In this document: one piece after another, positions 1 to 64,000 of the stretch
Position numbering within the stretch: the stretch's first letter is position 1
Layout of the letters: every line of letters begins with the position of its first letter
Virus record (IMG/VR): IMGVR_UViG_3300029305_006397
From: a virus
Reading direction: 5' to 3' (one strand)
Length of the DNA: 64,000 nt
The notes under the pieces: model-generated
What the model saw: only the letters and a program-made list of their open reading frames with translations
The model's database searches: none
What the model was told of the DNA's origin: nothing
Translations under genes and position numbers: made by a program

Positions 1-433
1 TATCTTCTACGGGAAAACCTTGCTTTGCCAGTTCTAAGACAGCTTGCCATTTCCGCAATTCCATAATGTAAGCATCGAAATTCTCAGTAATAACATATTT
101 AGAACCGGCTTCCGCTTCTTCCCAAGCACCATATTCTTCATATTTTGTTTTCAACTTAGGATGTTTGTCCAAATAAAAATTCACCGTACCGGAATCAAGG
201 GTTTTCTTTCTTTCGCTGACAAGAACGCCATAAGCAATTGCAAAATACACACGGCAACAATCATCATCAAAACTATCTACAGATAGATTATTGTCCTCGA
301 AAATCAAATCCGGCTGTTTATAAATCGCAGCAATAATATTTGATTCTGCATTTCGCTTATATTCGAAAATTCTATTTATAATACGCTCTCGTTCAGCTTC
401 GAACGGAGTTTGTTTTTTGTTTTTTTCTGCCAT
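1..433 (-). CDS. DnaB-like replicative helicase, N-terminal part (gene runs off left edge)
   Basis: own translation from ATG at 433: MAEKNKKQTPFEAERERIINRIFEY...; spacing of conserved hydrophobics resembles the DnaB N-terminal domain; absent from ORF track because truncated. Confidence 0.4.
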   Translation of the reverse strand, partial: MAEKNKKQTPFEAERERIINRIFEYKRNAESNIIAAIYKQPDLIFEDNNLSVDSFDDDCCRVYFAIAYGVLVSERKKTLDSGTVNFYLDKHPKLKTKYEEYGAWEEAEAGSKYVITENFDAYIMELRKWQAVLELAKQGFPVED

Positions 434-450
434 GAGGAAAATCACCTCTA

Positions 451-1212
451 TTAGAATGCGTCTGCAAATACGCCAGTTTTTTCTTTAAGTTTTTTATCCG
501 AAGAATGAGCGTTTACATAACGCCCCATTTGTTCTTCATAGGTTTCAATGGGAACGGCAGATAATGCCCTATCTTGCATTGCACGTTCATGGGCTTTCAT
601 TGCTTCCAGTACCTGATTTAAGTGTTTTGCAACGATTGTGCATACATAAGAAAGTTTATGATAATCGCTGGAAAACTTCTTATTTTTTACTACCCAATCA
701 ATTTTATCTTTGCAGGCAATAAATGTATTTAAAACGACTCGATCAGAATAATTAGCCAGCGCTTCCTTTCTATAATCAGCAATTTTCTGCCCACGTTTTA
801 ATCCAACAAGCAAAAGCATCATATGCGAAGGAATATTTACTTCTTCGGGATAATGCAGAATCTCATACTTCACATGCCGATACAACAAATCCCAATCTGT
901 ATCGGACAGGTATTCTCGTCTTTTTCTTGTGCAGCCACAAGACAAGATTGTTTTTCGAGTCTTCTTTAATGTGTTATCTGCTACCTCAACTTCTTTGCCA
1001 CAATCACATCTGCAAAGCCAGGTTTTATTGGTTCCCTTGGGAGCTTCAGTGATGACATTTCCATTTTCATCTTTTCTTTTTTTGCCCCTGGTAGGTTTAT
1101 TGCCGACAAAAGCGATAACAGTGAGCATATCAAACTTTTTGCCAATCATATCGTTATCTTGAATGATTTCAACACACATATAAATCTCCTTTTGCCCCTT
1201 ATGGAAAACCAT
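451..1212 (-). CDS. hypothetical protein with zinc-ribbon-like CxC/CxC motif
   Basis: ORF track 253 aa; CRCDCG...SCGC. Confidence 0.6.
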   Translation of the reverse strand: MVFHKGQKEIYMCVEIIQDNDMIGKKFDMLTVIAFVGNKPTRGKKRKDENGNVITEAPKGTNKTWLCRCDCGKEVEVADNTLKKTRKTILSCGCTRKRREYLSDTDWDLLYRHVKYEILHYPEEVNIPSHMMLLLVGLKRGQKIADYRKEALANYSDRVVLNTFIACKDKIDWVVKNKKFSSDYHKLSYVCTIVAKHLNQVLEAMKAHERAMQDRALSAVPIETYEEQMGRYVNAHSSDKKLKEKTGVFADAF

Positions 1213-1229
1213 AAGGGGCGATAGACGAA

Positions 1230-2363
1230 TTAAGCTTCAGATTCAATCATTGCGAAAATGGTTTTTGCATCTTCAAGCTTGGTAATCTTGGAGGGATTTT
1301 CATATCCCAATTCCTTGCACTTCATGAGTACCGGACGGATAACTTCGATATTGGTTTTATTCTCAGTAAAGAACTGAATAATATTGGTAATCACAGCATT
1401 CAATTCATTCTTTACCGCAATGCCAGCCAAACGTGCCTCCTGCTGGGCAGACTGTTTGTTGCGAGCTTCATCAATGGATACGCCGGACTTGCTATGTTCG
1501 GCTGCAATGGCATCAGTAATTGCCTTAATAAGGGCATCAACATCCATAGGAATAGATTCAACGATATTGCTAAAGCGAGATTTGGAATCGATAACAAAAT
1601 TATCATCGCGGAAAGTAATCTTTCTGGTTTCTCCCTTTACAACGCCCTTTTCAATATCCTTGCCTGTAACGGCATTCTTCTTGCCAGTTTTCTGCTTTAC
1701 AATTTCACGATCTACCGCTGCAACGCCCAGGAAATGTACCTTAGTTTTAATGGCATTAAAATACTTCTGGGACATATTGGTGGTGAGCTGCATATAATCT
1801 TCGCCAGTGACGGGATCGGTGACATTGCGAGACTTTGTGTGACCGATTACGATAAAGGATACGCCCACCTTCTTCAACGCCCACAGGCGATCCAGAACGA
1901 TTTCAATTGCCTTTTCCTCACCTGCCTGGAAGCCGCCAAATGCACCCTTAATAGATTTGACGCGCTTGGTGGGGTTTTCATGGTTGTGCATAGCGATAAC
2001 TTCAGGTTCTGCAATAGCAAAGAGTTCATCATAGGTATCGACGACAACAACCTTCAGATCGGCCCAATCCGTAGTGCGATTATCTACAACGTCTTCCACG
2101 AAAGTATTGAAACCGATAGAGTTGGTTTCTTCATCGTATTCCTGATCCCATTCGGGGCAATTCAGGAAATTGATGCCATCAATTGCATCTGCACCATCTT
2201 CCTTACCAATTTCAAGGAACATGTATCCATCGGAGCCAGCAAGCTTTTCAACATACTGCTTGATAATAGTGGTTTTACCGATACCGGATTCGCCGATCAA
2301 CGCAAGATTATAAGCAAGCGGATCGATCTTGATTTCATTTTTCTTGCCATACTTCATTTTCAT
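1230..2363 (-). CDS. P-loop ATPase, Sak4/AAA_24-like recombination-replication ATPase
   Basis: Walker A GESGIGKT, Walker B VVVVDTYDE, IVIGHTK motif. Confidence 0.6.
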   Translation of the reverse strand: MKMKYGKKNEIKIDPLAYNLALIGESGIGKTTIIKQYVEKLAGSDGYMFLEIGKEDGADAIDGINFLNCPEWDQEYDEETNSIGFNTFVEDVVDNRTTDWADLKVVVVDTYDELFAIAEPEVIAMHNHENPTKRVKSIKGAFGGFQAGEEKAIEIVLDRLWALKKVGVSFIVIGHTKSRNVTDPVTGEDYMQLTTNMSQKYFNAIKTKVHFLGVAAVDREIVKQKTGKKNAVTGKDIEKGVVKGETRKITFRDDNFVIDSKSRFSNIVESIPMDVDALIKAITDAIAAEHSKSGVSIDEARNKQSAQQEARLAGIAVKNELNAVITNIIQFFTENKTNIEVIRPVLMKCKELGYENPSKITKLEDAKTIFAMIESEA

Positions 2364-2390
2364 ATCAACTATTGTCCTTTCACATTAATT

Positions 2391-2409
2391 TTTGCACTTA
2401 ATGTTTATT
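2391..2409 (-). promoter_or_regulatory. conserved phage motif copy
   Basis: AATAAACATTAAGTGCAAA on minus strand, 27 nt upstream of ATG 2363, overlapping the upstream stop codon. Confidence 0.45.
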
Positions 2410-3595
2410 GCAATTTATTAAGCCAATCAATAGAGAGCTCTGCATCTCCCATATCGATAGGATTATCATCATCCTCTTCGTCTTCTTCAACTTCTGCATT
2501 TTCAGAAGACATGCAAGGCAGAATTAAATCATCTTCGGTGTAGCGATTCTCGAACTTGAGCAGTACGGTGGTTTTATTATCTTCATCGCCTTCGTTACGA
2601 GTGAAAGGCTTGGTAAGCACCATTCGCTCAACGCGATTTCCATTTCCGGAACAACGTGCGATTGCTTCTTCCAGGCTGAAAATTTCAAGATCAACAAGAC
2701 CACGGATATCATCAGGAAGATCATCATAGGTAATAGAAGCAGAAGCCCTGCCAGACACAAATTCACCCTCAAAGGTGATCTGAGTATAGCCCTTACTTAC
2801 TTTGAAAAGCTTTTCCACAATCTTCTTGCACAGAGCTTCCTTTTCAAAGTTCATTCCAAATTCGTACTGGACATCAAAGGGGAACTGACTCTTTACTTCC
2901 TGGCCGTTGTATTCTTTCATATAATCGAGAACTTTAGCATCAACGAACATTACGCCCTTTTCCTTATCAACATTTTTAAGGGAAGCGGAAAGCTTATCGA
3001 GCAAAATAGACTGGGTAAAACGAGCATGATGATATTCTTCCGCAGCTTCAGAAAGAATAATGGTATCGATATTCTTGCGAATCTGGACACGATCCTGATA
3101 CATGGAGTAACGCAAGGAGCCGCGCACATTTACGGTAGTACCATCTTCCAGATGATCCTTAATGTAAGCAATTGCATCATAAGCAGACAAGAACTTCTTG
3201 CGGAAAAGCTTATTCTTTGTGGTCTTTTCAAGGCCAACAGTGATAAAGGAGCGATCGCCAATCTTTTCCAGAATAGATTCATCAAAGCGATCTTCCCAGG
3301 CGACCTCAATCTGATCATCATAATTATCGGAGCCATCGTCATTTTTGCCGTGGGCATAGATGACACCAGGCTTTTCGTCGCTATAGCCTCCCATAAGTTC
3401 AGCATAAACAATGCCGTTTTTATCGCCGCAATCTATACCCAGATACATGTTGTTATAAATCCAGGAAGACTTTTCGGCATGTTCATCAATTTTAAAAGTT
3501 TTTTCGGTAACTTTGGCCTTGCCCGTCAGGTTGAAGGAAGAAATCCAGTCGGTACGGTTAATGGTCTTTTTAGAGGTGTTTGTTTTTTTAGCCAT
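2405..3595 (-). CDS. putative single-stranded DNA-binding protein
   Basis: 396 aa with strongly acidic C-terminal tail EVEEDEEDDDNPIDMGD, next to recombination ATPase; inference. Confidence 0.4.
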   Translation of the reverse strand: MAKKTNTSKKTINRTDWISSFNLTGKAKVTEKTFKIDEHAEKSSWIYNNMYLGIDCGDKNGIVYAELMGGYSDEKPGVIYAHGKNDDGSDNYDDQIEVAWEDRFDESILEKIGDRSFITVGLEKTTKNKLFRKKFLSAYDAIAYIKDHLEDGTTVNVRGSLRYSMYQDRVQIRKNIDTIILSEAAEEYHHARFTQSILLDKLSASLKNVDKEKGVMFVDAKVLDYMKEYNGQEVKSQFPFDVQYEFGMNFEKEALCKKIVEKLFKVSKGYTQITFEGEFVSGRASASITYDDLPDDIRGLVDLEIFSLEEAIARCSGNGNRVERMVLTKPFTRNEGDEDNKTTVLLKFENRYTEDDLILPCMSSENAEVEEDEEDDDNPIDMGDAELSIDWLNKLQ

Positions 3596-3648
3596 AATAT
3601 TATTTCTCCTTTGAAATAAGATATATATACTAAAAGCAAATTAGCTTA

Positions 3649-4071
3649 TTAGTTAAGATAAAACTCTACCAGGTGTTCAACAGCACCTTTTAAGCCGGAG
3701 CACATACGAGTGCAGCATTCAAGAAGCCAAGGATGCAAAGATTTGGAATCTCCAAATCCAATCACCGGAATGCGATATTCCTTGGCGATTGCCAATTCCA
3801 TAGCAGTTCCAATGCTGGATGGATTGTTGAAATTTACTACAACAACATCGGACTTTCGAAGCATAGCCAGATCAAATTCCATGGCTTCGCGTTCGCAAGT
3901 ATGTGCATTGGTAAAAACAGAATAATAATCCGGAGGAGAAAAAACGGTAAAAGGCTTAGACGGAGCATATTGGAACTTCAATGCATCTTTTATACGATTT
4001 CTCCATTCCGTCTGATCCACAAGAGACATACCAGTCATTCCGCCAGAAAGATAGATGCGAACTTCATTCAT
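3649..4071 (-). CDS. nucleoside 2-deoxyribosyltransferase-like protein
   Basis: IYLSGGM...SDVVVVNF...GTAMELAIAKEYRIPVIGF pattern of the NDT/Rcl fold. Confidence 0.45.
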   Translation of the reverse strand: MNEVRIYLSGGMTGMSLVDQTEWRNRIKDALKFQYAPSKPFTVFSPPDYYSVFTNAHTCEREAMEFDLAMLRKSDVVVVNFNNPSSIGTAMELAIAKEYRIPVIGFGDSKSLHPWLLECCTRMCSGLKGAVEHLVEFYLN

Positions 4072-4510
4072 TGGTATCTACATCCTTTTCCGTAATTTCT
4101 TTTGCATGCCTCGGCAACAAATCTGCATTTTGCAGGACATTTCCAATGACTTCTATGTAAGGAGACATCGATTTTTCAATGGGATAAAAATGCATTTCGA
4201 TATCATCGAGCATGATATATCCGCAGAGTTCTTCTGCGAAAGAAATGACACCGACAACTTCTTTATCTTCCAGTGGCAATGCTAATTTGCAAATATCACC
4301 TTCGTGAATATCGACATACTTTTTATCACAGATTCCAATAGCATTGTGATACTTATAATCGGTAAAAGACAGACGCCGGATTTTGCCAAATGAAAGAAAC
4401 GCTCTTTTCCATTGGTAAAGATCACCATCCGGAGAAAGGAATGCATTATCTGAACTGGATAAGAATCGAGATTCGGGAATAGAATAAACTCTAAAGGACA
4501 TGGTTATCAC
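4064..4510 (-). CDS. YopX-like protein
   Basis: C-terminal IEVIGNVLQNADLL resembles the YopX EVIGNI..NPELL signature. Confidence 0.4.
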   Translation of the reverse strand: MITMSFRVYSIPESRFLSSSDNAFLSPDGDLYQWKRAFLSFGKIRRLSFTDYKYHNAIGICDKKYVDIHEGDICKLALPLEDKEVVGVISFAEELCGYIMLDDIEMHFYPIEKSMSPYIEVIGNVLQNADLLPRHAKEITEKDVDTNE

Positions 4511-5164
4511 CTACTTTATATAAGTTCTATTATCTTTTAATTCCCTTGATTTGAGAATGAAAGAACGATAAGTTTCGTAGTTAAGAATACAAGTGTCGAA
4601 TCCAGAATTAACGTCAATAAGACGCTCTCCGCAAGCCAATTCAAAACTATTAGCCGCAGCAACAATATAAATAGTAGAATCAGGATTTTCGCGAATCAAA
4701 AAATTAAAAAGATGCTCTTTAACTTCAAGAATATTATCGATAGATAACCCGGAATCAATCGCATCAAATAAGAACCACAGTTCAGGTTCGCCGCGATAAT
4801 TCCTGCAAAACCTGCCTATTTTCGCAGCCATTTGACCAAGGGCAAGAATAATATTTTCACCTTCGCTTGAACACATGGCTGTACCAACCAGATTCCAATC
4901 CTGTTGGAGTGCAGCCGCGCCTTTTACATATTCAGCGCCATCGGTAAGATTATTAAAGGCAATAACCGGAATATTAGAAGATTCAAGCTGATCTTTTAAT
5001 TGACGAAGCAAAGTGGTTTTTCCAGACCCATTACATCCACCCAATATGTTGACGCCAGGGGTGAAAACATAATTTCGATCCGCAAGTATCGCACATCCAG
5101 TATCCATATAATCCGGATGAAATTTAAAGGATTTAGAATAAACGTCTGTATTCATAATCATCAC
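4511..5164 (-). CDS. ATP-binding protein (ABC/AAA-type P-loop)
   Basis: GGCNGSGKTTLL Walker A; LWFLFDAIDSGL Walker B-like. Confidence 0.6.
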   Translation of the reverse strand: MMIMNTDVYSKSFKFHPDYMDTGCAILADRNYVFTPGVNILGGCNGSGKTTLLRQLKDQLESSNIPVIAFNNLTDGAEYVKGAAALQQDWNLVGTAMCSSEGENIILALGQMAAKIGRFCRNYRGEPELWFLFDAIDSGLSIDNILEVKEHLFNFLIRENPDSTIYIVAAANSFELACGERLIDVNSGFDTCILNYETYRSFILKSRELKDNRTYIK

Positions 5165-5171
5165 CTACAAG

Positions 5172-5489
5172 TTACATATCCATACTTTCGATTAACGGAT
5201 AACAGAACCAATGCCATACATAAGGATCAGACGTTGCAACAGTGGTATTCAAAAAAGAATCCAAGTGATTATAAAATGCTGGGGTACTTAGATTATGCCC
5301 AGTTCCGGCTCTGAACACGACCCATTCCTGTGGATCAGCCATTGTATCGACAACAGCCCACAAGCAAGCACAGCCATCTTTATAATCAACCTTTAGAGGC
5401 TTAATGATCGGCGCAGTTACATATTGGGTTTCAAAGAAGTCCAAAGAGAATTTACGAATTGTAATCACAGCAAGCACTCCCTTTTGCAT
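5172..5489 (-). CDS. hypothetical protein
   Basis: tiled minus-strand ORF, no motif. Confidence 0.55.
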   Translation of the reverse strand: MQKGVLAVITIRKFSLDFFETQYVTAPIIKPLKVDYKDGCACLWAVVDTMADPQEWVVFRAGTGHNLSTPAFYNHLDSFLNTTVATSDPYVWHWFCYPLIESMDM

Positions 5490-5932
5490 GTGTTGATTGC
5501 ATATAGGGAAATTCGAGCAAACTTAGAAACATCGCCGCATTTTCCTTCCGAAAGCGCAGAATAATGGGAAATAGCATTTTCCACATCATCCGAAGAATAG
5601 GATTCAAACGGAAGTTTTCTTTCGTTGGAAGTGGGCATATGCAACCAGATTCGCCAATCAATACCGTAGTCATATTCGCGAAGAAAATCATCCGGATTTG
5701 CGCCAAAGACACCGACCAGGTAATCATCATAAAAATCTACGACACCAGCGGATAAACCGGATGCAGCACGTTCTATAAAACAGGGAAAACCAATGCAATC
5801 CATTTTTTCATCGAAGTATTCATAAACATCGCGAACTTCTTTAAGGGTTAAAGGACGAGATTCATTCATTAATTGATCGAACTGTACTTGAGTCATGTAA
5901 AACCACCAGCTTTCTAAGTGCATCATTTTCAT
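5465..5932 (-). CDS. hypothetical protein (start uncertain, ATG 5896 possible)
   Basis: tiled minus-strand ORF, no motif. Confidence 0.55.
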   Translation of the reverse strand: MKMMHLESWWFYMTQVQFDQLMNESRPLTLKEVRDVYEYFDEKMDCIGFPCFIERAASGLSAGVVDFYDDYLVGVFGANPDDFLREYDYGIDWRIWLHMPTSNERKLPFESYSSDDVENAISHYSALSEGKCGDVSKFARISLYAINTCKRECLL

Positions 5933-6095
5933 TTTGTAGAGCTTTAATGGCGAGTTCGTCTACACCGGATTGATGACGAAGCTGCCATAGTTCTTTGCGA
6001 TCCTGTTGATTTGTAGTATGTCCATGTTTAAATCCAAGAGAATATGCCATAACGGATATAAGCAAGAGTATAAGCATTAAGAATGGGAAGTCCAT
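5862..6095 (-). CDS. small membrane protein
   Basis: N-terminal hydrophobic helix FPFLMLILLLISVMAY. Confidence 0.45.
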   Translation of the reverse strand: MDFPFLMLILLLISVMAYSLGFKHGHTTNQQDRKELWQLRHQSGVDELAIKALQNENDALRKLVVLHDSSTVRSINE

Positions 6096-6307
6096 AAAGA
6101 ATCACCACCGGAAGATGAATTATAGCGACGAACTGCCAACGCATGTGCAAAATTGCTTCTTACTTCTTCAGACATAGAATCGGCCTCTTCAAACCAGAAA
6201 ATATCAGGAGAAGTGGAATGACAGCACGGGCACTGATAATTCTTGTACATTTTATACATCACCACACCTGACGGACAATACGGACACAGAATTTCTTTTT
6301 TATTCAT
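6077..6307 (-). CDS. small zinc-ribbon protein
   Basis: CPYC...CPCC; start moved to internal ATG 6307 to avoid overlap. Confidence 0.5.
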   Translation of the reverse strand: MNKKEILCPYCPSGVVMYKMYKNYQCPCCHSTSPDIFWFEEADSMSEEVRSNFAHALAVRRYNSSSGGDSLWTSHS

Positions 6308-6494
6308 TTTGAACCAACTTCTTTCGTTTAGGATTACAATTAGGACAATATGTAGATTTGCCGATTGACCAACCTTTAGATCGCAAATGTTCTTTAGCTT
6401 CATTCATTGTAACTATTTGAGATGCCCACCATTCACCACATTGATCACAGGAGCAATGAATTTGAGATTCAAAAACAATAGGCATAGATTTCAC
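6300..6494 (-). CDS. small zinc-ribbon protein
   Basis: CSCDQC...CPNC. Confidence 0.55.
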   Translation of the reverse strand: MKSMPIVFESQIHCSCDQCGEWWASQIVTMNEAKEHLRSKGWSIGKSTYCPNCNPKRKKLVQNE

Positions 6495-6763
6495 CTCTCG
6501 TGGATAATTATCTCACCTTCAAAAAAGCCATAGGTGCTATCCACAAAATAACGATGGGTTTCCGCAGGATCATCTGCGGGACGCTCCTTGGTTAAAATCC
6601 AAAGATCGTCATCCTTCCAAGTAACAACTTCCAGTTCCTGACCAGCCTGAAGATCTACTTCATAGGTTCCGCCCCAATTTCGAGCAATACTTTGCTGAGT
6701 GCAGCCAGTTAATATCAAAACGAGAGCAAGAAACAAAACAAAGGTTACAATTTTCTTATTCAT
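6491..6763 (-). CDS. putative lipoprotein
   Basis: start moved to MNKKIVTFVLFLALVLILTGC (signal peptide plus lipobox), SD AAAGGAG upstream. Confidence 0.6.
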   Translation of the reverse strand: MNKKIVTFVLFLALVLILTGCTQQSIARNWGGTYEVDLQAGQELEVVTWKDDDLWILTKERPADDPAETHRYFVDSTYGFFEGEIIIHER

Positions 6764-6776
6764 AAAGTCACTCCTT

Positions 6777-7106
6777 TTAGCAATGCGTAATGACCGAATC
6801 CGCATCAGACTCTTCCTTATCCCAGTTATCAATGAGTTTTTGAATGTGTTCGACTTGCTTCTGAAGATAATCCAGATACATATCTTCACAAAACCACATG
6901 GCTTCTTCCAGGGAATCGGCTTCAAAATCGCCAAAGGATAGAATATCTGATGCGTACCACCAACGCCCCTGAACATCTTTATCAGCAGTAAGACTTAAAA
7001 TGTTGCTGCCGATCTGACCGACCCAATAATACATGGCATAAAAGCAACGATCATCTGAAAAGACTTCAAACCAATGCTTATTAATTTGCTTCATGTTTTC
7101 CGGCAT
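6777..7106 (-). CDS. hypothetical protein
   Basis: start at ATG 7106 with GGAGGAA SD. Confidence 0.55.
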   Translation of the reverse strand: MPENMKQINKHWFEVFSDDRCFYAMYYWVGQIGSNILSLTADKDVQGRWWYASDILSFGDFEADSLEEAMWFCEDMYLDYLQKQVEHIQKLIDNWDKEESDADSVITHC

Positions 7107-7506
7107 AATATGCTTCCTCCAAAAGATCAGGATTATCAAAAATATTGCCGATAACTTCACCACGAAGGATAAAATTTAAATCTGATAAGGCATAGACGGA
7201 ATCAATCAATCGTTCTTTGCGTCCTACAAAGAAAATTCCTTTGTGATAATAAACTTTCCCAACAGGCTCATTGATATCAAATTGACGAAGTAAAAATGGA
7301 TCAATACGGACAATATCATGTTCACAAACCTCGCAATTGTTTATATCTTTAATACCTATATAGCGTCCAACCGTATCAGGATCGACGGGATAGGCAACAC
7401 CGTTAAGGTCTGTAATAAAATGGCGTTCGTTATTAAGTTTGGTATAACCGCCAAATACCCATTCCCCTCCATTTAAGCGCTTACCGCGACATCTTAAATC
7501 GATCAT
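7081..7506 (-). CDS. YopX family protein
   Basis: GEWVFGGY..., C-terminal GEVIGNIFDNPDLLEE typical of YopX. Confidence 0.75.
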   Translation of the reverse strand: MIDLRCRGKRLNGGEWVFGGYTKLNNERHFITDLNGVAYPVDPDTVGRYIGIKDINNCEVCEHDIVRIDPFLLRQFDINEPVGKVYYHKGIFFVGRKERLIDSVYALSDLNFILRGEVIGNIFDNPDLLEEAYYAGKHEAN

Positions 7507-7511
7507 AGAAA

Positions 7512-7727
7512 TTACTCCTTATTCAAGTTGATATATTTACTCAGAAACATATTACAACAATCCGAAAATGAAGATTTATGGTATTGAGATTGATCGTATT
7601 TCAAGCAATGAAATTCAGAGCTGACATGCATTGCTTGAATCAACTTGTCTACCAAGCGTTTATATCTTGCTTCGTGCTGTTGTAAGACAAGAGATGCTTT
7701 GTAAATTTGGCGTTTACGATTGTTCAT
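7512..7727 (-). CDS. hypothetical protein
   Basis: start at ATG 7727 with GAGAGGTG SD. Confidence 0.5.
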   Translation of the reverse strand: MNNRKRQIYKASLVLQQHEARYKRLVDKLIQAMHVSSEFHCLKYDQSQYHKSSFSDCCNMFLSKYINLNKE

Positions 7728-7774
7728 ATTGACACCTCTCAACGACAACAAACTATGGACAATATCATGTAAGA

Positions 7775-8251
7775 TCACCTAATCATGGGACGCGGAAAAT
7801 CTGCAAAATGCGTGACGACTATACCATTTCTACCTTCATCTGCAAAATGAGGTTCCCATCGTTCTTCATCCTGACCAGTTTCTTCATTATGCACACAGCG
7901 AAACAATAACCAATCCATACAACAATAGTAAGCATAACGTTCTTCGTCAGGATCAAATGGAATATCATCATACCTAAACATGCAACGACAAAGATAGCGA
8001 CCGAAGTTTTTAAGGTTTTCTGCCTCTTCACGCTTATGCCAAACAAGTTGATTTTTCACATTTGCTTCAAGTTCTTTGATGCACAGCTCTGCATCATTCA
8101 TAAGATGAGAACCAGGTACTTCATCTCGCTTATCATAGCCTTCTTTACATTCGGAATCATAAGGACAGGTTTCGCATGTGGCATCGAAAGGATCGGCACG
8201 ACTACAACAATGCAGTCCAGCTTTAACTCGATCAATTGTCTGTTGATTCAT
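7775..8251 (-). CDS. hypothetical cysteine-rich protein
   Basis: tiled minus-strand ORF. Confidence 0.6.
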   Translation of the reverse strand: MNQQTIDRVKAGLHCCSRADPFDATCETCPYDSECKEGYDKRDEVPGSHLMNDAELCIKELEANVKNQLVWHKREEAENLKNFGRYLCRCMFRYDDIPFDPDEERYAYYCCMDWLLFRCVHNEETGQDEERWEPHFADEGRNGIVVTHFADFPRPMIR

Positions 8252-8609
8252 CTTCGACCACCCAAATTCTCAAAGTATTTTCGTCTGCTACAAATTGATC
8301 TATCGGATATTTGAGACAGGAATCCGATAAACGACGCAAAAGAGAATAGGCTTCGCCATATACAACATCGGCATCTTTGTCACCAAATCTCACTTCGACT
8401 TTCTGTGTATCAGGAAGATAATCGAGGAAATCACCAAGGTTCATTCGAGGATAATTCTTAAAATAATGATCTACACCTTGACGGACACGCAAAACATTAA
8501 CCAAATACGCTCCATTGGTATATACGCATTCTGCATCTTTAAATTTTTCATAATTTATAAATTCATCAAAAGTTCTAGGGAAATCCATCTGGGCACCCAT
8601 ATTATTCAC
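8232..8609 (-). CDS. hypothetical protein
   Basis: tiled minus-strand ORF, no motif. Confidence 0.6.
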   Translation of the reverse strand: MNNMGAQMDFPRTFDEFINYEKFKDAECVYTNGAYLVNVLRVRQGVDHYFKNYPRMNLGDFLDYLPDTQKVEVRFGDKDADVVYGEAYSLLRRLSDSCLKYPIDQFVADENTLRIWVVEDESTDN

Positions 8610-9012
8610 CTTCTTTATTTTTTTTAGGCAGAGGCATCAAGTTTAGATAATGACGCTTGCCTTTAATTTTCACATATCGACCTTTACGATTGAAATAACA
8701 TTCCTTCATTACGGTAAGATCAGGGTAATACCCATCAACATATCGAAGCGATACAAATCCACCAGCATCGGATACAACCTGAATATTCTCAGCCAAATCA
8801 AAGGGAGTTTTTCGAATATAAGGTCTTTGGCATTTGCCACAAAACATATTGCTTTCTAAATTGGTGTATACAATATCATGGACGCCAAGACTTTTACCGC
8901 AGCATTCGCAGAATAATTCTGCACATCTGTATGGCATTTTATCAGGAGATTCAGCCCATTTGCGACCGCTTTTAATTAGTTTATCTTCCTGTTTTTGCCA
9001 GAGCTTCCCCAT
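8602..9012 (-). CDS. hypothetical zinc-finger protein
   Basis: CECCGK...CGKC; start at ATG 9012 with AAGGAGGAA SD. Confidence 0.55.
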   Translation of the reverse strand: MGKLWQKQEDKLIKSGRKWAESPDKMPYRCAELFCECCGKSLGVHDIVYTNLESNMFCGKCQRPYIRKTPFDLAENIQVVSDAGGFVSLRYVDGYYPDLTVMKECYFNRKGRYVKIKGKRHYLNLMPLPKKNKEGE

Positions 9013-9181
9013 ATTCTTCCTCCTTTGCAGCTGCATCTTGAAGTATCCTTTGAGCATCAAGCATATCGCGCAGATAATCTAAATTATCCATGTCAGGATC
9101 GCTGCGAATATCATGAAGTAAATTTATTTCAATGAACAATGCAAGATTTCTGCATTGGCTTTTTGAGAGTTCAACCTTCAT
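8981..9181 (-). CDS. hypothetical protein
   Basis: tiled minus-strand ORF, start uncertain. Confidence 0.45.
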   Translation of the reverse strand: MKVELSKSQCRNLALFIEINLLHDIRSDPDMDNLDYLRDMLDAQRILQDAAAKEEEYGEALAKTGR

Positions 9182-9392
9182 TGTCAACCTCATTTCGAGC
9201 AATGCCAGCATTTGCCCACATCACACATTCTTCCAATTTGGTCATAGCCAAAGATTTCTCACGGCTGTCAGGTGTATGCATATCAATCATGTAAGCAAGT
9301 TCCTTAGCTTGTGCCCGAATCATAGCATACTTGGCAGGCTGTCCATCCTTGGATGGATGATATGTAAAGTTATTTTCAATTTGCTGGTTCAT
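9171..9392 (-). CDS. hypothetical protein
   Basis: tiled minus-strand ORF, no motif. Confidence 0.55.
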   Translation of the reverse strand: MNQQIENNFTYHPSKDGQPAKYAMIRAQAKELAYMIDMHTPDSREKSLAMTKLEECVMWANAGIARNEVDNEG

Positions 9393-9735
9393 GTATTATG
9401 TCCTCCATTTCATACGAAATAAGCTTTCGTGCAATGCGCTTCCAAAATGCTTCTTTTTTGGGAGTCATTTCTTCTTGAATGTCAATTCTTTTCTCAGCGT
9501 CTTCTTTCAAATAAACCACTTTAGATATGCTTGTGTACATAATTCCACAACGTTGACAAAAATTAGGAAGTGGAACTCCGGCATATGTGCATTTATAGCC
9601 GCAACAGCCACATGTATACAAATTGTTTCTTAAATGAGATTGACTCAAATATCCAAAATCAAGAGCGTTATCAGGTATCATACTTAGCCTCATAAATCTT
9701 AAAATTAAACCATGGATTATCATGCATATTGTCAA
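9376..9735 (-). CDS. hypothetical zinc-ribbon protein
   Basis: CGCCGYKC...CQRC. Confidence 0.5.
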   Translation of the reverse strand: MTICMIIHGLILRFMRLSMIPDNALDFGYLSQSHLRNNLYTCGCCGYKCTYAGVPLPNFCQRCGIMYTSISKVVYLKEDAEKRIDIQEEMTPKKEAFWKRIARKLISYEMEDIIHEPAN

Positions 9736-10193
9736 CGACTAAACTTTTCCTCATTTGTTTCAAACTCCATTTTAATCCCACATTCACTGCAATACTTCTT
9801 TTCAGGCTTTTCCCAACTGCCTTCGGTATGAATTACTTCGCCACACTGAGAACAGCACCATTCATCGCCCCCAAGATGCACCCAATAACCACAATGCACT
9901 TCATCGGCATAATAAACACGGCACTGATTTCCTTGTTTTACAATGATCCTGTTGGCATAAGAGCCAATAGTTTCGGTTGTTATAAACGTTGTATCTCCTT
10001 CATGACATACGGGTTCTACATTCGCTGCCTTTGCAAACCGCATAGTTTCACACATACCGAGGATCGTATTTTGCTTCCATTCAGGTTGATACTTTGCCAT
10101 CAATTTGAAGTCAGTTATCATTTGATCAATGTTGCAATACTTAGGCATACAATCACGCATCCTTTTCAGCTGAAAATACACAGGTGATATCAT
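9732..10193 (-). CDS. hypothetical zinc-ribbon protein
   Basis: CSQCG...CSECG; start uncertain. Confidence 0.55.
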   Translation of the reverse strand: MISPVYFQLKRMRDCMPKYCNIDQMITDFKLMAKYQPEWKQNTILGMCETMRFAKAANVEPVCHEGDTTFITTETIGSYANRIIVKQGNQCRVYYADEVHCGYWVHLGGDEWCCSQCGEVIHTEGSWEKPEKKYCSECGIKMEFETNEEKFSR

Positions 10194-10425
10194 TTACGGA
10201 AACATCTCCGTCTATCCACCATGCTTCACCATATTTATTGTGATGATCCGGGAGCTTATACTGAGGAAGATCGGAATCAATTTCGTAAATAACTGTACGA
10301 CCTGTTTTACAGCACCAGGCAAGTGCCGCATTTAACGTGGTAAACCCGCGAACAGGACGATGGATGCAGTTACTTTCACGATAATGCTTTGCTTTCTTAG
10401 GTGTTGTGCAATGATAGATCAGCAT
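10153..10425 (-). CDS. hypothetical protein
   Basis: tiled minus-strand ORF, no motif. Confidence 0.55.
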   Translation of the reverse strand: MLIYHCTTPKKAKHYRESNCIHRPVRGFTTLNAALAWCCKTGRTVIYEIDSDLPQYKLPDHHNKYGEAWWIDGDVSVNDITCVFSAEKDA

Positions 10426-10648
10426 GAATGTTTTCCTCCGGATTCAAATTACGTCCACACATGGGACAAAAATTAATGGCGATTGCATCCTGATGATCAT
10501 GCAGGTTATCATAATCATCAGGAAAATGGCGACATCGCAGAAGATGCGCAGCAATTAAACGCATTTCAATTCCGCTATATGCAACCGAATAAGAGTTAAG
10601 AGGTTTACAGGTTTCCGGATCACAATAAGGACAAAATTTCTTGTTCAT
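10397..10648 (-). CDS. hypothetical zinc-ribbon protein
   Basis: CPYC...CPMC. Confidence 0.55.
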   Translation of the reverse strand: MNKKFCPYCDPETCKPLNSYSVAYSGIEMRLIAAHLLRCRHFPDDYDNLHDHQDAIAINFCPMCGRNLNPEENIHADLSLHNT

Positions 10649-10839
10649 TCAGAGATCAACTCAATTCCATCGCATTCGATAGTTTCACCACATTCTGTAT
10701 AGACATGGCGTTGACATGCTTTGCGAAACAGATCTTCAGCTTTTTCAAGTGCTTCGGCCCTGGAAGACGCGGACACGACAAACTTACGCTTCATAAGTTT
10801 CGTTACGAATGAACCCAGGTGTACTCGATACTTGGACAT
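10645..10839 (-). CDS. hypothetical protein
   Basis: tiled minus-strand ORF, no motif. Confidence 0.55.
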   Translation of the reverse strand: MSKYRVHLGSFVTKLMKRKFVVSASSRAEALEKAEDLFRKACQRHVYTECGETIECDGIELISE

Positions 10840-10987
10840 TTGGATTCACCTCTGATCCCTTAGTAGTATTGCTATATGTAAATGTAGGAGTATAACCGCA
10901 GTAAGGACAATACCATTTCCCTTGCGCAGGATAAATGATCTCTATTTCCATAGGAGTGCGGCATTTAGGACAACGAAGAAGTTCCAT
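10784..10987 (-). CDS. hypothetical zinc-ribbon protein
   Basis: CPKC...CPYC. Confidence 0.5.
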   Translation of the reverse strand: MELLRCPKCRTPMEIEIIYPAQGKWYCPYCGYTPTFTYSNTTKGSEVNPNVQVSSTPGFIRNETYEA

Positions 10988-10998
10988 TAACGATCACC

Positions 10999-11466
10999 TC
11001 ACAAATAAGACCAATGATATCCTTTGGCCGTTCTTTCAGGATTATTACATGCCATCCTAATTGTTGTATGACCGCATCCAAAATGTCTCGCTGCGACTCG
11101 AACTCCATCGAAGATTTTGTTGAGTTCTATACACTTTATTTTGCGCCTGGTTTTTTGCGTCCTATTACCATAATTATTGTTATATTTTGCGGTACACCAT
11201 TCTAAATTACCTGCGCTATCATTATTTTTGCTTTCATCTTTATGATTCACATGAGGTAAGTTATTGGGATTTGGAATAAATGCAATTGCTACAAGGCGGC
11301 AAATCCTGCGGTTATACTGTTTTCCTTTATGACGAAGTGTTACTTGTCGATATCCATCGCGATCATGGCCTCCAATAAGTATGCATCCAGATTGGTTATT
11401 TCTAACTCTTCCTAAATTGGATACACTATAGATAGGAAACTCTTTTATAGTTTTCCAAATTTCCAT
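10999..11466 (-). CDS. HNH homing endonuclease (NUMOD4 plus HNH_3 type)
   Basis: YSVSNLGRVRN, DGYRQV, VNHKDESKNNDSAGNLEWCT motifs. Confidence 0.8.
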   Translation of the reverse strand: MEIWKTIKEFPIYSVSNLGRVRNNQSGCILIGGHDRDGYRQVTLRHKGKQYNRRICRLVAIAFIPNPNNLPHVNHKDESKNNDSAGNLEWCTAKYNNNYGNRTQKTRRKIKCIELNKIFDGVRVAARHFGCGHTTIRMACNNPERTAKGYHWSYL

Positions 11467-12119
11467 TAACGATCACTTTCTGCGTAAACATCGAAGTCAA
11501 ATAAAAGGAATTTCCGAGACGCCAGATAATCACAAAGATGGACAAAATGTTCAATACCATTATTAGGTTTCGGTAAGACAACGCCTTTTGCATAATTGGC
11601 AGTATTAAACTGTCCCATATGAGAAGCGATTGCACCATAGATAACAGGAACAGCATCCTTCAGGACATTTACACGGATTTCGGAAATACCGGAATTAGAG
11701 CGAATATAATTGGCCACCATTTCTTTAAACAGCTTCGCCGCTACGACAGGATGATCAAAGCGAGTGGAATGCTTGGGAGTATCATCGCACTTGCAGCAAT
11801 CATGAAGGATCAATGCAGCATAAGCACAATCTGCCATAAGAGATACCCTGGCCGCATCCGACTTGGCCGCGCAATCTCCAATCATATTGGCAAAGATTTC
11901 AGTTTCAATAAGGCTATGAGCCATACCGACAGCAGCCTTCACATGTCGCATAAGACCACCTTCTCCCAAGGAATAGGCAGGATGATATTTTCCGGAAGAG
12001 GATGCAGGGATGGATACAATTACATCCGGTGCGGCATCAAGAGTAGCAGCAGTGATTGCGCGAATATCAGAATTTTTGATATAGGATAATTCGCGAGTAA
12101 AATTTTCAGATACTTTCAT
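11466..12119 (-). CDS. HD-domain phosphohydrolase
   Basis: GKYHP...GGLMRH...LILHDCCK metal-binding pattern. Confidence 0.7.
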   Translation of the reverse strand: MKVSENFTRELSYIKNSDIRAITAATLDAAPDVIVSIPASSSGKYHPAYSLGEGGLMRHVKAAVGMAHSLIETEIFANMIGDCAAKSDAARVSLMADCAYAALILHDCCKCDDTPKHSTRFDHPVVAAKLFKEMVANYIRSNSGISEIRVNVLKDAVPVIYGAIASHMGQFNTANYAKGVVLPKPNNGIEHFVHLCDYLASRKFLLFDFDVYAESDR

Positions 12120-13310
12120 TTATATGTCTCCTTCGTAAGTAAGAATTTTTATTGCTTTATCGATCTGGTTTAAAACAAATTGTAAATCTTCATGGGTGAT
12201 GTTATCTGGTAATGTGAAACGAATGGTTCTTGCCGCATCCTGATCTGAAAGCCCAATGGCCTTAAGTACATGGGAAGGCTTAATGGATTGGGAATTGCAT
12301 GCCGATCCGGCAGAAGCATAAATACCAGCTGATTCCAATAAAAACAAAAGGGATTCGGAATAAACACCATCAGGAAAAGTGACGTTAATATTGTTTGGCA
12401 ACCTTGTATCATATGAAGCACCATTTAATCTGCAGCCGCGCTTTTCCAAAAGATTGATCATATCTTTTTGTTTTTCACCAAGCTTTGATCTTATTAAAGG
12501 GTTGATACATTCGACCGCTTCTGCAAAAGCCATAATGCCAGGAACATTTTCTGTTCCACCACGCATAGAATCCATTTGGGAACCAAACACCAAAGGTTGA
12601 ATCTGGACGCCATCACGAATATAGAGAAAACCTATTCCTTTTGGAGCACCAATTTTATGACCGGATGCCGACATCATATCGATTCCAAGCTTTTGAACAT
12701 CAATTTCGATATGGCCGAATGCCTGGACAGCATCGGTATGAAAAAGTGCATTCGCATTATAAGAATGAATCAATGTGGCAAGAAACCCGATATGTTGGAT
12801 AGTACCAATTTCATTATTAGCGAACTGAATAGATACCAGAGGATCACGGCATTTATACTTTTCCATGGCTTCACGAAGCGCATTTGTATCGACAAATCCA
12901 TATTGATCAACTGGAAGAATTTCAATGTCCGCAATATTATCCCATGCTTTTACACATTCCAGAATGGATTTATGCTCAATAGCCGTCGTAATAATTACAG
13001 GATAGGTATTTCTATGTGGATCAGACAGACATTTATGGATATAACCCTGGATTGCCCAACAATTAGATTCACTGCCACCGGATGTGAAATAGATTTCGTT
13101 AAGCGACCTAGAATTAATATAATCTGAAGTTACCTTTCTGGCCCTTTCCACTTCACCACGAATCCAATGCGCAGGTTTATAATGAGCAGAAGGATTATGC
13201 CATTTGATATTGATATAATGACTGATAATATCTGCAATCATATTCCGTTTTTCAGGATCAGACATTGAAGTGGCGGCTTCATCAAGATAGATTTCGTGCA
13301 TGAGATTCAC
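12120..13310 (-). CDS. cysteine desulfurase (NifS/IscS class, PLP-dependent)
   Basis: PLP-lysine motif SASGHKIGAPKGIGFLY and catalytic-Cys loop SAGSACNS. Confidence 0.85.
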   Translation of the reverse strand: MNLMHEIYLDEAATSMSDPEKRNMIADIISHYINIKWHNPSAHYKPAHWIRGEVERARKVTSDYINSRSLNEIYFTSGGSESNCWAIQGYIHKCLSDPHRNTYPVIITTAIEHKSILECVKAWDNIADIEILPVDQYGFVDTNALREAMEKYKCRDPLVSIQFANNEIGTIQHIGFLATLIHSYNANALFHTDAVQAFGHIEIDVQKLGIDMMSASGHKIGAPKGIGFLYIRDGVQIQPLVFGSQMDSMRGGTENVPGIMAFAEAVECINPLIRSKLGEKQKDMINLLEKRGCRLNGASYDTRLPNNINVTFPDGVYSESLLFLLESAGIYASAGSACNSQSIKPSHVLKAIGLSDQDAARTIRFTLPDNITHEDLQFVLNQIDKAIKILTYEGDI

Positions 13311-13503
13311 CTACTTCCTGTTTCATATGTTCAGCAGCTTTGGCAAAAATTTTAGAATAATCACCAGTATGGTCAACCAATTCCACATGATTAAAAGAAT
13401 CAAAAGGACGAAGCTTTAACCGAATCCCATTAAACGCAGTAGATGTAAGCGAATAAACGAATCGATATTTTTCACACAGTTTTCGAAAATGGTCAAAGCT
13501 CAC
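13282..13503 (-). CDS. hypothetical protein
   Basis: tiled minus-strand ORF, no motif. Confidence 0.5.
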   Translation of the reverse strand: MSFDHFRKLCEKYRFVYSLTSTAFNGIRLKLRPFDSFNHVELVDHTGDYSKIFAKAAEHMKQEVGESHARNLS

Positions 13504-14015
13504 TTGGCAGACACCTTCTTATTAGGTTTGCCGGACAGGCTAGAAATTGCATGACGAATGCTTTCATGTGCATCGCGAAGCATTTTCAGATTAGAATCGA
13601 GTTCTGTTTCCTTCTGAGTAAAAGCCTTATCGGTAGCACGAAGCTGTGCAAGGCTAATGCCCTTTTTCAAAGAAAATTCGTCATCTGCATGACAGGACGC
13701 CTCACCACGAATGTCATCCATGAATTTAAATTGTACCTTTTTATTGTTAGTACGATAAAATCCATATGTAGCGCCATCGGCTCCAATCGCAGGTTCCCAA
13801 GGCGTCCAGGTTCGATTTAATTGAATGATTTCCGGCTTCACAAAGTATTCATTAACTACATTCACATCAATTGCCGCCAATGCAACCTTAGAAACACGAT
13901 CACGAATAATAATGGAAGTTTCGGTGATATTGCCGATCTCATAAGTTTCGCCGACAATCAGTTTGCCCTGATAAGACTTAATAAGAACAACCTTATCATT
14001 TTTAAAAAGAGTCAT
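13500..14015 (-). CDS. hypothetical protein
   Basis: tiled minus-strand ORF, no motif. Confidence 0.6.
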   Translation of the reverse strand: MTLFKNDKVVLIKSYQGKLIVGETYEIGNITETSIIIRDRVSKVALAAIDVNVVNEYFVKPEIIQLNRTWTPWEPAIGADGATYGFYRTNNKKVQFKFMDDIRGEASCHADDEFSLKKGISLAQLRATDKAFTQKETELDSNLKMLRDAHESIRHAISSLSGKPNKKVSAK

Positions 14016-14021
14016 TGATTG

Positions 14022-14837
14022 TTACCTCCTAATGAAAAAATTGCGTGTGGTAGTAATGGTCATTCCAGCATGGGAACGATTTCTATTTTTTCGACGCCTT
14101 CGATATCTAGTATTTGAATCATCATCTTCGAGCCAGTTATTTTCGAGATAATAAAACCCCGTAACAATAGCTGTTATAAGAATAATCCATACGACCCAGA
14201 ACACGATTAATTCAGAGCCGGATTCCAAGTGGCTAATGGTTTGATCAATATCAAAACCATAATAGAACTCGGTATTTTGAATATCGGAATCTGCAAGATT
14301 GGCATAAAGAGTTCCAATGCATGATACAGGTGTACCATAATACACATAGCGGATACGAGATGATTCTTTTATGGTATCAATATGAGACATGGATGGAAGT
14401 TCAATAACACCATAATCAAACGGAACATTTAGAAAAGCGATCTGATCGGTATGCTTGGATTCGGACGATACATAATCCCAAGACCAATATGTGCGAGTGC
14501 GCACTTGAGGCTTGCCATTTACCATAACGGTATAGGTCTGTGTATGCCTGGTATATCGTTCTTTTACTTTTTTAAGCTGCGCATATTCGCCGCCAATTTC
14601 AGGGTAAGTAACGGGATTCAACGCTTTCAACTCGCCATAAACAAAAGCATTACCGATATTGGTACGCATACCATACTCAAATTCAGATTGATCATTTACA
14701 ATTTGCAGTGCAGTATTATAATCCTGATATTTAAGCATTAATGCATTATCAATAGACTGATGGATGATCAAGCCGATTAAAAGCATGATCAGAATGATTG
14801 AAATACTGAGTAAGACTTCCCTGCGTGTTATCTTCAT
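14022..14837 (-). CDS. membrane protein (N- and C-terminal TM helices, basic tail)
   Basis: LLSISIILIMLLIGLII and LIVFWVVWIILITAIVTGFYY helices; follows LemA. Confidence 0.6.
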   Translation of the reverse strand: MKITRREVLLSISIILIMLLIGLIIHQSIDNALMLKYQDYNTALQIVNDQSEFEYGMRTNIGNAFVYGELKALNPVTYPEIGGEYAQLKKVKERYTRHTQTYTVMVNGKPQVRTRTYWSWDYVSSESKHTDQIAFLNVPFDYGVIELPSMSHIDTIKESSRIRYVYYGTPVSCIGTLYANLADSDIQNTEFYYGFDIDQTISHLESGSELIVFWVVWIILITAIVTGFYYLENNWLEDDDSNTRYRRRRKNRNRSHAGMTITTTRNFFIRR

Positions 14838-14840
14838 ATA

Positions 14841-15377
14841 TTAATCCTCAAAGAGCTTGTAAGAGGGATCATATGTAATTTCAAATTCCAATTCAGGGTA
14901 AGACTGAACTTCATAACCGAGCAAGCCCAGAATCGGCGCATTGGGGAACTGGCGCACATAAATCTTGTACTTATTGGCCCAGGTATTGTAATTTCCGCGT
15001 ACTTTGGCAATGATATTTTCAGTTACGGAAAGTTCGTTCATAAGTTCTCTGTAATTCGTTGCAGACTTAAGTTCGGGATATTCTTCTGCGACTGCATTAA
15101 TCATGGTTTTGATTTGAGAAACAGATTCATCGTTTACGCCGCGCATTTCAATAATCGCATTGAGCGTATCATACTCAAACTTATCATATTCTTTAACGCA
15201 CTCAACGAGCTTGGGAATGAGGTCGTTGCGGCGCTTTTCCTGAACAGCGATTTCTGCTTCGGCGATGGATACCTGGCCTTCATAAGAAATGGCTTTATTC
15301 TGAATGCCGAAGATAGCGAAAGTAGATACGAGAATAAGAGACAGGACAATTGCGAAAATGATCAGAAACTTCTTCAT
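14841..15377 (-). CDS. LemA family protein
   Basis: N-terminal TM then EKRRNDLIPKLVECVKEYDKFE...RG pattern typical of LemA. Confidence 0.8.
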   Translation of the reverse strand: MKKFLIIFAIVLSLILVSTFAIFGIQNKAISYEGQVSIAEAEIAVQEKRRNDLIPKLVECVKEYDKFEYDTLNAIIEMRGVNDESVSQIKTMINAVAEEYPELKSATNYRELMNELSVTENIIAKVRGNYNTWANKYKIYVRQFPNAPILGLLGYEVQSYPELEFEITYDPSYKLFED

Positions 15378-15395
15378 GAGATTAAACCTCCATTT

Positions 15396-15605
15396 TTAAA
15401 GATTATTAGGATTACGCAGTGGCGGATAATCGTTTTGGCCGAGTGAATATTCCATTAAAGCAATGTTATATTCATGGGTTCGGATTGCGCCATCCGACAG
15501 ACAGCTGCGATTCTTTTCAAGATAGGCTTTGTTGGTTGCCAGACGGCGCTCTACATAGCGAATACAGCGGGCGGCAATCTCCATTGATTCAAGAAACTTA
15601 TCCAT
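15396..15605 (-). CDS. hypothetical protein
   Basis: tiled minus-strand ORF, no motif. Confidence 0.5.
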   Translation of the reverse strand: MDKFLESMEIAARCIRYVERRLATNKAYLEKNRSCLSDGAIRTHEYNIALMEYSLGQNDYPPLRNPNNL

Positions 15606-15615
15606 AAGAACTCCT

Positions 15616-15885
15616 TCAACTTATCGTAGAATTGCTTATTGTTGAATTGCTAATAGGTTCAATTTTTGTAGCGCCACAAATACTACAACGATAGTGATTG
15701 CCAAGTGTTGAAAAGCTCACCCATTCCCAAATACATGGTTCAAGACCTGTATGACCTGGGAATGTTTTGCCTGTTTCCATTTCAGAAGGAGGATAAAAGA
15801 CGGCTGTCGAAATGCGTTCACATTCGATATTACGCTTTTCACACCAACCGCAGGGCAGTTTATATTTGCATTCAGTTGTAATCAT
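15616..15885 (-). CDS. hypothetical cysteine-rich protein
   Basis: CGWC...CSIC. Confidence 0.5.
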   Translation of the reverse strand: MITTECKYKLPCGWCEKRNIECERISTAVFYPPSEMETGKTFPGHTGLEPCIWEWVSFSTLGNHYRCSICGATKIEPISNSTISNSTIS

Positions 15886-15894
15886 AGAGTTACC

Positions 15895-16116
15895 TCAACC
15901 ATATTGATAATCAACGTGATGGCAGTTATTACAAACAAACTGATATTTAGGAGGGTACGAGCAAAGAACCATGCTTTCATCTTTACACATCCCACCTTGC
16001 TTGCATTTAGGGCAAAGATACTTAGGAGCAGAATATCTGCTCATTGAGAATGAATTTGTATTAGGCATAACTCTTGCCTGATATACTTCTCTAGTTGGAA
16101 GATGATCATAATTCAT
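15895..16116 (-). CDS. hypothetical zinc-ribbon protein
   Basis: CPKC...CNNC. Confidence 0.5.
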   Translation of the reverse strand: MNYDHLPTREVYQARVMPNTNSFSMSRYSAPKYLCPKCKQGGMCKDESMVLCSYPPKYQFVCNNCHHVDYQYG

Positions 16117-16205
16117 TTACAATTCCCCCTACCACGATAAATAGGCAGAAAATTAAGTCCAAGCATAACTGCTAGTGGCTTACGAAGCGCATAGATAAAT
16201 CTCAT
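16113..16205 (-). CDS. possible 30-aa micro-protein
   Basis: own translation MRFIYALRKPLAVMLGLNFLPIYRGRGNCK; GGAG SD; stop overlaps next ATG. Confidence 0.3.
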   Translation of the reverse strand: MRFIYALRKPLAVMLGLNFLPIYRGRGNCK

Positions 16206-16214
16206 ATAAACTCC

Positions 16215-16517
16215 TTATTCAAACGTGCGCCAACACGCAGCTGCACGTTGTTCATCGATGGGTTTGACAAACCAAATTCGATAGGTTTGATTGTACATAG
16301 AGGGCGTATATCCAAAGAGTTCGCCTTCCACGATAGACATTACTTCGCGCCAACAAATCCATCCGGAATCACCTTTTTGATAACGCGATTCAAAATAAAG
16401 ATAAGGTGGCATATTAGTGGGCCAGGAATGATCTTGTCGAGCATTGTAAATCGACTTGATTTCCTGCCAAGATAATGGATTGGGATGGTAATTAACACAA
16501 TGAATCATCAGAAACAC
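16215..16517 (-). CDS. hypothetical protein
   Basis: tiled minus-strand ORF, no motif. Confidence 0.55.
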   Translation of the reverse strand: MFLMIHCVNYHPNPLSWQEIKSIYNARQDHSWPTNMPPYLYFESRYQKGDSGWICWREVMSIVEGELFGYTPSMYNQTYRIWFVKPIDEQRAAACWRTFE

Positions 16518-16773
16518 CTTCTTTTTGGATCATGCTATTCCACTCAACAACCGCATCGCGATACTTAGAATGCAGATTGGATGTACGGTGACATTTAGAA
16601 CATTCTATTTGATGTTCTCCGTATACAACCCAGCTGATAGCTTTTCCACCGCAATTACAAGGAATGGGTTCCAGGCGTTTACGCTTTTTAACAAGTGTAT
16701 ATCCGCGATTTTCAGCTTCTTCGCGCAAATCTTCAAGCGTAAACAAGGAAAGAGCTTTCTTATTTACTCGCAT
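16492..16773 (-). CDS. hypothetical zinc-ribbon protein
   Basis: CNCGG...CSKC. Confidence 0.55.
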   Translation of the reverse strand: MRVNKKALSLFTLEDLREEAENRGYTLVKKRKRLEPIPCNCGGKAISWVVYGEHQIECSKCHRTSNLHSKYRDAVVEWNSMIQKEGVSDDSLC

Positions 16774-17047
16774 AAGCTTTTAACACAGCAGACACATCAG
16801 TGCGCGACTTTTTTAATGCCTCAAAGAAAGCAAGCATATGACCTGTATCGCCAGGATCAGTGCAGAAAAGCTCATATTCATCACCGTGCTTTTCAAGCAA
16901 ACGGCCAATCGCAAGAAATTCAGAAATTCCAGATTTCAGATTGAACTGCTCGGATTTATCATTTTTTAAAAGGTATACATCCTTTTTGCATTGCTTAATA
17001 GCTTCGCGAAAGAGATGAACTTCGTGTTCGGTTAAAAGTTTTTCCAT
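16760..17047 (-). CDS. hypothetical protein
   Basis: tiled minus-strand ORF, no motif. Confidence 0.55.
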   Translation of the reverse strand: MEKLLTEHEVHLFREAIKQCKKDVYLLKNDKSEQFNLKSGISEFLAIGRLLEKHGDEYELFCTDPGDTGHMLAFFEALKKSRTDVSAVLKAYASK

Positions 17048-17049
17048 GA

Positions 17050-17361
17050 TTAAGACTCCTTTTTTAATTTAGATAAGATGTAAACGGCTACGTTTCGATT
17101 TGTAATATTGTCAAAACGCTTGCCGGATACGGCGATAATTTCTTTATTAACAAGCTCAGTTAGTCTAGGCTGAACAGCCTGACGATCCTGATGGATAACA
17201 ACGCCTTCATGATATAAAACATGTGCAATTTCTCTGGCAGTAAGACCATCAGGTGCATTGTTTAAGGCTTCGAGGATAAATGCATATAATCGATTTTTAT
17301 TTACTTTTTCCAAAGACTCTCTTCGGGTTTGTTGTGTGACAGAATATTCGCATATAGACAT
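17050..17361 (-). CDS. putative winged-helix DNA-binding protein
   Basis: LTAREIAHVLYHEG...QPRLTELV helix-turn-helix-like segment. Confidence 0.4.
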   Translation of the reverse strand: MSICEYSVTQQTRRESLEKVNKNRLYAFILEALNNAPDGLTAREIAHVLYHEGVVIHQDRQAVQPRLTELVNKEIIAVSGKRFDNITNRNVAVYILSKLKKES

Positions 17362-17376
17362 ATGGTAACACCTTCT

Positions 17377-17724
17377 TTAATCATCTTCTTCGGCCTGATA
17401 CGAGATAATTTCCGCACCTACAATCAAATCATCAAGCTCAGAAACGAAATCAGAAATCCACATAGGATTATCGTTTTCATCAAAGAGAGTCATGCTGAAA
17501 CAATCTTCGCCATCACCATCGATAAGTGCAAACTCGCAATCATTTTCTACGGCTTTAAATTCATAATCACAGTCTTCAAAGAAAGAAAGTGCAGATTCCA
17601 GGATGCTTCGGCCATGGCAATTTCCACCGATTTCAAACGCAACATGACCTATATACTCATGATATTGTAGGGTTAAACGAACACGATGGATTCCGCTACA
17701 ATTATCAACTTCATAAAATTCCAT
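17377..17724 (-). CDS. hypothetical acidic protein
   Basis: tiled minus-strand ORF. Confidence 0.55.
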   Translation of the reverse strand: MEFYEVDNCSGIHRVRLTLQYHEYIGHVAFEIGGNCHGRSILESALSFFEDCDYEFKAVENDCEFALIDGDGEDCFSMTLFDENDNPMWISDFVSELDDLIVGAEIISYQAEEDD

Positions 17725-17738
17725 TTGATTATTCTCCT

Positions 17739-18233
17739 TTATTTATGCCTACAAATAACAACGCTAAGATTCGAGCCTTTGAACACATTTTCAGATACAT
17801 TCTGAATAACAAGGGAGTTTAAATTTCCAGGCATGGAAATGGCAATGGAAGCATTATTTTCTTCGGCCATTTGAGCAACGAGATGTATACCTCCTGCAAA
17901 GGCAGTAGCATCAATCTGGCGATCTTCGCGACAGCAATAAACGGGAACGATGTACTGATAATGAGAATCATAATCAGGCACGGATGTATTCTTGATAGTA
18001 TCAACCATAGTCAGCGCCCAGACTTCTGCGGGAATAAATTGAATAGAGCCGCGAGGATCGATGTTCTTTTTAGAACAATGACGTAGATATTTCAGGCATT
18101 CACGATGAACGTGGGGAAAAGCCTGATTAATTTTTGAAAGAGAGTTGAAACTCATGTCGCCGGAAATCGGCATGGGAATTACGATGTAATTTTCATCTGC
18201 ATCAAGGATATGTTCATTGATAATCTTCGGCAT
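17739..18233 (-). CDS. hypothetical protein
   Basis: tiled minus-strand ORF, no motif. Confidence 0.6.
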   Translation of the reverse strand: MPKIINEHILDADENYIVIPMPISGDMSFNSLSKINQAFPHVHRECLKYLRHCSKKNIDPRGSIQFIPAEVWALTMVDTIKNTSVPDYDSHYQYIVPVYCCREDRQIDATAFAGGIHLVAQMAEENNASIAISMPGNLNSLVIQNVSENVFKGSNLSVVICRHK

Positions 18234-18673
18234 TAGGCAACCTCCTGTTTGATTTTCGATTCAGAGTTTTTATGGTCTGCTTCAATTTGGGCCTCTTCGA
18301 ATGATGAGAATAATTTGGATTCAGGAACCTCAAGTTTAGCGTCTCCGCAAGAAACTTCATAGCTTATATCAGTATCCGTCTCATCGTCTGAGTCGTTATA
18401 TGCAATAACGGCCTCAACTGTAAAAGGATATTTATCTGCATAATACATCCATTGAGTTTTTGCTAGTTTCCCTGCTTGGCAAAAATATCTGGCAGGGGCA
18501 TCCCCAAAGACATGAAAAACGGCAGCGCATTTGGCAATGCGGTCGCCTTCAAGTCTTACTTCTCCAGCGCCTTTACAGGCGGGGCAAAGCAAACCAGGAA
18601 TCACGAGAGGACGATTTGAACTTTCAACACGATATACCTTGTCACCCACGTTGTATTTGCACTTAATGTTCAT
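18233..18673 (-). CDS. hypothetical protein
   Basis: start moved to MNIKCKY (ATG 18673, GGAGG SD); longer track ORF runs through tRNA-Gln. Confidence 0.6.
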   Translation of the reverse strand: MNIKCKYNVGDKVYRVESSNRPLVIPGLLCPACKGAGEVRLEGDRIAKCAAVFHVFGDAPARYFCQAGKLAKTQWMYYADKYPFTVEAVIAYNDSDDETDTDISYEVSCGDAKLEVPESKLFSSFEEAQIEADHKNSESKIKQEVA

Positions 18674-18774
18674 AGAAACCTCCTGAGATAAAATGAACCT
18701 GCAAACCAATAAAGGATAATCCGACGAATGGCGAAATATTTTTCCGACGATTGGTTGCAGGTTGAATTGTGAAA

Positions 18775-18849
18775 TGGCTGGGGTAGTTGGATTCGAACCA
18801 ACGATGTGGGAGTCAAAGTCCCATGCCTTAGCCGCTTGGCTATACCCCA
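18775..18849 (-). tRNA. tRNA-Gln(TTG)
   Basis: cloverleaf; anticodon loop CUUUGAC; GGTTCGAATCC T-arm; CCA encoded. Confidence 0.85.
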
Positions 18850-19234
18850 ACAGCAGAGAAGTTTAAACCTTGTGTTTTTTTAATGCGGAGCTAACGGGAC
18901 ATTGTTTCAGCTCAGGCATTTCTTCGTAACACATTACTCCTACTTCCAAAGGATGCACTTTAAGACCGTATGTCTTGCTGCTGCGCAGAGGTAGCATTTC
19001 CTCCGCTTGAACACTTTCGCAGTTCCCGGCACTAGACACTTTCGTAGTCTCCAACGCCATCGTTTGTATGCTCAATTTACTTTTACCCAGTAGCGAACTG
19101 GAGAAGGCTGAACCACCTGGCTATAAATACAACAATGGTCTAAGCGTTAGGCAGACGGTCAAGAATCTGCCCCACGGAATCGTACCGTGCCACCTGCGGT
19201 AAATAAGACGCAGGATCGAACCTCGCTTTTAGGA

Positions 19235-19576
19235 TTAATTTTGTATGGGTTTTGCAATTCTAAGTGCAATTGCAATACAGTAAATGCATGCCCATACATA
19301 ATCAATTATGCCTTTCAAGCTCTCAAAAAATGTAGGCTTACGTTCCATCATACGACTAAGCTCGATCAAACGAACACGACGTTCACGGTCGCGAGTTTCC
19401 TCTACAATATGATGGATATCTGTAAGGTCTCGAAGCTGACGATTAAATTTCAAATTAAGCTCTTCAATTTCATTTTGGTGCTCAATTCTGGATTTCTCCA
19501 TTTCATGAGCATGGATTTCGTTGAGACGCCTGGTTTCATTAATTACCAAATTGATATCGCTGAGAGTGAGATTCAT
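19235..19576 (-). CDS. hypothetical coiled-coil protein with C-terminal TM helix
   Basis: AGGAGG SD; sits inside tRNA island. Confidence 0.55.
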   Translation of the reverse strand: MNLTLSDINLVINETRRLNEIHAHEMEKSRIEHQNEIEELNLKFNRQLRDLTDIHHIVEETRDRERRVRLIELSRMMERKPTFFESLKGIIDYVWACIYCIAIALRIAKPIQN

Positions 19577-19620
19577 AGAAGCCTCCTATTGTTGTTCGTC
19601 GATATCTTTGAAAATAAAGA

Positions 19621-19697
19621 TGGTACTCCGGGAGGGACTTGAACCCCCGACTACAGACTTAGAAGGACTGTGCTCTTTCCAACTGAGCTACCGGAGC
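19621..19697 (-). tRNA. tRNA-Arg(TCT)
   Basis: 77 nt cloverleaf; anticodon loop CUUCUAA; CCA encoded. Confidence 0.85.
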
Positions 19698-19701
19698 ATA
19701 T

Positions 19702-19777
19702 TGGCAGGGAAGAAGAGATTCGAACTCTTATCTACATCGGTTTTGGAGACCGGAGTTTTGCATTAAACTACTTCCCT
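19702..19777 (-). tRNA. tRNA-Trp(CCA)
   Basis: 76 nt cloverleaf; anticodon loop CUCCAAA; CCA encoded. Confidence 0.8.
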
Positions 19778-19948
19778 ATTTATTATTATTGAGCCATAGG
19801 ACTTTCACCTATGGGAGCAAGGGTTAGGTTTCGTGTTTGCAACCACTTTCTAACGGTCTATTTCTAATTACTAATCTTGCCGACCAAGCATCTACAATTT
19901 TACCTTGCTTTTTCATATTTCGTACTTTTAAGAGATTTTCTTTTTGCT

Positions 19949-20036
19949 CGGCATCAACAGGACTTGAACCTGAACCCTCCGGCCAGCACTATCCAGCCAG
20001 CATGCTCTCCACCTACACCAGACACCTAATCCCTGC
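19949..20036 (-). other. tRNA-like element with aberrant anticodon arm
   Basis: acceptor GGTGTCT/TGATGCC, D-arm GTGT..GCAT, T-arm CAGGTTCAAGTCCTG; central hairpin has a 6- or 8-nt loop, no assignable anticodon. Confidence 0.35.
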
Positions 20037-20127
20037 CACACAAACCATCGGCTGTACCTTCCGTTATAGGCTTGTTTGTACGTTGTGGCATACTCCATAT
20101 GGCTTTGTACTCACCACTCAAAAATAA

Positions 20128-20391
20128 TCACGTTTGCTTTTTGCGAAGCGCCTGAACCTTGCGATTAAAAGCATGAATCTCGCTTTTTGTAAGGTTGGGC
20201 TTGATTTCTACGATTGAAAGATTCCATGAATAAAGGATGTCTTTGCTAGTGCCAGATAACTTGTTTGCATTGACTACAAAACGAGCCAATTGATCAAGCG
20301 TTTCAAACCTACGAACAAAAGCTCCGCGACAATGACGATTAAAAGATTTAAACTTCAATCCTGACCTTGCAAATGCAACTTCATAACGCAT
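20128..20391 (-). CDS. small basic protein inside tRNA island
   Basis: 87 aa, K/R rich; AAAGAGGT SD 5 nt before ATG. Confidence 0.4.
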   Translation of the reverse strand: MRYEVAFARSGLKFKSFNRHCRGAFVRRFETLDQLARFVVNANKLSGTSKDILYSWNLSIVEIKPNLTKSEIHAFNRKVQALRKKQT

Positions 20392-20672
20392 AAAGTACCT
20401 CTTTCATAACCGGGTTACGATCTACACGGTAGACGGCCTGTCCCCTACCCCTTTAGCCTTGGACTGTTTGGCTTCCCTCGTTGGTTGATGGTCGCGTCCA
20501 ACTCTTTCAACCTCTTTCACTGCCCCTCGAACGTATTACCAGTGCCAACACCCACTTAGCGTTAAGCAGAATTACATCGACGTTGTTGGCTGCGCGAATG
20601 ACTGCGCGTACATAAGCTTCATTAAATGGCCGTCTGCTGCGGCATCAACTTAAGAAAAGAAAGAAAGGAGTT

Positions 20673-20743
20673 TGCTTCGAGACGGAATCGAACCGCCGAC
20701 AAGAGCCATTCCAGCTTTTACTCTTCCCCTGAGTTACCGAAGC
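20673..20743 (-). tRNA. atypical tRNA, Phe(GAA)-like with G33
   Basis: good acceptor, D and T arms; anticodon loop UGGAAUG (G at position 33), A-C mismatch in stem; no CCA. Confidence 0.45.
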
Positions 20744-20746
20744 ATG

Positions 20747-20822
20747 TGGAGCTGGCGAAGGGACTTGAACCCGCAACCTGCTGATTACAAATCAGCTGCT
20801 CTGCCAATTGAGCTACGCCAGC
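20747..20822 (-). tRNA. tRNA-Thr(TGT)
   Basis: 76 nt cloverleaf; anticodon loop UUUGUAA; CCA encoded. Confidence 0.85.
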
Positions 20823-20831
20823 CCGATATAT

Positions 20832-20954
20832 TTACTGGGTTTCCAGTAAACGAATACGACGTTTGAGTTTATTGATAATGTTAACATTGACAACGGGATC
20901 GCGCATCTGCAGGATGTGCATGCGAATGGAGAGAGATTCGATAGAGTTTTTCAT
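20832..20954 (-). CDS. possible 40-aa protein between tRNAs
   Basis: own translation MKNSIESLSIRMHILQMRDP...; GAAAGAGGTAC SD as for 20128..20391. Confidence 0.3.
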   Translation of the reverse strand: MKNSIESLSIRMHILQMRDPVVNVNIINKLKRRIRLLETQ

Positions 20955-20984
20955 GGATTTGTACCTCTTTCATTGAATTTTAGA

Positions 20985-21061
20985 TGGAGCACCAGACGGG
21001 ACTCGAACCCGCAAACCTCCGGCTTGGAAGGCCAGCATTCTAACCATTGAACTACTGGTGC
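20985..21061 (-). tRNA. tRNA-Gly(TCC)
   Basis: 77 nt cloverleaf; anticodon loop CUUCCAA; CCA encoded. Confidence 0.85.
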
Positions 21062-21316
21062 ATATACCCTAATCTGTTATCGTACAGATTGGTAGAAACG
21101 CCGGATTTGCACCGGGACTCGCGAGTGTCTTTGGGCGCAGCCAGGGATCGAACCCGGAAATCAAGACTTGGCTTCCTGCATTTTGCCTCTTAAATTACTG
21201 AGCCATAAAACTCCCGGTGGGTTCTCAGGCCCACATTGCCCGTTTACCGAAGCAGTGACGGCAGTCCTTCAGGTGATAAGCTTAAAGTCACCCTTGCGAA
21301 TTTGTACGACAGGAGT

Positions 21317-21402
21317 TGGTGAATACAATTGGATTCGAACCAATGCTCGACGACTGAGCCAAAGGCATGGGCCGTCCGTGCTAACCGCTACACCATATAT
21401 TC
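21317..21402 (-). tRNA. atypical 86-nt tRNA-like gene, expanded anticodon arm, isotype unassigned
   Basis: acceptor GAATATA/TGTATTC, D-arm GTGTAGCGGTTAGCAC, T-arm ATTGGTTCGAATCCAAT, ACCA end; about 13 extra nt in the anticodon arm. Confidence 0.45.
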
Positions 21403-21550
21403 ATGCATCCGACTAAGCAGTAGTCGGCACTGTGAAACACGCCGCGTGACACCTCGTCTGCGTCTGCGTCTGCGATTTCAATCAGTGATATCGCCACTGA
21501 TCCTCCCCTTGTCATCGGGAAAACTATCTTGACCAAGCGATATTTGGGAC

Positions 21551-21627
21551 TGGTGGGGGCCACAGGACTCGAACCTGTGACCGATCGGTTATGAGCCGAC
21601 TGCTCTGACCAACTGCGCTAGACCCCC
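21551..21627 (-). tRNA. tRNA-Met or Ile2 (CAT)
   Basis: 77 nt cloverleaf; anticodon loop CUCAUAA; CCA encoded. Confidence 0.85.
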
Positions 21628-21878
21628 ATATGTAATGCCCCTGGTTGTATTAAATACATATGCATATGGATAGCTACGTCCCGCGAAGGAGTATTCGCGT
21701 GTATGCCTGACTTAAATCACGGACTCCAATTGTATTACTATGTGACGCATACTTTCGTTTTTATCCGCTATCTGGACGGGGCAGGTTAAGCGATAACCTA
21801 TGCCTTTCGACAACCCAGCCTCTAATAAGAGGCTGACGCTCATGGCCTAATGTCCTGTTTCAACTCGCCATGACGAGC

Positions 21879-21942
21879 AATCACCTGCAAGAATCGAACC
21901 TGCCTGGAAGTCAAGCTTCCTTTACTGCCGCCCAGAAGTGAT
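21879..21942 (-). other. truncated tRNA-like element lacking a D-arm
   Basis: acceptor ATCACTT/AGGTGAT, T-arm GCAGGTTCGATTCTTGC, hairpin GGAAG-CUUGA-CUUCC. Confidence 0.3.
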
Positions 21943-22006
21943 TAAGATGGATTGTTTGACTTTAATTTGATAAGCGGAGGCCAAACAACCAAATTTCTCT
22001 CACGAT

Positions 22007-22092
<86 letters not shown>

Positions 22093-22170
22093 AGATTGGT
22101 GGGCCTTAACGTCGGCCCAAACGACAGATGGGTTTATGCGCTGCGTAACCTCTTTTGCTCTTAACCGCGA

Positions 22171-22253
22171 TGGTGGGGATGGTGGGACTTGAACCCACAC
22201 GGTCTAGCCGTCGCATTTTGAGTGCGATGCGTCTGCCATTCCGCCACAACCCC
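22171..22253 (-). tRNA. tRNA-Leu(CAA)
   Basis: 83 nt type II tRNA; anticodon loop CUCAAAA; CCA encoded. Confidence 0.8.
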
Positions 22254-22366
22254 GCCTAGTATGGCATGCCGTTCGGCTTACGACGGCCATAACGCCGGAT
22301 TTAGGAAATCACCCAAGAAAGGAGGTGTACATATGAAACCGTATCTCACCCGGAATCAGATGTAAG

Positions 22367-22442
22367 TGGTGAAAGTGGCGGGATTCGAACCCGCGACTCA
22401 CAGATTAAAAGTCTGTTACTCTACCGACTGAGTTACACTTCC
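22367..22442 (-). tRNA. tRNA-Lys(TTT)
   Basis: 76 nt cloverleaf; anticodon loop CUUUUAA; CCA encoded. Confidence 0.85.
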
Positions 22443-22450
22443 AAGTAATT

Positions 22451-22469
22451 TTTGCACATAATGTTTATT
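22451..22469 (-). promoter_or_regulatory. conserved phage motif copy (AATAAACATTATGTGCAAA on minus strand)
   Basis: 9 nt upstream of the tRNA-Lys 5' end; one of 10 copies. Confidence 0.5.
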
Positions 22470-22509
22470 GTTTATCAGATCAATCCGAATTATCGTTTTC
22501 ATCTTTATT

Positions 22510-22528
22510 TTTGCATATAATGTTTATA
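22510..22528 (-). promoter_or_regulatory. conserved phage motif copy
   Basis: TATAAACATTATATGCAAA on minus strand, upstream of tRNA island. Confidence 0.45.
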
Positions 22529-22619
22529 AGCAATAAAAGAATGATTTACTGCCTTTTCAAATGATCGCCATTTGAATGCCTTCGGATTGATTGATAATAG
22601 ACAGTGATTCATTTTATCG

Positions 22620-22638
22620 TTTGCACTTAATGTTTATT
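22620..22638 (-). promoter_or_regulatory. conserved phage motif copy
   Basis: AATAAACATTAAGTGCAAA on minus strand, upstream of tRNA island. Confidence 0.45.
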
Positions 22639-22729
22639 AAAACATCTTAAATCGCCAACGACTGTAATAATACTACCACAAGATTCATAGCTTGTCAACC
22701 CCTTTTTCAAACTTTTTTGAAAAAAATTT

Positions 22730-23905
22730 TCAAGCTTCTGCTTTAAAATTATAGATGGGTTTAAAACGATCTACGATATCTACGGTTGGGCCAATGCAAT
22801 TAATAATTTCCTGATAATCCTTGTAAACAAAAGGAGCTTCATCCAAGGTTGATTCATTAATGCATGTGGAATATATGCCATTCATAGTTTCGGCATATTC
22901 TTCTACGGTAAATATCTTCTTTGCCTGTGCGCGAGAATACAGGCGACCAGCTCCATGAGGAGCAGAACAATTCCATTCGGTATTGCCCTTTCCTCTGCAG
23001 ATCAAAAGACCATCACGCATATTAAGAGGAATTACAAGAAACTGACCTTGCTGCGCAGAGATTGCGCCTTTGCGCAAAATCATTTCTTTCACATTGATAT
23101 AATTATGTACACTATCAATGCAATAATCGATTTCACCACCCATAGCAGATACGATTGTATGCAACATTATCCATCTATTCTGTTCAGCAAATTCCTGTAG
23201 AATTGCAACGTCATGAAGATAATCATCCATGTCCTGTCCGGTAAGATAACAAAGATCGGGATCAATTGCGATATGATGTTCAGACAGCCATTGCTGGCGC
23301 ATAACAGGTTCAATAAACTGCAGTTGCTCCATGCGCAAATTATAGTTGTATTTCTTTATGCGATTTACGGCGAGGTTCTGGTAGTATTGAGCCACTTTCA
23401 GGCCGATATTGCGACTGCCTGAATGAACAGCGATATATCCATTTTCATACGCTTCGATGAAATGGTTCCCACCTCCAAGAGTTCCAAGGGTACACTTTGC
23501 CCTTTCCTGGGTCGCTTTATCCAATTTGTCCCAGCACCGCAATTCTTCGAAATCTCGTTCCCATACCTTCTCAGTCGAATGTACATCCATACCAAACGGA
23601 ATACTAGATCGGATAGCGGCGTCCAATTCATCAAGGCGAGAATCAAAATCAATATTGGTTTGTACAAGTGATACACCACAACCGATATCTACGCCAACCA
23701 AATTCGGGCATACCTTATCCGTGATATGCATAGTAGTACCGATTACACAGCCAGCTCCGGCATGGGCATCCGGCATGATTCGAATATGTGCGTCCTTACC
23801 CAAAGGAGAATCCGCCATCTTTTTAATTTGATCGATAGCTTGATCCTCAATTGTCTTAGCATAAATGACGACATCATCACCATGGGTAGACTTATATATT
23901 TTCAC
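22730..23905 (-). CDS. rtcB: RtcB RNA 3'-phosphate/2',3'-cyclic phosphate ligase
   Basis: PDAHAGAG, GGGNHFIE, HSGSRNIG, HNY and HGAGR motifs; GTG start with AAGGTGA SD. Confidence 0.9.
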   Translation of the reverse strand: MKIYKSTHGDDVVIYAKTIEDQAIDQIKKMADSPLGKDAHIRIMPDAHAGAGCVIGTTMHITDKVCPNLVGVDIGCGVSLVQTNIDFDSRLDELDAAIRSSIPFGMDVHSTEKVWERDFEELRCWDKLDKATQERAKCTLGTLGGGNHFIEAYENGYIAVHSGSRNIGLKVAQYYQNLAVNRIKKYNYNLRMEQLQFIEPVMRQQWLSEHHIAIDPDLCYLTGQDMDDYLHDVAILQEFAEQNRWIMLHTIVSAMGGEIDYCIDSVHNYINVKEMILRKGAISAQQGQFLVIPLNMRDGLLICRGKGNTEWNCSAPHGAGRLYSRAQAKKIFTVEEYAETMNGIYSTCINESTLDEAPFVYKDYQEIINCIGPTVDIVDRFKPIYNFKAEA

Positions 23906-23985
23906 TTTTTCTCACCTTCTCAGTAAATTCTTCAAGACTATAAAAGGTATTATAAAACCCCTATAATCCTATTTTATACTCATGA

Positions 23986-24624
23986 TTAAACCTCATTCAA
24001 TTCCTTGTACCTTTCCAACAGCGCAGCCATTTCAGGATTCTTATCTGCAATTGCCTGGTAAAGAATAAGTTCCTGATTATCCTTCACCATCTTGTCCATT
24101 TGCTTTTTCAGTGCTTCCTTGGCCTTACGCTGTTCCCGGCGTCTATGATAGGCTTCGAAATCGACCTTACAGACGACTTCTTTTACAGGCATAGTCCAGC
24201 CACTTTCACGGGCTTCATCCTGTGTAGCAAGACCTGAGACCCTACAAACCTGGAATCCACTAGCTGAATCAACAAGCACATAATCATTTACTTTTACCAG
24301 ATGTTCAGGATCGAAAAGTGCAAAATAATAATCCTTCACCGGGTTTGTACCATCAACAAAACGGCAAGCTGCCACCATATAATTTCCAGAAACTGCCATA
24401 TGATTCTTCTCCTTATTCTCTTTTGCTTCTTTTGCAATTTTATATTTGCGACCAACCCATATCAAACTATAGGGACTGTATTCATATGTTCCATAGCCAT
24501 TGTCAAGTTCTACTCTGATACGACTACCATCAAAACAATTTAAAGCTACGATCACGCCATATCTGCCATTGGTATAAGCTTTAGGCGATTGAATTTTCAC
24601 CCGGTCTCCAATAGAAAATTTCAC
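23986..24624 (-). CDS. hypothetical protein
   Basis: start placed at GTG 24624 just after upstream stop. Confidence 0.5.
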   Translation of the reverse strand: MKFSIGDRVKIQSPKAYTNGRYGVIVALNCFDGSRIRVELDNGYGTYEYSPYSLIWVGRKYKIAKEAKENKEKNHMAVSGNYMVAACRFVDGTNPVKDYYFALFDPEHLVKVNDYVLVDSASGFQVCRVSGLATQDEARESGWTMPVKEVVCKVDFEAYHRRREQRKAKEALKKQMDKMVKDNQELILYQAIADKNPEMAALLERYKELNEV

Positions 24625-24625
24625 A

Positions 24626-25117
24626 TTAATCACCAGCCTGATTCTTAGCCGATGCGCCTTTGAGCTTTTTAACAACGGGCTTATGTCGCAAAAGCTTTTC
24701 GTCATCCGAAGTAAACACCTTAGTTACGGTAACGACAGATGTATTGGAACCATCCTTGCATTTGGATTTGACCTGTACAATATCTCCAACTTCAATAGAC
24801 ATGCGCTTTGCAACGCGCCAGGTATATTCCTTATCATTTCCTTCAAATTTGCCGCAGATATATACCGAGACTACGTTATCAAGCTGTTTCTGCTGCTCAG
24901 ATACAGAAATATAGGGAATATGATCCATTCCGGCTTCGATAGCTACAAGATAACGAACATAGCCATCGACAAGGACATTATCGGATAGAACTACGGGGCG
25001 ATCCAATTTACCATTTTCTTTGAGGTATGTACGAACGACATCCATTTTGTGAGTACCAGGTTTAGTGTTGCGAAAAGACGACGGTACATAGATATCCTTA
25101 ATGTTGATCTTTTTCAT
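24626..25117 (-). CDS. ParB-like N-terminal domain protein (weak)
   Basis: PVVLSDNVLVDGYVRYLVAIEAGMDHIPY resembles the ParB/Srx fold motif. Confidence 0.35.
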   Translation of the reverse strand: MKKINIKDIYVPSSFRNTKPGTHKMDVVRTYLKENGKLDRPVVLSDNVLVDGYVRYLVAIEAGMDHIPYISVSEQQKQLDNVVSVYICGKFEGNDKEYTWRVAKRMSIEVGDIVQVKSKCKDGSNTSVVTVTKVFTSDDEKLLRHKPVVKKLKGASAKNQAGD

Positions 25118-25146
25118 TATTGTGCCTCCAATTCATATGTCGTGAG

Positions 25147-25587
25147 TTATTCAACAACCAGTTCAAGTTTTGTAAAAGTGGAAAGTTCATCGACAAGATA
25201 GATTTCAAAGCAATCGCAGCCATCCTGAGTGCCAACGTATTTAAAAGCAATATGTGCAATATCCAATGCTTCTTCTACCATATAATCGTAACCATCCTGA
25301 TCGAGAATCCAGAGGGCATCGGTACATTCAGAAAGGCGCAGATTGTAACCGTAGTCAAAACCCAGCAAGTCAAAGCTGCCTCTATTCTTTTCGTAATCAA
25401 GGACTCGAAGTGTTTTGATGGTACGAGATTCTTTAATTTCTGAGCGAATGCGGCGCAACACAAAAATGGGATCATCAAAAGATTGGGAAACCTCGTTAAT
25501 CCATGAATGATCCTGGGTAAATAAAGAACAAGGATTATCGATGATTTGAAGATGAAAAGGATTGGCGACGATGATTTCAGTATTCAT
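25147..25587 (-). CDS. hypothetical protein
   Basis: tiled minus-strand ORF; GGAGAG SD. Confidence 0.6.
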   Translation of the reverse strand: MNTEIIVANPFHLQIIDNPCSLFTQDHSWINEVSQSFDDPIFVLRRIRSEIKESRTIKTLRVLDYEKNRGSFDLLGFDYGYNLRLSECTDALWILDQDGYDYMVEEALDIAHIAFKYVGTQDGCDCFEIYLVDELSTFTKLELVVE

Positions 25588-25626
25588 AAAAATCTCTCCT
25601 TATAAAATAATCTTAAACTGGTATTC

Positions 25627-25655
25627 TTTACAAGGAGTAGAAAATGTGCTATGAT
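25627..25655 (+). promoter_or_regulatory. sigma70-type promoter (TTTACA-17 nt-TATGAT with TG extension)
   Basis: read directly; faces into a gene-free gap. Confidence 0.55.
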
Positions 25656-25660
25656 ATAGA

Positions 25661-25838
25661 CGCATAAAGACCTCCAAGTACGGCATCTTTTCGCATAAAG
25701 ACCTCCTGTACTGAAGCCTTTATGTCCAACAAAGCACACTTAACGAAGCCATCCGGTAAAGACGGCCAATTAAGCTGTTTTGTTGTTGGGGCCACCTTGA
25801 GTTGATCCGCCAAGATTCAGAACTCAAGGTGGTTTTTA
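25661..25838 (+). ncRNA. candidate small RNA, antisense to the leader of 25147..25587
   Basis: promoter at 25627 and intrinsic terminator at 25792-25838 bracket about 175 nt with no convincing ORF; contains two copies of CGCATAAAGACCTCC. Confidence 0.4.
25792..25838 (+). terminator. intrinsic terminator
   Basis: 12-bp stem CCACCTTGAGTT/AACTCAAGGTGG followed by TTTTT. Confidence 0.6.
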
Positions 25839-25948
25839 TGTTCCAGAACGCTTATCGAACAAGCGTTTGGTTGATATTTCTAATGATACCACATAATGTC
25901 ACGTTTTGCAATGGTACTAAATGGGATTTTCAGAACATTCGTTCGATT

Positions 25949-26905
25949 TTACGTTTTGTTCGGGCTAATTGGTACATCAAACATATCTACTCGTCCACGC
26001 ATAGTAACAAGAAAATTCGGAAGCTCAGACTTGTATTTACTTCGTTTCAATTCATTTTGAATAATTTCAAATCCTCGCTTATTTCGGGAGCGCTTTTCAA
26101 ATACCTCAGACATATCAAGTCCTTCCTTATGAAGATTGATCGCAATACGATGCATAATTCCACTTATATAAACATCATACGGGCGAATATCATAATCAAT
26201 ATAGCGTTTTGCAATATTTCTAAACGCAGTTTGATGTTTAACGTGGGCAAACCTCCCGTCAGACGAAGATCGAGCTGCCATCTTGAAACAACTATCTACA
26301 TGTTCGCCTTCCAATGGAGAACGAGAAACCGTTCCGAATCGGTTGGGATGTTCCCAAACACTTATTTTGCTAAGTTCTATGAGATCGTTAGCAAGTTTTG
26401 CAGATATTTCCAAATCGTAGATTTCGCCCTCGTCTGTGTGCAAAGTTACAAAGCCATCATGGATATCTTCACTCTTCAAGTGAACCAACACATCCAAATT
26501 ATCATTATAAATGCCTTCATAAATAGAACGCATCAGACAGGTATAGTACAGCACATTGTATTCTTCTTCAGTTTGAATCCTGGAGCAAAGAGCTTCAAAA
26601 TCTGCATTTGAGATGTATTTCTTTGAATTTTCCTTATACATTTCCCAAAACACGCCTTTATCAAATCTGCGAACAGCGCTAACGATATCTTTTCTGTTTA
26701 TAAAATAAGCATATTTTATAATAATGGTAAGATATTGAGATACAATGCGATCCGATACAGGTTTAGCCTCAATGAGAATATCAGCAATCGACTGCTGTGT
26801 AAAACTTTCAAAATCATATTCTTCCAAAGCGGTAAATGTTTTTGCAGTTCGTTTCAATCCAGAAGATTCGATTGAATCTAAAAACCGGGCATACGTTTCC
26901 TTCAT
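25949..26905 (-). CDS. hypothetical protein in integrase module
   Basis: 318 aa ORF, no firm motif. Confidence 0.55.
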   Translation of the reverse strand: MKETYARFLDSIESSGLKRTAKTFTALEEYDFESFTQQSIADILIEAKPVSDRIVSQYLTIIIKYAYFINRKDIVSAVRRFDKGVFWEMYKENSKKYISNADFEALCSRIQTEEEYNVLYYTCLMRSIYEGIYNDNLDVLVHLKSEDIHDGFVTLHTDEGEIYDLEISAKLANDLIELSKISVWEHPNRFGTVSRSPLEGEHVDSCFKMAARSSSDGRFAHVKHQTAFRNIAKRYIDYDIRPYDVYISGIMHRIAINLHKEGLDMSEVFEKRSRNKRGFEIIQNELKRSKYKSELPNFLVTMRGRVDMFDVPISPNKT

Positions 26906-26992
26906 TATTATTTCCTCTCTTTCTTTTCAATGGGGATTTGATAACTTTCTTTGGGATAATCAAAAATAAGCATTGTTGCTTGTTATACTCGC

Positions 26993-27439
26993 TCAATAAG
27001 GGCCTCGATAAATCTTGCCAGTGAAGTTGCCGTTTTTATCCTGCTCCCATATACAATCATACATACCGATTAAACGATTTCTGTATACCTGGCTGGGTTC
27101 GTTACCTTCGTAAATCTTGTCGTCCTTATATCTGATTTTATCGTATTCATATCGGTTCCAGTCGATGATTTTTGCCACAGGCAGAGGATGTTGTTTAATG
27201 ATTTTGCGATACTTACCATCGCTATACCATTCATTGATCTGGCGTTTCTCGAAATGCTCAATATCCCACTTCCAGCTTTCGATATCGACAACGCCCTGGG
27301 GGATGGGATCTTCAGGAAGATAATAGAGCGTTTTCCTGATCTCGGCGGCACGGGCATTGGTTTCTCTGGTTTTCTTATTCTGCGCAGCGGCAGCTGCGCC
27401 CCAAAGGAAAAGACCTGCGAGAAGTTTAATCATCAACAT
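26993..27439 (-). CDS. secreted or membrane-anchored protein
   Basis: start at MLMIKLLAGLFLWGAAAAAQ (signal-like), AAAGGAG SD. Confidence 0.5.
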   Translation of the reverse strand: MLMIKLLAGLFLWGAAAAAQNKKTRETNARAAEIRKTLYYLPEDPIPQGVVDIESWKWDIEHFEKRQINEWYSDGKYRKIIKQHPLPVAKIIDWNRYEYDKIRYKDDKIYEGNEPSQVYRNRLIGMYDCIWEQDKNGNFTGKIYRGPY

Positions 27440-27449
27440 TCGACTCCTT

Positions 27450-28253
27450 TCAAATATATTCAAGACCAAGTTCCACGCTATTGAAAATGCTTTCTACTTC
27501 GGTATCCATGATGCCAATATACTTTAGTGTAACTTGCGGACTGGAATGACCAAACGCCTGTTGAAGTATAACCAGTGCTTTAGACTTATCTTCTGCGTTG
27601 TGCCATCTCCAATAGCCCCACGTTTTTCTCAGTGAATGCGACCCGATATTTTGTTTGATTCCAGCTTCCGCCGCTGTATCTTTTATAACTCTCCAGAGAT
27701 ATTTAGATTCAATCGGATCGTTTCCCTTTTGAGAAGGAAAAAGGTAATCGTCTAAATTATCTATTGGGTATTCTGAAATGAAATTCATAATTGCAGCCTG
27801 TACAGTTTGATTGAAAAACAGCTTTACAAATTTCTTTTGCTTCTTTTGCTTTTGCGGTTGCAAGGCATAGAATTGTTTAAAAGCAAGGTTTCCGGCATTA
27901 TTTCGTTCGAGAAAGAACGACCAGCGCAAAGTGCGAAGATCGGATGCCCGAACACCAACATTGATTCCGATCAAAAACAGTAGCTTGTTTCGCGAAGCAG
28001 TTTTTTTGCGACATACGCCAGAAGCTGACGTAATATGTTTATCAAATATGGCGATCATCGCCTGAATTTCTTCCTGGGTGCGAAATGCGTACACTTCTGA
28101 AGATTCGCCTGCAATTTTATTATTGCGGCTTTTATTGATCGAACCATCCAGATTGTACTTGACTTTCTTTTTCTGTTTACCGCCCTGCAAAACGCTAAGA
28201 GGAACGATGTTTGAAGTGTCCCGTTCAATCGGGAAAGCGACCACATTATTCAT
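27450..28253 (-). CDS. tyrosine recombinase / integrase
   Basis: R (GVRASDL), HSLRKT, GHSS..TLKYI catalytic-Tyr region; start placed at ATG 28253 overlapping upstream stop. Confidence 0.85.
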   Translation of the reverse strand: MNNVVAFPIERDTSNIVPLSVLQGGKQKKKVKYNLDGSINKSRNNKIAGESSEVYAFRTQEEIQAMIAIFDKHITSASGVCRKKTASRNKLLFLIGINVGVRASDLRTLRWSFFLERNNAGNLAFKQFYALQPQKQKKQKKFVKLFFNQTVQAAIMNFISEYPIDNLDDYLFPSQKGNDPIESKYLWRVIKDTAAEAGIKQNIGSHSLRKTWGYWRWHNAEDKSKALVILQQAFGHSSPQVTLKYIGIMDTEVESIFNSVELGLEYI

Positions 28254-28971
28254 GTACGATTTCAATCCTTTCTTTAATTTTTGATGTGTCAATGACCAAT
28301 TCATCTTCATCTCGGCCATTGAAATAAGCGAGGATTTCAGATTTATCGACGGTTGCCCTTTGAATATAACCTTTTTCATCGGCTATATCAAAGCGGTGGG
28401 CAAACCACTTTGCAGTTTCAAGACTCCAAGTCCACGAAAGACCATTGGGGTTACGACCCACAGAGACGCCACGATATACCGTAAGATGCTGAGGCAACCT
28501 TTCGTAATAAGCAAGTTCATCAGCATCCATGAGATACTTTTTATTTGCCTGACGGAACCACGATGCAGCTGTACGCAAGGAAACATTTGCATCTTGATTT
28601 GGATTTTCTACGTTTACCCATACAGTTGCCAACATCCGATCCCGTTCTTCCTTTGAAAGATAGGTGCGGATATGTTTTAGAAAAGTAAGCTGATAAGCTT
28701 TTCGGATCATCATGACGACGCCAAATGCATTAGTTTGCTTATCAATTACCGGAAGCATTGCTTCACGAGCAAGATTAAGCTCATTTGAATCTAACAGATT
28801 CAGCATTTTCCATTCGCCATTAATCATCGCTGGATGCGTTGCAGTTTCAAAAACAGGGTGATAGAGAATAAAAGGCAAATCGCTTTGATGGATATTCATA
28901 TATAAGAATATCCTTGCCATTCTCTTGACTTCATTCAAATCAGTTTGCCTTTTCATGCTCAATTCTCCCAT
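28246..28971 (-). CDS. possible ADP-ribosyltransferase-like protein (R-S-E pattern)
   Basis: C-terminal TVYRGV...GLSWTWS...EDELVID fits the R / S-x-T / E-x-E arrangement; weak. Confidence 0.3.
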   Translation of the reverse strand: MGELSMKRQTDLNEVKRMARIFLYMNIHQSDLPFILYHPVFETATHPAMINGEWKMLNLLDSNELNLAREAMLPVIDKQTNAFGVVMMIRKAYQLTFLKHIRTYLSKEERDRMLATVWVNVENPNQDANVSLRTAASWFRQANKKYLMDADELAYYERLPQHLTVYRGVSVGRNPNGLSWTWSLETAKWFAHRFDIADEKGYIQRATVDKSEILAYFNGRDEDELVIDTSKIKERIEIVHE

Positions 28972-28976
28972 TTATT

Positions 28977-28995
28977 TTTGCACATTATGTTTGTA
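28977..28995 (-). promoter_or_regulatory. conserved phage motif copy
   Basis: TACAAACATAATGTGCAAA on minus strand, 6 nt upstream of the ATG at 28971 and just after a hairpin. Confidence 0.45.
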
Positions 28996-29070
28996 TAAAA
29001 TGCATAATCAGGTTTGCAAGCCCCTGATCTGATATTATTTTACCATATTTTGTACAGAAAATCAATCCCT

Positions 29071-29092
29071 TAAACATGATATGCAAAAATTA
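29071..29092 (+). promoter_or_regulatory. conserved phage motif copy, plus orientation
   Basis: TAAACATGATATGCAAAAATTA, divergent from the copy at 28977. Confidence 0.35.
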
Positions 29093-29106
29093 ATTTTCAT
29101 ATGCCA

Positions 29107-29463
29107 TTACATGATTGTTACTTCAATAGAGGTTCCTTCATAATTCCCCGACATGATTTCATAGCAAGAATCGGAAACAGAGGTAATGTTGATAAACTGA
29201 ATCGCTTTATCAAACATATTGTAGATAATCGGGAGTAAATAGCGGTGATTTGAGCACACATGAATATCACAAAGGATTCTTTCAAGAAATGTTCTTGCCT
29301 CAATTTTACAACTGGAAGCTAAAGCTTTTTCAAATTTTCCATGAATATTATACCATTCGTATCCTTCGGTATAAAAATCGGCCATTTTGCGAATAGATGG
29401 ATCGAGATCGAGCAATTCGAAATCGCCATCTGTTTTAAGTGTTATGTCGATTTCAATAAGCAC
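29107..29463 (-). CDS. hypothetical protein
   Basis: tiled minus-strand ORF, no motif. Confidence 0.55.
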   Translation of the reverse strand: MLIEIDITLKTDGDFELLDLDPSIRKMADFYTEGYEWYNIHGKFEKALASSCKIEARTFLERILCDIHVCSNHRYLLPIIYNMFDKAIQFINITSVSDSCYEIMSGNYEGTSIEVTIM

Positions 29464-29466
29464 ACT

Positions 29467-29844
29467 CTACCCCACCTTTTCTTCGGTATTCTCATATCGG
29501 ATGCGATCCATTATACGCTGAAAAATCCAATGAACGCGCAGAAAGCGATCCCATGACCAACGATCAGAACAATAGAAGGTTTCCCAACGCAGCATATCAA
29601 ACCAATCGTATACTGATTTTGATTTCTCTGCTTCTGTTTCCCATAAATGTTCCCAGTTACCCTGACACAAATTTTCCAGTAGGAAATTGGTTCTCCCAAT
29701 CATTCCAAATTTCCAGAATAAAAGATTCCTGGCAAAACGAAAATAATCTCGCTGAAAGTTGATAGAGGAGACATACCACGGACATGCATTTTGTTTTGCT
29801 GTAACTTTATTTATAAATTTCCTCGTAATTAAATAATGAAACAT
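29467..29844 (-). CDS. hypothetical protein
   Basis: tiled minus-strand ORF, no motif. Confidence 0.55.
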   Translation of the reverse strand: MFHYLITRKFINKVTAKQNACPWYVSSINFQRDYFRFARNLLFWKFGMIGRTNFLLENLCQGNWEHLWETEAEKSKSVYDWFDMLRWETFYCSDRWSWDRFLRVHWIFQRIMDRIRYENTEEKVG

Positions 29845-30123
29845 TTATTCCACCTCCGTATCAAACCCCAAGTCCATAAGCAGCTCACGAACTTCAGAAA
29901 TTCCATCACGAAAAGACTGTTGTACAAGAGATTCGGTACGCAATAGCTTTTCATGGTCGATCAACATTTCGTATCTAGACGCACTGATATTCCTTTTATT
30001 AGTATGCTCTGCGTCAAGGAGTTCCTTGACGACCAGCCTTCTTTCTTCTTCCATTTCAGCAAGCTTTTTACACTCTTGGCGGTATAATTCGGATACTTTA
30101 TCGATGACCTCTGACATTTTCAT
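29845..30123 (-). CDS. hypothetical protein
   Basis: start at ATG 30123 with GGAG SD. Confidence 0.55.
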   Translation of the reverse strand: MKMSEVIDKVSELYRQECKKLAEMEEERRLVVKELLDAEHTNKRNISASRYEMLIDHEKLLRTESLVQQSFRDGISEVRELLMDLGFDTEVE

Positions 30124-30371
30124 TTGTTTTTCTCCTTTACCATATCGGCCTGTTTTCTGCAATTCAAGGCATATTCCAGGCTGAAATTATCCAGATGCCC
30201 ATAGATACTTAAATCTCTGGCATTCTGCATACAGGCATAGAGCAGCAAAAATCTTTCATTTCGATCTTCATCGCCAACCTCATCCAAAGCATTACAGATA
30301 CAGTTAAGCTCCTCGGCTGACAAACAGACGACTGCTTTTCTTTCCACCTTGGAAACACTATTAATAATCAT
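30120..30371 (-). CDS. hypothetical protein
   Basis: tiled minus-strand ORF, no motif. Confidence 0.55.
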   Translation of the reverse strand: MIINSVSKVERKAVVCLSAEELNCICNALDEVGDEDRNERFLLLYACMQNARDLSIYGHLDNFSLEYALNCRKQADMVKEKNK

Positions 30372-30581
30372 TTATTCTGCCTCCGTCCATATATCTTTTT
30401 CCTGAATAGATGGAATTTCAATTTTTGTTTCGCGCCCATATTTATCTTTGACGTAGAAAATATATTCTATATCTCTATCACCGGAAACGATATAGCCTAT
30501 AGATGCTACAGATCCTACACCGTGCAACATTTCATACGCTTGCAAAAACGCAATAATTTGACTTGTACTTGCAGTTTTCAT
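30372..30581 (-). CDS. hypothetical protein
   Basis: tiled minus-strand ORF, no motif. Confidence 0.55.
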   Translation of the reverse strand: MKTASTSQIIAFLQAYEMLHGVGSVASIGYIVSGDRDIEYIFYVKDKYGRETKIEIPSIQEKDIWTEAE

Positions 30582-30582
30582 T

Positions 30583-30918
30583 TTACTTTACCTCCGTCCA
30601 GCCATTGCGCTGGATAATTCTGCGCATATTTTCAGCGCCTACAGGGTTCATGCTATGGATTCTGATGGGGTAATTGCGGCCAGTTTCTTCAAGCCAATCA
30701 AGTAACTTAATATAGTCGCCGCCATACTGGGCATAGTCGCCTGCGTCATGATCAAGGTCAATGAGTTCAATAGGTTCAATGCTTTCAATATCACCAAATT
30801 CTTTGATTTCATTTTCTCTAATCTGAATCTCTTTAATTGCTCTCCATACGCTATGGCACCAAACATAACCCTCCGGCGCAGGACGAACGTCATCCACCCA
30901 AAGCTTCATTTCATCCAC
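30583..30918 (-). CDS. cyclic-phosphate-processing receiver (cREC)-like domain protein
   Basis: LWVDDVRPAPEGYVW...DLDHDAGD...IRIHSMNPVGAENM matches my recollection of this phage receiver-like family. Confidence 0.5.
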   Translation of the reverse strand: MDEMKLWVDDVRPAPEGYVWCHSVWRAIKEIQIRENEIKEFGDIESIEPIELIDLDHDAGDYAQYGGDYIKLLDWLEETGRNYPIRIHSMNPVGAENMRRIIQRNGWTEVK

Positions 30919-31241
30919 TCTCCAAATCCATTTACATAGTGATTTCCATCGCTGCGAACCCTGACAAGCGTAAATGCCCTGGCAATGCGTTCACCCAAAG
31001 AGATATGCTCTTTATCAAACACATCATCAAATAGGCGCATGAACGTGCTGGGTTTATCGCAGGTATCGATGTAATCATACATGGCTGTACGCATGATTTC
31101 CGCCATTTTATATTCGCTGTAATGGTGGATAGGACAGGCACATTCTTCCGACATATAAGCCTTGACGCCATCGATTACATCGGCAGTATTTTCAGATCGA
31201 CGTTTGCAAGCCATAATGATATTAAACGTTCTTTCAGTCAT
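30906..31241 (-). CDS. hypothetical protein
   Basis: tiled minus-strand ORF, no motif. Confidence 0.55.
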   Translation of the reverse strand: MTERTFNIIMACKRRSENTADVIDGVKAYMSEECACPIHHYSEYKMAEIMRTAMYDYIDTCDKPSTFMRLFDDVFDKEHISLGERIARAFTLVRVRSDGNHYVNGFGEWMK

Positions 31242-31256
31242 ATTTCTTCGTCCTCC

Positions 31257-31469
31257 TTACGAATATTGAAAACCGCGAAGATCAGCAAAACCTTGTCCAA
31301 ATGCTTCTTCAAACAAACCTTGTGCTTCCGCTGCAGATCTGCAGGCAACGGTAATAAAATGCCCAGGTTCTTCAGTAAGCTTTAAAATCAAATATTCTCC
31401 GTCAATAAGCATCGAGCAGCATTCATACAAACATTCTGCACACTTAGGTGCGCTCAAACGAACTCTCAT
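31257..31469 (-). CDS. hypothetical protein
   Basis: tiled minus-strand ORF, no motif. Confidence 0.55.
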   Translation of the reverse strand: MRVRLSAPKCAECLYECCSMLIDGEYLILKLTEEPGHFITVACRSAAEAQGLFEEAFGQGFADLRGFQYS

Positions 31470-31473
31470 TTCA

Positions 31474-31680
31474 TTATTCCTTTCTATTCCATTCTTCTTT
31501 GGTCATTCCAAGCTCCTTCATGAGCAAGCGATTGACCAAGCCATTAAGCGAGATATTGAATATTTCACAATACTCTTTTATCGCGCTTTCGCGACCTTTG
31601 GGAAGATAAATTCTTGAAGTATAATAAGTTCTTTTATTATATTCCGCCTGATATTGACCCTTGGCATTACCGTTCGACAT
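31474..31680 (-). CDS. Arc/ribbon-helix-helix-type DNA-binding protein
   Basis: YLPKGRESAIKEYCEIFNISLNGLVNRLL; paralog of 52123..52341; start at ATG 31680 with GGAGGG SD. Confidence 0.5.
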   Translation of the reverse strand: MSNGNAKGQYQAEYNKRTYYTSRIYLPKGRESAIKEYCEIFNISLNGLVNRLLMKELGMTKEEWNRKE

Positions 31681-32008
31681 GAAATTCCCTCCAATTGAGA
31701 ATAAATCCGTTGTTAATGAAGCGTTCGATGAATGCAGCACGACCAGGATCATCGCCAGAAATCATGATGTTAATAGAGTTACTGGGTATAAGACAATTTT
31801 CCGTTTCAGGAATATCATTATAAAAAGAAAATTCTACATTCATCAGATCAAGGAGATGTCTTAACCTATCAAAAGTTTCATCTCTTAAAAGAGATAAGTT
31901 TTTGATGTAGGTATTTCCATAGGCAACCTTCACGATAGGCGTGATTGCCTGTAAATACTCTTTCATTTTCTCCTGATATCTGCGTTCAATTTCTTCATTT
32001 GAAAACAT
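31667..32008 (-). CDS. hypothetical protein
   Basis: tiled minus-strand ORF, no motif. Confidence 0.55.
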   Translation of the reverse strand: MFSNEEIERRYQEKMKEYLQAITPIVKVAYGNTYIKNLSLLRDETFDRLRHLLDLMNVEFSFYNDIPETENCLIPSNSINIMISGDDPGRAAFIERFINNGFILNWREFHVER

Positions 32009-32014
32009 GGCAAC

Positions 32015-32173
32015 TTACCTCCAGGGATTAGAATAAGAGTTCCACAATTCCCTTCCACAATGAGGGCAAAACTTCCACTCATTTTCGATAGCTTCTTGGT
32101 GATCGATTGGCTTCTGGCAAAAGCTGCAGCAATAAACCGGGATATTATCAATTATACACTGAATTTGAAGCAT
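32015..32173 (-). CDS. small zinc-ribbon protein
   Basis: CCSFC...CPHC; start at ATG 32173 with AAAGGAGGAA SD. Confidence 0.5.
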   Translation of the reverse strand: MLQIQCIIDNIPVYCCSFCQKPIDHQEAIENEWKFCPHCGRELWNSYSNPWR

Positions 32174-32186
32174 GGCGATTCCTCCT

Positions 32187-32444
32187 TTATTCTTTATCAC
32201 AAAGTTCTATACAAATAACTGCTTGTTCATAATATTCTCCACGAGATTCGTCGTAGAAAAGCTGATCTTCCGGATAGATATAGGCAATTTCGCGACCAAC
32301 ATAATTGATCATATCTTTTGGATAACAATACTCGGCATCGCCCTCGTAATAAATATCACGTTTGCTTTGCTGAACATTGAAATGGCTGATTTGTATTTTT
32401 CCTTCTACGACATGTTCTGCAAACAAAAGATCATGAAGTGTCAT
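32187..32444 (-). CDS. hypothetical protein
   Basis: GAGGAGGAA SD. Confidence 0.55.
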   Translation of the reverse strand: MTLHDLLFAEHVVEGKIQISHFNVQQSKRDIYYEGDAEYCYPKDMINYVGREIAYIYPEDQLFYDESRGEYYEQAVICIELCDKE

Positions 32445-32575
32445 AAAATTCCTCCTCTACATGCAAATCAATATTCACTCATATACCACGGAGCAATTCA
32501 AATTTTCCATCTGAGTTGCATCGTAGAACATGTAACATCAAAATTTCCATCTAACATTTAACTTGTTACATATGA

Positions 32576-32610
32576 GGGTAAATAAGAGGAGAGGTTTCGC
32601 TCTCTCCTCT
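32576..32610 (-). terminator. intrinsic terminator
   Basis: AGAGGAGAG-AGCGAAAC-CUCUCCUCU followed by UAUUUA on minus strand. Confidence 0.5.
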
Positions 32611-32617
32611 ATCTCGG

Positions 32618-32857
32618 TTATTCAACTGCTTTCCAATTCCCATATGTAAAAGGATATCCAGCGGCATTTTTTAGGCTCCGCAGAGCCTTTGTGAGAGCTT
32701 CTTCCTGAGCCTCACAAATAGGCCAAGGGTCATCACAGCAGCCTTCTGAGATCAATGTATGGACGCCACGCACACAGCGAATCATATCTTCCATTGACCG
32801 CATCATAGATTCCATTTTGTTCAAAGAATTATTCAGTCTGTTCTGACTTACATTCAT
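32618..32857 (-). CDS. hypothetical protein
   Basis: start moved to MNVSQNRL (ATG 32857). Confidence 0.5.
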   Translation of the reverse strand: MNVSQNRLNNSLNKMESMMRSMEDMIRCVRGVHTLISEGCCDDPWPICEAQEEALTKALRSLKNAAGYPFTYGNWKAVE

Positions 32858-33401
32858 TGTTACAACACTCCTCTCTGATACGAGCAGCGAGATCGTGAAA
32901 CACCTTTGCCCAAACATCTGCCTGTTCCGGCTTATCGATTTGAATAAACAGAATGGGAAGTATGATCTGGTTGTCCCAATTTTCTCTGAGATTATTACCA
33001 CCTACTTCAACGGCTTTATTCGACGCAGATACCATGACTCCATAAGCTCCATCATCATTCCTTCTCAGAGAAAATCTTGCTTGCCCAATCGGAATATGGA
33101 GCAAATCATATTTGACCTTTTCAAGCTTCTCTCTCAAATAAGAGTCATAATAATCATATTCAGTTTTGAGTTCGCTTTCCTGGCTAAATTCCTGAATTGC
33201 AGAATAGATATCCTCAATGATATCATTCTGAGGAATATCCTGTCGGAATTTTTCCACTGAATCATATTCCTCGGCAGTGCTGCCGCCGAAATAGAACCAA
33301 TTATCTCCGATCCGACATACAATACCATCATTATTAGGACTCTGTTCCAGTTTGATAATGCCATATCGAAGTCCATCTCGAATCATTTCCTTAAAAATCA
33401 T
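32829..33401 (-). CDS. hypothetical protein
   Basis: tiled minus-strand ORF, no motif. Confidence 0.6.
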   Translation of the reverse strand: MIFKEMIRDGLRYGIIKLEQSPNNDGIVCRIGDNWFYFGGSTAEEYDSVEKFRQDIPQNDIIEDIYSAIQEFSQESELKTEYDYYDSYLREKLEKVKYDLLHIPIGQARFSLRRNDDGAYGVMVSASNKAVEVGGNNLRENWDNQIILPILFIQIDKPEQADVWAKVFHDLAARIREECCNNECKSEQTE

Positions 33402-33403
33402 GT

Positions 33404-33595
33404 TTATTCCTCCACTTCTTCCGTGTAAATCGTAAATTCATCAGGGTCGCAATCAAACTTCTCACAGAATTTTTCGTTCTCTTTTTCGTGCCACCATTTA
33501 GCCCCCAATGCAGCATTATAATTGGAATACACTCCGCAGATTTTAATGAACTCCCCCGTTGCTTCGTCTGTTTTTACAATGATATGAACTTTCAT
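33404..33595 (-). CDS. hypothetical protein, paralog of 33605..33811
   Basis: MKVHIIVKTDEATGEFIKICGVY versus MNVYIIVATDSITGQFIRICEVY. Confidence 0.55.
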   Translation of the reverse strand: MKVHIIVKTDEATGEFIKICGVYSNYNAALGAKWWHEKENEKFCEKFDCDPDEFTIYTEEVEE

Positions 33596-33604
33596 TGTTT
33601 CCTC

Positions 33605-33811
33605 CTACATCTTAATATAAGCTGTACTTTCATGGATTGTAAAACAATAACGATCCATGTTCAGTTCGTTACTGAGTTCTTCATCCTCTTTTTCGAATCG
33701 TTCAACAGCTTTTAACGCTTCAACATGATCGTTGTACACTTCGCAGATACGAATAAACTGTCCAGTTATCGAATCAGTTGCGACAATGATATAAACATTC
33801 ATAATAGTCAT
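33605..33811 (-). CDS. hypothetical protein, paralog of 33404..33595
   Basis: tandem duplicate. Confidence 0.55.
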   Translation of the reverse strand: MTIMNVYIIVATDSITGQFIRICEVYNDHVEALKAVERFEKEDEELSNELNMDRYCFTIHESTAYIKM

Positions 33812-34344
33812 TCCTTTCTTTCATCAATATTTTCCAAACCAGCTTTCAGGTTGAACACGACTTTTTCAAGACACTCTCTGCAAAAGTGATGTTCATGGCT
33901 GCAAATCTTCACCGCATAAACGTGGTCTACAATTTTGGTATCGGATTCTTTCATCCAGCTTTCTCTATTTACAGCGAAGCAAATATCACAATTTGCGAAT
34001 GTACGGCAAGGTTTTACTTTGATTTCCGGCAACAATTTTTCTTTCTCAGATTCATAATTCGATTCCACTTTTCGCAGAAGAACCTCCGCAATAAACCTGA
34101 GATAAAAATTACGCTGACCATCGTCATCAAAACCACCTTTATACGCATCATCGAAATTATGATAATATACGCATACGCCATTTGCATCAGGGAAGCTGCA
34201 TGTAAGTTCACCCCAACGCAATCGCACATAGCCAATCAGCTTTCGTTCCGATTGTGTTTCATAATATACATCGTATTGTTCCGGACATCTCCAAGACGTT
34301 TCCACAAATACGATGCTTTTCATATCGTTGAATTGAAAAGTCAT
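33808..34344 (-). CDS. hypothetical cysteine-rich protein
   Basis: tiled minus-strand ORF. Confidence 0.6.
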   Translation of the reverse strand: MTFQFNDMKSIVFVETSWRCPEQYDVYYETQSERKLIGYVRLRWGELTCSFPDANGVCVYYHNFDDAYKGGFDDDGQRNFYLRFIAEVLLRKVESNYESEKEKLLPEIKVKPCRTFANCDICFAVNRESWMKESDTKIVDHVYAVKICSHEHHFCRECLEKVVFNLKAGLENIDERKE

Positions 34345-34380
34345 CCTTTCGCACCTCTTTTTTATTTGAAAAGTTGTTCG

Positions 34381-34707
34381 TTATTCGAGCCATTGTATAG
34401 CTTTATATTCTTTATCATTTGGCTTACGCAAAAACAGCAGCCATGTTTTACCATGCTCTGCCATTATCTCTTGGTCATCCAGATATAAACAAAACTCTTT
34501 GAACTCGATCCATCTGCTTGGGATGACGCCAGGTGGAAATAGTTCGCCGGGTTTTACTTCACGACTATAACGTTCTTCTATCCAGACCATCGGTGCAAAT
34601 GAGGTTCGGCAATCCAGAACATCATAAGCCATTTCAATACTAAGAGGAAGATTCTTTTCAAATACTTGGCCCCATGTAAGTTCCATTGCTTTGTCTAATC
34701 TTCCCAT
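34381..34707 (-). CDS. hypothetical protein
   Basis: start at ATG 34707 with GGAGGAA SD. Confidence 0.55.
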   Translation of the reverse strand: MGRLDKAMELTWGQVFEKNLPLSIEMAYDVLDCRTSFAPMVWIEERYSREVKPGELFPPGVIPSRWIEFKEFCLYLDDQEIMAEHGKTWLLFLRKPNDKEYKAIQWLE

Positions 34708-34964
34708 ACAGGTTTCCTCCAATCCAGTTTTTGTCCGCACTGCTTACAATAATGAGCTGATCTATAAACCACATCATTGCAAACAGGACAACGATCACCA
34801 TTGAACTTCGGCGATTTGACAACGTACTTCGGGATTTGCTTTTCAAGGGCAAAGCCTATAACATCAAGTTCTTTTGTGGCGGGAATTTTTCCGTCATAAA
34901 CCTGACAACCTATTTTAAAATAGACTTTTCTATATTCATCTGATCCGATTTTCATTATTCTCAC
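34695..34964 (-). CDS. hypothetical zinc-ribbon protein
   Basis: CPVC...CKQC. Confidence 0.5.
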   Translation of the reverse strand: MRIMKIGSDEYRKVYFKIGCQVYDGKIPATKELDVIGFALEKQIPKYVVKSPKFNGDRCPVCNDVVYRSAHYCKQCGQKLDWRKPVWED

Positions 34965-35110
34965 GCATCCTTACGCATTTCCTTTGCAAGTATATCGCAT
35001 GTCTTACGAACAGGACAGAGTGAACAAATAATTGGCTTATCAGAAAAATAGCAGTCGATGCAAACTGCATCTACCGCTTCAAGGTATTTCTTATACTGTT
35101 CTTTCGTCAT
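34961..35110 (-). CDS. 49-aa cysteine-rich micro-protein
   Basis: own translation MTKEQYKKYLEAVDAVCIDCYF...; GAGGTG SD. Confidence 0.4.
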   Translation of the reverse strand: MTKEQYKKYLEAVDAVCIDCYFSDKPIICSLCPVRKTCDILAKEMRKDA

Positions 35111-35120
35111 AAACTACACC

Positions 35121-35705
35121 TCACTTAGAGTTCCATTTGTTTTCCCACTTGGTTCCTTTGAAATTGAATCCGTCAATCATGTAGTGGGAAATTTCATCCA
35201 ATATTTCATCAGGCGTCTCATGAATAAACCTTTTCATATTCACTGTCGTTCTATCGTGATTATATTCATCAATGAAATCCATGATTTCTTTTACCGTGAT
35301 ATCGTTCCTTTGGATTTTATAAAAATCAGGATACCAACGATCAGAGAAAATTCCATTAAAGTAATCAGTGGCATACATGCCAGACATCATCGGAACCTTA
35401 TAACCATGGCTATAAACAATTTCGCTGATCCCCTTATTCTGTTCTCCGGTCTCAAAATCTGCTGCCGTAATGCTTGCATCTTCATAGTCTGAGAAAGTTC
35501 CTGAATACATCATGTAGCATTTCTTTCCAGGAATATCTTCATACCAATCCTCAGTAATATCTGCGCCAATCAAAGTTGCATGTCCGCAACCTGCGCAAAT
35601 CAAAAGAAGGTTTTTATCATTTTCAATCGCTTTATCAAGTTTGGCGGATTCAGTCATGTGGATTCTTCCACATTTGCAAATCCTCATATCATATTTATTG
35701 CCCAT
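35121..35705 (-). CDS. hypothetical zinc-ribbon protein
   Basis: CKCG...CAGCG; start at ATG 35705 with GGAGGA SD. Confidence 0.55.
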   Translation of the reverse strand: MGNKYDMRICKCGRIHMTESAKLDKAIENDKNLLLICAGCGHATLIGADITEDWYEDIPGKKCYMMYSGTFSDYEDASITAADFETGEQNKGISEIVYSHGYKVPMMSGMYATDYFNGIFSDRWYPDFYKIQRNDITVKEIMDFIDEYNHDRTTVNMKRFIHETPDEILDEISHYMIDGFNFKGTKWENKWNSK

Positions 35706-35736
35706 ATTAAATCCTCCGCATATTTTACTCATGCTG

Positions 35737-35952
35737 TTAGTAAAGAATCGTCACCTTTTCATCGTCTCCAAGAAGCATCCAATTGTGAATCAGAACTTTT
35801 CCCTCGTCAATGTTTTCGTTCTTACATAACTTAGCTAGAGCTTCGTTTTTAATACTATCGGTAAAAATATAATCGCCATCCACACATACAATAGCGATTT
35901 TAGCCGAATTGAAATTGGGATGATCGTACATGATATAAATCCAATTCTTCAT
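35737..35952 (-). CDS. hypothetical protein
   Basis: tiled minus-strand ORF, no motif. Confidence 0.55.
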   Translation of the reverse strand: MKNWIYIMYDHPNFNSAKIAIVCVDGDYIFTDSIKNEALAKLCKNENIDEGKVLIHNWMLLGDDEKVTILY

Positions 35953-35964
35953 AACTTGTTTTAC

Positions 35965-36129
35965 TTAACCCCCCACCTCATGCCAATAATCCAGATTGAC
36001 AAGCAACCATCTCGGATTCATTCTTTTATCAACAGTTTCGATGATAGCAGTATTATCTTCGTACAAACGAACGATCTTTCCGAAAAGTACGGGCAATACA
36101 GAACTTTGTATGGCAGTTCCTACGTCCAT
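35965..36129 (-). CDS. hypothetical protein
   Basis: start at ATG 36129 with AGGAGGAA SD. Confidence 0.5.
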   Translation of the reverse strand: MDVGTAIQSSVLPVLFGKIVRLYEDNTAIIETVDKRMNPRWLLVNLDYWHEVGG

Positions 36130-36425
36130 TAAGATTCCTCCTGCCAAAATTTGACCAGATGATAATCAAAGACAAGCTCTGCGTCCATACGCTTAAAGGC
36201 CGTCTTGAAATTTTCCATGTGAAGAAGCTCCCACATTTCTGCCGGAAGCTCAAACCAAACCTCGGCCACACGATCATTTGTAGGCAAATCGAATTTGCCT
36301 CGGCTGCCCCAGGCATCAAAGCAATGGAGAAAATCATTCACGGCTCCATTGACGCCATTGTAATTGACCACGGATACCATACCGTGAACATTCTGAAAAG
36401 CATATACGCACTTGCAATTCTTCAT
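36129..36425 (-). CDS. hypothetical protein
   Basis: tiled minus-strand ORF, no motif. Confidence 0.55.
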   Translation of the reverse strand: MKNCKCVYAFQNVHGMVSVVNYNGVNGAVNDFLHCFDAWGSRGKFDLPTNDRVAEVWFELPAEMWELLHMENFKTAFKRMDAELVFDYHLVKFWQEES

Positions 36426-36563
36426 TTACTCCTCCTCCATTGCTTCAATGTCTGATCCCAAACTTGGATTCCAAATCGATTCAGCCTTCAAAGTATTCCC
36501 GCAGGAGCATTTTTCACTGAACCAAACCCAATAACCACAGCAGTGGCAATGCCATTTATACAT
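36426..36563 (-). CDS. 45-aa zinc-ribbon micro-protein
   Basis: own translation MYKWHCHCCGYWVWFSEKCSCG...; GGAGAA SD. Confidence 0.4.
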   Translation of the reverse strand: MYKWHCHCCGYWVWFSEKCSCGNTLKAESIWNPSLGSDIEAMEEE

Positions 36564-36575
36564 TGAACATTCTCC

Positions 36576-36812
36576 TTAATCCAAGATCAATTCACCAGTG
36601 CTTTTGATTTTCGGCACATACTGGATGTAGTCGGGATGCAGAACCCATTCAATAAAGGGCGAAAGCACCTCACCGCATATGCTCATTTCAGCATCATCCA
36701 TTCTATCCACATTCAGCTTAATGCCAAGTTTCTTAAAAATGTTCTCTAACTGCTCGTCAAAAGAATAATCGATTTTTCTATTCAATTCCAACCACCCTCT
36801 CCATTTCTTCAA
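36576..36812 (-). CDS. hypothetical protein
   Basis: tiled minus-strand ORF (TTG start in track). Confidence 0.5.
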   Translation of the reverse strand: MKKWRGWLELNRKIDYSFDEQLENIFKKLGIKLNVDRMDDAEMSICGEVLSPFIEWVLHPDYIQYVPKIKSTGELILD

Positions 36813-36873
36813 CCAGTTCCAGAAGTTCCAGCAGCGTCAGTGTGATAGGACTGCCACATCTCTTATCAGTCAT
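36778..36873 (-). CDS. possible 31-aa micro-protein
   Basis: internal ATG 36873 of track ORF, GGAGGAGGA SD, overlaps upstream stop. Confidence 0.3.
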   Translation of the reverse strand: MTDKRCGSPITLTLLELLELVEEMERVVGIE

Positions 36874-37112
36874 GAATAATTGTCCTCCTCCACAATCAGA
36901 CCAATCTGATTTATAATCAATTCCAGATATTTGTTGACCCATTCCAAAGTTACATAAAACTGTTCGTGTCCAGACTGCCACCATTCTATAACAGCTTTTT
37001 CGGCATCATCTGCAAACTGAGGGTATTCGCCATGCAGTTTCCTGTATTGAATTGCAGCAGTTCCGGCGATAGCCTGACACAAAGCCAATTCTCCATAGCT
37101 GATATTTTCCAT
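36870..37112 (-). CDS. hypothetical protein
   Basis: tiled minus-strand ORF, no motif. Confidence 0.55.
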   Translation of the reverse strand: MENISYGELALCQAIAGTAAIQYRKLHGEYPQFADDAEKAVIEWWQSGHEQFYVTLEWVNKYLELIINQIGLIVEEDNYS

Positions 37113-37124
37113 CTTATTTTTCTC

Positions 37125-37499
37125 CTACATTTCCACGTTGAAAGAACCTTCACACTCCGGGCATACCGCATGTAGTCCAAGATCGTCCATGTAGATTCTG
37201 TTTGCATCATAAAATTCATTACCGCAGTTAGGGCAGGTGTGCAACGAAACCTGAGCCATACAATACTCTCTGTGCGCGTCAGCTTTGATCCTGTTAATCA
37301 GGGTCTGAGGGATCACAATCAATGTGCTGTCGTAGTTGAACATGGGACTATCTGCATCACAATCAAGCTGCTCTGCAAGGTATTTTTCTATCTCGCTTTC
37401 CTTTTCTCCGGCAGGATCAAGGGCTTCAAAACAATGTTCGATTCCATATTTCGTTTCTTCCCAACCATGATAAAGGTTAATGTAATACATCTTACTCAT
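37125..37499 (-). CDS. hypothetical zinc-ribbon protein
   Basis: CPNCG...CPECE; start moved to MSKMYY (ATG 37499). Confidence 0.5.
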   Translation of the reverse strand: MSKMYYINLYHGWEETKYGIEHCFEALDPAGEKESEIEKYLAEQLDCDADSPMFNYDSTLIVIPQTLINRIKADAHREYCMAQVSLHTCPNCGNEFYDANRIYMDDLGLHAVCPECEGSFNVEM

Positions 37500-37663
37500 A
37501 TCAAATTCCACTCCTTTTGATAATAATCGATAGCAAGCTGGCAATCTTTCTTCCGGGGATATCTGCCGAAGCATGTGTATGTACTCCACATTTTACGTCC
37601 CAAATCATAAACACACCACCAGATTTTTCCATTCAGGGCGATTCGCTTCCTGGGTTCGAACAT
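37496..37663 (-). CDS. 55-aa micro-protein
   Basis: own translation MFEPRKRIALNGKIWWCVYDLG...; GGAGGC SD. Confidence 0.4.
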   Translation of the reverse strand: MFEPRKRIALNGKIWWCVYDLGRKMWSTYTCFGRYPRKKDCQLAIDYYQKEWNLI

Positions 37664-37683
37664 AGGTTATGCCTCCGATTTCT

Positions 37684-37890
37684 TTATTCTTTTATTCCCT
37701 GCGACATTTGAAAGACAATCCAAGCAGCATCATTCAAACGTCTGATTGTGCTGGTAGCATCGGGATCGCTATATTCCATATCATCAGCAACGGCAGCAAT
37801 CATATCATGCACGGCATACAGAACATCTTCTGCTTCCTCATATATCCAATGTTCCTTCAGGATTTTATCAAAGCGTTCTTTCCAGTTCAT
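37684..37890 (-). CDS. hypothetical protein
   Basis: tiled minus-strand ORF, no motif. Confidence 0.55.
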   Translation of the reverse strand: MNWKERFDKILKEHWIYEEAEDVLYAVHDMIAAVADDMEYSDPDATSTIRRLNDAAWIVFQMSQGIKE

Positions 37891-37904
37891 GACTCATTCC
37901 TCAT

Positions 37905-38111
37905 TTAATCTGTATTTGATTTCAGGTGATAGTAATTTATTTTATAACCACAGCTGGGACAAGTGACCGCATGTACGCCAAGTTCATTTACCTTTGGAAA
38001 ATACAAGGTGTATCCACAGGGGCAGAAAACGGCATCAAAGCCCTCTTTTACCTTGATTGAATGTTCCATTATAATGGTGTTCACATCCACTTCCATTCTT
38101 TTCACTCCCAC
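37905..38111 (-). CDS. hypothetical zinc-ribbon protein
   Basis: CPCG...CPSCG. Confidence 0.5.
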   Translation of the reverse strand: MGVKRMEVDVNTIIMEHSIKVKEGFDAVFCPCGYTLYFPKVNELGVHAVTCPSCGYKINYYHLKSNTD

Positions 38112-38118
38112 ATTTTAA

Positions 38119-38433
38119 TCAGTTTCTAGGAATATATTTCTCAATCATCTGCATTACAGGATCATAAATTGTTACCACCGCAACTTGATTGCAATGATGT
38201 GTGACCTTGGGCATATCCAACACATGAAAAATTTCCATACCAGCAACTCTATTTGCCCACTTCATCAATCGTTCTACTTCATGTTTGAGGGTAGAAATAT
38301 GTGAATAGGCACTGCGCTTGCGAATCTTAATGGTGTAGCCAGCAGCATAATGTTCGTGATTCTTGCAAAAATCAAAATCATATCTGCTGCGTTCCATAAG
38401 GTTTTGAATATATTTGGGGACAGGCTTATCCAT
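38119..38433 (-). CDS. hypothetical protein
   Basis: tiled minus-strand ORF, no motif. Confidence 0.55.
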   Translation of the reverse strand: MDKPVPKYIQNLMERSRYDFDFCKNHEHYAAGYTIKIRKRSAYSHISTLKHEVERLMKWANRVAGMEIFHVLDMPKVTHHCNQVAVVTIYDPVMQMIEKYIPRN

Positions 38434-38446
38434 GTCGCACCTCCAC

Positions 38447-38779
38447 TCATACCTTGCAGAATTGATATTCGTTTTCCGTAATCAAACCTTCCAACAGCAT
38501 TTCATACAGCGTTCTATATTCTGCGTTCCTTCTCGAAGAACAGAAACAGAAGCCATCCCAATGTCCAATACAACTATCGTAGTTTTCATTCGACTGGGCT
38601 TGCAGTTTATTGGCAAGATCGTACTTCCCAAAGAAATTTGCCTTATACATGGCAGCTTTAAGAGTCAGTTCATCAATAATCATCTCCTGCTGTTCGACAG
38701 TTTTATGAAGATTGACAAGCTCTACTCCAAACTCCTTTGTTATGCTTTGTCTGCGATAACTTTCCATTTGAACCCCCAT
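38447..38779 (-). CDS. hypothetical protein
   Basis: tiled minus-strand ORF, start uncertain. Confidence 0.55.
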   Translation of the reverse strand: MGVQMESYRRQSITKEFGVELVNLHKTVEQQEMIIDELTLKAAMYKANFFGKYDLANKLQAQSNENYDSCIGHWDGFCFCSSRRNAEYRTLYEMLLEGLITENEYQFCKV

Positions 38780-39186
38780 CCAGAAATGTTTTCATCCCAC
38801 CATTTGTTGTACGCATCGCGCATTACCATGGGATCAAGGTCGAAAATATAAGCAGCGCCTTCCATTACACCACGGGATTTTCCGAGATACCACTCATAAT
38901 CATGAGAATTTGAAGGAGCTTCTTTGGACTGCATTTCATACTTAGCTGCCTTCTGAAACACAATTTCGGGAATTTTCTTCCCTTCAACAATCACGAATAC
39001 ACGATTTTCCATCTCAAAAATCCTCCATGGGAATACCAACGATTCCCCAAGTCCATTCGTATTCGCCGTCACAGCTAGATACATAATTACTCTTTTATTA
39101 CCATCCCATCGGATTAAAGAGGCATATAAATATTTGTATTCATTACTTCCACCTTCTTCAATCACGATATTCTTCGTCGGTATCAA
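38740..39186 (-). CDS. hypothetical protein
   Basis: tiled minus-strand ORF, no motif. Confidence 0.55.
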   Translation of the reverse strand: MIPTKNIVIEEGGSNEYKYLYASLIRWDGNKRVIMYLAVTANTNGLGESLVFPWRIFEMENRVFVIVEGKKIPEIVFQKAAKYEMQSKEAPSNSHDYEWYLGKSRGVMEGAAYIFDLDPMVMRDAYNKWWDENISGWGFKWKVIADKA

Positions 39187-39319
39187 TTTCCATTCGATTC
39201 AACACATCCAAAAGCGCATCGTGAAAACCATCTTTGTATCCACGATCATAAGACATATCTTCATCCCATTCATTGCAACAGTCAAGCAGTTCGTCAATCA
39301 CGGTTTTCAGTTTTTCCAT
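39158..39319 (-). CDS. 53-aa acidic micro-protein
   Basis: own translation MEKLKTVIDELLDCCNEWDEDMSY...; AGGAGGA SD. Confidence 0.4.
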   Translation of the reverse strand: MEKLKTVIDELLDCCNEWDEDMSYDRGYKDGFHDALLDVLNRMEIDTDEEYRD

Positions 39320-39320
39320 C

Positions 39321-39539
39321 TCAAAATCCTCCTGCTAGACATACATAGCCCAAGCTATGATCCATTTGATATTTCAGGTATTCTTCATAGGCTTTTCTTC
39401 CAAGGTTATAAACGATACTCTTACTTACTCTGTCATGCCGCAGTACGGCATTATAGAGAGCAGGATATTTCGCTTTTACTTTGGGATTATGAGTGATATC
39501 GTAGTTGTTGTTTATGATATATACAGTGTTGTCGTACAT
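39321..39539 (-). CDS. hypothetical protein
   Basis: tiled minus-strand ORF, no motif. Confidence 0.55.
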   Translation of the reverse strand: MYDNTVYIINNNYDITHNPKVKAKYPALYNAVLRHDRVSKSIVYNLGRKAYEEYLKYQMDHSLGYVCLAGGF

Positions 39540-39554
39540 TTAATGCTTCCTTTC

Positions 39555-39842
39555 TTACGCAGGATAGAGCGACGCACAGAACCTTGCCAATCTATGCCAG
39601 AGGGTATAAGTGGCGATATTCATGCGTACATTCTCCGGGATTCCACGGCTTACAAACCAGATATGCGACTGCTTGAACAGCTTTTCTGCAAGCTCACGTT
39701 CATACACATTAAACTCTGCTTCCCAGCGGCGTCTGCGACGGTAGGTGTCCCACATGCAGCCATATCGAGTAGAGCATACAATCTGATAGGGTACGTTTTC
39801 TATCACTTCATCTCTGCTCATTACGATTTCAAGTGTTGCCAT
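39555..39842 (-). CDS. hypothetical protein
   Basis: tiled minus-strand ORF, no motif. Confidence 0.55.
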   Translation of the reverse strand: MATLEIVMSRDEVIENVPYQIVCSTRYGCMWDTYRRRRRWEAEFNVYERELAEKLFKQSHIWFVSRGIPENVRMNIATYTLWHRLARFCASLYPA

Positions 39843-39845
39843 AGC

Positions 39846-40160
39846 TTATTCCTCCAGACTTTCAAACTGTTCATAGATGGGCAGTTCCGGCAGCGGTTCA
39901 AAGTCTCCATCAAAACGAATCCATGCGCAATCATGTTCAAGGGCGAAGTCCAAGCATGCTTTCAGATCATCAGGAATAGGTTCATTACAAAATTCATCGT
40001 AATCTTCAGCAAGTACAAAGCATCCATACAAACAATCATAGGCTTCTACGTTATAAACGATAACATCGTATTCATGATCTACCATTTCCCTGAAGGTTTT
40101 AGGCTTGAGATGTTCCGTAGAAAGATAAAGGATTTTATAGATTTCCATAGTTTCCTCCAT
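39846..40160 (-). CDS. hypothetical acidic protein
   Basis: tiled minus-strand ORF. Confidence 0.55.
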   Translation of the reverse strand: MEETMEIYKILYLSTEHLKPKTFREMVDHEYDVIVYNVEAYDCLYGCFVLAEDYDEFCNEPIPDDLKACLDFALEHDCAWIRFDGDFEPLPELPIYEQFESLEE

Positions 40161-40532
40161 TTATCCGATCCAAAATTCCGATCCGTCAAATACAGGATAA
40201 TCTTTGCCATCAATGGTGATGTATTGATTAACAGGTGCGCTGCCATCAGCCTGATATGTATGTTTAACCTCAGAAACTTCACCAGTTTTCATGTCAACTT
40301 TGCAATCAGTAGTGGCCTTAAATCCGTCATTCCATACAGATGTGAAGGTCGCATTCTTAATATCATCGTCCTCGGTCGTAAATCGTTCAGCATCAGCATC
40401 CACATGGACGGCAAAATAAGTTCCTCCATTCTCAATACAATCATCAATCTGGAGGGAGAGTTCTTTCAGAAAATCTTCCTTACTGGCATACTTCATGCCG
40501 GAACCATTATCCGACTCAATATAAAATTTCAT
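40161..40532 (-). CDS. hypothetical protein
   Basis: start at MKFYIESD (ATG 40532). Confidence 0.55.
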   Translation of the reverse strand: MKFYIESDNGSGMKYASKEDFLKELSLQIDDCIENGGTYFAVHVDADAERFTTEDDDIKNATFTSVWNDGFKATTDCKVDMKTGEVSEVKHTYQADGSAPVNQYITIDGKDYPVFDGSEFWIG

Positions 40533-40536
40533 ATTC

Positions 40537-40794
40537 TTACTCCATTTCACGTTTAATAATGACAACAGGGGCATCATCTGAGGGCTGATAGACACAGGTC
40601 TGAATGCACTTCCGGCAGCTATCGTATTCGACCACGGCTACCATGTCCTTATCCTCACAGCAATCACGTTTGCCGTTGGGAATGAAATCGATGTATACGC
40701 CAGGGAAATCATTGGGTTCATCTACTTCATGCTTTGCCCATACCTTGATTTTTCCAAGCGGAGTATCTATATAAAACTCTCGTTTATTTTCCAT
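40537..40794 (-). CDS. hypothetical protein
   Basis: tiled minus-strand ORF, no motif. Confidence 0.55.
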   Translation of the reverse strand: MENKREFYIDTPLGKIKVWAKHEVDEPNDFPGVYIDFIPNGKRDCCEDKDMVAVVEYDSCRKCIQTCVYQPSDDAPVVIIKREME

Positions 40795-40799
40795 CTGAT

Positions 40800-41015
40800 T
40801 TACTCCTTTGCTTCAACTTCGATAATAAGGTTCTGATCCATTGGATAGATGTAAATGACTTCCATATCAAGGGCAACGTTATCAACGCCCAGCAATTCAT
40901 CTTCTACCCTGTACAGCTCGGTATAATCGTTTTCATCGTCATGCCATTCTTTGACGATAATCTCTCGACCCTGAAGCTGGATTCCTGCATCCAACATATC
41001 TCTGATAGTAATCAT
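40800..41015 (-). CDS. hypothetical protein
   Basis: start at ATG 41015 with GGAGG SD. Confidence 0.5.
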   Translation of the reverse strand: MITIRDMLDAGIQLQGREIIVKEWHDDENDYTELYRVEDELLGVDNVALDMEVIYIYPMDQNLIIEVEAKE

Positions 41016-41026
41016 TTGAACCTCCA

Positions 41027-41173
41027 CTACCAATCGTATTTTCCGTTCAACTCTTTGCGCATTTCATCATAGTCGCCATCGAATCCATCCGGGCCACAGA
41101 AGTGGAGAATAGAAAGAGTGGATTCTTTGCCAAATGCGTTGTAATATTCCAGAATGTCCTGACGATTCAACAT
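41027..41173 (-). CDS. 48-aa micro-protein
   Basis: own translation MLNRQDILEYYNAFGKESTLSILHF... Confidence 0.35.
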   Translation of the reverse strand: MLNRQDILEYYNAFGKESTLSILHFCGPDGFDGDYDEMRKELNGKYDW

Positions 41174-41661
41174 ACTTTTGCTTTTCCTCCCCACAATTCA
41201 TCGAATTTTGCAGTGCGCTCAGTAGGAGCTTTGCGAATTTCTTCTTTCATTTCATGGACAGCCTTTTGGATACCTGCAAGTGATTCTTTGTATGAAAGAT
41301 ATTTGGTACACCAGCCAGGATAAACCTGACACATGCCATATTCCACGCATTCCCGAAGGAAATTTCCAACTTGAGTTGCTTCCTTGAGGACTTCCTTCTT
41401 TTCCTGCCAAGAATCATACCAAAGGTAGTCGAGGAAAATATCAATAGAGAAACCCTCATAGTAACCCGGTTCAATCTTCACATCGAAAAAGCGGAAGTTG
41501 TACTTATTCAGAATAAACTGGATTTCTTCTCGGTCAGCTTCAATGGTATCGGCAATTACATCGTAAACATCCTCTCCATCTTCCACTTCAAAGTCATCAG
41601 GATTATACACGTTCAAGCCGATGGTGATATAGTCCGAGGATTTATAGTTGATGGTTCCCAT
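41167..41661 (-). CDS. hypothetical protein
   Basis: AAGGAGA SD. Confidence 0.6.
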   Translation of the reverse strand: MGTINYKSSDYITIGLNVYNPDDFEVEDGEDVYDVIADTIEADREEIQFILNKYNFRFFDVKIEPGYYEGFSIDIFLDYLWYDSWQEKKEVLKEATQVGNFLRECVEYGMCQVYPGWCTKYLSYKESLAGIQKAVHEMKEEIRKAPTERTAKFDELWGGKAKVC

Positions 41662-41678
41662 ATTGATAATCTCCTTTA

Positions 41679-41846
41679 TTATTTTGTGAATGTTTTAGAA
41701 TTGCCATTCTTGTCGGTAATAGTTACGCTTGTACCAGTAGAGTACCAGTATTTAATACTGTTCCAAACCATATCTAATGTTTCACAGTCGTTACCACATT
41801 CGACATAGCTTCTTCCAGTGTGATTATTTTTGATCGTAAATTCCAT
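41679..41846 (-). CDS. 55-aa micro-protein
   Basis: own translation MEFTIKNNHTGRSYVECGNDCETL...; AAGGAGAA SD. Confidence 0.4.
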   Translation of the reverse strand: MEFTIKNNHTGRSYVECGNDCETLDMVWNSIKYWYSTGTSVTITDKNGNSKTFTK

Positions 41847-41871
41847 TCAAGATTCTCCTTTACGATAACAC

Positions 41872-42102
41872 CTACGTTTCATTGAAAAAGTCGTTAGTAT
41901 CCAGACGGCGCAACATGGATTTGACTACCGCATTGATTTCCTGCAGAGTTCCAAACCAGAGTTCGCCGCCATTTAGGGATAATGAACAAAGGTTAGTTCC
42001 TTCAATGGGGTTCACCTCCAAAACACTCTGCATCAGCATCTTAGAGTTGTTCATTTCCATCCAAAGGGCGCAATCGCCGCGAATCATCTCCAAATATTCC
42101 AA
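41872..42102 (-). CDS. hypothetical protein
   Basis: tiled minus-strand ORF, no motif. Confidence 0.55.
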   Translation of the reverse strand: MEYLEMIRGDCALWMEMNNSKMLMQSVLEVNPIEGTNLCSLSLNGGELWFGTLQEINAVVKSMLRRLDTNDFFNET

Positions 42103-42594
42103 TTACCATTCCCCTTCCTCAAATTCAAAGCCCATAAGGTTTTCAATGCGCAGCACATGATCTTCCATCCAACGGAAATAAAAGTCATAGTGCTTGAGGG
42201 CAACATGGGTATCCATGTAGTTGAGATAGTAGGTCAAATCTTCTTCGGGATTGATTTCACCAGCATCCAGCAGATCACGATATTCGATCAGTTTGATGTA
42301 TCCATCTTCTTCATCGAAGTTTTCCACACCATCTTCCTTTGCATCTGCTGCATATCTTTCTATTTCATCTTTGATTGCTTCGCGAATATCGTCTTTATCA
42401 TTTTCAAAGGCATCGTTCAGATCGAATCTCGCCTGTTCAAATACACCTCGGAAGATAGAGTTAATATTCATATCTTTATTGGCAATCATATCCTTGAGAA
42501 TATCCCAAAGATCATACTTGACATCTTCCAGCATAGTCAGATCGCATACCCCACAATCCAGCAGAGTACAGAGAATGCTATCTTTGTAATCCAT
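42103..42594 (-). CDS. hypothetical acidic protein
   Basis: tiled minus-strand ORF. Confidence 0.6.
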   Translation of the reverse strand: MDYKDSILCTLLDCGVCDLTMLEDVKYDLWDILKDMIANKDMNINSIFRGVFEQARFDLNDAFENDKDDIREAIKDEIERYAADAKEDGVENFDEEDGYIKLIEYRDLLDAGEINPEEDLTYYLNYMDTHVALKHYDFYFRWMEDHVLRIENLMGFEFEEGEW

Positions 42595-42603
42595 TTGAAC
42601 CTC

Positions 42604-42750
42604 CTATCCAATTCGATCAATGTGTTCTACAGGCACTTTATAATCAGTTTTTCCATCTGAGAAATATGCCTTGCCATCTGCAAAGCTGATACCATTTTCA
42701 TCGACGGCGCGGACGATCAATCCGACTTCATCAAAATAGGCAATAATCAT
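42604..42750 (-). CDS. 48-aa micro-protein
   Basis: own translation MIIAYFDEVGLIVRAVDENG...; AAGGAGG SD. Confidence 0.4.
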   Translation of the reverse strand: MIIAYFDEVGLIVRAVDENGISFADGKAYFSDGKTDYKVPVEHIDRIG

Positions 42751-42763
42751 TATGTTTGCCTCC

Positions 42764-43072
42764 TTATACCTCGATGTACTTCGTCAGTATGGGATAATAA
42801 CCCCATGTGCCGCCAAACTTATCGGCGATAGAATCAAAGATTGCTTCCATCTGTTCCTCTCGACTGGAATACTCCTCGCCATCTTCGTCGTAATCCATAT
42901 CTTCCATACACTCGATTGCATCATCAAGGTCATTGCAAAGGACAGCTCCCAAAGAAAAGGCATTACCGAAGGGCGTAGTAGGGATAGAGAACCGCACAAT
43001 ATCCGGCACATCATCGTCTCTCTCCATATATCGAACAGCTACATAGTAGTCGTGCATTACGGTATTTCCCAT
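42764..43072 (-). CDS. hypothetical acidic protein
   Basis: start at ATG 43072 with AAGGAGGA SD. Confidence 0.55.
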   Translation of the reverse strand: MGNTVMHDYYVAVRYMERDDDVPDIVRFSIPTTPFGNAFSLGAVLCNDLDDAIECMEDMDYDEDGEEYSSREEQMEAIFDSIADKFGGTWGYYPILTKYIEV

Positions 43073-43082
43073 ATTGTCCTCC

Positions 43083-43676
43083 TTAGTATTCAAATCGTAC
43101 TTCGTCTTTGTGGAAGTCTACATAGAAGTCAGCTTCATTGCCGCAGCCTTTAACACCACAAATCTGCTGGATAGCGCAGCAATCATCGAATTTTCCGATC
43201 ATAAGTGCGCCGTACTTCTTCTTACAGTCAACGCACATTGCAGACCAACATCCACTTTCATCATTATTGAAATCATCAAAAACAACTTCTGTCTTATCTT
43301 CGCTAGTGAAGATCATGTGTCTTGCAATCGGATCGGGTTCATCCTCGGTCTGCTCACGGCGTTCATGAGCCTCTACGATATGATACAGGCCAGCATCCTT
43401 AACGGCCTTATGTACAGCTTCATTCCAGCCGAAGCTATCATCTTCCATGAGGTCGCGCTTGATCTTAGCGATGATATTGAGCTGATCGTCATTGAACATG
43501 CCCTCATAGACAAGCTCCACATCTTCAATATCAACCTGCCGCTGATAACGCAGGTATGCTTCTCTCATTTCATCAAAGGTCAGGGTCAAAGATACTTTAT
43601 TTCCACTGAAGTCACGGTTGATCGTCAAATTTTCCATCCAGATCACCTTGTCCTTTCCCGTCCAGATATACTCCAT
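43083..43676 (-). CDS. hypothetical protein
   Basis: start uncertain (ATG 43676 or 43733). Confidence 0.5.
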   Translation of the reverse strand: MEYIWTGKDKVIWMENLTINRDFSGNKVSLTLTFDEMREAYLRYQRQVDIEDVELVYEGMFNDDQLNIIAKIKRDLMEDDSFGWNEAVHKAVKDAGLYHIVEAHERREQTEDEPDPIARHMIFTSEDKTEVVFDDFNNDESGCWSAMCVDCKKKYGALMIGKFDDCCAIQQICGVKGCGNEADFYVDFHKDEVRFEY

Positions 43677-44067
43677 TCTTAGCTTCCTGCTCACGCTCCC
43701 ACTTTCGCTGTTCTTCCCGGACTTCCCATACATGGTCAGACAGCTCTTTAATTACGATCTCCACAGCGCCCTCTGCACCATTGCTTCTGAACCATGCGCG
43801 AACATTATCTTTCGTAGTGCTGATATTCGGAAACTCATACCATTCAAGGTAGAATTTAATGGTATTCAGCAAGGTATCCCATGCAATAACCTCCGGCTTC
43901 ATGCGAAGATTCAGCATACGCTTGTAGGTTTTCTGATCGTTATCCATCATCAGGATAATCTCGTCGATAAAATCGGAGGTGTTGATTCCTCCGCCCTGTA
44001 ATCCCCAACGCTCATTGAGGACTTCGTTGATCTTTTGTTGCTTGTTCGCAAGATGTTTAGCTATCAT
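43612..44067 (-). CDS. hypothetical protein
   Basis: tiled minus-strand ORF, no motif. Confidence 0.55.
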   Translation of the reverse strand: MIAKHLANKQQKINEVLNERWGLQGGGINTSDFIDEIILMMDNDQKTYKRMLNLRMKPEVIAWDTLLNTIKFYLEWYEFPNISTTKDNVRAWFRSNGAEGAVEIVIKELSDHVWEVREEQRKWEREQEAKNGVYLDGKGQGDLDGKFDDQP

Positions 44068-44432
44068 TCGTAATCCTCCATTTTTCGATCTCTGTTGGGC
44101 TTGCCAACGTATTTTCCTTTCAAACGCAGAATAAAACCATGGAGTCCGGTTACAGCGTTGCTATGAGAAAACATGTTGGTATTGGGATAGTAGAACAGAT
44201 TACTTTCTTCTACGTCGAACATATACATGTTTGCAAAAATTGCACGTTCGATTTCCATTTGAGTAAATGGCGTAGCAAAAATGTACCGAGAACCAATGCT
44301 GCTTGCCAGATCGAATCCGGCTACCAGACGATTGCTTAAACGATCATGGGAAATGTAGATGGGTTTTCCGTCTGCGTGATATTCACAAAAGTCAGAAAAT
44401 CCGCTGATATAAGGGATGTATTCATGCTCCAT
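44064..44432 (-). CDS. hypothetical protein
   Basis: tiled minus-strand ORF, no motif. Confidence 0.55.
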   Translation of the reverse strand: MEHEYIPYISGFSDFCEYHADGKPIYISHDRLSNRLVAGFDLASSIGSRYIFATPFTQMEIERAIFANMYMFDVEESNLFYYPNTNMFSHSNAVTGLHGFILRLKGKYVGKPNRDRKMEDYE

Positions 44433-44441
44433 ATTGATCTC

Positions 44442-44831
44442 CTATTCCAGTTCATTCACAAGCTCAACGAGTGCGCCGTAGGTATTTTCACACACCATGC
44501 CGCACATGTAGTTATGGATTTCAGTAATCCACTGGTATACAAATTCGTCATCATCATCTTCATACTGGCAATCTTCAAACCAATGCTTCTTAGTAAAGGT
44601 TCTGAATTTTTCCATGTTCCGGGTAATGAGGTCAGCCCACTTACATACAGCAGTGACATCAGAAGCATCGAATTTTTCCACTTCGACCTTCTTGATGATC
44701 TCCATGCAGAACCTATCGTAGTTCTCCTTGAAGGGTTCGGGGATGTAGCAGACGGTTACTTCGGCATCGTACACGGTATCGTAGGTATCAAAATCGTCCT
44801 GGGAAATTGCCACGAGTTCATACAAAGTCAT
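44442..44831 (-). CDS. hypothetical protein
   Basis: start moved to MTLYELV (ATG 44831) preceded by the conserved leader AAAGATAGGAGGAA. Confidence 0.55.
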   Translation of the reverse strand: MTLYELVAISQDDFDTYDTVYDAEVTVCYIPEPFKENYDRFCMEIIKKVEVEKFDASDVTAVCKWADLITRNMEKFRTFTKKHWFEDCQYEDDDDEFVYQWITEIHNYMCGMVCENTYGALVELVNELE

Positions 44832-45076
44832 AAGATTCTTCCTCCTATCTTTTGATAACGGATTCATGGGAGCGTTAGCGATACACCTTTATAACCGGAT
44901 GGGCAAGGCCGCTATTCTGTGATTCTTAATCTACTCTTCAGGTTAAACCCTTATGTTACCATCGGTTCCCAATCATTTAAGGCCATCCCAGGTCTTGATT
45001 CGCCTCCGTCTATCTTTCAGCGCACCCACTACTTTAGATATGTGGTGTGTAGCTTTAACCAGCCGAAGCTGGCCTA

Positions 45077-45361
45077 TCAGCGTTTGCGCTCATAAGGTTC
45101 GTACCCTTCCATGTCCCATTTTCCATCGAACAACTCTCCGTTAAGCCATCCTTCGGAGTCGAAGTAGTTGACGCGCAGCCAACCATTTTCCTGATAGGTT
45201 TTGACAATAATTTCGTCCGGGCGGACACTCATTGTAACCAACTCTCCGTTTTCATTGTGGCCGATAAAATCAGAGTCAGAGTCACCATACTCTGCCATAA
45301 TCTGTTTGCGAACCTCGACTTCGCCAAATCGTGCGGACAGTTCATTGGGAATGCTTTTCAT
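45077..45361 (-). CDS. hypothetical protein
   Basis: start at MKSIPNE (ATG 45361) with GGAGG SD. Confidence 0.55.
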   Translation of the reverse strand: MKSIPNELSARFGEVEVRKQIMAEYGDSDSDFIGHNENGELVTMSVRPDEIIVKTYQENGWLRVNYFDSEGWLNGELFDGKWDMEGYEPYERKR

Positions 45362-45647
45362 AAGAACCTCCTTGTTTTTCCATCTCGGCAATCATTGCAG
45401 CTTTCATCATGCTTTTAGCCGTTTCGTTAATAACGCTTAAGACACGATCTCCATACAAGTAATAGTAGTCAAACCGATCAAAGCTCTTATGGTATTCGCC
45501 CATCGGTTCGACAAGCTCTCCATCCTTGTTTTTTATTGTGCCGAAGCTGCATAGGAACCGATTGTCATTTATCCAATAGCCGACCAAACTTCCATCAAAC
45601 GCCCTCCCATCTGCGCTGGTTACGAGTGCGCCAGCGTACAAATTCAC
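45342..45647 (-). CDS. hypothetical protein (GTG start in track, uncertain)
   Basis: tiled minus-strand ORF. Confidence 0.45.
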   Translation of the reverse strand: MNLYAGALVTSADGRAFDGSLVGYWINDNRFLCSFGTIKNKDGELVEPMGEYHKSFDRFDYYYLYGDRVLSVINETAKSMMKAAMIAEMEKQGGSYEKHSQ

Positions 45648-45759
45648 GGTGACGCTTGATTCTGTTATAGTGTTTAACGACCTTTTTCCATCCGTACATT
45701 ACCGCCTCGGAAATTCCAACGGCAATGCTCAGGCTTCCCATGAGGACGATAATGCTCAT
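45595..45759 (-). CDS. possible 54-aa membrane micro-protein
   Basis: own translation MSIIVLMGSLSIAVGISEAVMYGW...; AGGAGG SD; overlaps next ORF. Confidence 0.3.
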   Translation of the reverse strand: MSIIVLMGSLSIAVGISEAVMYGWKKVVKHYNRIKRHREFVRWRTRNQRRWEGV

Positions 45760-45774
45760 TTGATTTACCTCCTG

Positions 45775-46014
45775 TTATTCTTCTTCGTACCTCTCTGCCA
45801 ATTCATCGGCAGCGCAAGCATATACATCATCGGCATCTCTTGCCCAAAGTTCATGATTGATAGCATACAAGAGTTCCTTGCACAGATCGACAAGCTCAGA
45901 CTTGCTCAGTTCATGCCCATAATTTGCAAGTGCATCAAACAGGCAATCCGGGCAATCTCTCAGACCTTCAATAATGCTCTGCATCGTCAGGGTCTTAGAA
46001 TTTTCCATCTGCAT
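45775..46014 (-). CDS. hypothetical protein
   Basis: start at ATG 46014 with GGAAGG SD. Confidence 0.5.
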   Translation of the reverse strand: MQMENSKTLTMQSIIEGLRDCPDCLFDALANYGHELSKSELVDLCKELLYAINHELWARDADDVYACAADELAERYEEE

Positions 46015-46063
46015 ACCTTCCTTCTTTTCTTTTAGCATATCGGATACTTTGGATTTTCCGATG

Positions 46064-46098
46064 TAGCATTAAAGAATCAGGAGAGGCTTTCGCCTCTC
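46064..46098 (-). terminator. possible intrinsic terminator
   Basis: GGAGAGGC-GAAA-GCCUCUCC hairpin then UGAUUCUUUAAU on minus strand. Confidence 0.4.
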
Positions 46099-46124
46099 CC
46101 TATCTCCCATCTGCGTTTATGCTG

Positions 46125-46460
46125 TTAGTCACCGCCGACTGCGCCAACCACCAAACAATCGTATTCTTCCGGCAGGTCATAGTCCCAATCAAGCTGGGCT
46201 TCAACGTACAAAACCTTTTCAACGTACAGGATTTCGCCAAACTGACAGAGGAAATCTTTGGCCTGTTCTTCATACCGGGCATCACAGGTTACAAATACGC
46301 TGTTCGTTCCGGCAAGATTTTCCAGCTTAAAAAGCTCCTCATTGTCGCGCACGTTATTGAAGATCGCAAGGAAATCTCTTGCATACTTGTTCAGGTCTGC
46401 GCTCAGTTCGACCTTAATCTGCACGGCATCCTTCTTCTCCGTATAAAACTTCATCTTCAT
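46125..46460 (-). CDS. hypothetical protein
   Basis: start at ATG 46460 by analogy with the conserved leader. Confidence 0.55.
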   Translation of the reverse strand: MKMKFYTEKKDAVQIKVELSADLNKYARDFLAIFNNVRDNEELFKLENLAGTNSVFVTCDARYEEQAKDFLCQFGEILYVEKVLYVEAQLDWDYDLPEEYDCLVVGAVGGD

Positions 46461-46498
46461 GTGATTTTCCATCCTTTCTTTTCTTGCAGGTGTGGCTT

Positions 46499-46588
46499 CC
46501 TACGACACAAGCGGAAGGAAAGATAGGAAGGAAGAAAACCTTCCGCTTGTCATTTCGGCTGGTTGCCGTCCAGCTCTCGTCAGGTAGG
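46499..46588 (-). ncRNA. hammerhead ribozyme, type I (HH-5)
   Basis: minus strand CCUAC-CUGACGA-G..stem II..C-GAAA-12-bp stem III-GUC/GUAGG; predicted cleavage between 46504 and 46503; UGA stop of 46580..46786 lies inside the CUGACGA core. Confidence 0.8.
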
Positions 46589-46786
46589 TGTGGTTAATTT
46601 GAATGATTTGGTAGTCAATGCTGCCAGCTTTTGTTCGCAAGCGGTGTAGCTACCTCTATAAATGGTTTTCCAGTTATAACGGCATCTGCCGCCAACAGTG
46701 TAGAATCGTCTTTCTTTGAGTTCCCATACAGGCTTCAGGTCAAAGCCAATCGTTTCAGAAATTACATATCTTGCTTTGTTAGCCAT
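46580..46786 (-). CDS. hypothetical protein
   Basis: GGAGGCAAC SD; last codons and stop overlap HH-5. Confidence 0.55.
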   Translation of the reverse strand: MANKARYVISETIGFDLKPVWELKERRFYTVGGRCRYNWKTIYRGSYTACEQKLAALTTKSFKLTTPT

Positions 46787-46794
46787 GTTGCCTC

Positions 46795-46986
46795 CTACTT
46801 AATCGCAATGCGTTTAGAATTGTTCTCCAAGACAGCTTCAATTTTCCGTTTGACATGCAGCATGTTTTCTTTTACATGATTTGCAAGGGCTTCCATACCC
46901 TCTGTAGGATTTTCCATGCTATCTGCTTCATGCTGCAATGCGTTCATAATCCATCTAAGCTCGTTATGAGTTAAGGTCTGCATCAT
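46795..46986 (-). CDS. hypothetical protein (63 aa)
   Basis: start moved to MMQTLTHNEL (ATG 46986); longer track ORF reads through HH-4. Confidence 0.5.
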   Translation of the reverse strand: MMQTLTHNELRWIMNALQHEADSMENPTEGMEALANHVKENMLHVKRKIEAVLENNSKRIAIK

Positions 46987-47022
46987 TTGTAGACACCCTC
47001 TTTCTTTTCTATATGGTGATTT

Positions 47023-47089
47023 TCCACGACACAGCCGGAATTTTCCGACTATGTTTCGACCGGGCATCACCCGGTTCTCGTCAGGTGGA
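47023..47089 (-). ncRNA. hammerhead ribozyme, type I (HH-4)
   Basis: UCCAC-CUGACGA-G(A)ACCGGG-UGAUG-CCCGGUC-GAAA-CAUAGUCGG-AAAAUU-CCGGCUGUGUC/GUGGA; predicted cleavage between 47028 and 47027. Confidence 0.85.
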
Positions 47090-47092
47090 TTG

Positions 47093-47254
47093 TTACTTGA
47101 GTTCCCATTTTTCCATCCACGGCTCTCCTTGCCGATCATACTTATCTGCGTACATTCGATCAAGGGCTTCCTGCGCTTTCTTTTCCGATGAATAGATTTC
47201 TCTGATTCCTTCGTCACCATAGCAGCCGGACATGATAACGTAAACGTACTTCAT
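47093..47254 (-). CDS. 53-aa protein
   Basis: own translation MKYVYVIMSGCYGDEGIREIYSSEKKAQ...; GGAGGT SD; stop directly abuts HH-4. Confidence 0.45.
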   Translation of the reverse strand: MKYVYVIMSGCYGDEGIREIYSSEKKAQEALDRMYADKYDRQGEPWMEKWELK

Positions 47255-47263
47255 ACATACCTC

Positions 47264-47479
47264 CTAACCATCATTCCATGCGTAATCGTACCAGAGGGAA
47301 ATCACATCGTTTTCCGGCTCAAAAGGCGTATCATCAAACGACAGGGCATTCAGACCTTCATCCTTAAGCCGCTGCATTGCCATCGTTTCCAGCTCCTCGT
47401 TGGATTTTCCGACTGCATCTTCGTCGTCAATGTATACCTTATAGAAACGCTTTACCTCAGCCATGATAGCTACTGCCAT
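47264..47479 (-). CDS. hypothetical acidic protein
   Basis: conserved leader GGAAAGATAGGAGGAAAC upstream. Confidence 0.55.
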   Translation of the reverse strand: MAVAIMAEVKRFYKVYIDDEDAVGKSNEELETMAMQRLKDEGLNALSFDDTPFEPENDVISLWYDYAWNDG

Positions 47480-47575
47480 AAGTGTTTCCTCCTATCTTTC
47501 CTTATGCGTTTGGCTTTAGGGGCTTGTGACCTTATGCCTTGCCGCATTAACAGGGCTTATGCCCTGCCACTCTGC

Positions 47576-47761
47576 TTAATCTCGATTGGAAAGCTCCGTG
47601 TGATAGATATGCACACTCTGAAGGCGTCTGCTTCCAAATTTCCGTCGAAATTCCTCTTTCGCATCTTTCATGTTTGCCTTGCTACCGTTTCGATGATCGC
47701 TTACATACTCAAATTCTCCGTAATCGTGACCATCATCATAAAGCGCAATGTAGTTTTTCAT
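47576..47761 (-). CDS. hypothetical protein
   Basis: tiled minus-strand ORF, no motif. Confidence 0.55.
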   Translation of the reverse strand: MKNYIALYDDGHDYGEFEYVSDHRNGSKANMKDAKEEFRRKFGSRRLQSVHIYHTELSNRD

Positions 47762-47772
47762 GCCGCCTCCTG

Positions 47773-47970
47773 TTAATCCATAGTGTAGTCATTGATTCTA
47801 CAAAATTCCGACCAGTCTCCGCCAAGTCGCCGGATAAGCTCCCTTTCGATCTTGACGCGCTCTTGCGGATAACGCTTGTTCTTCGGGTAGAGGATTTCCT
47901 GCGCAACAATGATTCCATAGGTGCTTACCAAATCTTCATGCGAATAATCCATGTACTTGTTTTTCCGCAT
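47773..47970 (-). CDS. hypothetical protein
   Basis: tiled minus-strand ORF, no motif. Confidence 0.55.
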   Translation of the reverse strand: MRKNKYMDYSHEDLVSTYGIIVAQEILYPKNKRYPQERVKIERELIRRLGGDWSEFCRINDYTMD

Positions 47971-47973
47971 GGT

Positions 47974-48219
47974 TTAACCCTCCATCATGCAGCCCATTTC
48001 AAGCTGTACACGGTGATTGAAATCTTCCATCGCAGCCTTAAGGTCATTCAGGAAGTAATGACCGTGACAATAGGATTTTCCGTTCATACAAAACCATGTA
48101 ATCCACATGATTCCCTGACTTGTTTCAGTTTTTGCCAGAACAACTTCGCCCTCAATGACAGGCTCCGCATGGATAATCTCACAATTTTCCGAGTAGTTTT
48201 TGTTGTAGCGCCTTTCCAT
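47974..48219 (-). CDS. hypothetical protein
   Basis: conserved leader GGAAAAGATAGGAGGAAAC upstream. Confidence 0.55.
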   Translation of the reverse strand: MERRYNKNYSENCEIIHAEPVIEGEVVLAKTETSQGIMWITWFCMNGKSYCHGHYFLNDLKAAMEDFNHRVQLEMGCMMEG

Positions 48220-48274
48220 GTATGTTTCCTCCTATCTTTTCCTTATGGTTTCCATGGATATTTCCATGGGGTTT

Positions 48275-48342
48275 CCCACGACGCTCTCAGGATTTTCCAT
48301 CAAGCGTTTCGGTTGCTAACCGGGCAGCCATCATCAGGTGGG
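48275..48342 (-). ncRNA. hammerhead ribozyme, type I (HH-3)
   Basis: CCCAC-CUGAUGA-U-stem II-GAAA-CGCU..AGCGUC/GUGGG; predicted cleavage between 48280 and 48279; stem II pairing less regular. Confidence 0.7.
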
Positions 48343-48343
48343 G

Positions 48344-48547
48344 TTAAAAAACGAATCCGGCATAAACCATCTTGTTTCCGTCCAGCATCCTCCATGCGTT
48401 AGCATCGTCCCATGCCGTACAACAGTAACGTTTTTCCGACCTGTCATATTCGCCGCGGATATAGACCCGATTTGCAGACTCTTTCAACTTGAAAAATTCT
48501 CCATGCTTCAGGTCTTTCAGCTTGTACATTCCTGCATCTCTTTCCAT
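48344..48547 (-). CDS. hypothetical protein
   Basis: stop TAA abuts HH-3 stem I. Confidence 0.55.
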   Translation of the reverse strand: MERDAGMYKLKDLKHGEFFKLKESANRVYIRGEYDRSEKRYCCTAWDDANAWRMLDGNKMVYAGFVF

Positions 48548-48548
48548 G

Positions 48549-48743
48549 TTAGGCTCCCTTCTTAATCCGCTTTACTTCGATATGATCGTAGCCTTTATCC
48601 GGGTGAAGAAAATTCCGAATACCATAGCTTCGTGCTTCCTGCTCATTAGTTGCTTCGATCTTGTGATATTCCAAGGCCATGCCAGATTTTCCGACACCAA
48701 TTCGATAGAGATATTTCCTTGCCATTGTGCTTCCTCCGTTCAT
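48549..48743 (-). CDS. hypothetical protein
   Basis: ATGA overlap with upstream micro-ORF. Confidence 0.55.
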   Translation of the reverse strand: MNGGSTMARKYLYRIGVGKSGMALEYHKIEATNEQEARSYGIRNFLHPDKGYDHIEVKRIKKGA

Positions 48744-48913
48744 TTACCGATTGCCTCGGCGTAGTATTCGTCGAAATTTCCGAAAACTTCCAGATACACC
48801 ATGCCACCATTGCCCCGATAAGGCCGGATATTTTTCATGATGAATCGATATTCCGTGAACATCAATGCAAGCACACAAAGGGCAATACATGCTCCAATCG
48901 CCAGCTTTTTCAT
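48740..48913 (-). CDS. 57-aa membrane micro-protein
   Basis: own translation MKKLAIGACIALCVLALMFTEYRF...; conserved leader upstream. Confidence 0.45.
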   Translation of the reverse strand: MKKLAIGACIALCVLALMFTEYRFIMKNIRPYRGNGGMVYLEVFGNFDEYYAEAIGK

Positions 48914-48949
48914 GATTTTCCTCCTATCTTTTCCATGTGGTTTTGACTT

Positions 48950-49015
48950 CCCACGACAGGCCAGCTCAAGGCCAGCCTGTTTCGGCTCGTTGTCAACTCG
49001 CCATCGTCAGGTGGG
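48950..49015 (-). ncRNA. hammerhead ribozyme, type I (HH-2)
   Basis: CCCAC-CUGACGA-U-GGC(GA)GUU-GAC-AAC(GA)GCC-GAAA-CAGGCUGGCC..GGCCUGUC/GUGGG; predicted cleavage between 48955 and 48954. Confidence 0.75.
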
Positions 49016-49020
49016 TATGC

Positions 49021-49482
49021 TTACCATTCCTCCAATTCTTCCTCCAGATCGGCGATTTCTTCCTCCAGATCATCGGCATCCGACTGGTAATTGCTTCTCC
49101 AGATTGCCATTCTCAGGCTTTCGATTTCTTCCTCGTCCAGCTCATTCATTCCGGCAAGCTCACGATTGGAATTGATTTCGTCGATTTGTTCCTCGACTTC
49201 TTCTTCGTAACTTTCCTTGAGTTCTTCCAGCTCGTACTGTTTTTCTTCCAGTTCGGCGCGGATAACTTTCTCGGAACGGATTCCAACCCATTCATACACG
49301 GATTCCGGCTCAAACCAAAGCAGATCATTTAGACCAGTTTCGGTCATTCCATCCGGGTACAAATCCTCCAGAACAGCCTCCAGCTGCGCACATTTTCCGG
49401 CGTTGCGTACACGATCAAGGGTATCGACAGCTCCAGACCATGCCTCGAAAGTTTCCAAATCAAGCTCGTATGTGATTTTCAT
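49021..49482 (-). CDS. hypothetical highly acidic protein
   Basis: C-terminal half very E/D rich; stop 5 nt before HH-2 stem I. Confidence 0.6.
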   Translation of the reverse strand: MKITYELDLETFEAWSGAVDTLDRVRNAGKCAQLEAVLEDLYPDGMTETGLNDLLWFEPESVYEWVGIRSEKVIRAELEEKQYELEELKESYEEEVEEQIDEINSNRELAGMNELDEEEIESLRMAIWRSNYQSDADDLEEEIADLEEELEEW

Positions 49483-49589
49483 TGTAAAATTCCCCTTCCT
49501 ATCTTTCCAAATGATTGACAGGAAGGGGCAAACTATGATATATTTCTGTATAGGAAGGGCGGAAGGAAATTCCCTCCACCCCCATGCGG

Positions 49590-49673
49590 TTAGATTTCGT
49601 CCGGGTTATCCGTGGCGCGAATAATCCCATCAGACCACATCCAGCCGTATTTAGTCCGATACAGGGCTTTCAT
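49590..49673 (-). CDS. possible 27-aa micro-protein
   Basis: own translation MKALYRTKYGWMWSDGIIRATDNPDEI; leader AAAGATAGGAAGGAGG upstream. Confidence 0.3.
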   Translation of the reverse strand: MKALYRTKYGWMWSDGIIRATDNPDEI

Positions 49674-49699
49674 GGCGGTTGTCCTCCTTCCTATCTTTT

Positions 49700-49734
49700 T
49701 ATAAAAAGCGGTCTTGTGTTGGTAGCACAAGGCC
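49700..49734 (-). terminator. possible intrinsic terminator or attenuator
   Basis: GGCCUUGUG-CUACCAA-CACAAGACC then GCUUUUUAU on minus strand. Confidence 0.4.
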
Positions 49735-49958
49735 GTTTTTATCTTTTAAAGCCGTTTTTTCTACGATACGGCAAAACGCTTGACCCATGCTATATGGGAA
49801 TGAATCGGGGTTCAAGGGATTGCCCCGGTCGCCTCCAGCCGTGTTCTTACATGCCGCTGGACACAGGTAGCCTGCATAATCATCTCATTCTCCGGCTACA
49901 GAGTTTTGCGCGGTTTCGATAGACGCACATTTATTGGCGGTTGCTATCGGGAATGGTT

Positions 49959-50020
49959 AACCCAGACCAGCCCATGTGGGCGTGGTTTCGTCGCAATTTT
50001 CAGCGACTCGTCAGTGGGTT
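49959..50020 (-). ncRNA. hammerhead ribozyme, type I (HH-1)
   Basis: AACCCA-CUGACGA-GUCGC-UGAAAAUU-GCGAC-GAAA-CCA(C)GCCC-ACAU-GGGCUGGUC/UGGGUU; predicted cleavage between 49965 and 49964; overlaps stop of 50011..50208. Confidence 0.85.
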
Positions 50021-50208
50021 TCAGGGTATTCCATTGCTATGGCTCTGACGGCTTCAATATCCGTCAACATTCCTCTTTCATATACGCGCAAAATATTTTC
50101 TATGCGTGTTTTTCTTAATTCTTTGATAGACGTTAACATTAACGTATTTTCTGCATCTGTCTGAAGCATATCTTGCGCAAACTCATGCACATAGCGTTTT
50201 CTTCTCAT
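50011..50208 (-). CDS. hypothetical protein
   Basis: last codons and UGA lie in HH-1 stem I and core. Confidence 0.55.
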   Translation of the reverse strand: MRRKRYVHEFAQDMLQTDAENTLMLTSIKELRKTRIENILRVYERGMLTDIEAVRAIAMEYPETH

Positions 50209-50230
50209 GTTTATACCTTCCCTTCTCTTT

Positions 50231-50298
50231 CCATACCCACGCCCCGGCAGGGCGTGACGCTCACGGCTTAAATGGCTTTTTATAGTCGCCGTGACGAC
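50231..50298 (-). ncRNA. pistol ribozyme (P-2)
   Basis: GUCG-UCACGGC-GAC-UAUAAAAAG-CCAU-UUAA-GCCGUGA-GCG-UCACGCCC-UGCCG-GGGCGUGG-GU-AUGG; loop/GCCGUGA pseudoknot and CCAU/AUGG helix; predicted G/U cleavage between 50236 and 50235. Confidence 0.75.
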
Positions 50299-50610
50299 TC
50301 AGACAATTATGCAGCGTTTGAACGGATTTTCGCAGGGGTCGCAACCGAAACCGAAATTTTCTCCGTATATATCGATATACTGAAGTCCAGCGAATTTGCC
50401 GTTCTGAATGGTTTTTAACTCCATTGTAGCGCGGCGCATAGCCTGTTTTGCCTGTTTAATGGTTACGTCGTCGATATTGTAGAATCTGTTTAGCTTGTTT
50501 TGAATTTTATTCAAGAAATTCATTGCAAGGTCATTTGTAACATTCTTTTTATCGGACTCCATGAAACAGTCAAACCCGTATGCACGAAGATAAAAACCCT
50601 GTTTTTTCAT
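50299..50610 (-). CDS. hypothetical protein
   Basis: stop abuts pistol P-2. Confidence 0.55.
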   Translation of the reverse strand: MKKQGFYLRAYGFDCFMESDKKNVTNDLAMNFLNKIQNKLNRFYNIDDVTIKQAKQAMRRATMELKTIQNGKFAGLQYIDIYGENFGFGCDPCENPFKRCIIV

Positions 50611-50633
50611 TGTATAACCCTCCCTATCTATTT

Positions 50634-50698
50634 TTGAACCCGCCCCAAACGGGGCGACGCTTTGGGCCTAATCAACTATTTAAAGTCGCCCAAACGAC
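50634..50698 (-). ncRNA. pistol ribozyme (P-1)
   Basis: GUCG-UUUGGGC-GAC-UUUAAAUAG-UUGA-UUAG-GCCCAAA-GCG-UCGCCCC-GUUU-GGGGCGG-GU-UCAA, near-identical in layout to the published pistol consensus; predicted G/U cleavage between 50639 and 50638. Confidence 0.85.
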
Positions 50699-50955
50699 TA
50701 AACGCGCATTACATTGTCAAGATAAATGCGCATTGCACCCTTACGAATATATGCCCGACCTGCCGTCGAATAGTGGACTTTATGACGATGAAAACCCACA
50801 TATCCTTCAGGGTTAACCCATGCCGCAATATAATCGCATTCGAATTTATCGCCGTCGTCGGGTTCCCAAAGTGCAACGCCGAAACAGTTGGAAAAATGGC
50901 AAACGCCAACCGGGGCAATATTAGAATAACGCTTGTAAAGTGCTACATTTTTCAT
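50698..50955 (-). CDS. hypothetical protein
   Basis: stop codon G is the first nt of pistol P-1. Confidence 0.55.
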   Translation of the reverse strand: MKNVALYKRYSNIAPVGVCHFSNCFGVALWEPDDGDKFECDYIAAWVNPEGYVGFHRHKVHYSTAGRAYIRKGAMRIYLDNVMRV

Positions 50956-50989
50956 TGTGTTTTACCTTCCCTCTTTTTTTTAGGTTATT

Positions 50990-51044
50990 CACCCGACGCC
51001 CGGCAGGGCGTTTCGTCTTAATTTTCAAAGACTCTTCAGGGGCG
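50990..51044 (-). ncRNA. hammerhead ribozyme, type I (HH-6)
   Basis: CGCCC-CUGAAGA-GUCUU-UGAAAAUU-AAGAC-GAAA-CGCCC-UGCC-GGGCGUC/GGGUG; predicted cleavage between 50995 and 50994. Confidence 0.9.
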
Positions 51045-51047
51045 TTA

Positions 51048-51368
51048 TTATCTCAAGTTGTCGTTATATGCAATATCCCTGTTTTTGATTGCAATTTCGA
51101 TTCGCTTTTTGCTAACGTCGCCGCCGAAAATGTGACGGGCGTATTCGCGCAAAAACTCATAGAGATATTTTGCGGTTGTATTGGAGTAACACCAATTCCG
51201 ACCCAAAGTCAACGCCGCCGCGCCCTGCGCGTCATAATCAACGATTGCAATAACGCTGTCATAAGACTGGAAAATAACAGCATTATTGGAGTGAATGATA
51301 AACTGGTTTGCAACGGGGCGACCACTTCGGGGGGATACCATGTTCCTAACACTTGCATATTTCATCAT
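51048..51368 (-). CDS. hypothetical protein (first gene of the ribozyme-punctuated operon)
   Basis: GGAAGGTG SD; conserved motif copy 27 nt upstream. Confidence 0.6.
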   Translation of the reverse strand: MMKYASVRNMVSPRSGRPVANQFIIHSNNAVIFQSYDSVIAIVDYDAQGAAALTLGRNWCYSNTTAKYLYEFLREYARHIFGGDVSKKRIEIAIKNRDIAYNDNLR

Positions 51369-51395
51369 GTTTTACACCTTCCTATTCTTTTCTTG

Positions 51396-51414
51396 TTTGC
51401 AAGTAATGTTTATT
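51396..51414 (-). promoter_or_regulatory. conserved phage motif copy
   Basis: AATAAACATTACTTGCAAA on minus strand, just upstream of 51048..51368. Confidence 0.45.
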
Positions 51415-51856
51415 ACTATGCATAAACCCGACTTTCGACGGGCTTTAGTCGCCTGTTATAATCTCGTTTGAATGTCAAGCCCTAAGCAGCTTGCAGGGAC
51501 TTTCGGCGTATGCGGTACTTGTTTGCATTCTGCCGGATTTGTGATTCTTTCTCGATTCTAACAAGCGTCTAAAGCCTATTGAGTAGACTTTAGTTAGAAA
51601 AGATAGAAAAGATAAAGGTTTGAGGGCTTTTAATGAGGCTGTAAAAACAGCGTCAAGACTTAGGATTATACGCGCCCTTATTAGGGGATTTTTCGACGGC
51701 CTGCACCTTTGCGGTATAGGTTTTTAATTAACCATTGCAGCCCCGGACTTGCGACCATTCGCCCTGCGACCTTTGCCGCTTTTTTCGCCTTTTTGAGACG
51801 GGGTTCAATCGTGCGCGTAGTATCCTTTGCGCCCTTGAATTTATTCAATTTTCAAG

Positions 51857-51885
51857 TTGCCTTTTGCGTACAAACGTGGTATAAT
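51857..51885 (+). promoter_or_regulatory. sigma70-type promoter (TTGCCT-17 nt-TATAAT, TG extension)
   Basis: read directly; followed by a GC-rich untranslated segment of about 225 nt before 52123. Confidence 0.55.
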
Positions 51886-52037
51886 AACCACGTTCGGCAC
51901 GGCCTCGGCTTCCCTCTCAACCTTGCAGGGCTTGCGTCCTCTCGGGGTTCGTGGTTCGGCCTCGGGCTTGTGTCGTTCGGGTTCCGGTTCCGGGGTTCCG
52001 GTTCCGTTGCCGTCCTGACGTGTATTATGTTACACCA

Positions 52038-52049
52038 TATTGCGCAATA
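52038..52049. promoter_or_regulatory. perfect 12-bp palindrome TATTGCGCAATA (operator candidate)
   Basis: upstream of the RHH gene; related copy at 52096. Confidence 0.4.
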
Positions 52050-52095
52050 CGTCAACCCGTATTTTTAACCAAAAATATCAATTCGTATTTGTGTA

Positions 52096-52107
52096 TATTG
52101 CACAATA
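52096..52107. promoter_or_regulatory. near-palindrome TATTGCACAATA (operator candidate)
   Basis: 16 nt upstream of ATG 52123. Confidence 0.4.
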
Positions 52108-52122
52108 CATTATAGGATTATT

Positions 52123-52341
52123 ATGTACGATAAAGATAAAGCGATAAAAAGACAAAACGATTTTAATAAATCGAATTATGATAGATTAAACACGACTATA
52201 CCGAAGGGACGCAAGGCCGATATAGTTGCATATTGCGATAGTATTGGAACCACGCCAAACGGCTTAATTAATGAATTGTTGCGGTTTGAATTGGGGTTTA
52301 CACCTGAACAATGGAAGGAACGGGCGACGGCTGAAGAATAG
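52123..52341 (+). CDS. Arc/ribbon-helix-helix-type DNA-binding protein
   Basis: NYDRLNTTIPKGRKADIVAYCDSIGTTPNGLINELL; paralog of 31474..31680. Confidence 0.55.
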   Translation: MYDKDKAIKRQNDFNKSNYDRLNTTIPKGRKADIVAYCDSIGTTPNGLINELLRFELGFTPEQWKERATAEE

Positions 52342-52446
52342 TAATACTGTATTTTTTGTTTAATGTTGCTATACTTTATAGCTAACCGTTTACGGTTAAT
52401 TATATGCGGTTAATTAACCGTGTTTGAAAATTGGGGCGAATTTTAG

Positions 52447-52470
52447 CGACGGCGCAAACCGTCGTTTTTT
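52447..52470 (+). terminator. intrinsic terminator
   Basis: CGACGG-CGCAAA-CCGTCG followed by TTTTTT. Confidence 0.6.
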
Positions 52471-52825
52471 GTTGTGCGCTGTTGGGCGTTTGGGGCTGTT
52501 TGCAAGGCCAGGGCGACTGTTACCGGGGGCGGCGGTTGCCGTGGGTTTGCTTGATTTTTGCGGCGGCGATAGCCCCCGGATTTATTCGACCAAAAAAGCG
52601 AAAAAATTAGCTAATATCGCATTTTAGGCGACAGCCCCGGCCCCTAGGGGTATTTTACACTTTTTTAACATTTTCGCGCGATCCGCCGTCTGGTGTCTGG
52701 TATATCTATGACATATTGATTTTTGAACCGCATTCCGATCCTAAAAATGCTGCAAGATCGCAATTCAAAATCCACTTTGATTTAATCGACGGTATACTTC
52801 AACGGTAGCAGCTTTTACTATTTTC

Positions 52826-52847
52826 AAAAAGCTATTGAAACTCAGTG
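52826..52847 (+). repeat. iteron-like repeat copy A (AAAAAGCTATTGAAACTCAGTG)
   Basis: three related copies in the gene-free hub. Confidence 0.45.
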
Positions 52848-52970
52848 TCTTTTTAGGTCAATTTAAATCACCCTCAAGCCTGGACTTTCATGATTTCTAC
52901 CTATAATACCTCTCCTCTTTTACCTGTCGCAAAATAAATAAGACGAATCAAAGTCAATCTGATTCATTGT

Positions 52971-52992
52971 AAAAACTATTGAGTTTCAGCAC
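52971..52992 (+). repeat. iteron-like repeat copy B (AAAAACTATTGAGTTTCAGCAC)
   Basis: direct with copy A. Confidence 0.45.
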
Positions 52993-53083
52993 TTATTTCA
53001 ATAAATACAACCAGTCTTTTCGAATACAAATACTAAAATTTTCGACGGTAAACCGTTGTTCACTTTTCGTGTTATTTTGAAAA

Positions 53084-53104
53084 GCTCTGAAATCTAATAG
53101 TTTT
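53084..53104 (-). repeat. iteron-like repeat copy C (inverted, AAAACTATTAGATTTCAGAGC)
   Basis: inverted relative to A and B. Confidence 0.4.
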
Positions 53105-53125
53105 AAAGAATATTGTCATTTGATC

Positions 53126-53154
53126 TTGACAACTAACCTTATCTGTGTTAAAAT
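53126..53154 (+). promoter_or_regulatory. sigma70-type promoter (TTGACA-17 nt-TAAAAT, TG extension)
   Basis: read directly; points into the plus-strand block. Confidence 0.6.
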
Positions 53155-53180
53155 CATTATAGTTATGTTGTCCATTGTTT

Positions 53181-53198
53181 TTTGCACTTAATTTTTAT
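53181..53198 (-). promoter_or_regulatory. conserved phage motif copy (left-facing half of inverted pair)
   Basis: ATAAAAATTAAGTGCAAA on minus strand. Confidence 0.45.
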
Positions 53199-53200
53199 CA

Positions 53201-53218
53201 ATAAACATTATGTGCAAA
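53201..53218 (+). promoter_or_regulatory. conserved phage motif copy (right-facing half of inverted pair)
   Basis: ATAAACATTATGTGCAAA on plus strand. Confidence 0.45.
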
Positions 53219-53242
53219 TTATATTGCGTTGCTTATGTTTAT

Positions 53243-53376
53243 GCGCAGCAACTAACATCTCCATGGAGCGCGGAAGCGCGACCGTAACCCCGGAGGGCGT
53301 AAGCCCGTAGGTCGTAGCCCCCCTTCCCCAGAGGGAAGGTATGAAGCGCAGCGTAAGCAAGCGACCCCTGCTGCGC
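53243..53376 (+). ncRNA. candidate structured RNA (GC-rich multi-hairpin element)
   Basis: 8-bp closing helix GCGCAGCA/TGCTGCGC enclosing hairpins CGCG-GAAG-CGCG, GGGC-GUAA-GCCC, CCUUCCC-CAGA-GGGAAGG; local GC far above genome average. Confidence 0.35.
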
Positions 53377-53537
53377 CCCACGCGCGGCAGTATACTATAA
53401 TCTTTCTAAGTTAATCTATATAAGTATTGAAGTGAAAATTTCCACGCAAATCTGTGGAAAAAAACGCACCCTCTATAAATATTTCCACAAAATCGCGTGG
53501 ATTTTTTATCAGAGGCTGAAAGGAGGGAAACATGTGA

Positions 53538-54389
53538 TTGGATTTTCAAGATAAAGACAAAACTGAATATCCTGAAACACGAAATAAAGAGCTAAGTTAT
53601 TATCAACAACGTTTTTTGAAACTGCCAAGAATGATAATCGAAAATTTCAACATCGGAGATCAGCGTCTAGCTGTATATACTTATTTGGCAATACGATGTG
53701 GACTTGATTATAAAGTTGACACAGATTTAAAAACGATCATTCTTTCTTTCGGTAAAAAACCCGATAGACATCCAGGTCAAATAAATGATAAAACTGAAAA
53801 CTCCTTATCAAAACTGATCGAGCTTGGGTATATAAAAAAGTTAAGCCAGGATTGCGATTTAAATGTCAATCAAACCTTCTTTTTCGATCAGGAATGGATA
53901 GATAACAATTGCCCTCAATTCACGATTGCTTATATAGACGAAATCGAACGAATACTGAGCAGTGACATTTCAAATAAAGACATCACCCTTTTAGTGTTCG
54001 CTTATTTAAGATTAAAGATACACAGGCGTCCAAATTCTATGCCAAAGAAATATTGGGGAAATCAGGAAGGCTATAAGGCCGATAATCCAGAGGTTTATAA
54101 CTGTTATTATCGAGACATTGCTAAAGAGCTTGGACTAACAGTTCATGTAGTTCAAAAGGCGGTTGATGCTTTAATTGAGATTGGCTTAATATATGCAGAA
54201 GAACTCCCCAGACATTTGGTGAAAAGCAGCAATGGACAAGAAAGATGGATGACTGGACAAACACTTTTTTGCAATACATACAAACGCGATGCAAAATATG
54301 AGTTTGTCAAAGGTAAACAGTATTATGAGAAAGAGATCAAAAATAAAAAGAAAATAATAGAACAAGCGAAAGGAGGTAACTCCATATGA
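53538..54389 (+). CDS. putative DNA-binding protein (winged-helix), possible replication or transcription initiator
   Basis: TTG start 10 nt after AGGAGGG; YRDIAKELGLTVHVVQKAVDALIEIGLIY HTH-like; iterons upstream. Confidence 0.35.
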   Translation: MDFQDKDKTEYPETRNKELSYYQQRFLKLPRMIIENFNIGDQRLAVYTYLAIRCGLDYKVDTDLKTIILSFGKKPDRHPGQINDKTENSLSKLIELGYIKKLSQDCDLNVNQTFFFDQEWIDNNCPQFTIAYIDEIERILSSDISNKDITLLVFAYLRLKIHRRPNSMPKKYWGNQEGYKADNPEVYNCYYRDIAKELGLTVHVVQKAVDALIEIGLIYAEELPRHLVKSSNGQERWMTGQTLFCNTYKRDAKYEFVKGKQYYEKEIKNKKKIIEQAKGGNSI

Positions 54390-54589
54390 ATACGCAAAAT
54401 CATACAGGTATTTATCCTGTAAGTGCTTTTACGACCAAAGATGATCCAGATTTAAAAGCGGAAGATTTTAACAGCGGTGCAGATTGGCGAGAAATACATT
54501 CTTTAATCAGGGACATATCAGACGATGATTGCTTTGCAGAATACGCTCATGATTTTTTTGAAGAATATGAATCGGTTATTGCTGATTAA
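54386..54589 (+). CDS. small acidic protein
   Basis: ATGA overlap with upstream gene. Confidence 0.5.
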   Translation: MNTQNHTGIYPVSAFTTKDDPDLKAEDFNSGADWREIHSLIRDISDDDCFAEYAHDFFEEYESVIAD

Positions 54590-54648
54590 TCTAAAATTCT
54601 CAGACTAAGTAAGGATGAATGAAATGGGTAAATAAAGAAGGTGTTTGT

Positions 54649-57534
54649 ATGCCTCTGGATAAGCAAATTCAAATTATCTCGACTGATACTGCGGGATTCT
54701 ACAGCAACCATGAGGCAAGGTTGCATTTGAAAAATCATAAACTTCGAAGCGAAAGAAAAATACTTAAAAAAGGCGGAGTCGTTAAAAGAGCAAATGGAGA
54801 CAAACGGATCGTTATTGGTTTAGATGAAATTGAAAATAAGCTTGCCGTATTTGGTATTTACTCTACTGACATAGAAGACATCATAAACGAACGCTTTAAT
54901 TTTGACGACTATACCTTAGAGGATATAGGCGAAATTAAGCATTTGATTTCCGATTACAACTTGAAAAAGAAGCTAATTGAAATCAAGAACGCTGCAATCA
55001 GCGAAAGCAAAGAGCAGCTTTTGAAGCTCTTGGCGAATAAAGTCCAGGAGAACGTAAGCTCAAATGGAAGGCATCATACGAGGTACTTGAGAGAGAATAG
55101 CGTTGTAAACAGTAATATCATTTCGGTATTTGATTCGTCCTTTACGAGAATGATCGGAGCAAAGGAAAATGAATTATGCGAAGATTTTATGGTGATTCAG
55201 GTATTTTACTTTGATGTATTGAAAGATATTCTGTATCATGGGTATACATACAAGGGCGAGAAATATATTTATTTTACTTCATCTGCCGGACAGATCAGGA
55301 CAAAAAAAGCGGTTTTTGTAAAAGAAAAAATCTGGAACGAGCATGAGCGTACAATTATGTGTGGATTAACGCTTGACGAGATAAATCGCAAGGGAGGTAA
55401 CAATCCCAATAAGCATCTGGCTTATATGGCTTTGAGCAATTCAGCCACTGATTTGTGGCCTGAGTTCGATATTGATAAAGCCATTGTAATCGATGATTTT
55501 GAAACCAATGTATTTGGAACCTACGATCTCGTGGATGATGCGGACTATACTATTACCAGGGTTTCAGATTTTGTTCCTATATCTCATACAGATGGCGCTG
55601 GTATGATACTCCCCTGTGCCTTTGGAAAGACCCAGAAAAATAAAATGGTTCGATTACCGTGGATTAAAGGATTGCTTGGCGTTTTTGATTTTAGGAAGTT
55701 TATAATTGATCAAGGAGCTTCGCCAGTAATTCGAGATATTTACGGAAAAGAACACAATTTGATTTCCGAAGATATCCAGGTAGTTTTCACCAAATCTCAG
55801 CATAAAATGTGGAAATACTATAACTCCTGGAACGAATATAAAGCGGCTTATAAGAAATATGGTTGTACTGCCGGATATACCAATGAAGAAGAGTTGAATA
55901 TTCCTAATGCGTCCATCAACTATCAAATGCTTCAAACACTGACGGATATTACTCCGGAAGAGATTTTAAAAATTGCAAATAAATCTATTGGCTGTTTGGA
56001 AAATATGACGAGCAGTATAGATAACATTCGAGCAGCATTTGGTGGAGCAAATTATAATCAGGATAAGAGTAGTTTGAACAAAGCATTAGATTTATACCCT
56101 GATCTATTAAACGATGATTGGATTAAGAGAACCCTCCGGGCAATTCGCGATAGCTTGATCAAGGATTATAAAGCTGGAAAATTGAGAGTGCGAGGCAAAT
56201 ACACATTCTTACTCCCTGATTTTTATGCTGCATGCCAATATTGGTTCCTTGGGATCGAGGAACCGGAAGGGCTTTTGCAAGATGGAGAGGTATTTTGTTG
56301 GTTATTTCCTGAAAGCGAAAAATTAGATTGCTTGCGAAGTCCTCATTTATATCGCGAACATCCTATTCGCAGGAATGTCGCATGGATAGGTTATAAAGAA
56401 AGACAAGCCAAGATCAGAGAATGGTTTGGTACAAACGCAGTTTATACGAGCTGCCATGATTTGATCAGCAAGATTTTGCAGTTTGATGTTGACGGAGATA
56501 AGAGTCTGGTGGTGGCAGATAAAACTATTATTGACGTTGCAGAGCGTAATATGCAAGGAATTGTTCCTTTGTATTATAACATGCGTAAAGCTTCTCCAGT
56601 GCAATTGAATAACGAAACGATCTATAACGGGTTGAACGCAGCATTTGTTGGCGGTAATATTGGAATATACAGCAATAATATTTCAAAGATTTGGAATAGT
56701 GAAGTTTTCATAAGCGGCAGCAATGAAGAACGTCGGGAAGCATTGGATATTATTAAGTTGCTTTGTATGGAAAATAATTTCGTTATCGATTATGCCAAAA
56801 CTCTGTATAAACCAGAACGCCCTAAGCACATTCACGAAAGAATCCTGGCCTTTACAAGAAATAAGCTTCCTCATTTTTTCGTTTATGCTAAAGACAAGCT
56901 GGACGATCAAGTGGAAAAACGCAATGGCAGTTTCGTAAATCAGTTGGATGATATAATACCTGTCCCCAGGTTCCATTTCAAAAAACTTGGTTTAGAAAAA
57001 GTTGAACATAGGTTTTTAATGCATGATTCAAATTGCACTGCAAGAGTAGCTTTTACAGATTCGGGTAAAATCATTTCAGAAGAGACAGACCCTTTAATTT
57101 TGGCGTACCATGCATTAAATAAAAAATATTTTTTGGACTTGGGAGAAGTATTACAGGTGAACTATTGCAATACTGAGTTGATATCAATATACGCTAAAAA
57201 TGGTGCTCTTGCCAAGAAGCAGCAAATGATCGAAGAAACGAAAAGCATTCTATCTGAATTTGGATATAATCAAAATCAAATTGTAGATATTTTAGTCGAT
57301 TATGTGTATGGGAAAAATAGGTCGAATGCAAAAGCACTGCTATGGCTTTGCTATGGCGATTCGATTTATAAGAATATGCTACAATATTTAATTCCGGATT
57401 TTAAGACGATACAGTGCGTAGATTGCGATGCATTATTTTCTGTTTCTGCTAAAAATCAATATGCATGCCGTTGTCCAGAATGTGCTAAAAAGCAGAAAAA
57501 GGCCGAAAGGCAATTAAAAAAGATGCTGTCTTAA
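54649..57534 (+). CDS. YonO-like single-subunit RNA polymerase (two-barrel, RdRP-related family)
   Basis: FTSSAGQIRTKKAVF, LRSPHLYREHP and metal-binding QFDVDGDKSLVV motifs in the order seen in YonO and cellular RdRP-type polymerases; start placed at ATG 54649 (track start 54619). Confidence 0.65.
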   Translation: MPLDKQIQIISTDTAGFYSNHEARLHLKNHKLRSERKILKKGGVVKRANGDKRIVIGLDEIENKLAVFGIYSTDIEDIINERFNFDDYTLEDIGEIKHLISDYNLKKKLIEIKNAAISESKEQLLKLLANKVQENVSSNGRHHTRYLRENSVVNSNIISVFDSSFTRMIGAKENELCEDFMVIQVFYFDVLKDILYHGYTYKGEKYIYFTSSAGQIRTKKAVFVKEKIWNEHERTIMCGLTLDEINRKGGNNPNKHLAYMALSNSATDLWPEFDIDKAIVIDDFETNVFGTYDLVDDADYTITRVSDFVPISHTDGAGMILPCAFGKTQKNKMVRLPWIKGLLGVFDFRKFIIDQGASPVIRDIYGKEHNLISEDIQVVFTKSQHKMWKYYNSWNEYKAAYKKYGCTAGYTNEEELNIPNASINYQMLQTLTDITPEEILKIANKSIGCLENMTSSIDNIRAAFGGANYNQDKSSLNKALDLYPDLLNDDWIKRTLRAIRDSLIKDYKAGKLRVRGKYTFLLPDFYAACQYWFLGIEEPEGLLQDGEVFCWLFPESEKLDCLRSPHLYREHPIRRNVAWIGYKERQAKIREWFGTNAVYTSCHDLISKILQFDVDGDKSLVVADKTIIDVAERNMQGIVPLYYNMRKASPVQLNNETIYNGLNAAFVGGNIGIYSNNISKIWNSEVFISGSNEERREALDIIKLLCMENNFVIDYAKTLYKPERPKHIHERILAFTRNKLPHFFVYAKDKLDDQVEKRNGSFVNQLDDIIPVPRFHFKKLGLEKVEHRFLMHDSNCTARVAFTDSGKIISEETDPLILAYHALNKKYFLDLGEVLQVNYCNTELISIYAKNGALAKKQQMIEETKSILSEFGYNQNQIVDILVDYVYGKNRSNAKALLWLCYGDSIYKNMLQYLIPDFKTIQCVDCDALFSVSAKNQYACRCPECAKKQKKAERQLKKMLS

Positions 57535-57696
57535 ATAGCACAAAATGAGCGCTAAAACCATTGAAATTCAATGGTTTTAGCATTTACTATAATTTGAAAT
57601 ATGCCGAATTTCAGTGTTTTTTGTTTTATCAAAATTGACAGAATCGGATAGGAGATGTTCATTTGGGAGAAATTTCCTGTACGCGGAGGAATAAAT

Positions 57697-58056
57697 ATGA
57701 ATAAACAAAATATATCTAAAAGCTATACTAAAGCGATGTTGATTCGTGATACGGCAGATAAGTGTTTTTTGTCTGAAACTCCCGTTGAAAGAATGGGAGT
57801 TAAACGAGCGTTAGCAATTACAACCGCCGTATACAACACTTTAGAGGCAAAAGTAAAAGAGCTACTTTCCTGTGCTGCTCCTGGAGTAGATATAGCTATA
57901 AAGCTATTCGAAGGGATCACATTAAAGGGAAGGCATGTTCCTGAAATTATCAAGCAGAACAATCTAACGGGTGAAATGATGGTGTATAAGGCACACATTA
58001 AACCGGAAGCGCAATTTTCAAAAAGACTTAGAGATTCGCTGATTGTTCAAAATTAA
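57697..58056 (+). CDS. HU/IHF-like DNA-binding protein
   Basis: MNKQNISK..., IKLFEGITLKGRHVPE...GEMMVYKAHIKPEAQFSKRLRD follows the HU arm layout; start at ATG 57697 with GGAGGAA SD. Confidence 0.45.
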   Translation: MNKQNISKSYTKAMLIRDTADKCFLSETPVERMGVKRALAITTAVYNTLEAKVKELLSCAAPGVDIAIKLFEGITLKGRHVPEIIKQNNLTGEMMVYKAHIKPEAQFSKRLRDSLIVQN

Positions 58057-58222
58057 TCCTATATATCCAGCGGAAACGCTGTTTATATATAAACGGGTCG
58101 GGACTTTGAGATAGGTTCCGGCCTGACTTCTTTCATTCATATTTACACCTTTCTCTAGCTGCGCCACGGTTGTTAAAAGCAGCCGTGGTGTTATTTTGAA
58201 GGTAACTGTGATGAAAAGTTTG

Positions 58223-58300
58223 ATGGAAGTAGTTTAAGGCAAAACAGCTGAAGGTACAAAACAAAAACGGAAGTTGAGGGTGCAAATCCCTCCTTCCATC
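58223..58300 (+). other. tRNA-like element without anticodon arm (T-loop UGCAAAU)
   Basis: acceptor ATGGAAG/CTTCCAT, D-like hairpin GTTT-AAGGC-AAAC, A-rich linker, T-arm GAGGG-TGCAAAT-CCCTC. Confidence 0.35.
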
Positions 58301-58305
58301 CGTAT

Positions 58306-58383
58306 TGCGGAGTGGAGAAGCGGACTATCTCGCCAGCCTCATAAGCTGGAGATCGCTGGTTCGAATCCAGCCTCTCGCAACCA
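58306..58383 (+). tRNA. tRNA-Met(CAT), irregular acceptor stem
   Basis: D, anticodon (CUCAUAA) and T arms align with bacterial tRNA-fMet layout; ACCA end; one extra nt or mismatch in acceptor. Confidence 0.7.
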
Positions 58384-58386
58384 CAT

Positions 58387-58461
58387 GTGGAGTTCGTATA
58401 ATGGTTAGTACCTGAGATTTTCAATCTCAAAACAGGGGTTCAACTCCCCTACTCCTCACCA
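58387..58461 (+). tRNA. tRNA-Glu(TTC)
   Basis: 75 nt cloverleaf; anticodon loop UUUUCAA; CCA encoded. Confidence 0.8.
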
Positions 58462-58630
58462 GTTAGTTTTTTGCTGTAATGATCTTCGGACTTATGGCTT
58501 AAATCGCATGCTTCGGATTCCTTCGGGGCCGAGGCTTTATTTTGAAAAATTGTTCGCTAGTCAGTATGCGACTAATAAAATACTGATCAGAAACTACCAT
58601 CTGATTTCTTTTAAATCAGGTGGTTTATAT

Positions 58631-58707
58631 CAGGGTGTATATCAGTTTGGTAGATGGCCGCATTTGGGATGCGGAGGCCGCTGGTTCGAATCCAGTCACC
58701 TTGACCA
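58631..58707 (+). tRNA. tRNA-Pro(TGG)
   Basis: 77 nt cloverleaf; C1-G72; anticodon loop UUUGGGA; CCA encoded. Confidence 0.85.
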
Positions 58708-58748
58708 TGATCGTACTCAAGAATGCTACGGCGCTTGGGTCTATTTAT

Positions 58749-58776
58749 AGGGTGGCGATGCCACCCTTTTATTTTT
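58749..58776 (+). terminator. intrinsic terminator inside tRNA island
   Basis: AGGGTGGC-GAT-GCCACCCT followed by TTTTATTTTT. Confidence 0.65.
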
Positions 58777-58780
58777 ACAT

Positions 58781-58870
58781 GCTGATATGGCCGAGTCTGG
58801 CTTAAGGCGGTGGTCTTGAAAACCATTGGAGGTAACACTCACGGAGGTTCGAATCCTTCTATCAGCGCCA
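58781..58870 (+). tRNA. tRNA-Ser(TGA)
   Basis: 90 nt type II; anticodon loop CUUGAAA; CCA encoded. Confidence 0.85.
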
Positions 58871-59023
58871 GTATTAGCTCTCCTGCATAAAAATGTGCTA
58901 TTGATGACAGAAACAGGAGATAAGAGTCCCGCAAGTAGACACGCGGTTCAGTGCTCGTACAGGTGTTTTGTTGAGCAAGCAGTCTATTAAGAATAAACAC
59001 TGACAGCAGGAAAGACTGCATAT

Positions 59024-59115
59024 GGAGAGGTGGCTGAGTGGCTGAAAGCGGCACCCTGCTAAGATGTTTGCCCTGGTGACAGGGCACGAGAGTTCGAATC
59101 TCTCCCTCTTCGCCA
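59024..59115 (+). tRNA. tRNA-Ser(GCT)
   Basis: 92 nt type II; anticodon loop CUGCUAA; long variable arm; CCA encoded. Confidence 0.8.
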
Positions 59116-59286
59116 AACAAATGTGGTTCCGGTAGAGCCTGACGCATCAGTACCGACCTTGATGGAAAGGGTATCCCGTAGCTAAGACGAGTCCATAGGC
59201 GGGGATTTCTGCCACGTTGATTTAGCTCATCTGCCAAGTGCAGAAGGAGTTCCTGGATGTGTTACACAACTAGCGCATCCTGATTT

Positions 59287-59361
59287 GGTTCTATAGTTTA
59301 GGGGCTAGAATGCCAGCCTGTCACGCTGGAGACACGGGTTCGATTCCCGTTAGAGCCGCCA
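59287..59361 (+). tRNA. tRNA-Asp(GTC)
   Basis: 75 nt cloverleaf; anticodon loop CUGUCAC; CCA encoded. Confidence 0.85.
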
Positions 59362-59420
59362 ATTTGCCTCACACGCCTCTTTGTCGTATGACAAATGCGG
59401 ACTAAGTGAGGTTTTTTCAT

Positions 59421-59496
59421 GGGGTTATAGCTCAGTTGGAAGAGCGCGTGCTTTGCAAGCATGAGGTCAAGGGTTCGAGACCCTTTAGCTCCACCA
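59421..59496 (+). tRNA. tRNA-Ala(TGC)
   Basis: 76 nt cloverleaf; G3-U70; anticodon loop UUUGCAA; CCA encoded. Confidence 0.85.
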
Positions 59497-59498
59497 AT

Positions 59499-59570
59499 CG
59501 CCGGGTGGTGTAAATGTTAGCACCGCAGACTATGATTCTGCGAATAAAGGTTTAAATCCTTTTCCGGCGA
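59499..59570 (+). tRNA. atypical tRNA with anticodon ATG (formally His), no CCA
   Basis: acceptor CGCCGGG/TCCGGCG, D-arm GTGT..GCAC, anticodon arm GCAGA-CUAUGAU-UCUGC, T-arm AAAGG-TTTAAAT-CCTTT. Confidence 0.5.
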
Positions 59571-59903
59571 TTATGTTATCTATTTCCCAACATACTGTCA
59601 TGCGTGGGTGGAATAAGAAGAGACGGGCGTTTTCGGTCGGCATAAACCGAAGTTTGGCATTTGAGGTCAAATGAGTTTGATGAATGCAATCCCGTGCTGC
59701 TATGCGGTATTTGCAGGAGAACAACAGGGGTTTGCGTATAACCACAAGGCAGCTAGGTACAATCCGAAAGAAAAACGGTTATAAAGGGCGTCCCGCCACC
59801 TATATCCCAAGTGTGGAACGATAAAGCAGGTGTTTCGCTGCCTATAAATGCGAAATTTAATCAGCTCCGTGTTGGATATTTTGACATGCGGAGCATTTTA
59901 TAT

Positions 59904-59979
59904 GGCATCATAGCTCAGTCGGTAGAGCAGCTGGCTGTTAACCAGCAGGTCAAGAGTTCGAGCCTCTTCGGTGCCTCCA
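59904..59979 (+). tRNA. tRNA-Asn(GTT)
   Basis: 76 nt cloverleaf; anticodon loop CUGUUAA; CCA encoded. Confidence 0.85.
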
Positions 59980-60100
59980 CGGGTAGATAAGATAACAAAA
60001 CGCGCCACTACCCCAAGGCAGATACATACGCATTCGAGAAGCGCAATGGCTGCGATCAAATTGGCAGATGTGTAGGCGGCAGACTTAACTGTCTTTATTT

Positions 60101-60177
60101 GCTGTCATAGCTACAATTGGCAGAGCGACGGATTTGTAATCCGTAGGTTCAGAGTTCGAGTCTCTGTGGCAGCTCCA
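60101..60177 (+). tRNA. tRNA-Thr(TGT), second copy
   Basis: 77 nt cloverleaf; anticodon loop UUUGUAA; CCA encoded. Confidence 0.85.
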
Positions 60178-60211
60178 AACTGTAGCAGCTACGAAAGGTT
60201 AGGAATTTAGA

Positions 60212-61549
60212 ATGGATTTTATGAATGAAATATCGAAAATTGGACTTACGAAAGATCAATATGATGAATGCCTTCAATTGATTATTGACAAGAAGAATAA
60301 TGTAATCGATATTGATTGGCAGGAAATCTGTGATCGATTCAGCTTGCCGATCACAACTGATTATTTGAGGAAAGCAAATGCAGGCGTATTCGGCGGAGCT
60401 TTTATAGCTGAGTATTTAAAGACAAAAGAAACATGCCAGGTAGAAACAAAGTATAGTGGCAGCAGTGAAATTTCAATTAATAAAGACGGTAATTATACGA
60501 GCACGAAACTTATTGAAATGAATGAAGAGCAATCTAAAGATCCCTCTTATATATTGAAAGCACATGGATTTGATCCCATATGTTGGCAGCTGATTAGTGC
60601 AAGAAATAATATTCGACAGGTTATTTCAAAAGCAGATGGCGTAGTTACTTTATATGCCAGCTTCATTACAGTGAGGCCTATATCAGAAGTTGAATTGCCC
60701 CTTGAAAAAATTGAAGAGTTTTTTGATAAACTTGATCGGAATTATTCTCTTCCAAGATTACAGGAGAATCGAATTTATCTGAGTGGAGACAAAATGCTTC
60801 TGATCGATATCGCTGACTTGCACATGAACTTACAGGCTTCGATGTTTACTACCGGAAACGAATATAATTGCGAGATTGCAGAAAAATTATTTTTTCATGT
60901 TATCGAAGATGTTTTAAACCGCACAAAGAATTATAAATTTGAAGAAATCAATTTTATTATTGGCGGAGATATGCTTAATGGAGACAATCTGGCTGGGACA
61001 ACTACAAAAGGTACAGCTCAGGTGAGTGATTTGCATTATTATGACGCATATGAAAAATTATGTGCAATGACAATTAAAGCAATTGATTTGTTGAAGAGAA
61101 AGTGCAGAGTAAACGTGATTTATGTAATGGGGAATCATGATGAGTTAACCGGGTTTAAACTGGCAAAATATATTGATGCTTGGTTTAGAGATGATGACGG
61201 AGTGACTGTTGATTATCAGCCGTTTGCACGAAAGTATCGTTTGTATGGTAAAACGCTTTTATGTTTTGCTCATGATGGTAAGATTCAAAAATTACCAGCT
61301 ATTATAGCGGATGAAGCAAGAGATTTGTGGGGAAAAGCTACAATGACAGAAGTGTTTTTGCAGCACTTGCATACTGAACAGGTATTAATCGAAGATAATA
61401 ACATTAGGATTCAGCGCTTGCCTACTATTAGCGGTAGAAGCAAATGGAGTGCTGATCAGGGATATAATTCCCGGCGTCAATGTAAATCCTTTATTTTTGA
61501 TGCCGAGGAAGGATTGAAAGATATTTTATATACGACGATCCCGGCATAA
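60212..61549 (+). CDS. metallophosphoesterase (calcineurin-like) domain protein
   Basis: IDIADLH, IIGGDMLNGDN, VMGNHDE, FAHDGK, LQHLH motifs. Confidence 0.6.
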   Translation: MDFMNEISKIGLTKDQYDECLQLIIDKKNNVIDIDWQEICDRFSLPITTDYLRKANAGVFGGAFIAEYLKTKETCQVETKYSGSSEISINKDGNYTSTKLIEMNEEQSKDPSYILKAHGFDPICWQLISARNNIRQVISKADGVVTLYASFITVRPISEVELPLEKIEEFFDKLDRNYSLPRLQENRIYLSGDKMLLIDIADLHMNLQASMFTTGNEYNCEIAEKLFFHVIEDVLNRTKNYKFEEINFIIGGDMLNGDNLAGTTTKGTAQVSDLHYYDAYEKLCAMTIKAIDLLKRKCRVNVIYVMGNHDELTGFKLAKYIDAWFRDDDGVTVDYQPFARKYRLYGKTLLCFAHDGKIQKLPAIIADEARDLWGKATMTEVFLQHLHTEQVLIEDNNIRIQRLPTISGRSKWSADQGYNSRRQCKSFIFDAEEGLKDILYTTIPA

Positions 61550-61566
61550 GAGGAAGGTGAAGAGCA

Positions 61567-62595
61567 ATGGCAAGTTCCGGCAATAAGCCATTGAGAAAAA
61601 AAGAGGCCATTGCTACGCCAGAAACAATGAATTGTTTGCGATGCAATAAGCCTTTTGATAGAGATATTTTTTATGATTCAGATAGTGAACAATTTCAGTC
61701 CGTTGGCAAAATCCCTTATTGTAAGGAATGTCTGGATGAAATGCGCCGACAGAATGTAAAGAAGTATAAGAACTTAGGTTATCGTAATTATGAGCGTAAA
61801 GCAGTTGAGCGAGTTTGCATGATGCTTGATTTGTATTATGCCGATAAGATTTTTGATGCCGCAATTGGAGAAAAAGAGAAGTGTCCAGACACACCGTTTA
61901 TGTCTTGCTACATGAAACATGTAAAGCTATACCAATATCGAAAAAAGGATTACAACTCTACAATTGCAGACAGATACAAAGAGGCAAAAGATAGCATACC
62001 AATTATGTCGATGAACATGCTTGAAGATGAAAAGGTAGAAGAAGAACTTCGAAAAGCGGAACAGTTTTTTGGAAGTGGGTTTGAACCTGAAGATTATAAG
62101 TTTCTTTATGATCAATATACGGACTGGACAACCAGGCATGAATGCGAAACAAAGTCTCAGGAAGAGATGTTTAAATCGATCTGCTTTACCCAGTTGGATT
62201 TGCTGAAAGCAAATCGAATGGGATTAGACACAAAGGATTTGAATTTTACTTTTTTGAAGCAGCTTGAAGCTGCAAAGCTGCAGCCCAAGCAAAATGCAAG
62301 CGAAACTGTGGCGGACACTCAAACATTTGGTACTTTAATTGATAAATGGGAAAACACCCGGCCCATACCAGAAATCGATGAAGAATTGCGGGATGTTGAC
62401 AAAATCGGCCTTTATATAGATGTATTTTTCAGGGGACATTTGGCAAAAATGATGGGCTTGAAAAATGGCCTATCTAATTTGTATACGAAGTTTATTGAAA
62501 AGTATACTGTAAAGAAGCCTGAATATAAAGATAATGAGGACGGAGAAGCCTTGTTTGATATGATTTTTGGAAGATCGGATTTGGGCGATAATTAA
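61567..62595 (+). CDS. hypothetical protein, position suggests small terminase or packaging partner
   Basis: N-terminal CLRC...CKEC zinc ribbon; stop overlaps terminase ATG. Confidence 0.3.
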   Translation: MASSGNKPLRKKEAIATPETMNCLRCNKPFDRDIFYDSDSEQFQSVGKIPYCKECLDEMRRQNVKKYKNLGYRNYERKAVERVCMMLDLYYADKIFDAAIGEKEKCPDTPFMSCYMKHVKLYQYRKKDYNSTIADRYKEAKDSIPIMSMNMLEDEKVEEELRKAEQFFGSGFEPEDYKFLYDQYTDWTTRHECETKSQEEMFKSICFTQLDLLKANRMGLDTKDLNFTFLKQLEAAKLQPKQNASETVADTQTFGTLIDKWENTRPIPEIDEELRDVDKIGLYIDVFFRGHLAKMMGLKNGLSNLYTKFIEKYTVKKPEYKDNEDGEALFDMIFGRSDLGDN

Positions 62596-64000
62596 TGGCT
62601 GATGATTTAAGAAAAACAAAATCAGAAAGACAGATCGCAAATGAAAAATCGAGAAGGATATTAGAGGGTGTAGCATATTGGTGTTCATTTTACAGGCATA
62701 ATCCGCATCGTTTCGCAAAGGATTATTTGAACATCACTTTGAAATTATTTCAGAAAATATTACTATATGCGATGATGTGCAATACGCACTTTATGTTTTG
62801 GGCAAGCCGTGGCTTGGGTAAAACCTGGCTAACGGCTTTGTTTTGTGTGGTTCGTTGCATTTTATTTCCCAAGACAAAAATATGCGTAGCATCTTCTACT
62901 CGAACGCAAGCAAACGAAGTTCTATCAAAGATCGTTGACGATTTCATGAAGAACTATGATTGGGGATCGGAGAATTTACGGCGAGAAGCATCATATTTCA
63001 ATGTTGGTGCAAATAAGGCCGAGATACATTTTTATAATGGTTCATGGATCAAGGTTGTAACTGCTGGCGATACAGGACGCGGTAATCGCGCCAATATCTT
63101 GATCGTAGACGAATTTAGAATGGTTGATAAAGACACTATTGATACTGTTCTTAAAAAATTTCTTACATCATCAAGGCAACCTGCTTATTTGAACTTACCA
63201 TCTTATAAAGATAAAGATGAATACATGGAGAGTAATATTGAGATTTACATGAGTTCATGCTGGTATAAGAGCCATTGGAGTTATAGCAAATCTCAGGCGT
63301 ATACAGTGAATTTACTTGGAGCCAGAGATAGATACTTTGTTTGCGCCCTCCCCTATCAGATTGCAATTAAAGAAATGCTTCTGAAACGATCCGATGTAGA
63401 AGATGAAATGAGCGAAACCGATTTTGATGAAACGAAGTTTAATATGGAAATGGGATGTTTGCCATTTGGAGATACAGATGGCGCATTTTTTACCTATGAC
63501 GATGTTTCGCAAAGACGTAGATTAAAAACGGCTGTATATCCCACGACTTTGGTTGGCAATAGCAGAAATTTGAAGATTCCTGAAGTTGCGACCAATGAAC
63601 GCAGAATACTGTCTGTTGACGTTGCACTGATGGCGTCAAAGAAAACGAAAAATGACGCCAGCAGCATTATTATAAATAGCGCAATTCCGACAAATAATAA
63701 TAGTTACACATCAAATATTGTTTATTTGGAAAATCACGAAGGATTAAATACGGATGAACTTGCTTTGATCGTGAGACGATTATTTGAAATGTACAAATGT
63801 ACAGATTTGGTTATAGATACTAATGGTTCCGGCCTTGGAGTTTACGACAAATTGATTCAAGACATGGTTGATCCGGCAACTGGAGAACTTTATCGAGCTC
63901 TGAGTTGTTGTAATGATAAAGTAATGGCCGAAAGATGCAAAGTGCCAAATGCAAAGAAAGTAATTTGGAGCATAAAGGCTACAGCTTCATTTAATAATGA
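62595..64000 (+). CDS. terL: terminase large subunit (partial, runs off right edge)
   Basis: own translation MADDLRKTKSERQ...; Walker A ASRGLGKTW, Walker B ILIVDEF, downstream nuclease-like region; absent from track because no stop in window. Confidence 0.8.
   Translation, partial: MADDLRKTKSERQIANEKSRRILEGVAYWCSFYRHNPHRFAKDYLNITLKLFQKILLYAMMCNTHFMFWASRGLGKTWLTALFCVVRCILFPKTKICVASSTRTQANEVLSKIVDDFMKNYDWGSENLRREASYFNVGANKAEIHFYNGSWIKVVTAGDTGRGNRANILIVDEFRMVDKDTIDTVLKKFLTSSRQPAYLNLPSYKDKDEYMESNIEIYMSSCWYKSHWSYSKSQAYTVNLLGARDRYFVCALPYQIAIKEMLLKRSDVEDEMSETDFDETKFNMEMGCLPFGDTDGAFFTYDDVSQRRRLKTAVYPTTLVGNSRNLKIPEVATNERRILSVDVALMASKKTKNDASSIIINSAIPTNNNSYTSNIVYLENHEGLNTDELALIVRRLFEMYKCTDLVIDTNGSGLGVYDKLIQDMVDPATGELYRALSCCNDKVMAERCKVPNAKKVIWSIKATASFNN

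Follow-up and report, generated by a model that had tools for sequence, protein, structure and literature searches.

A divergent twister-type ribozyme candidate and a probable gene remnant share a 245-nt gap in a viral small-gene operon

Introduction

RiboJ is a synthetic insulator in which a self-cleaving ribozyme is placed just 5' of a standard ribosome-binding region, and it provides the same 5' UTR whatever lies upstream. For bacterial and phage ribozymes, a function in the processing of polycistronic transcripts is a long-standing suggestion in the literature that is still unproven (PMC6765202). The defining features of twister ribozymes and a model of their structure have been published (PMC5408937, PMC6154101). 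The twister-sister ribozyme (RF02681) has a similar scaffold and a P4-loop sequence like that of twister, but it is pseudoknot-free and cuts the strand opposite to the one cut by twister (PMC6154101, PMC5408937). Twisters of type P5 (RF02684, clan CL00120) reside between phage genes and near hammerheads and pistols (PMC5408937, PMC6154101, PMC6765202), a setting that they have in common with the element described here. A literature search for the twister variant reported below or for phage operons with a ribozyme in each gap returned general reviews only.

The window, i.e., the whole stretch of DNA that was analysed, comprises 64,000 nucleotides of the IMG/VR virus record IMGVR_UViG_3300029305_006397. 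Every gene between about 36 and 52 kb is located on its minus strand, and the finding is therefore read on that strand. A first-pass annotation, made from the letters alone, had pointed to a gap of 245 nt within this region that appeared too long and too paired for a simple spacer, and had proposed that it contains a degenerate hammerhead plus something else, or an unrecognised RNA. We find that the gap holds two unrelated things, a twister-type RNA and a block of 165 nt, and we consider it likely that a divergent type-P5 twister ribozyme (45090-45019) together with a decayed, non-functional block (45009-44845) explains the gap.

Results

The gap spans positions 44832-45076 and is indeed free of ORFs of its own on the coding strand. 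The sole coding-strand ORF that touches it results from an in-frame upstream ATG (44867) of the downstream gene, and this ATG is not used by the homologues of that gene. The flanking genes are:

45077-45361, minus strand: upstream CDS, 94 aa, no Pfam match; the same gene is called in the related loci L067 and L068
44442-44831, minus strand: downstream CDS, 129 aa, no Pfam match, 155 homologues

When the gap was folded as a whole, no excess stability was detected on either strand, and it proved no more stable than shuffled sequence (z = +0.31). Its two ends behave differently: the 5' 88 nt fold better than shuffles (z = -2.87, with 1 of 200 shuffles as good), whereas the 3' 171 nt are no better folded than shuffles (z = +0.85). 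The proposal that this is no simple spacer thus stands as far as length and content are concerned, the gap being unusually long and holding a conserved RNA, but it does not extend to an excess of pairing over the gap as a whole. The same division applies to conservation and stable folding as tests of the proposed RNA, as the 5' part passes on both counts and the part with the hammerhead-like box fails on both. The GGAUGG and CCAUCC sequences, noted earlier as a long-range pairing, are both present on the minus strand within the 165-nt block; a sequence of 245 nt should, by a rough estimate, contain several 6-bp complements by chance alone. A search of the coding strand of the gap for a terminator or a sigma-70-type promoter found neither, and the UUCG-capped hairpin in the 5' part is followed by UAAAGC without a U-tract.

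The gap belongs to an operon of small genes. When every intergenic gap of this operon was inspected, most turned out to consist of a self-cleaving ribozyme followed by the same leader. Applied to the whole window at gathering thresholds, Rfam reports three pistols, a type-P5 twister, RAGATH-36, drum RNA and about 22 tRNAs, and nothing relevant in the gap under study. Hammerheads were sought with a descriptor in a strict and a relaxed version, for type I by script and for type II by hand. Five complete hammerheads were found (51044-50990, 50020-49959, 49015-48950, 48342-48275 and 47089-47023), and a sixth with bulged stems is located at 46588-46499; five of these six have no match at all in Rfam and the remaining one has a weak match. 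The gap ends, as previously described, in the leader AAAGAUAGGAGG (44852-44841, minus strand), of which the window contains seven copies (four exact and three with one mismatch) against 0.31 expected by chance.

The 5' part of the gap was analysed by comparison with related loci. The 129-aa protein has 155 homologues with 47-91% identity, from which nine viral and 43 metagenomic loci were fetched, plus contigs from closer relatives. A motif that corresponds to the first 70-90 nt of the gap recurs upstream of the homologous gene in three of the loci (L015, L029 and L030), and further elements of this kind are present in L044 and in another gap of the window itself (46015-46124). Nineteen hand-trimmed copies were aligned with plain MAFFT, i.e., without fitting the alignment to a structure (alignment A2), and a three-way junction with two loop-loop contacts was then scored on it. 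In A2, 98.1% of the cells are paired and 19 of the 26 pairs change on both sides, as compared with only 29-41% paired cells in slid controls. The nested part of the structure was converted into a covariance model, R1, which leaves the pseudoknot T1 outside the model. R1 finds the target at 45019-45090 (minus strand) with 77.8 bits (E ~4e-15) and a second copy in the window at 46034-46123 with 72.1 bits. The parts of the structure in the target are:

45019-45090, minus strand: twister-like ribozyme candidate with type-P5 layout, 72 nt, identified with covariance model R1 and by covariation in the family
45086-45090, minus strand: 5' strand of P5, AGCGC, which pairs with GCGCU at 45023-45019; the GCGCA/UGCGC helix of the first-pass annotation
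45074-45081, minus strand: 3'-side strand of P2, GCU (45081-45079), followed by the L1 strand GAUAG (45078-45074)
45058-45073, minus strand: closed P1 hairpin GCCAGC-UUCG-GCUGGU, read directly from the sequence; the UUCG hairpin noted earlier
45055-45057, minus strand: UAA loop strand (U45057, A45056, A45055), which aligns to the UAA of the Rfam Twister-P5 consensus
45049-45054, minus strand: 5'-side strand of P2, AGC (45054-45052), and T2 strand UAC (45051-45049)
45024-45048, minus strand: P4 hairpin ACACCAC/GUGGGU with the 12-nt loop L4, AUAUCUAAAGUA, at 45041-45030

Both helices that had been recognised from the letters are present, the UUCG hairpin at 45073-45058 and the GCGCA and UGCGC arms at 45089-45085 and 45024-45020 (all minus strand), and both find their place in a larger fold. 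Mapped onto twister, the GCGCA/UGCGC helix corresponds to P5, GCU/AGC to P2, the UUCG hairpin to a closed P1 and ACACCAC/GUGGGU to P4 with its loop L4, while GAUAG and UAA are the two strands of L1, the internal loop flanked by P5 and P2. The guanine directly after P2 is G45078. Two contacts are assigned to L4: its CUA (45037-45035) pairs with the UAG (45076-45074) of L1 to form the pseudoknot T1, and its GUA (45032-45030) can pair with the UAC after P2 to form the putative T2; the AA between the two is conserved. The candidate begins inside the last codons of the upstream CDS, so that the final 11 nt of this gene and its stop codon (UGA, 45079-45077) are part of the 5' arm of the ribozyme.

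More copies were collected by pulling candidate loci from IMG/VR and GTDB genome contigs with a degenerate DNA pattern (regular expression) and screening them with R1. This resulted in at least 59 copies with E <1e-5 from relatives, IMG/VR contigs and gut and rumen MAG contigs, the latter carrying labels such as Lachnospiraceae, Ruminococcus, Clostridia, yak caecum and faecal. In the alignment of 59 sequences (A4), 97.8% of the cells are paired and 22 of the 26 pairs covary. Covariation extends to every pair of P5 (helix 1; 5/5 pairs, 98.3% of cells paired), P2 (3/3, 98.3%), P1 (helix 4; 6/6, 97.7%) and P4 (helix 6; 6/6, 97.5%). T1 is paired in all 59 sequences and two of its three pairs covary; it occurs as UGG/CCA, as UAG/CUA (n = 16, including the target) and as UGA/UCA (n = 9). 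AC/GU of T2 is pairable in all 59 sequences and its third pair in 50 of them; the columns are invariant and hence provide no covariation either way. Among the unpaired positions, the UAA directly 3' of P1 and the GAU are invariant in A2, and the guanine after P2 is present in 58 of the 59 sequences of A4, the exception being L088, which has an A. The placement in the genome is equally consistent. In 41 of 59 copies the upstream gene terminates within the ribozyme, its stop codon being part of the 5' arm, and the next start codon follows 14-41 nt past the ribozyme 3' end in 55 of 58. The alignments thus demonstrate the fold and the covariation of the family, and the gene context of the copies demonstrates its genomic placement. 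The notion of an unrecognised RNA in the gap is confirmed by its 5' part, a conserved and covarying fold of the ribozyme type to which Rfam is blind.

Which class does this RNA belong to? When stretches of 401 and 91 nt around the target were compared with Rfam at E values up to 10, no match to Twister-P5 was obtained. One of the approximately 16 family copies scanned, L028 (1108-1172), does match Twister-P5 below threshold (29.7 bits, E 0.003; the gathering score is 37.6), and the register of this match places GCUGAUGG, P1 and UAAAGC over GCAGAGgG, P1 and UAAUGC of the Rfam model. In the reverse direction, positions 10-47 of R1 align locally to the Rfam-annotated twister of the window (47544-47575). 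Twister-P5 and the target family have P1, P2, P4 and the closing P5 in common, as well as the two strands of L1 (UAA and G-A-N-G-G) and a guanine that follows P2 without a spacer. They also share an L4 of the form U-C-N-N-A-A-G-Y that contacts L1 through T1 and, putatively, the strand next to P2 through T2. On the other hand, the subfamily has GAU(G/A)G instead of GAGgG in L1, the U adding a U-A pair to T1, and UAC/GUA instead of GC/GC in T2. The linker between the T2 strand and P4 measures about 1 nt as compared with several in the consensus, P4 is longer (5-7 bp), and L4 has 12 rather than about 10 nt. Furthermore, R1 misses the canonical twister of the window save for the local match in the P2-L1-P1 module. 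In T1 and T2 the subfamily departs from the Rfam consensus by swapping one pair for another, and the core positions outside the pairs are retained. The failure of the Rfam model on the 3' half is explained by a longer L4 and by a linker ahead of P4 that is almost missing. As the target itself never obtains an Rfam match, it is filed here as a divergent twister variant and not as a threshold-passing member. By its sequence and layout the target looks like a twister-class RNA of type-P5 layout that belongs to a divergent subfamily missed by the curated Rfam model. What is new, relative to that model, is a variant subfamily of a known ribozyme class, and the novelty is modest. Twister-sister identity is excluded because the T1 pseudoknot covaries (paired in 59 of 59); in addition, the UAA strand is conserved, and no match to RF02681 was found at the target in Rfam searches with E up to 10.

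Cleavage is predicted between U45057 and A45056 from the biochemistry of twister (PMC5408937). The difference from canonical twisters might, however, go further than a subfamily. The RNAs of the form GAU...UAAAGCUAC...AUAUCYAAAGUA may represent a distinct twister offshoot and, together with hammerheads and pistols, serve as natural insulators that provide each early gene with the same 5' UTR. Such an offshoot could differ in rate, in cofactor needs and even in the site of cleavage, because it has no L2 linker, a 12-nt L4 and a U for G in L1. We put this forward as a tentative and on the whole unlikely alternative to the assignment as a type-P5 variant.

A different possibility is that the 5' motif is a twister-derived scaffold that does not cleave and instead serves as a recognition site for a protein or an RNase, or as an mRNA-stabilising structure. 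Its sub-threshold standing in Rfam, the G-to-U exchange in L1 and the changed lengths of linker and loop relative to the consensus would be in agreement with a loss of activity, but the catalytic positions (UAA, the G after P2, the A next to it and the AA in L4) are kept, with the G lost only in L088 (n = 59), the changes in T1 and T2 are compensatory pair swaps, and the motif sits where the neighbouring gaps have ribozymes of proven classes. A non-cleaving scaffold is accordingly judged quite unlikely.

The 3' part of the gap presents a different picture. Two related loci, L067 (downstream protein 91% identical) and L068 (72% identical), have kept both flanking genes, and the gap between them measures 80 and 79 nt, respectively, versus 245 nt in the window. 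In a third, L222 (61% identical), the ribozyme also stands directly before the gene in the compact form, and the block is absent. The compact form is the same in all three: ribozyme, a spacer of about 20 nt and the AUG. Where L067 reads ...GUGCGCUGAAAGAUAG|GAGGAAGAAUUUUAUG, the window has an extra 165 nt at the bar that end in a second AAAGAUAG. The breakpoint relative to the relatives is therefore located inside the AAAGAUAG repeat. The elements of this part are:

45010-45018, minus strand: first leader copy, GAAAGAUAG, from the alignment of the window with L067 and L068
44845-45009, minus strand: 165-nt block bounded by the direct repeat AAAGAUAG, containing the CUGAAGAG box and GGAUGG/CCAUCC; absent from the closest relatives
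44929-44981, minus strand: probably what remains of the 3' end of an upstream gene that was lost, from the alignment to L034 and L039
44853-44928, minus strand: orphan non-coding stretch of about 76 nt, without significant similarity to gene starts, hammerhead gaps and the other gaps tested
44832-44852, minus strand: working leader AAAGAUAGGAGGAAGAAUCUU, which includes the Shine-Dalgarno sequence and adjoins the AUG at 44831; L067 and L068 have it unchanged

In the relatives, the first leader copy runs directly into GAGG...AUG. In the window, the distance from the ribozyme 3' end to the next start codon amounts to 187 nt, the largest among the 58 copies, for which the median is 25.5 nt. The comparative alignment, one of the checks that the first-pass annotation had recommended, hence separates the two parts of the gap, as the 5' part is conserved and covaries but the block is absent from L067, L068 and L222. 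Block-like sequence was also sought in L221-L224 and was not found, and neither INPHARED, 1.5 Mb of related loci nor IMG/VR (queried with one exact 21-mer, 0 matches) yielded a homologue of the block; no close DNA relatives were found in INPHARED either. Same-strain contigs, recognised by exact flanking proteins, do not differ from the window anywhere in the gap (100% identity) and, for this reason, lack comparative information. On the other hand, the block is unchanged in nine of the nine contigs that span the gap, and as these were assembled independently it is stably carried.

The sequence of the block provides hints to its origin. Its 5' end, GGAGGCGAAUCAAGAC, can be laid over the working leader, GGAGGAAGAAUCUUAUGAC, with the AUG changed to AAG; read in this way, the 5' end of the block is a putative decayed leader with its start codon. 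Nucleotides 23-75 (44981-44929) can be aligned with the 54 nt that immediately precede the homologous gene in L034, and this local alignment has a score of 22, as compared with 8.8 +/- 1.3 for shuffles (0 of 2000 as high), and the corresponding alignment with L039 scores 15 (1 of 2000 as high). Here, AACCUGAAGAG comes to lie over GAA CUG GAG GA, codons that in L034 and L039 specify the end of a protein (...ELED*) and overlap with a Shine-Dalgarno sequence. The match is confined to the nucleotide alignment: a translated search of the block against the related loci gave nothing, and tblastn with the upstream protein of L034 and L039 likewise missed it. A relative is detectable for only about 53 nt, and the last 76 nt or so of the block are unmatched; a comparison of the last 85 nt with the 5' end of the 129-aa gene and with other gaps was not significant. 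In L034 and L039 the gene ahead of the 129-aa homologue thus ends in sequence to which part of the block can be aligned, and the block is probably what is left of a decayed gene. A gene cassette may once have been situated between the ribozyme and the 129-aa gene, with the block as its decayed remnant, and the compact relatives would have lost the cassette, or never acquired it, through recombination from one leader repeat to another, for which the repeated leader offers a plausible substrate. As it stands, the block is probably non-functional and dispensable and extends the 5' UTR in front of the 129-aa gene to a length of about 225 nt.

Alternatively, the block could be a functional non-coding RNA, whether as an sRNA, as a ribozyme of a new kind or as a 5'-UTR element that regulates the 129-aa gene. 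It is ORF-free, shows zero changes in the nine same-strain contigs, includes about 76 nt without explained origin and is part of an operon in which most gaps hold ribozymes. However, its fold is no better than that of shuffles (z = +0.85), it is absent from the three closest relatives with the same gene pair, it has neither an Rfam match nor a homologue in INPHARED, IMG/VR (one exact 21-mer) and the 1.5 Mb of related loci, and its 5' end and middle resemble a decayed leader and coding sequence, all of which renders a functional block very unlikely. The narrower proposal that the approximately 76 nt at 44928-44853 constitute a new functional RNA is likewise the less likely one when ranked against the twister offshoot considered above.

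The block might also have arrived as a mobile insertion of the MITE type that duplicated an 8-bp target, AAAGATAG. An exact 8-nt direct repeat flanks it, and its ends form an imperfect inverted repeat (GAUAGACGGA / UCCGUUAUC), but the direct repeat is the ubiquitous gene leader, the similarity to the leader runs into the block up to the mutated start codon, a part of the block matches the neighbouring gene of the relatives, and a second copy exists neither in the window nor in 1.5 Mb of relatives. An origin by insertion therefore has a very low probability, and the remnant of a gene cassette remains the preferred reading.

This leaves the hammerhead-like box that had given rise to the suggestion of a degenerate or otherwise unusual hammerhead, possibly active, beside another RNA. 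The CUGAAGAG box was a reasonable lead because the operon contains, 6 kb away, a genuine hammerhead (51044-50990) with exactly this box, CCUGAAGAGU; moreover, a bulged hairpin, a GAAU and a UAGCG/CGCUA helix can be drawn after it. A lone box of this kind is uninformative, however, since CUGANGA occurs 40 times in the window against 32.5 expected, i.e., at chance frequency. The observation that the GAAA partner is missing was correct, as the sequence from the box to the start codon does not contain one. Hammerheads of type I and of type II were both rejected at this site. The best model that the relaxed descriptor offers at the box uses GAAU for GAAA and has a stem I of 0 bp, U-A at 15.1-16.1 and one base too many ahead of G12; the descriptor that rejects the box recovers the five real hammerheads elsewhere in the window. 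An Rfam search, also recommended in the first-pass annotation, did not match any hammerhead model to the gap at E values up to 10. Compared with type I hammerheads and RAGATH-1 (RF00163, RF03152), the target shares the box and lacks the GAAA, stem I, the A15.1-U16.1 pair, an Rfam match and conservation. We also considered the block as a decayed copy of the local gap that carries the CUGAAGAG hammerhead and rejected this, as the similarity was not significant (score 11 versus 8.5 +/- 1.5, a level reached by 46 of 500 shuffles). L067, L068 and L222 do not have the box, and in L034 and L039 its CUGAAGA (44941-44935, minus strand) aligns to GAA CUG GAG GAU UAA (ELED*), the end of a gene. Judged from these alignments, the box is a chance or coding-relic sequence and not a ribozyme core. 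With a stem I of 0 bp, a block that relatives do not have and an alignment to coding sequence, a degenerate hammerhead at this site is rejected as highly improbable. The outcome for the box is deflationary: the first-pass annotation had found a real RNA and misnamed both the part of the gap and the class.

Discussion

We infer cleavage by the ribozyme and its biological role from what is established for twisters and from its surroundings in the operon. The RNA would cut itself at U45057|A45056 during transcription and would in this way separate the mRNAs of the 94-aa and 129-aa genes. The mRNA of the 94-aa gene would be left with a 3' P1 hairpin and a 2',3'-cyclic phosphate, that of the 129-aa gene with a 5'-OH, the P4 hairpin and the standard leader. 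Because a hammerhead, pistol or twister together with AAAGAUAGGAGG is present in nearly every gap, the ribozymes most likely cut a polycistronic early transcript into units with uniform 5' ends. The arrangement is reminiscent of RiboJ in that the diverse ribozymes of the operon are each followed by the same AAAGAUAGGAGG leader. It differs from RiboJ in that the elements are natural and would act as insulators only by analogy, and in that in the target gap the 165-nt block stretches the 5' UTR to about 225 nt.

With its three ribozyme classes and one leader, the operon offers a good natural test of the idea that ribozymes process mRNAs (PMC6765202), and the target gap provides a case of repeated leaders that may drive the gain and loss of gene cassettes. 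The density of ribozymes in phages of this kind is underestimated, as Rfam misses the twister subfamily as well as five of the six hammerheads of the window, and a small sample of gut and rumen phages and MAGs already contains at least 59 copies of this subfamily.

Ribozymes and gaps of the small-gene operon

The operon at 45019-51064 on the minus strand consists of small genes, none of which has a Pfam match, and is dense in ribozymes: they occupy nearly all of its intergenic gaps, and after four of them comes an exact copy of the leader AAAGAUAGGAGG, the recurrent short sequence that precedes the start codons of operon genes. Five of the six hammerheads had no match in Rfam, even at E values up to 5. 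In three further gaps no assignable ribozyme was found, and these gaps are candidates for additional unrecognised RNAs.

Ribozymes of the operon and gaps without an assigned ribozyme
51044-50990, minus, hammerhead
50634-50699, minus, pistol
50231-50299, minus, pistol
50020-49959, minus, hammerhead
49731-49958, minus, gap of about 228 nt, weakly similar to the contigs L175 and L181
49483-49589, minus, gap of 107 nt
49015-48950, minus, hammerhead
48342-48275, minus, hammerhead
47517-47576, minus, twister-P5 (Rfam)
47089-47023, minus, hammerhead
46588-46499, minus, hammerhead, bulged
46034-46123, minus, twister-like copy
45504-45594, minus, gap of 91 nt, 99% identical in the close relative L067
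45019-45090, minus, twister-like copy

Equivalent slots in related loci

In the same gene neighbourhood, the equivalent slots of related loci carry other ribozymes (L028:212-295, L028:672-739, L030:827-889, L223:~1960-2040 and L224:~20-120), the classes of which include hammerhead, pistol and canonical twister-P5, and one of which is probably a type-P1 or type-P3 twister; a hairpin-rich element without class assignment lies in this neighbourhood at L033:~2900-2960. Equivalent gaps appear to exchange ribozyme classes freely.

When the approximately 300 nt upstream of the homologue of the 129-aa gene were read in eight relatives (L024, L025, L027, L031, L032, L035, L036 and L038), a consensus sigma-70 promoter, TTGACA-17-TATAAT, was found instead of a ribozyme. 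Upstream of this promoter, most of the eight have three or four ATTTTTAAAAAT-type palindromes, set apart from one another, which look like operator sites. In the more distant relatives L045, L047, L048, L050 and L063, the place of the ribozyme is taken by a short conserved leader, AGCUGACCUAUCRGC...ACGGGGAGAAUGGAG, within the 35 nt preceding the start codon of the homologue.

Several twister-like copies reside on L175 and L153, contigs with the MAG labels Paludibacteraceae and Prevotella, respectively. These copies are typical of Bacillota-type phage operons, the bins are Bacteroidota, and both contigs may be mis-binned phage contigs.

Structured RNAs of the tRNA arrays

About 22 tRNAs are distributed over two arrays, 18775-22442 on the minus strand and 58223-60177 on the plus strand, and three structured RNAs are located among them.

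Structured RNAs among the tRNAs
19031-19192, RAGATH-36
21809-21878, pistol
59675-59782, drum RNA

An odd tRNA at 21317-21402 was assigned a two-base 'ca' anticodon by ARAGORN.

Follow-up and report, generated by a model that had tools for sequence, protein, structure and literature searches.

Ribozymes and genes of the block

A block of about 5 kb on the minus strand of the IMG/VR record IMGVR_UViG_3300029305_006397 (64,000 nt analysed in full, hereafter the window) raises the question of whether the RNA motifs lying between its small genes are genuine self-cleaving ribozymes and, if so, what their cleavage would achieve. The window belongs to a temperate, SPbeta-like phage whose hosts are Clostridia of the gut or rumen, and the block consists of leftward small genes to which functions are not assigned. 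A first-pass annotation had placed six type-I hammerhead and two pistol ribozymes between consecutive genes of one minus-strand operon. All eight were recovered at those positions, the pistols by Rfam models and the hammerheads by a structural descriptor and a covariance model (R1), and a type-P5 twister that had been overlooked (47576-47517) was also detected, giving nine ribozymes in 4.6 kb. The hammerheads fall into two phage-specific subfamilies (classes 1 and 2).

50990..51044, minus strand: HH1, type-I hammerhead, class 1; predicted cut 50995/50994
50634..50699, minus strand: pistol 1, Rfam RF02679, 68.4 bits (gathering 34.5); predicted cut between G and U, 50639/50638
50231..50299, minus strand: pistol 2, Rfam RF02679, 67.9 bits (gathering 34.5); predicted cut between G and U, 50236/50235
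49959..50020, minus strand: HH2, type-I hammerhead, class 1; predicted cut 49965/49964
48944..49015 including the 3' tail, minus strand: HH3, type-I hammerhead, class 2; predicted cut 48955/48954
48270..48342 including the tail, minus strand: HH4, type-I hammerhead, class 2; predicted cut 48280/48279
47517..47576, minus strand: Twister-P5, Rfam RF02684, 50.9 bits (gathering 37.6)
47017..47089 including the tail, minus strand: HH5, type-I hammerhead, class 2; predicted cut 47028/47027
46494..46588, minus strand: HH6, type-I hammerhead, class 2, with a long stem III; predicted cut 46504/46503

The twister is presumably cut between U and A (47549/47548), a position taken from what is published on this family. 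In the Rfam alignments, the P1-loop pseudoknot covaries between the two pistols (UUGGGC/GCCCAA versus CACGGC/GCCGUG). All nine ribozymes are encoded on the coding strand, and each sits in the gap that runs from one unit's stop codon to the ribosome-binding site (RBS) of the next.

51048..51368, minus strand: g1, 106 aa, first gene of the block; ORF with a Shine-Dalgarno sequence
50011..50955, minus strand: g2 (50955..50698), g3 (50610..50299) and g4 (50208..50011), three single-gene units bounded by ribozymes
49704..49740, both strands: bidirectional intrinsic-terminator-like hairpin, 17 bp with U-runs on both strands, between HH2 and g6
49021..49482, minus strand: g6, 153 aa; ORF and independent gene calls
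48344..48913, minus strand: g7-g9, three-gene unit in the HH3-HH4 interval; 57, 58 and 67 aa, internal junctions of 14 and 1 nt
47576..48219, minus strand: g10-g12, three-gene unit in the HH4-twister interval; 81, 65 and 61 aa
47093..47479, minus strand: g13-g14, two-gene unit in the twister-HH5 interval; 71 and 53 aa
46580..46986, minus strand: g15-g16, two-gene unit in the HH5-HH6 interval; 63 and 68 aa
46125..46460, minus strand: g17, 111 aa, in the interval between HH6 and a further RNA element, motif X

The ORF list agrees with independent gene calls for g2-g4, the multi-gene units, g6 and g17. A Pfam search returned no match for g2-g4, and a protein identical to g6 is encoded on 16 contigs. 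Ribozymes occupy nine of the approximately 17 junctions, in register with gene boundaries as annotated but not at every boundary. Since the remaining gaps are only 1-14 nt long, the units contain one to three genes by gene calls, where strictly single-gene units had been proposed. The bidirectional hairpin (49740-49704) and the 285 nt non-coding stretch downstream of HH2 that includes it do not fit a simple single operon, which is therefore uncertain, and the block may comprise two transcription units. The block adjoins a divergent regulatory region (51.4-53.5 kb), which suggests that it carries early genes.

Family membership of the hammerheads

No Rfam hammerhead model attained its gathering score in the window. 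The best scores were 18.1 bits for Hammerhead_1 (gathering 34) at 51045-50996, corresponding to HH1, 19.1 bits for Hammerhead_3 (gathering 48.5) and 25.8 bits for RAGATH-1-hammerhead (gathering 56.3). The first-pass annotation had named sub-threshold scores as evidence against its own reading; the pistols and the twister pass, and the hammerheads literally give that adverse outcome, yet it reflects the models and not the sequences. These phage type-I subfamilies lie outside the range of the Rfam models, and the same hammerhead types in relatives likewise fall below the gathering score.

A descriptor asking for CUGANGA, stem II closed by G..C, GAA, stem III closed by A..U and no shorter than 3 bp, H17 and stem I no shorter than 4 bp identified exactly six sites on both strands of the 64 kb, corresponding to HH1-HH6, against a mean of 0.027 sites in 150 dinucleotide shuffles. 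R1, for which 30 hammerheads from other IMG/VR contigs and no window sequence were used, also matched only HH1-HH6 in the 64 kb, with high scores for class 2 (HH4, 57.7 bits, E 3e-13; HH3, 55.4 bits, E 1.3e-12; HH5, 54.4 bits, E 2.4e-12; HH6, 49.2 bits, E 6.1e-11) and lower ones for class 1 (HH1, 28.4 bits, E 2.6e-5; HH2, 18.4 bits, E 0.013). Both class-1 copies fit exactly a 26-base pattern, CTGANGAGTCNNTGAAAATTNNGACGAAAC, with more than 120 matches in IMG/VR. The free stem II positions are paired in 115 of 115 unique class-1 relatives, with four pair types, and 95 of the 115 form stem III, H17 and stem I in full, from sequences that are unrelated.

The class-2 alignment was 96.5% paired, with compensatory changes in 11 of 18 pairs and a covariation score of 0.53 (0.15 when shuffled). 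It also outlined a tertiary contact, a pseudoknot joining nucleotides 3-5 of loop II with tail nucleotides 8-10 past the cleavage site, for which all three pairs are present in 94% of 54 unique sequences, versus 66% in shuffles. Within the window, all four class-2 copies preserve the pseudoknot, each with a different sequence: UGAC with tail GUCA (48947-48944) in HH3, GGU with ACC (48272-48270) in HH4, UGAU with AUCA (47020-47017) in HH5 and GGC with GCC (46496-46494) in HH6. Stem I and the tail are near-invariant across many phages (CCCAC...GUGGGAARCCAC). The HH6 stem III loop contains CCUUCCUAUCUUUCC, HH3 has one additional U between A9 and G10.1, and stem II of HH1 reads GUCUU-UGAAAAUU-AAGAC. 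The minimum free energy (MFE) fold is a three-way junction for HH1 and a hammerhead for HH2 (z = -3.8), and differs from a hammerhead for HH3; the HH5 fold has z = -4.3.

The descriptor count relative to shuffles, the specificity of R1 and the class-1 pattern matches indicate that the six hammerheads are genuine, and sequence comparison supports membership of the window elements in self-cleaving ribozyme families. That these sites are relics without activity, or matches arising by chance, as Rfam scores of 18-26 bits against gathering values of 34-56 and the stem II defects of HH3 (tandem G.A) and HH4 (one C.A mismatch) might suggest, is extremely improbable given the descriptor excess, the R1 E-values, the complete cores, a pseudoknot maintained by covariation even within the window, and the fact that Rfam misses all the related phage hammerheads too.

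Register with stop codons, leaders and start codons

As annotated, each ribozyme starts at or near the upstream stop codon. HH1 begins 3 nt past the stop codon at 51050-51048, and HH3, HH4 and HH5 begin 5, 1 and 3 nt past theirs. Pistol 1 overlaps the stop codon TAG (50700-50698), the first base of pistol 2 is the last base of TGA (50301-50299), and that of the twister is the last base of TAA (47578-47576). For HH2 and HH6, the stop codon of the upstream ORF (50208..50011 and 46786..46580, respectively) is supplied by the UGA inside the CUGA box. Among other viral hammerheads with an upstream ORF, the stop codon ends -10 to +20 nt from the ribozyme start in 133 of 173 cases, compared with approximately 10% of random positions, and the CUGA-box UGA serves as stop codon in 27 of the 173.

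On the downstream side, the first-pass annotation had described a conserved leader and an ATG within 20-40 nt. The next ATG lies 22-55 nt from the ribozyme end for eight of the nine ribozymes, with HH2 and its long non-coding stretch as the exception. Predicted cleavage leaves 27-69 nt ahead of the ATG, and in other viral hammerheads the next ATG is found 20-60 nt past the cleavage site in 119 of 172 cases. The exact leader, GAAAAGATAGGAGG, occurs only twice, and five more minus-strand copies carry one or two mismatches.

48920..48933, minus strand: purine-rich leader GAAAAGAUAGGAGG, an extended Shine-Dalgarno sequence
48241-48228, minus strand: second exact copy
47501-47488, 49508-49495, 49700-49687, 46483-46470 and 44854-44841, minus strand: copies with one or two mismatches

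Searches allowing up to three mismatches returned 18 matches against 6.5 expected, and all minus-strand matches with at most two mismatches lie inside the block. Every cleaved leader presents a strong Shine-Dalgarno sequence near the predicted new 5' end. Its predicted accessibility is nearly unchanged by cleavage, giving no support to a translational switch.

Class interchange at orthologous junctions

The array is not unique. In a relative, L184 (RNA polymerase 58% identical), six hammerheads and two pistols alternate with 9-10 small genes over 3.2 kb, and this kind of layout has been in print since 2011. Orthologues of g1 and g2 were identified in a further relative, L209 (57% identity, E 2e-39, and 54% identity, E 7e-38, respectively), and an orthologue of g17 in L184 (41% identity, E 1e-20). 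At the g1-g2 junction the window has a hammerhead where L209 has a pistol; at the junction past g2 the classes are the other way round, the window having the pistol and L209 the hammerhead; and g17 is followed by motif X in the window, whereas its L184 orthologue is followed by a hammerhead. On this comparison of sequences, hammerhead, pistol and motif X are interchangeable at orthologous gene junctions, which is new here, and such replacement makes cleavage itself appear to be the selected function. Most RNA-polymerase relatives have no detectable ribozymes in the homologous region, indicating that the elements are dispensable for the lineage.

46029..46126, minus strand: motif X copy 1, three-stem RNA between g17 and g18; R2 score 74.5 bits, fold z = -4.5
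45014..45093, minus strand: motif X copy 2; R2 score 70.4 bits

Motif X shows strong covariation and returned zero Rfam matches at E<=10. Both copies lie further downstream in the block in a ribozyme-like position, after the stop codon of a gene unit. In copy 2, which has a homologous element in L184, the stop codon UGA of the upstream ORF falls within a conserved GCUGAU. This previously undescribed motif is a candidate new ribozyme class.

Proposed function and alternatives

Taken as a whole, the locus is probably best explained as a small-gene block punctuated by self-cleaving RNAs whose cleavage insulates the gene units from one another. Each ribozyme would fold during transcription and cut itself, converting the long transcript into about ten mRNAs of one to three genes each. 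Type-I hammerheads and pistols are predicted to cut at their own 3' edge, so that the compact ribozyme, bearing a 2',3'-cyclic phosphate, would remain at the 3' terminus of the upstream mRNA; the downstream mRNA would begin with a 5'-OH and the short purine-rich leader with its Shine-Dalgarno sequence. Defined ends could render the stability and translation of each unit independent of its neighbours, and could also allow units to be gained, lost or swapped as modules. Cleavage in vivo and a benefit from insulation are what we infer from the family membership, register, conserved architecture and class interchange documented above. Self-cleavage of tandem hammerheads from prophages has been seen both in vitro and in E. 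coli, and a 2011 study proposed that they process transcripts into single-gene mRNAs (PMC3088659).

Alternatively, the main role of ribozyme plus leader might be that of a conserved module edge, in DNA or RNA, at which small accessory genes recombine in and out; RNA cleavage would then be of secondary importance or a selfish module trait. The absence from L209 of g3-g5, where one hammerhead joins g2 straight to g6, is consistent both with the modular units of the insulation model and with such cassette boundaries; the almost invariant class-2 stem I and tail, the repetition of the leader in the block and the lack of the elements in most relatives also fit cassette boundaries. We nevertheless regard this as rather unlikely to be their main role, because every helix, and the pseudoknot too, shows compensatory changes that point to selection on the folded RNA, and unrelated ribozyme classes swap at the same junction though they share no common sequence for recombination. 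Cassette boundaries are, in any case, compatible with insulation and not exclusive of it.

Cleavage might also act as a decay timer or attenuator. The glmS ribozyme likewise self-cleaves a bacterial mRNA, although it is metabolite-dependent and located in a 5' UTR, whereas the window ribozymes are intergenic and lack a ligand domain; its consequence is known, since RNase J1 degrades the 5'-OH product in Bacillus subtilis (PMC3328962). Cleavage in a Firmicute host could hence destabilise, instead of stabilising, the downstream mRNA. The 5'-OH ends would feed this host 5'-to-3' exonuclease, each unit would be short-lived, with a lifetime independent of its promoter, and RNase J1 chasing the polymerase might result in graded, attenuated expression and fast shut-off. 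The probable early timing of the block and the short stretch left ahead of each ATG are in line with this scheme. The strong Shine-Dalgarno sequence near every new 5' end speaks against it. Such elements, of the STAB-SD type, block RNase J1 in Bacillus. No sequence feature separates the decay timer from insulation, and we deem the former unlikely.

A further alternative, for which we see very little likelihood, is that units between two ribozymes, bearing a 5'-OH and a 2',3'-cyclic phosphate, are joined into circular or rearranged RNAs by RtcB or by the reverse hammerhead reaction. The phage encodes RtcB (23905..22730; Pfam PF01139, 214.6 bits), but the gene lies beside a tRNA array, suggesting tRNA repair. 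In favour of joining, the catalytic body of a type-I hammerhead remains on the cyclic-phosphate end; against it, circular or spliced products were sought by Perreault et al. but none were found (PMC3088659). In 58% of neighbouring class-2 pairs, versus 16% of random pairs, the 3' strand of stem I in one hammerhead could pair with the 5' strand in the following one, a difference confounded by the near-invariance of that stem and by the search pattern, and such cross-pairing fails for class 1, pistols and twister.

Comparison with known systems

The first-pass account of the literature, in which phage co-occurrence of these motifs is known and their function unresolved, was accurate (PMC3088659, PMC6765202, PMC4604425). 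Ribozyme-flanked phage genes have been known since 2011, and the class interchange and motif X constitute the new part. Perreault et al. 2011 described clustered prophage hammerheads flanking genes in Clostridium scindens, Agrobacterium tumefaciens (ardA) and Azorhizobium caulinodans (PMC3088659). As in those clusters, several coding-strand ribozymes surround single genes or short blocks of variable identity, but the window array is denser and mixes three classes, and the exact stop-codon register, the interchange at orthologous junctions and the extra motif are new here. The gene neighbourhoods that revealed twister-sister, pistol and hatchet (Weinberg et al. 2015, as cited in PMC4604425 and PMC5737381) similarly place hammerhead, twister and pistol within a few kb near phage genes, mostly in Firmicutes. 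As represented in those citing articles, such reports are statistical associations, whereas the window locus provides a gene-by-gene layout and orthologous comparisons.

RiboJ, reported by Lou et al. in 2012, is a synthetic self-cleaving insulator upstream of the RBS that gives each gene a context-independent 5' end. RiboJ is retained on the downstream mRNA, unlike the type-I hammerheads and pistols of the window, which are predicted to stay on the upstream mRNA and to leave a downstream leader nearly free of ribozyme sequence. Theta (HDV-like) ribozymes, according to a preprint (10.1101/2023.06.13.544163), adjoin tRNAs in gut phages. They are likewise small ribozymes of gut phage genomes associated with RNA end formation, but as described there they belong to a different class and act on tRNA and not mRNA substrates. 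The window likewise contains a pistol inside a tRNA array.

Identification of hammerhead, pistol and twister ribozymes

A scan of the window against Rfam at gathering thresholds returned four ribozymes, three pistols and one type-P5 twister:

50699-50634, minus strand: pistol, 68.4 bits
50299-50231, minus strand: pistol, 67.9 bits
21878-21809, minus strand: third pistol, 61.6 bits, within a tRNA array, with no credible ORF around it
47576-47517, minus strand: type-P5 twister, 50.9 bits

The first two pistols (RF02679, gathering threshold 34.5 bits) confirm the pair claimed in the first-pass annotation. Both cover the full model length, with P1-P3 and a GU ahead of the P2 3' strand, and their P1-loop pseudoknot covaries between the two copies. 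The twister (RF02684, threshold 37.6 bits) matches model positions 1-58 of 58 and had been overlooked, leaving the initial total of eight ribozymes incomplete.

No hammerhead model reached its Rfam gathering score anywhere in the window. When 44-54 kb was scanned permissively, Hammerhead_1, Hammerhead_3 and RAGATH-1-hammerhead scored at most 18.1, 19.1 and 25.8 bits, against gathering scores of 34, 48.5 and 56.3, respectively. The initial annotation had proposed such a scan as its check, with scores below gathering counting against it; the pistols lie above that level but the hammerheads below it, and this literal failure led the latter to be put to independent tests. A descriptor encompassing the core, the three helices and H17 identified 6 sites in the window, compared to a mean of 0.027 over 150 dinucleotide shuffles. 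These are the sole matches in 64 kb on both strands, and they coincide with the six hammerheads first annotated (46499-46588, 47023-47089, 48275-48342, 48950-49015, 49959-50020 and 50990-51044, minus strand; HH6 to HH1 in this order). The complete catalytic core (C3-U4-G5-A6-N7-G8-A9, G12-A13-A14, the A15.1-U16.1 pair and an H17 that is not G), with C17, is present at 6/6 sites, and stems II and III are closed around it, with covariation, and stem I is open.

The six hammerheads fall into two subfamilies. In class 1 (HH1 and HH2), stem II and loop II follow the pattern GUC-NN-UGAAAAUU-NN-GAC, which has more than 120 matches in IMG/VR. The free NN/NN positions of stem II are paired in 115/115 unique matches, with four pair types, and 95 of these 115 present a full stem III, H17 and a stem I with unrelated sequences. 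Support for this class consists of the exact pattern fit and the covariation count, the MAFFT alignment (A1) being too poor at its 3' end for modelling. Class 2 (HH3 to HH6) presents the consensus CCCAC-CUGAYGA, one extra nucleotide, a 6-bp stem II with a 7-nt loop, GAAAC, stem III and GUC-GUGGGA. The extra nucleotide is a U between A9 and G10.1 in HH3 and HH4, and likewise in about half of 30 class-2 relatives. The alignment of these 30 sequences, all from other contigs, is 96.5% paired and shows compensatory changes in 11/18 pairs, with a covariation score of 0.53 against 0.15 when shuffled and about 0.1 with partners slid. The covariance model built from this alignment matched only the six hammerhead sites in the window (HH4, 57.7 bits; HH3, 55.4; HH5, 54.4; HH6, 49.2; the class-1 pair, 28.4 and 18.4). 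Furthermore, none of roughly 200 descriptor finds in the IMG/VR loci scanned (L001-L164, L177, L184 and L209) reached Rfam gathering. Since all related phage hammerheads are likewise missed, the failure is a fault of the models; both subfamilies appear to be absent from current Rfam hammerhead seed alignments, and the six hammerheads of the window are real.

Class-2 hammerheads also conserve a tertiary contact of the type that keeps stems I and II parallel, a pseudoknot between loop II nucleotides 3-5 and tail nucleotides 8-10 past the cleavage site. The contact is complete, with three pairs, in 94% of sequences versus 66% in shuffles (U-A 30 and C-G 22; G-C 47 and A-U 5; G-C 50), and the four window copies keep the contact with four different sequences (UGAC/GUCA, GGU/ACC, UGAU/AUCA and GGC/GCC). 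Because of this pseudoknot, class-2 ribozymes run about 10 nt beyond the 3' ends first assigned, which were too short. A protective 5'-terminal hairpin on the 3' product was significant at 3/6 window sites, with modest enrichment in 187 relatives; the conserved tail is better explained by the pseudoknot. In class 1, the sole signs of a tertiary contact are that the loop UGAAAAUU is invariant and that an A immediately 5' of stem I is 97% conserved.

Register of the ribozymes with gene boundaries

The gene map of the block, which comprises the small minus-strand genes g1 to g18, agrees with independent gene calls on near-identical contigs. Junction sizes are bimodal, with gaps of 1-14 nt that lack a ribozyme and gaps of at least 87 nt, nine of which hold a known ribozyme. 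All nine ribozymes start 0-5 nt after the upstream stop codon or overlap it, which bears out the initial placement at or near this codon. HH1, HH3, HH4 and HH5 begin 3, 5, 1 and 3 nt past it, and both pistols of the block and the twister overlap it. In HH2 (50013-50011) and HH6 (46582-46580), the upstream gene terminates at the UGA within the catalytic CUGA box, and its coding sequence thus includes the 5' strand of stem I.

Downstream, an ATG lies 22-55 nt past the ribozyme end, broadly as first described (20-40 nt), except after HH2, which is followed by 285 nt of non-coding sequence with a bidirectional terminator-like hairpin (49740-49704) and a doubtful 27-codon ORF (g5). The leader reported as conserved is exact (GAAAAGAUAGGAGG) only twice, with five further copies carrying 1-2 mismatches; it is a purine-rich extended Shine-Dalgarno sequence. 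Likewise, the single-gene units initially predicted hold for part of the array: the units contain 1, 1, 1 and 1, then 1, 3, 3, 2, 2 and 1 genes. A Pfam search with ten proteins of the block returned no match.

In its gene map and phage context, the block belongs with the ribozyme-flanked prophage gene blocks of Perreault et al. 2011, in which several hammerheads flank single genes or short blocks (PMC3088659): its ribozymes lie on the coding strand around variable genes, mostly of unknown function, in phage DNA with an integrase, a YonO-like RNA polymerase and tRNA arrays. Since that arrangement has been in print since 2011, the array in the window is a very dense, mixed-class case of a known kind.

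Comparative analysis and interchange of ribozyme classes

The register extends to other viral contigs. Among 184 unique type-I hammerheads, the end of the upstream stop codon falls -10 to +20 nt from the ribozyme in 133/173 cases, compared to about 10% of random positions, the CUGA box provides the stop codon in 27/173, and the next ATG lies 20-60 nt past the cleavage site in 119/172. In culture, a relative of the class-1 hammerhead is known from Agathobaculum phage AB434P2, where two small genes flank it (about 42217-42298 of OP172633.1); this phage and its host, Agathobaculum butyriciproducens DA434, offer a cultured pair with one such ribozyme.

Homologous regions were fetched for 80 loci, anchored on the neighbouring YonO-like RNA polymerase. 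In the related phage locus L184, 6 hammerheads and 2 pistols alternate with 9-10 small genes within 3.2 kb, and L209 and L177 carry one pistol and four hammerheads apiece; no ribozymes were detected in the homologous region of most of the other relatives. The ribozyme-punctuated architecture is thus recurrent yet dispensable, and the window is not its densest known case. The same phage was recovered from several samples at 99.9-100% identity (it is carried by ERZ27248370, ERZ27248446 and JGI 3300018475, 3300024270 and 3300024303), and these copies therefore carry no informative variation. A search of IMG/VR for related loci with g1 returned nothing, and homologues were obtained by tblastn on the fetched loci.

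Orthologues of g1 (57% identity, E 2e-39) and g2 (54%, E 7e-38) are present in L209, which lacks g3-g5. The two loci differ in ribozyme class at both junctions: between g1 and g2, the hammerhead of the window is replaced by a pistol in L209, and after g2, the pistol of the window has a hammerhead as its counterpart there. The occupation of the same junction by unrelated folds points to selection on cleavage rather than on a particular RNA. These sequence comparisons argue that RNA cleavage itself is the selected trait, and suggest that the gene units act as modules. Taken together, the window and its relatives provide the cleanest comparative argument yet for selection on cleavage itself: the folds that stand in for one another always keep their register with the stop codon and the following ribosome-binding site.

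A conserved RNA motif in gaps without a known ribozyme

A further RNA element, designated motif X, occupies long gaps of the block and recurs in L209, L177 and elsewhere:

46126-46029, minus strand: motif X, long gap without a known ribozyme
45093-45014, minus strand: motif X, long gap without a known ribozyme
2643-2557, 1327-1243 and 621-527 of L184: three copies, immediately downstream of the ribozyme array

Motif X spans about 85 nt and folds into a three-stem junction with about 30 near-invariant nucleotides (AA-N-GCUGAU-G ... UAAAGCUACA ... A-N-AUCCAAAGUA).

Consensus structure of motif X
P1: agcau/augcu, followed by the junction AA-N
P2: GCU/AGC around the internal loop GAU(G)/UAA and a variable hairpin, followed by the junction UACA
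P3: 5-6 bp, with the loop A-N-AUCCAAAGUA

In 78 distinct sequences, mostly from gut and rumen metagenome contigs, compensatory changes were observed at 13/13 modelled pairs. Cells are paired in 96.3% of cases, compared to 72.4% when shuffled and 25-44% when slid, in an alignment that was fitted to the model and hence favours the structure. The motif shows the same kind of register as the ribozymes: the upstream stop codon ends -13 to +17 nt from the motif start in 17/19 cases, a Shine-Dalgarno sequence and start codon follow at 11-35 nt in 15/19, and the stop codon may come from inside the motif, as the conserved UAA or the UGA of GCUGAU. In two related phages, motif X comes after the hammerhead and pistol arrays, and arrays made up of the motif itself also occur between small genes of phages, such as the four copies within 1.7 kb of locus L371. 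Furthermore, a hammerhead lies downstream of the L184 orthologue of g17 (41% identical, E 1e-20), at the place taken by motif X in the window.

No relevant match to any Rfam 15 family was found at E<=10 (1.1 kb, most permissive filters), the cultured-phage collection contained no motif X, and a literature search with its conserved strings returned unrelated primers only. Motif X contains CUGAUGG, but as a permuted hammerhead it misfits the block model of PMC10085705, and the string is partly base-paired. Twister-sister, pistol and hatchet were discovered through genomic contexts of this kind. Motif X is a well-supported new RNA motif; from its placement, its arrays, its exchange with a hammerhead and its lack of an Rfam match, it is a tentative candidate, at less than even chances, for a new self-cleaving ribozyme class or at least a new RNA-processing element.

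Phage context and possible role of the ribozymes

The surroundings of the block identify the type of phage. The YonO-type RNA polymerase of 971 aa (Pfam RdRP, PF05183) shares 43-46% identity with YonO from SPbeta and phi3T and with a protein of a Clostridium botulinum phage, and is the mark of a temperate phage of the SPbeta-like kind. Its coordinates and those of further features are:

54619-57534, plus strand: YonO-type RNA polymerase
28379..27450: integrase
23905..22730, minus strand: RtcB RNA ligase (Pfam, 214.6 bits), directly upstream of a tRNA array (region 23905-18778)
19192-19031, minus strand: RAGATH-36 RNA, in the tRNA array downstream of RtcB
58223-60174, plus strand: second tRNA array, with an embedded drum RNA (59675-59782, 62.1 bits)

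The preceding comparisons establish that the window ribozymes belong to their families, keep in register with gene boundaries, are conserved and can replace one another. In the mechanism that we propose, the transcript would be cut co-transcriptionally into mRNAs of 1-3 genes. Because type-I hammerheads and pistols have their cleavage site at the 3' edge, the upstream mRNA would be capped by a folded ribozyme with a 2',3'-cyclic phosphate, and the downstream mRNA would open with a 5'-OH and a short leader rich in Shine-Dalgarno sequence. The favoured role is insulation, in which each unit would acquire defined ends, and stability and translation independent of its context. Ribozyme insulators in synthetic operons are engineered; the arrangement in the window is a natural counterpart. 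Both phage-specific hammerhead subfamilies lie outside the Rfam models, and the nine predicted cleavage coordinates can be checked in metatranscriptomes.

A serious rival to insulation is that cleavage acts as a decay timer, shortening the life of the downstream mRNA, since a 5'-OH end draws RNase J1 in Bacillus (PMC3328962). Release of the Shine-Dalgarno sequence by cleavage was rejected as a general mechanism, since cleavage leaves its predicted accessibility much the same at the eight junctions where a ribozyme directly precedes a gene.

RtcB joins 2',3'-cyclic-phosphate and 5'-OH ends, exactly the kinds that self-cleaving ribozymes produce, and the phage encodes this ligase, but circularisation of the units by end ligation has a low probability: RtcB adjoins the pistol-containing tRNA array, where tRNA repair is the conventional reading, and Perreault et al. 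sought circular products and found none (PMC3088659). Cross-compatibility of stem I between neighbouring hammerheads (58% versus 16%) was discarded as evidence for circularisation, because class-2 hammerheads have a near-invariant stem I and the search pattern acts as a further confounder.

Bacteria and phages carry thousands of small self-cleaving ribozymes, whose biological role has been an open question since 2011, when hammerhead cleavage was shown in vitro and in E. coli and processing into single-gene mRNAs was proposed (PMC3088659). The first-pass annotation rightly described their function as unresolved, as a 2019 review still does (PMC6765202), and a literature search identified no later paper settling it.

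Additional elements in and near the block

Opposite the block, 49515-49750 (plus strand) looks like a small-RNA gene, judging from its sequence signals: transcription from a promoter close to consensus (TTGACA-18 nt-TATATT with TG, 49515-49544) to a strong terminator (49704-49740) would yield an RNA of about 195 nt. This putative RNA, which has no homologue in the fetched loci, would be antisense to g5; just before its terminator lies CCUCCUUCCUAUCUUUUU, which is complementary to the leader and Shine-Dalgarno sequence shared by the genes of the block. The ribozyme-free gap ahead of g6 (49589-49483, minus strand) folds into two strong hairpins (z = -4.3). In the second of these, CCCCUUCCUGUC is paired to the leader and Shine-Dalgarno sequence of g6 (GAUAGGAAGGGG), and the hairpin may thus be a translation-blocking structure. 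A BLAST search with 49970-49470 against all fetched loci returned nothing.

The enlarged stem III loop of HH6 holds CCUUCCUAUCUUUCC (46531-46517, minus strand). This sequence is perfectly complementary, over 15 nt, to the leader of g6, GGAAAGAUAGGAAGG (49508-49494), and matches HH6's own downstream leader at 12/15 positions. It could be an anti-leader in cis or trans, or a mere by-product of pyrimidine- and purine-rich composition.

Non-coding stretches of about 180-220 nt are found at two places in the block, neither with an Rfam match or a homologue among the fetched loci:

49958-49741, minus strand: non-coding stretch
45010-44831, minus strand: non-coding stretch with a lone CUGAAGAG and no hammerhead

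Upstream of g1, about 650 nt of non-coding sequence (52055-51369, minus strand) separate this gene from a promoter-like site (TTGACG-17 nt-TAACAT, 52055-52027, minus strand), with short GGAACC/CGGAAC-type repeats around 52010-51950.

Follow-up and report, generated by a model that had tools for sequence, protein, structure and literature searches.

Predicted self-cleaving ribozymes packed against the stop codons of small genes in a phage operon

In the phage operon described here, ribozymes of three self-cleaving classes lie between small genes, and at several of these junctions the stop codon of the upstream gene is at the same time part of the ribozyme that follows it. A preliminary description of the sequence had proposed that a terminating ribosome would occupy stem I or the core, so that translation and self-cleavage could be mutually exclusive or coupled. 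The locus thus raises the question of whether a stop codon inside a ribozyme is a dedicated device or a by-product of the way in which such operons are packed.

The window, by which we mean the whole 64,000-nucleotide stretch of DNA that was analyzed, is the minus strand of G000:C1:18185-82184, from a 146,162-bp IMG/VR virus record with direct terminal repeats. The genes at ~45–52 kb are on its minus strand, and a single small-gene operon there carries six type-I hammerheads, two pistols and one twister (Table 1). All nine of these ribozymes occupy the spacers that separate small ORFs, and an independent gene caller predicts the same ORFs. At gathering thresholds, Rfam finds three pistols, a type-P5 twister, RAGATH-36, drum RNAs and ~22 tRNAs in the window. 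Both operon pistols are full-length matches to RF02679 (model positions 1–68, comprising P1, P2, P3 and the AUAAA linker). The hammerheads come from a descriptor search, which returned six complete type-I copies on the minus strand.

Table 1. Ribozymes, adjoining ORFs and other structured RNAs of the window, the operon being listed in its direction of transcription. R1 is the hammerhead covariance model described in the text.
Feature	Position	Strand	Evidence and relation to stop codon
106-aa ORF	51048..51368	-	Tandem UAA UAA at its end, the second one adjoining stem I of HH1
HH1, type-I hammerhead	50990..51044	-	Core C at 51039; R1 71.8 bits, E 1e-19
85-aa ORF (phrog_17101)	50698..50955	-	UAG stop 50700-50698; its A and G are the first two nt of pistol P1
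Pistol ribozyme 1	50634..50699	-	Rfam RF02679, 68.4 bits (gathering score 34.5)
103-aa ORF	50299..50610	-	UGA stop 50301-50299; A50299 is the first nt of pistol P1
Pistol ribozyme 2	50231..50299	-	Rfam RF02679, 67.9 bits (gathering score 34.5)
65-aa ORF	50011..50208	-	Ends ...GAA ACC CAC UGA; protein P0001, on 13 contigs
HH2, type-I hammerhead	49959..50020	-	Core C at 50014; R1 67.8 bits, E 1.9e-18; fold z -4.1
HH3, type-I hammerhead	48950..49015	-	Core C at 49010; UAA stop of 153-aa ORF (49023-49021) 5 nt ahead of stem I; R1 E 5e-3
HH4, type-I hammerhead	48275..48342	-	Core C at 48337; UAA stop of 67-aa ORF (48346-48344) 1 nt ahead of stem I; R1 E 5e-5
61-aa ORF	47576..47761	-	Last A of UAA stop is the first twister model position, adjoining the first helix
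Type-P5 twister	47517..47576	-	Rfam RF02684, 50.9 bits (gathering score 37.6), model positions 1–58
HH5, type-I hammerhead	47023..47089	-	Core C at 47084; UAA stop of 53-aa ORF (47095-47093) 3 nt ahead of stem I; R1 E 6e-5
68-aa ORF	46580..46786	-	AGGAGG Shine-Dalgarno; ends ...ACC CCU ACC UGA
HH6, type-I hammerhead	46499..46588	-	Core C at 46583; descriptor search; fold; retained in variant L239
Third pistol	21809-21878	-	Rfam; inside a tRNA array, no ORF upstream
RAGATH-36 and drum RNAs	19031-19192, 59675-59782	-, +	Rfam; within or beside the phage's two tRNA arrays

Assignment to the type-I class was made on the core CUGANGA...GAAA, a U-H cleavage dinucleotide and the correct order of helices from the stem I 5′ strand onward. 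At all six sites the core is complete, the cleavage triplet is GUC and stem I is 5–6 bp long, and among the six the sequence of stem I varies with its complementarity retained. The Rfam hammerhead models gave nothing at E≤1 on five of the six copies and a weak RAGATH-1 match on HH1; because they miss these five, the descriptor search was used instead, together with our own covariance model (R1), built solely from 71 hammerheads of other phages in IMG/VR (alignment A1), in which stems I and II covary. R1 recovers HH1 through HH5 (Table 1) and gives no match to HH6 at E≤10, probably because of the 44-nt stem-loop III of that copy. The minimum-energy fold of HH6 is the expected three-way junction (z -3.6). 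In a 93%-identical variant contig, L239, its core and stems I and II are without any change; the differences are confined to loop III, stem III and the spacer, and one of them, U15.2 to C, turns a stem III U-G pair into C-G.

Two of the hammerheads, HH6 and HH2, have the stop codon in the core itself. The UGA of the 68-aa ORF (46582-46580) is the U-G-A of the HH6 core CUGACGA, which is opened by C46583. Stem I of HH6 is formed by CCUAC (46588-46584) and GUAGG (46503-46499), the latter just after the GUC cleavage triplet; the core is followed by stem II with a bulged A, then by GAAA and a stem III of 2+12 bp with a 20-nt loop, and cleavage is predicted after C46504. The end of this ORF does encode stem I, as originally described, although two codons (CCU ACC) rather than three span stem I and the core C3. 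In the same way the UGA of the 65-aa ORF (50013-50011) is the core UGA of HH2, and the C-terminal ...ETH of the protein is encoded by stem I. HH2 has stem I AACCCA (50020-50015)/UGGGUU, core CUGACGAG and loop II UGAAAAUU, with a predicted cut after C49965. All four overlaps between stop and ribozyme given in the preliminary description, at the ORFs ending at 46580, 50011, 50698 and 50299, are present, and the overlap of coding with predicted catalytic RNA is a physical one.

We also note two features in the neighborhood of these hammerheads. Between the HH2 cleavage site and the 153-aa gene lie ~480 nt (49483-49958, minus strand) without a credible ORF. In stem-loop III of HH6 (46515-46538, minus strand) the pyrimidine-rich loop and 3′ strand, UUCUUCCUUCCUAUCUUUCCUUCC, is the reverse complement of a purine-rich leader, GGAAAGAUAGGAGGAA, with exact 15-nt matches; this leader precedes several starts of the operon (after the twister at ~47500, after HH3 at ~48930 and after HH4 at ~48245). 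The UUCUUCCUUCCUAUCUUUCCUUCC sequence may form an anti-SD-like loop on the 5′ cleavage product, or it may be a mere inverted duplication of the leader.

Stem I of HH1, HH3, HH4 and HH5 begins 0–5 nt past the upstream stop. A 141-aa ORF running across HH5 was rejected as a gene; the downstream gene begins at AUG 46986, and the longer frame is an artefact of choosing the longest start. At 46035-46123 (minus strand) there is in addition an 89-nt element, 1 nt past the UAA stop of a 115-aa ORF, with a very stable predicted fold (z -4.9). Its closing helix (AGCAUA/UAUGCU), inner GCA...UAAUGC pair and GGGAGAGGC-GAAA-GCCUCUCC hairpin give it a twister-like look, and it has no Rfam match at E≤1; going by the modeled fold, it may be a tenth ribozyme placed against a stop codon. 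A 12-nt box of this element, CGCAGAUGGGAG, is found again at 45604-45615, within the 3′-terminal part of the following ORF, and no stable fold is predicted there.

Close relatives of the 5.6-kb operon were not found: blastn against GenBank phages gave just one 82-nt match, no related loci were found for the 103-aa protein, and word-based protein searches with the 65-aa and 68-aa products yielded nothing beyond the query itself or a 97% variant. The ribozyme families were therefore surveyed across IMG/VR with four DNA patterns, namely hammerhead subtype 1 (loop II UGAAAAUU, like HH1 and HH2), hammerhead subtype 2 (stem I CCAC and a 20-nt stem-loop II, like HH3–5), pistol and twister-P5. Each ribozyme was paired with the longest upstream ORF of at least 40 aa on the same strand, and near-duplicates were removed; this is a heuristic that uses no gene caller, and some of its ORF calls are ambiguous in GC-rich contigs. 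The survey comprises 337 non-redundant junctions, 72 with subtype 1 and 80 with subtype 2 hammerheads, 85 with pistols and 100 with twister-P5.

In all four sets the stop codon is typically close to the ribozyme, the first helix following the stop at a median distance of 0, 2, 1 and 1 nt, respectively. The stop overlaps the ribozyme in 120 of the 337 junctions (36%), lies 0–3 nt upstream of it in 115 (34%) and 4–9 nt upstream in 40 (12%), and is at least 10 nt away in 62 (18%). Measured from the core C, hammerhead stops taken together fall at -13 to -5, +1, and +11 to +18. The most used starts are -9 (14 junctions), -8 (12), +1 (8), -5 (6) and +12 (4) in subtype 1, and -8 (12), +1 (10), -10 (9), -9 (7) and +11 to +18 (7 together) in subtype 2. 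The core UGA thus serves as the stop in 8/72 (11%) and 10/80 (12.5%) of the junctions, and a second UGA is present in loop II UGAAAAUU. Pistols (offsets -4 in 10, -7 in 7, +5 in 7, +15 in 6) and twisters (-5 in 18, -4 in 18, -2 in 11, +6 in 13) have the stop either flush with the first helix or at a stop-like triplet within their own consensus, these triplets being the UGA of the P1 loop (+5) and the UAA of the AUAAA linker (+15) in the pistol, and the UGA of GCAGAGUGA (+6) in the twister.

The stop-in-core arrangement is therefore not conserved among relatives, and the finding that was named as speaking against the original proposal, ribozymes at variable distances from the stop, is in part observed. 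Close homologues do hold their register, as common descent predicts, with slips of 1–3 nt in an A-run. Two of the six hammerheads of the window use the core stop, compared with 11–12% in the survey, and this excess could be chance or lineage-specific. Taken alone, the stop-in-core overlap is ordinary, one of the less used registers within a widespread layout.

Adjacency to the stop is nonetheless far from random, the stop-in-core register being only one of several found. The ribozyme lies nearer to the stop in 51 of 55 hammerhead spacers, its 5′ gap being smaller than the space left on the 3′ side after 15 nt are allowed for the Shine-Dalgarno sequence (p = 2e-11); the median 5′ gap is 0 nt, and the median distance from cleavage site to next start is 39 nt (IQR 34–51). 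Of the 76 ORFs that extend into a ribozyme, 68 terminate ahead of its cut site, where random reading frames would give 53.7 (Poisson-binomial P = 1.5e-5); the eight that run past it are mostly ambiguous ORFs. A cleaved message would thus almost never be without its stop codon. The ribozyme-free junctions of the same operon are 1–15 nt long, and the tight packing on the 5′ side of the ribozymes matches this general compaction.

In subtype 1 hammerheads an A occupies position -7, directly 5′ of the 6-bp stem I, in 80 of 83 sequences, and positions -8 to -6 are A-rich; UAA stops reuse these positions of the A-run, which subtype 2 does not have. The out-of-frame U(A/G)A triplets that occur 5′ of stem I where the stop is in the core were considered as a conserved element and rejected, the conserved part being the A-run of subtype 1; once the used stops are removed, T frequencies there are near the AT-rich background. 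We also note that in UGAAAAUU hammerheads the 3′ strand of stem I is mostly followed by AA, as it is in all six copies of the window, and A-A mismatches flanking stem I may cap a deliberately short helix.

The genes themselves were compared as well. An exhaustive HMMER search with the 65-aa protein found 18 remote homologues of 50–74 aa, which can be aligned as far as a conserved ...EAVxxIA motif, beyond which come tails of 0–15 residues; the protein of the window carries seven additional residues, MEYPETH, whose codons continue through stem I as far as the core UGA. Homologous phages had been suggested as the place to look for conservation of the arrangement, and behind none of the eight homologue loci fetched was a ribozyme detected (Rfam E≤0.1, R1 E≤1); at six of the eight the next gene starts between 4 nt before and 27 nt after the stop. 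Two remote homologues of this protein are followed by ~110-nt, GC-rich, helix-rich spacers (L245:881-989 and L249:358-470) to which neither Rfam (E≤0.1) nor R1 gives a match; these could be terminators or uncatalogued structured RNAs.

The 85-aa protein (phrog_17101) offers a different comparison. A pistol comes after its gene in this phage, and a hammerhead (11392-11459, minus strand) after that of an 85-aa homologue in another (L090); the two C-termini are ...RIYLDNVMRV and ...RIYLDEVMKVA, and the ribozyme abuts the stop in both phages. Together with the ribozyme-free homologues of the 65-aa gene, this indicates that gene and ribozyme are no fixed pair, and from these sequences ribozyme classes appear to be interchangeable at one junction.

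We favor the view, with a probability of roughly 0.68, that the ribozymes serve as modules for processing the transcript between cistrons, each packed tightly up to a stop, and that a stop in the core is a tolerated by-product of this packing and not a dedicated device. Each ribozyme would be packed between the stop of one small gene and a ~30–40-nt leader that carries the Shine-Dalgarno sequence of the next. We infer cleavage in vivo and its effects on the mRNAs from this anatomy: self-cleavage 3′ of every operon stop would cut the polycistronic transcript into pieces with a complete ORF each. The upstream piece would keep its ORF and stop and end in a folded ribozyme body, and the downstream piece would begin with a 5′-OH and the 5–6-nt 3′ strand of stem I (or the P3 strand), followed by an unstructured purine-rich leader with the Shine-Dalgarno sequence. 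Since no intervening sequence would be required ahead of the first helix, the ribozymes can lie flush against the stop. An ORF end that drifted into a ribozyme would be caught before the cleavage site by the stop-like triplets of the consensus, and these built-in triplets would make the overlap of coding and ribozyme sequence harmless. One observation goes against compaction alone, in that the 3′ leader is ~18 nt longer than the Shine-Dalgarno sequence needs, yet the 5′ gap is zero; stop adjacency may therefore have a further, unrecognized benefit.

The alternative raised at the outset is that the ribozymes are gated by translation. Here placement of the stop at the first helix would have been selected, the helicase of the terminating ribosome would melt stem I or P1, and translation of the upstream gene would delay, reset or license cleavage, coupling mRNA processing to translation. 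Ribosomes unwind mRNA several nucleotides 3′ of the A-site codon, so that a terminating ribosome would have to open stem I or P1 in ~80% of junctions. In 82% of the 337 junctions the stop ends inside the first helix or no more than 9 nt away from it, and by textbook geometry these 82% fall in the ribosome-unwound stretch; from the same geometry, a ribosome paused on an overlapping stop would have stem I or P1 within its mRNA channel and so occlude it. The position of the ribozyme on the stop side of the spacer (51/55) and the identical layout in three unrelated ribozyme classes also agree with gating.

Several observations nevertheless make such gating unlikely. The fixed register that is expected of a translation-gated cis-regulatory RNA is not seen, and in 18% of junctions the gap is 10 nt or more; the 65-aa gene has homologues without a detectable ribozyme; and the third pistol sits in a tRNA array without any ORF, which indicates that these ribozymes need no stop codon. 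The ribozyme-free junctions of the operon are equally tight, so that compaction predicts the same picture as gating does. The upstream coding sequence was also examined as a source of competing structure, by comparing the pairing probability of stem I with native and with shuffled upstream 90 nt for the six hammerheads. No consistent signal emerged, the native sequences falling at percentiles from 3% to 97% of the shuffled ones, with pairing lower for the native sequence in HH1, higher in HH2, HH4 and HH6, and no different in HH3 and HH5; given this inconsistency over the six hammerheads, upstream competitor structures were dropped as evidence either way. A more specific form of the idea, that the stop-flush placement of all three classes is selected and the terminating ribosome acts as a helicase-gate or chaperone that times cleavage, making up a translation-dependent mRNA-processing switch in wide use among phages, seems to us if anything slightly less probable. 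If it were true, the transcript would come apart into its cistrons only once ribosomes had finished translating the upstream gene, or in the intervals between successive rounds.

It is also possible, and in our judgment improbable, that the arrangement protects 3′ ends. A folded ribozyme body and a 2′,3′-cyclic phosphate would then stand right behind the ribosome-protected ORF, leaving no naked 3′ UTR for endonucleases or 3′ exonucleases. The cleavage sites of type-I hammerheads and pistols are near their 3′ ends, so that stems II and III stay upstream of the cut, and the gaps are minimal on the 5′ side alone, both of which speak for such protection. The layout is, however, equally expected from compaction, and the twister-P5 cleavage site is internal, which from what is known of the family would leave less structure on the 5′ product.

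Finally, the small ORFs are short (53–153 aa), and Pfam and PHROG matches are absent for most of them, but that they should be artefacts, with stop codons that are meaningless triplets in non-coding RNA, is very hard to believe: each has a strong Shine-Dalgarno sequence at the right spacing, the 65-aa protein has its 18 remote homologues, the 85-aa and 106-aa proteins match PHROGs, the substitutions in the 68-aa ORF of the 93%-identical variant are mostly synonymous, and the JGI gene calls on a near-identical contig, L240, independently give the same ORF series (106, 85, 103, 65, 153, 57, 58, 67, 81, 65, 61, 71, 53, 63, 68 and 111 aa), the 68-aa ORF being called in both L240 and L239.

Regarding the ribozymes as processing modules packed against stops, we can compare the operon with known arrangements. 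As in other compact phage junctions, where a Shine-Dalgarno sequence lies inside the upstream ORF or the genes overlap at AUGA or UAAUG, an RNA element overlaps the end of an ORF; unlike those, the overlapping element here is a predicted catalytic RNA whose conserved nucleotides supply the stop. The pistols and the twister are ordinary members of their classes, and it is their context, not the class, that brings P1 or the first helix into overlap with the stop. A discontinuous hammerhead in the 3′ UTR of mammalian Clec2 mRNAs, reportedly described by Martick et al. in 2008, is said to have a segment that begins right after the stop codon and to act on the 3′ end of the mRNA. It differs from the present case in being eukaryotic and split and in lowering expression of its own mRNA, with no polycistronic processing. 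In RiboJ-type insulators and twister expression platforms, self-cleavage separates expression units and gives defined 5′-OH leaders or 3′ ends. The natural operon resembles such engineered ribozyme insulators, although the synthetic parts use spacers and have no coding overlap.

The literature places the operon among phage systems already described. Twister expression platforms appear there as 3′-UTR ribozyme switches (ref. 148 of PMC6765202), and the pistol and type-P5 twister classes are reported near hammerheads and RAGATH motifs (Weinberg et al. 2015 and Roth et al. 2014, as cited in PMC6765202). Clustered hammerheads cut polycistronic prophage RNAs in vitro (Perreault 2011, PMC3088659), and the reviews state that ribozymes flank small ORFs of unknown function and call their biological role open (PMC6155905, PMC6765202). 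As with those clustered hammerheads, several ribozymes lie here in one operon of small, poorly conserved genes, the setting for which mRNA processing was proposed; unlike those examples (PMC3088659), three ribozyme classes alternate in one operon here and the stop register is quantified. The position of the stop codon relative to the ribozyme is not mentioned in the searchable text of PMC3088659, PMC6155905 or PMC6765202, and full-text searches of the accessible literature for a ribozyme overlapping a stop codon returned none.

Overall, the locus belongs to a type of phage ribozyme operon that is already known, is unexceptional within it, and serves as an example of a general rule of packing. 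Three ribozyme classes follow the same architecture, in which the stop codon is at or inside the 5′ edge of the ribozyme, the predicted cut lies 3′ of the stop, and ~39 nt of leader separate the cut from the next start. This rule fits a role as cistron separators for phage self-cleaving ribozymes.
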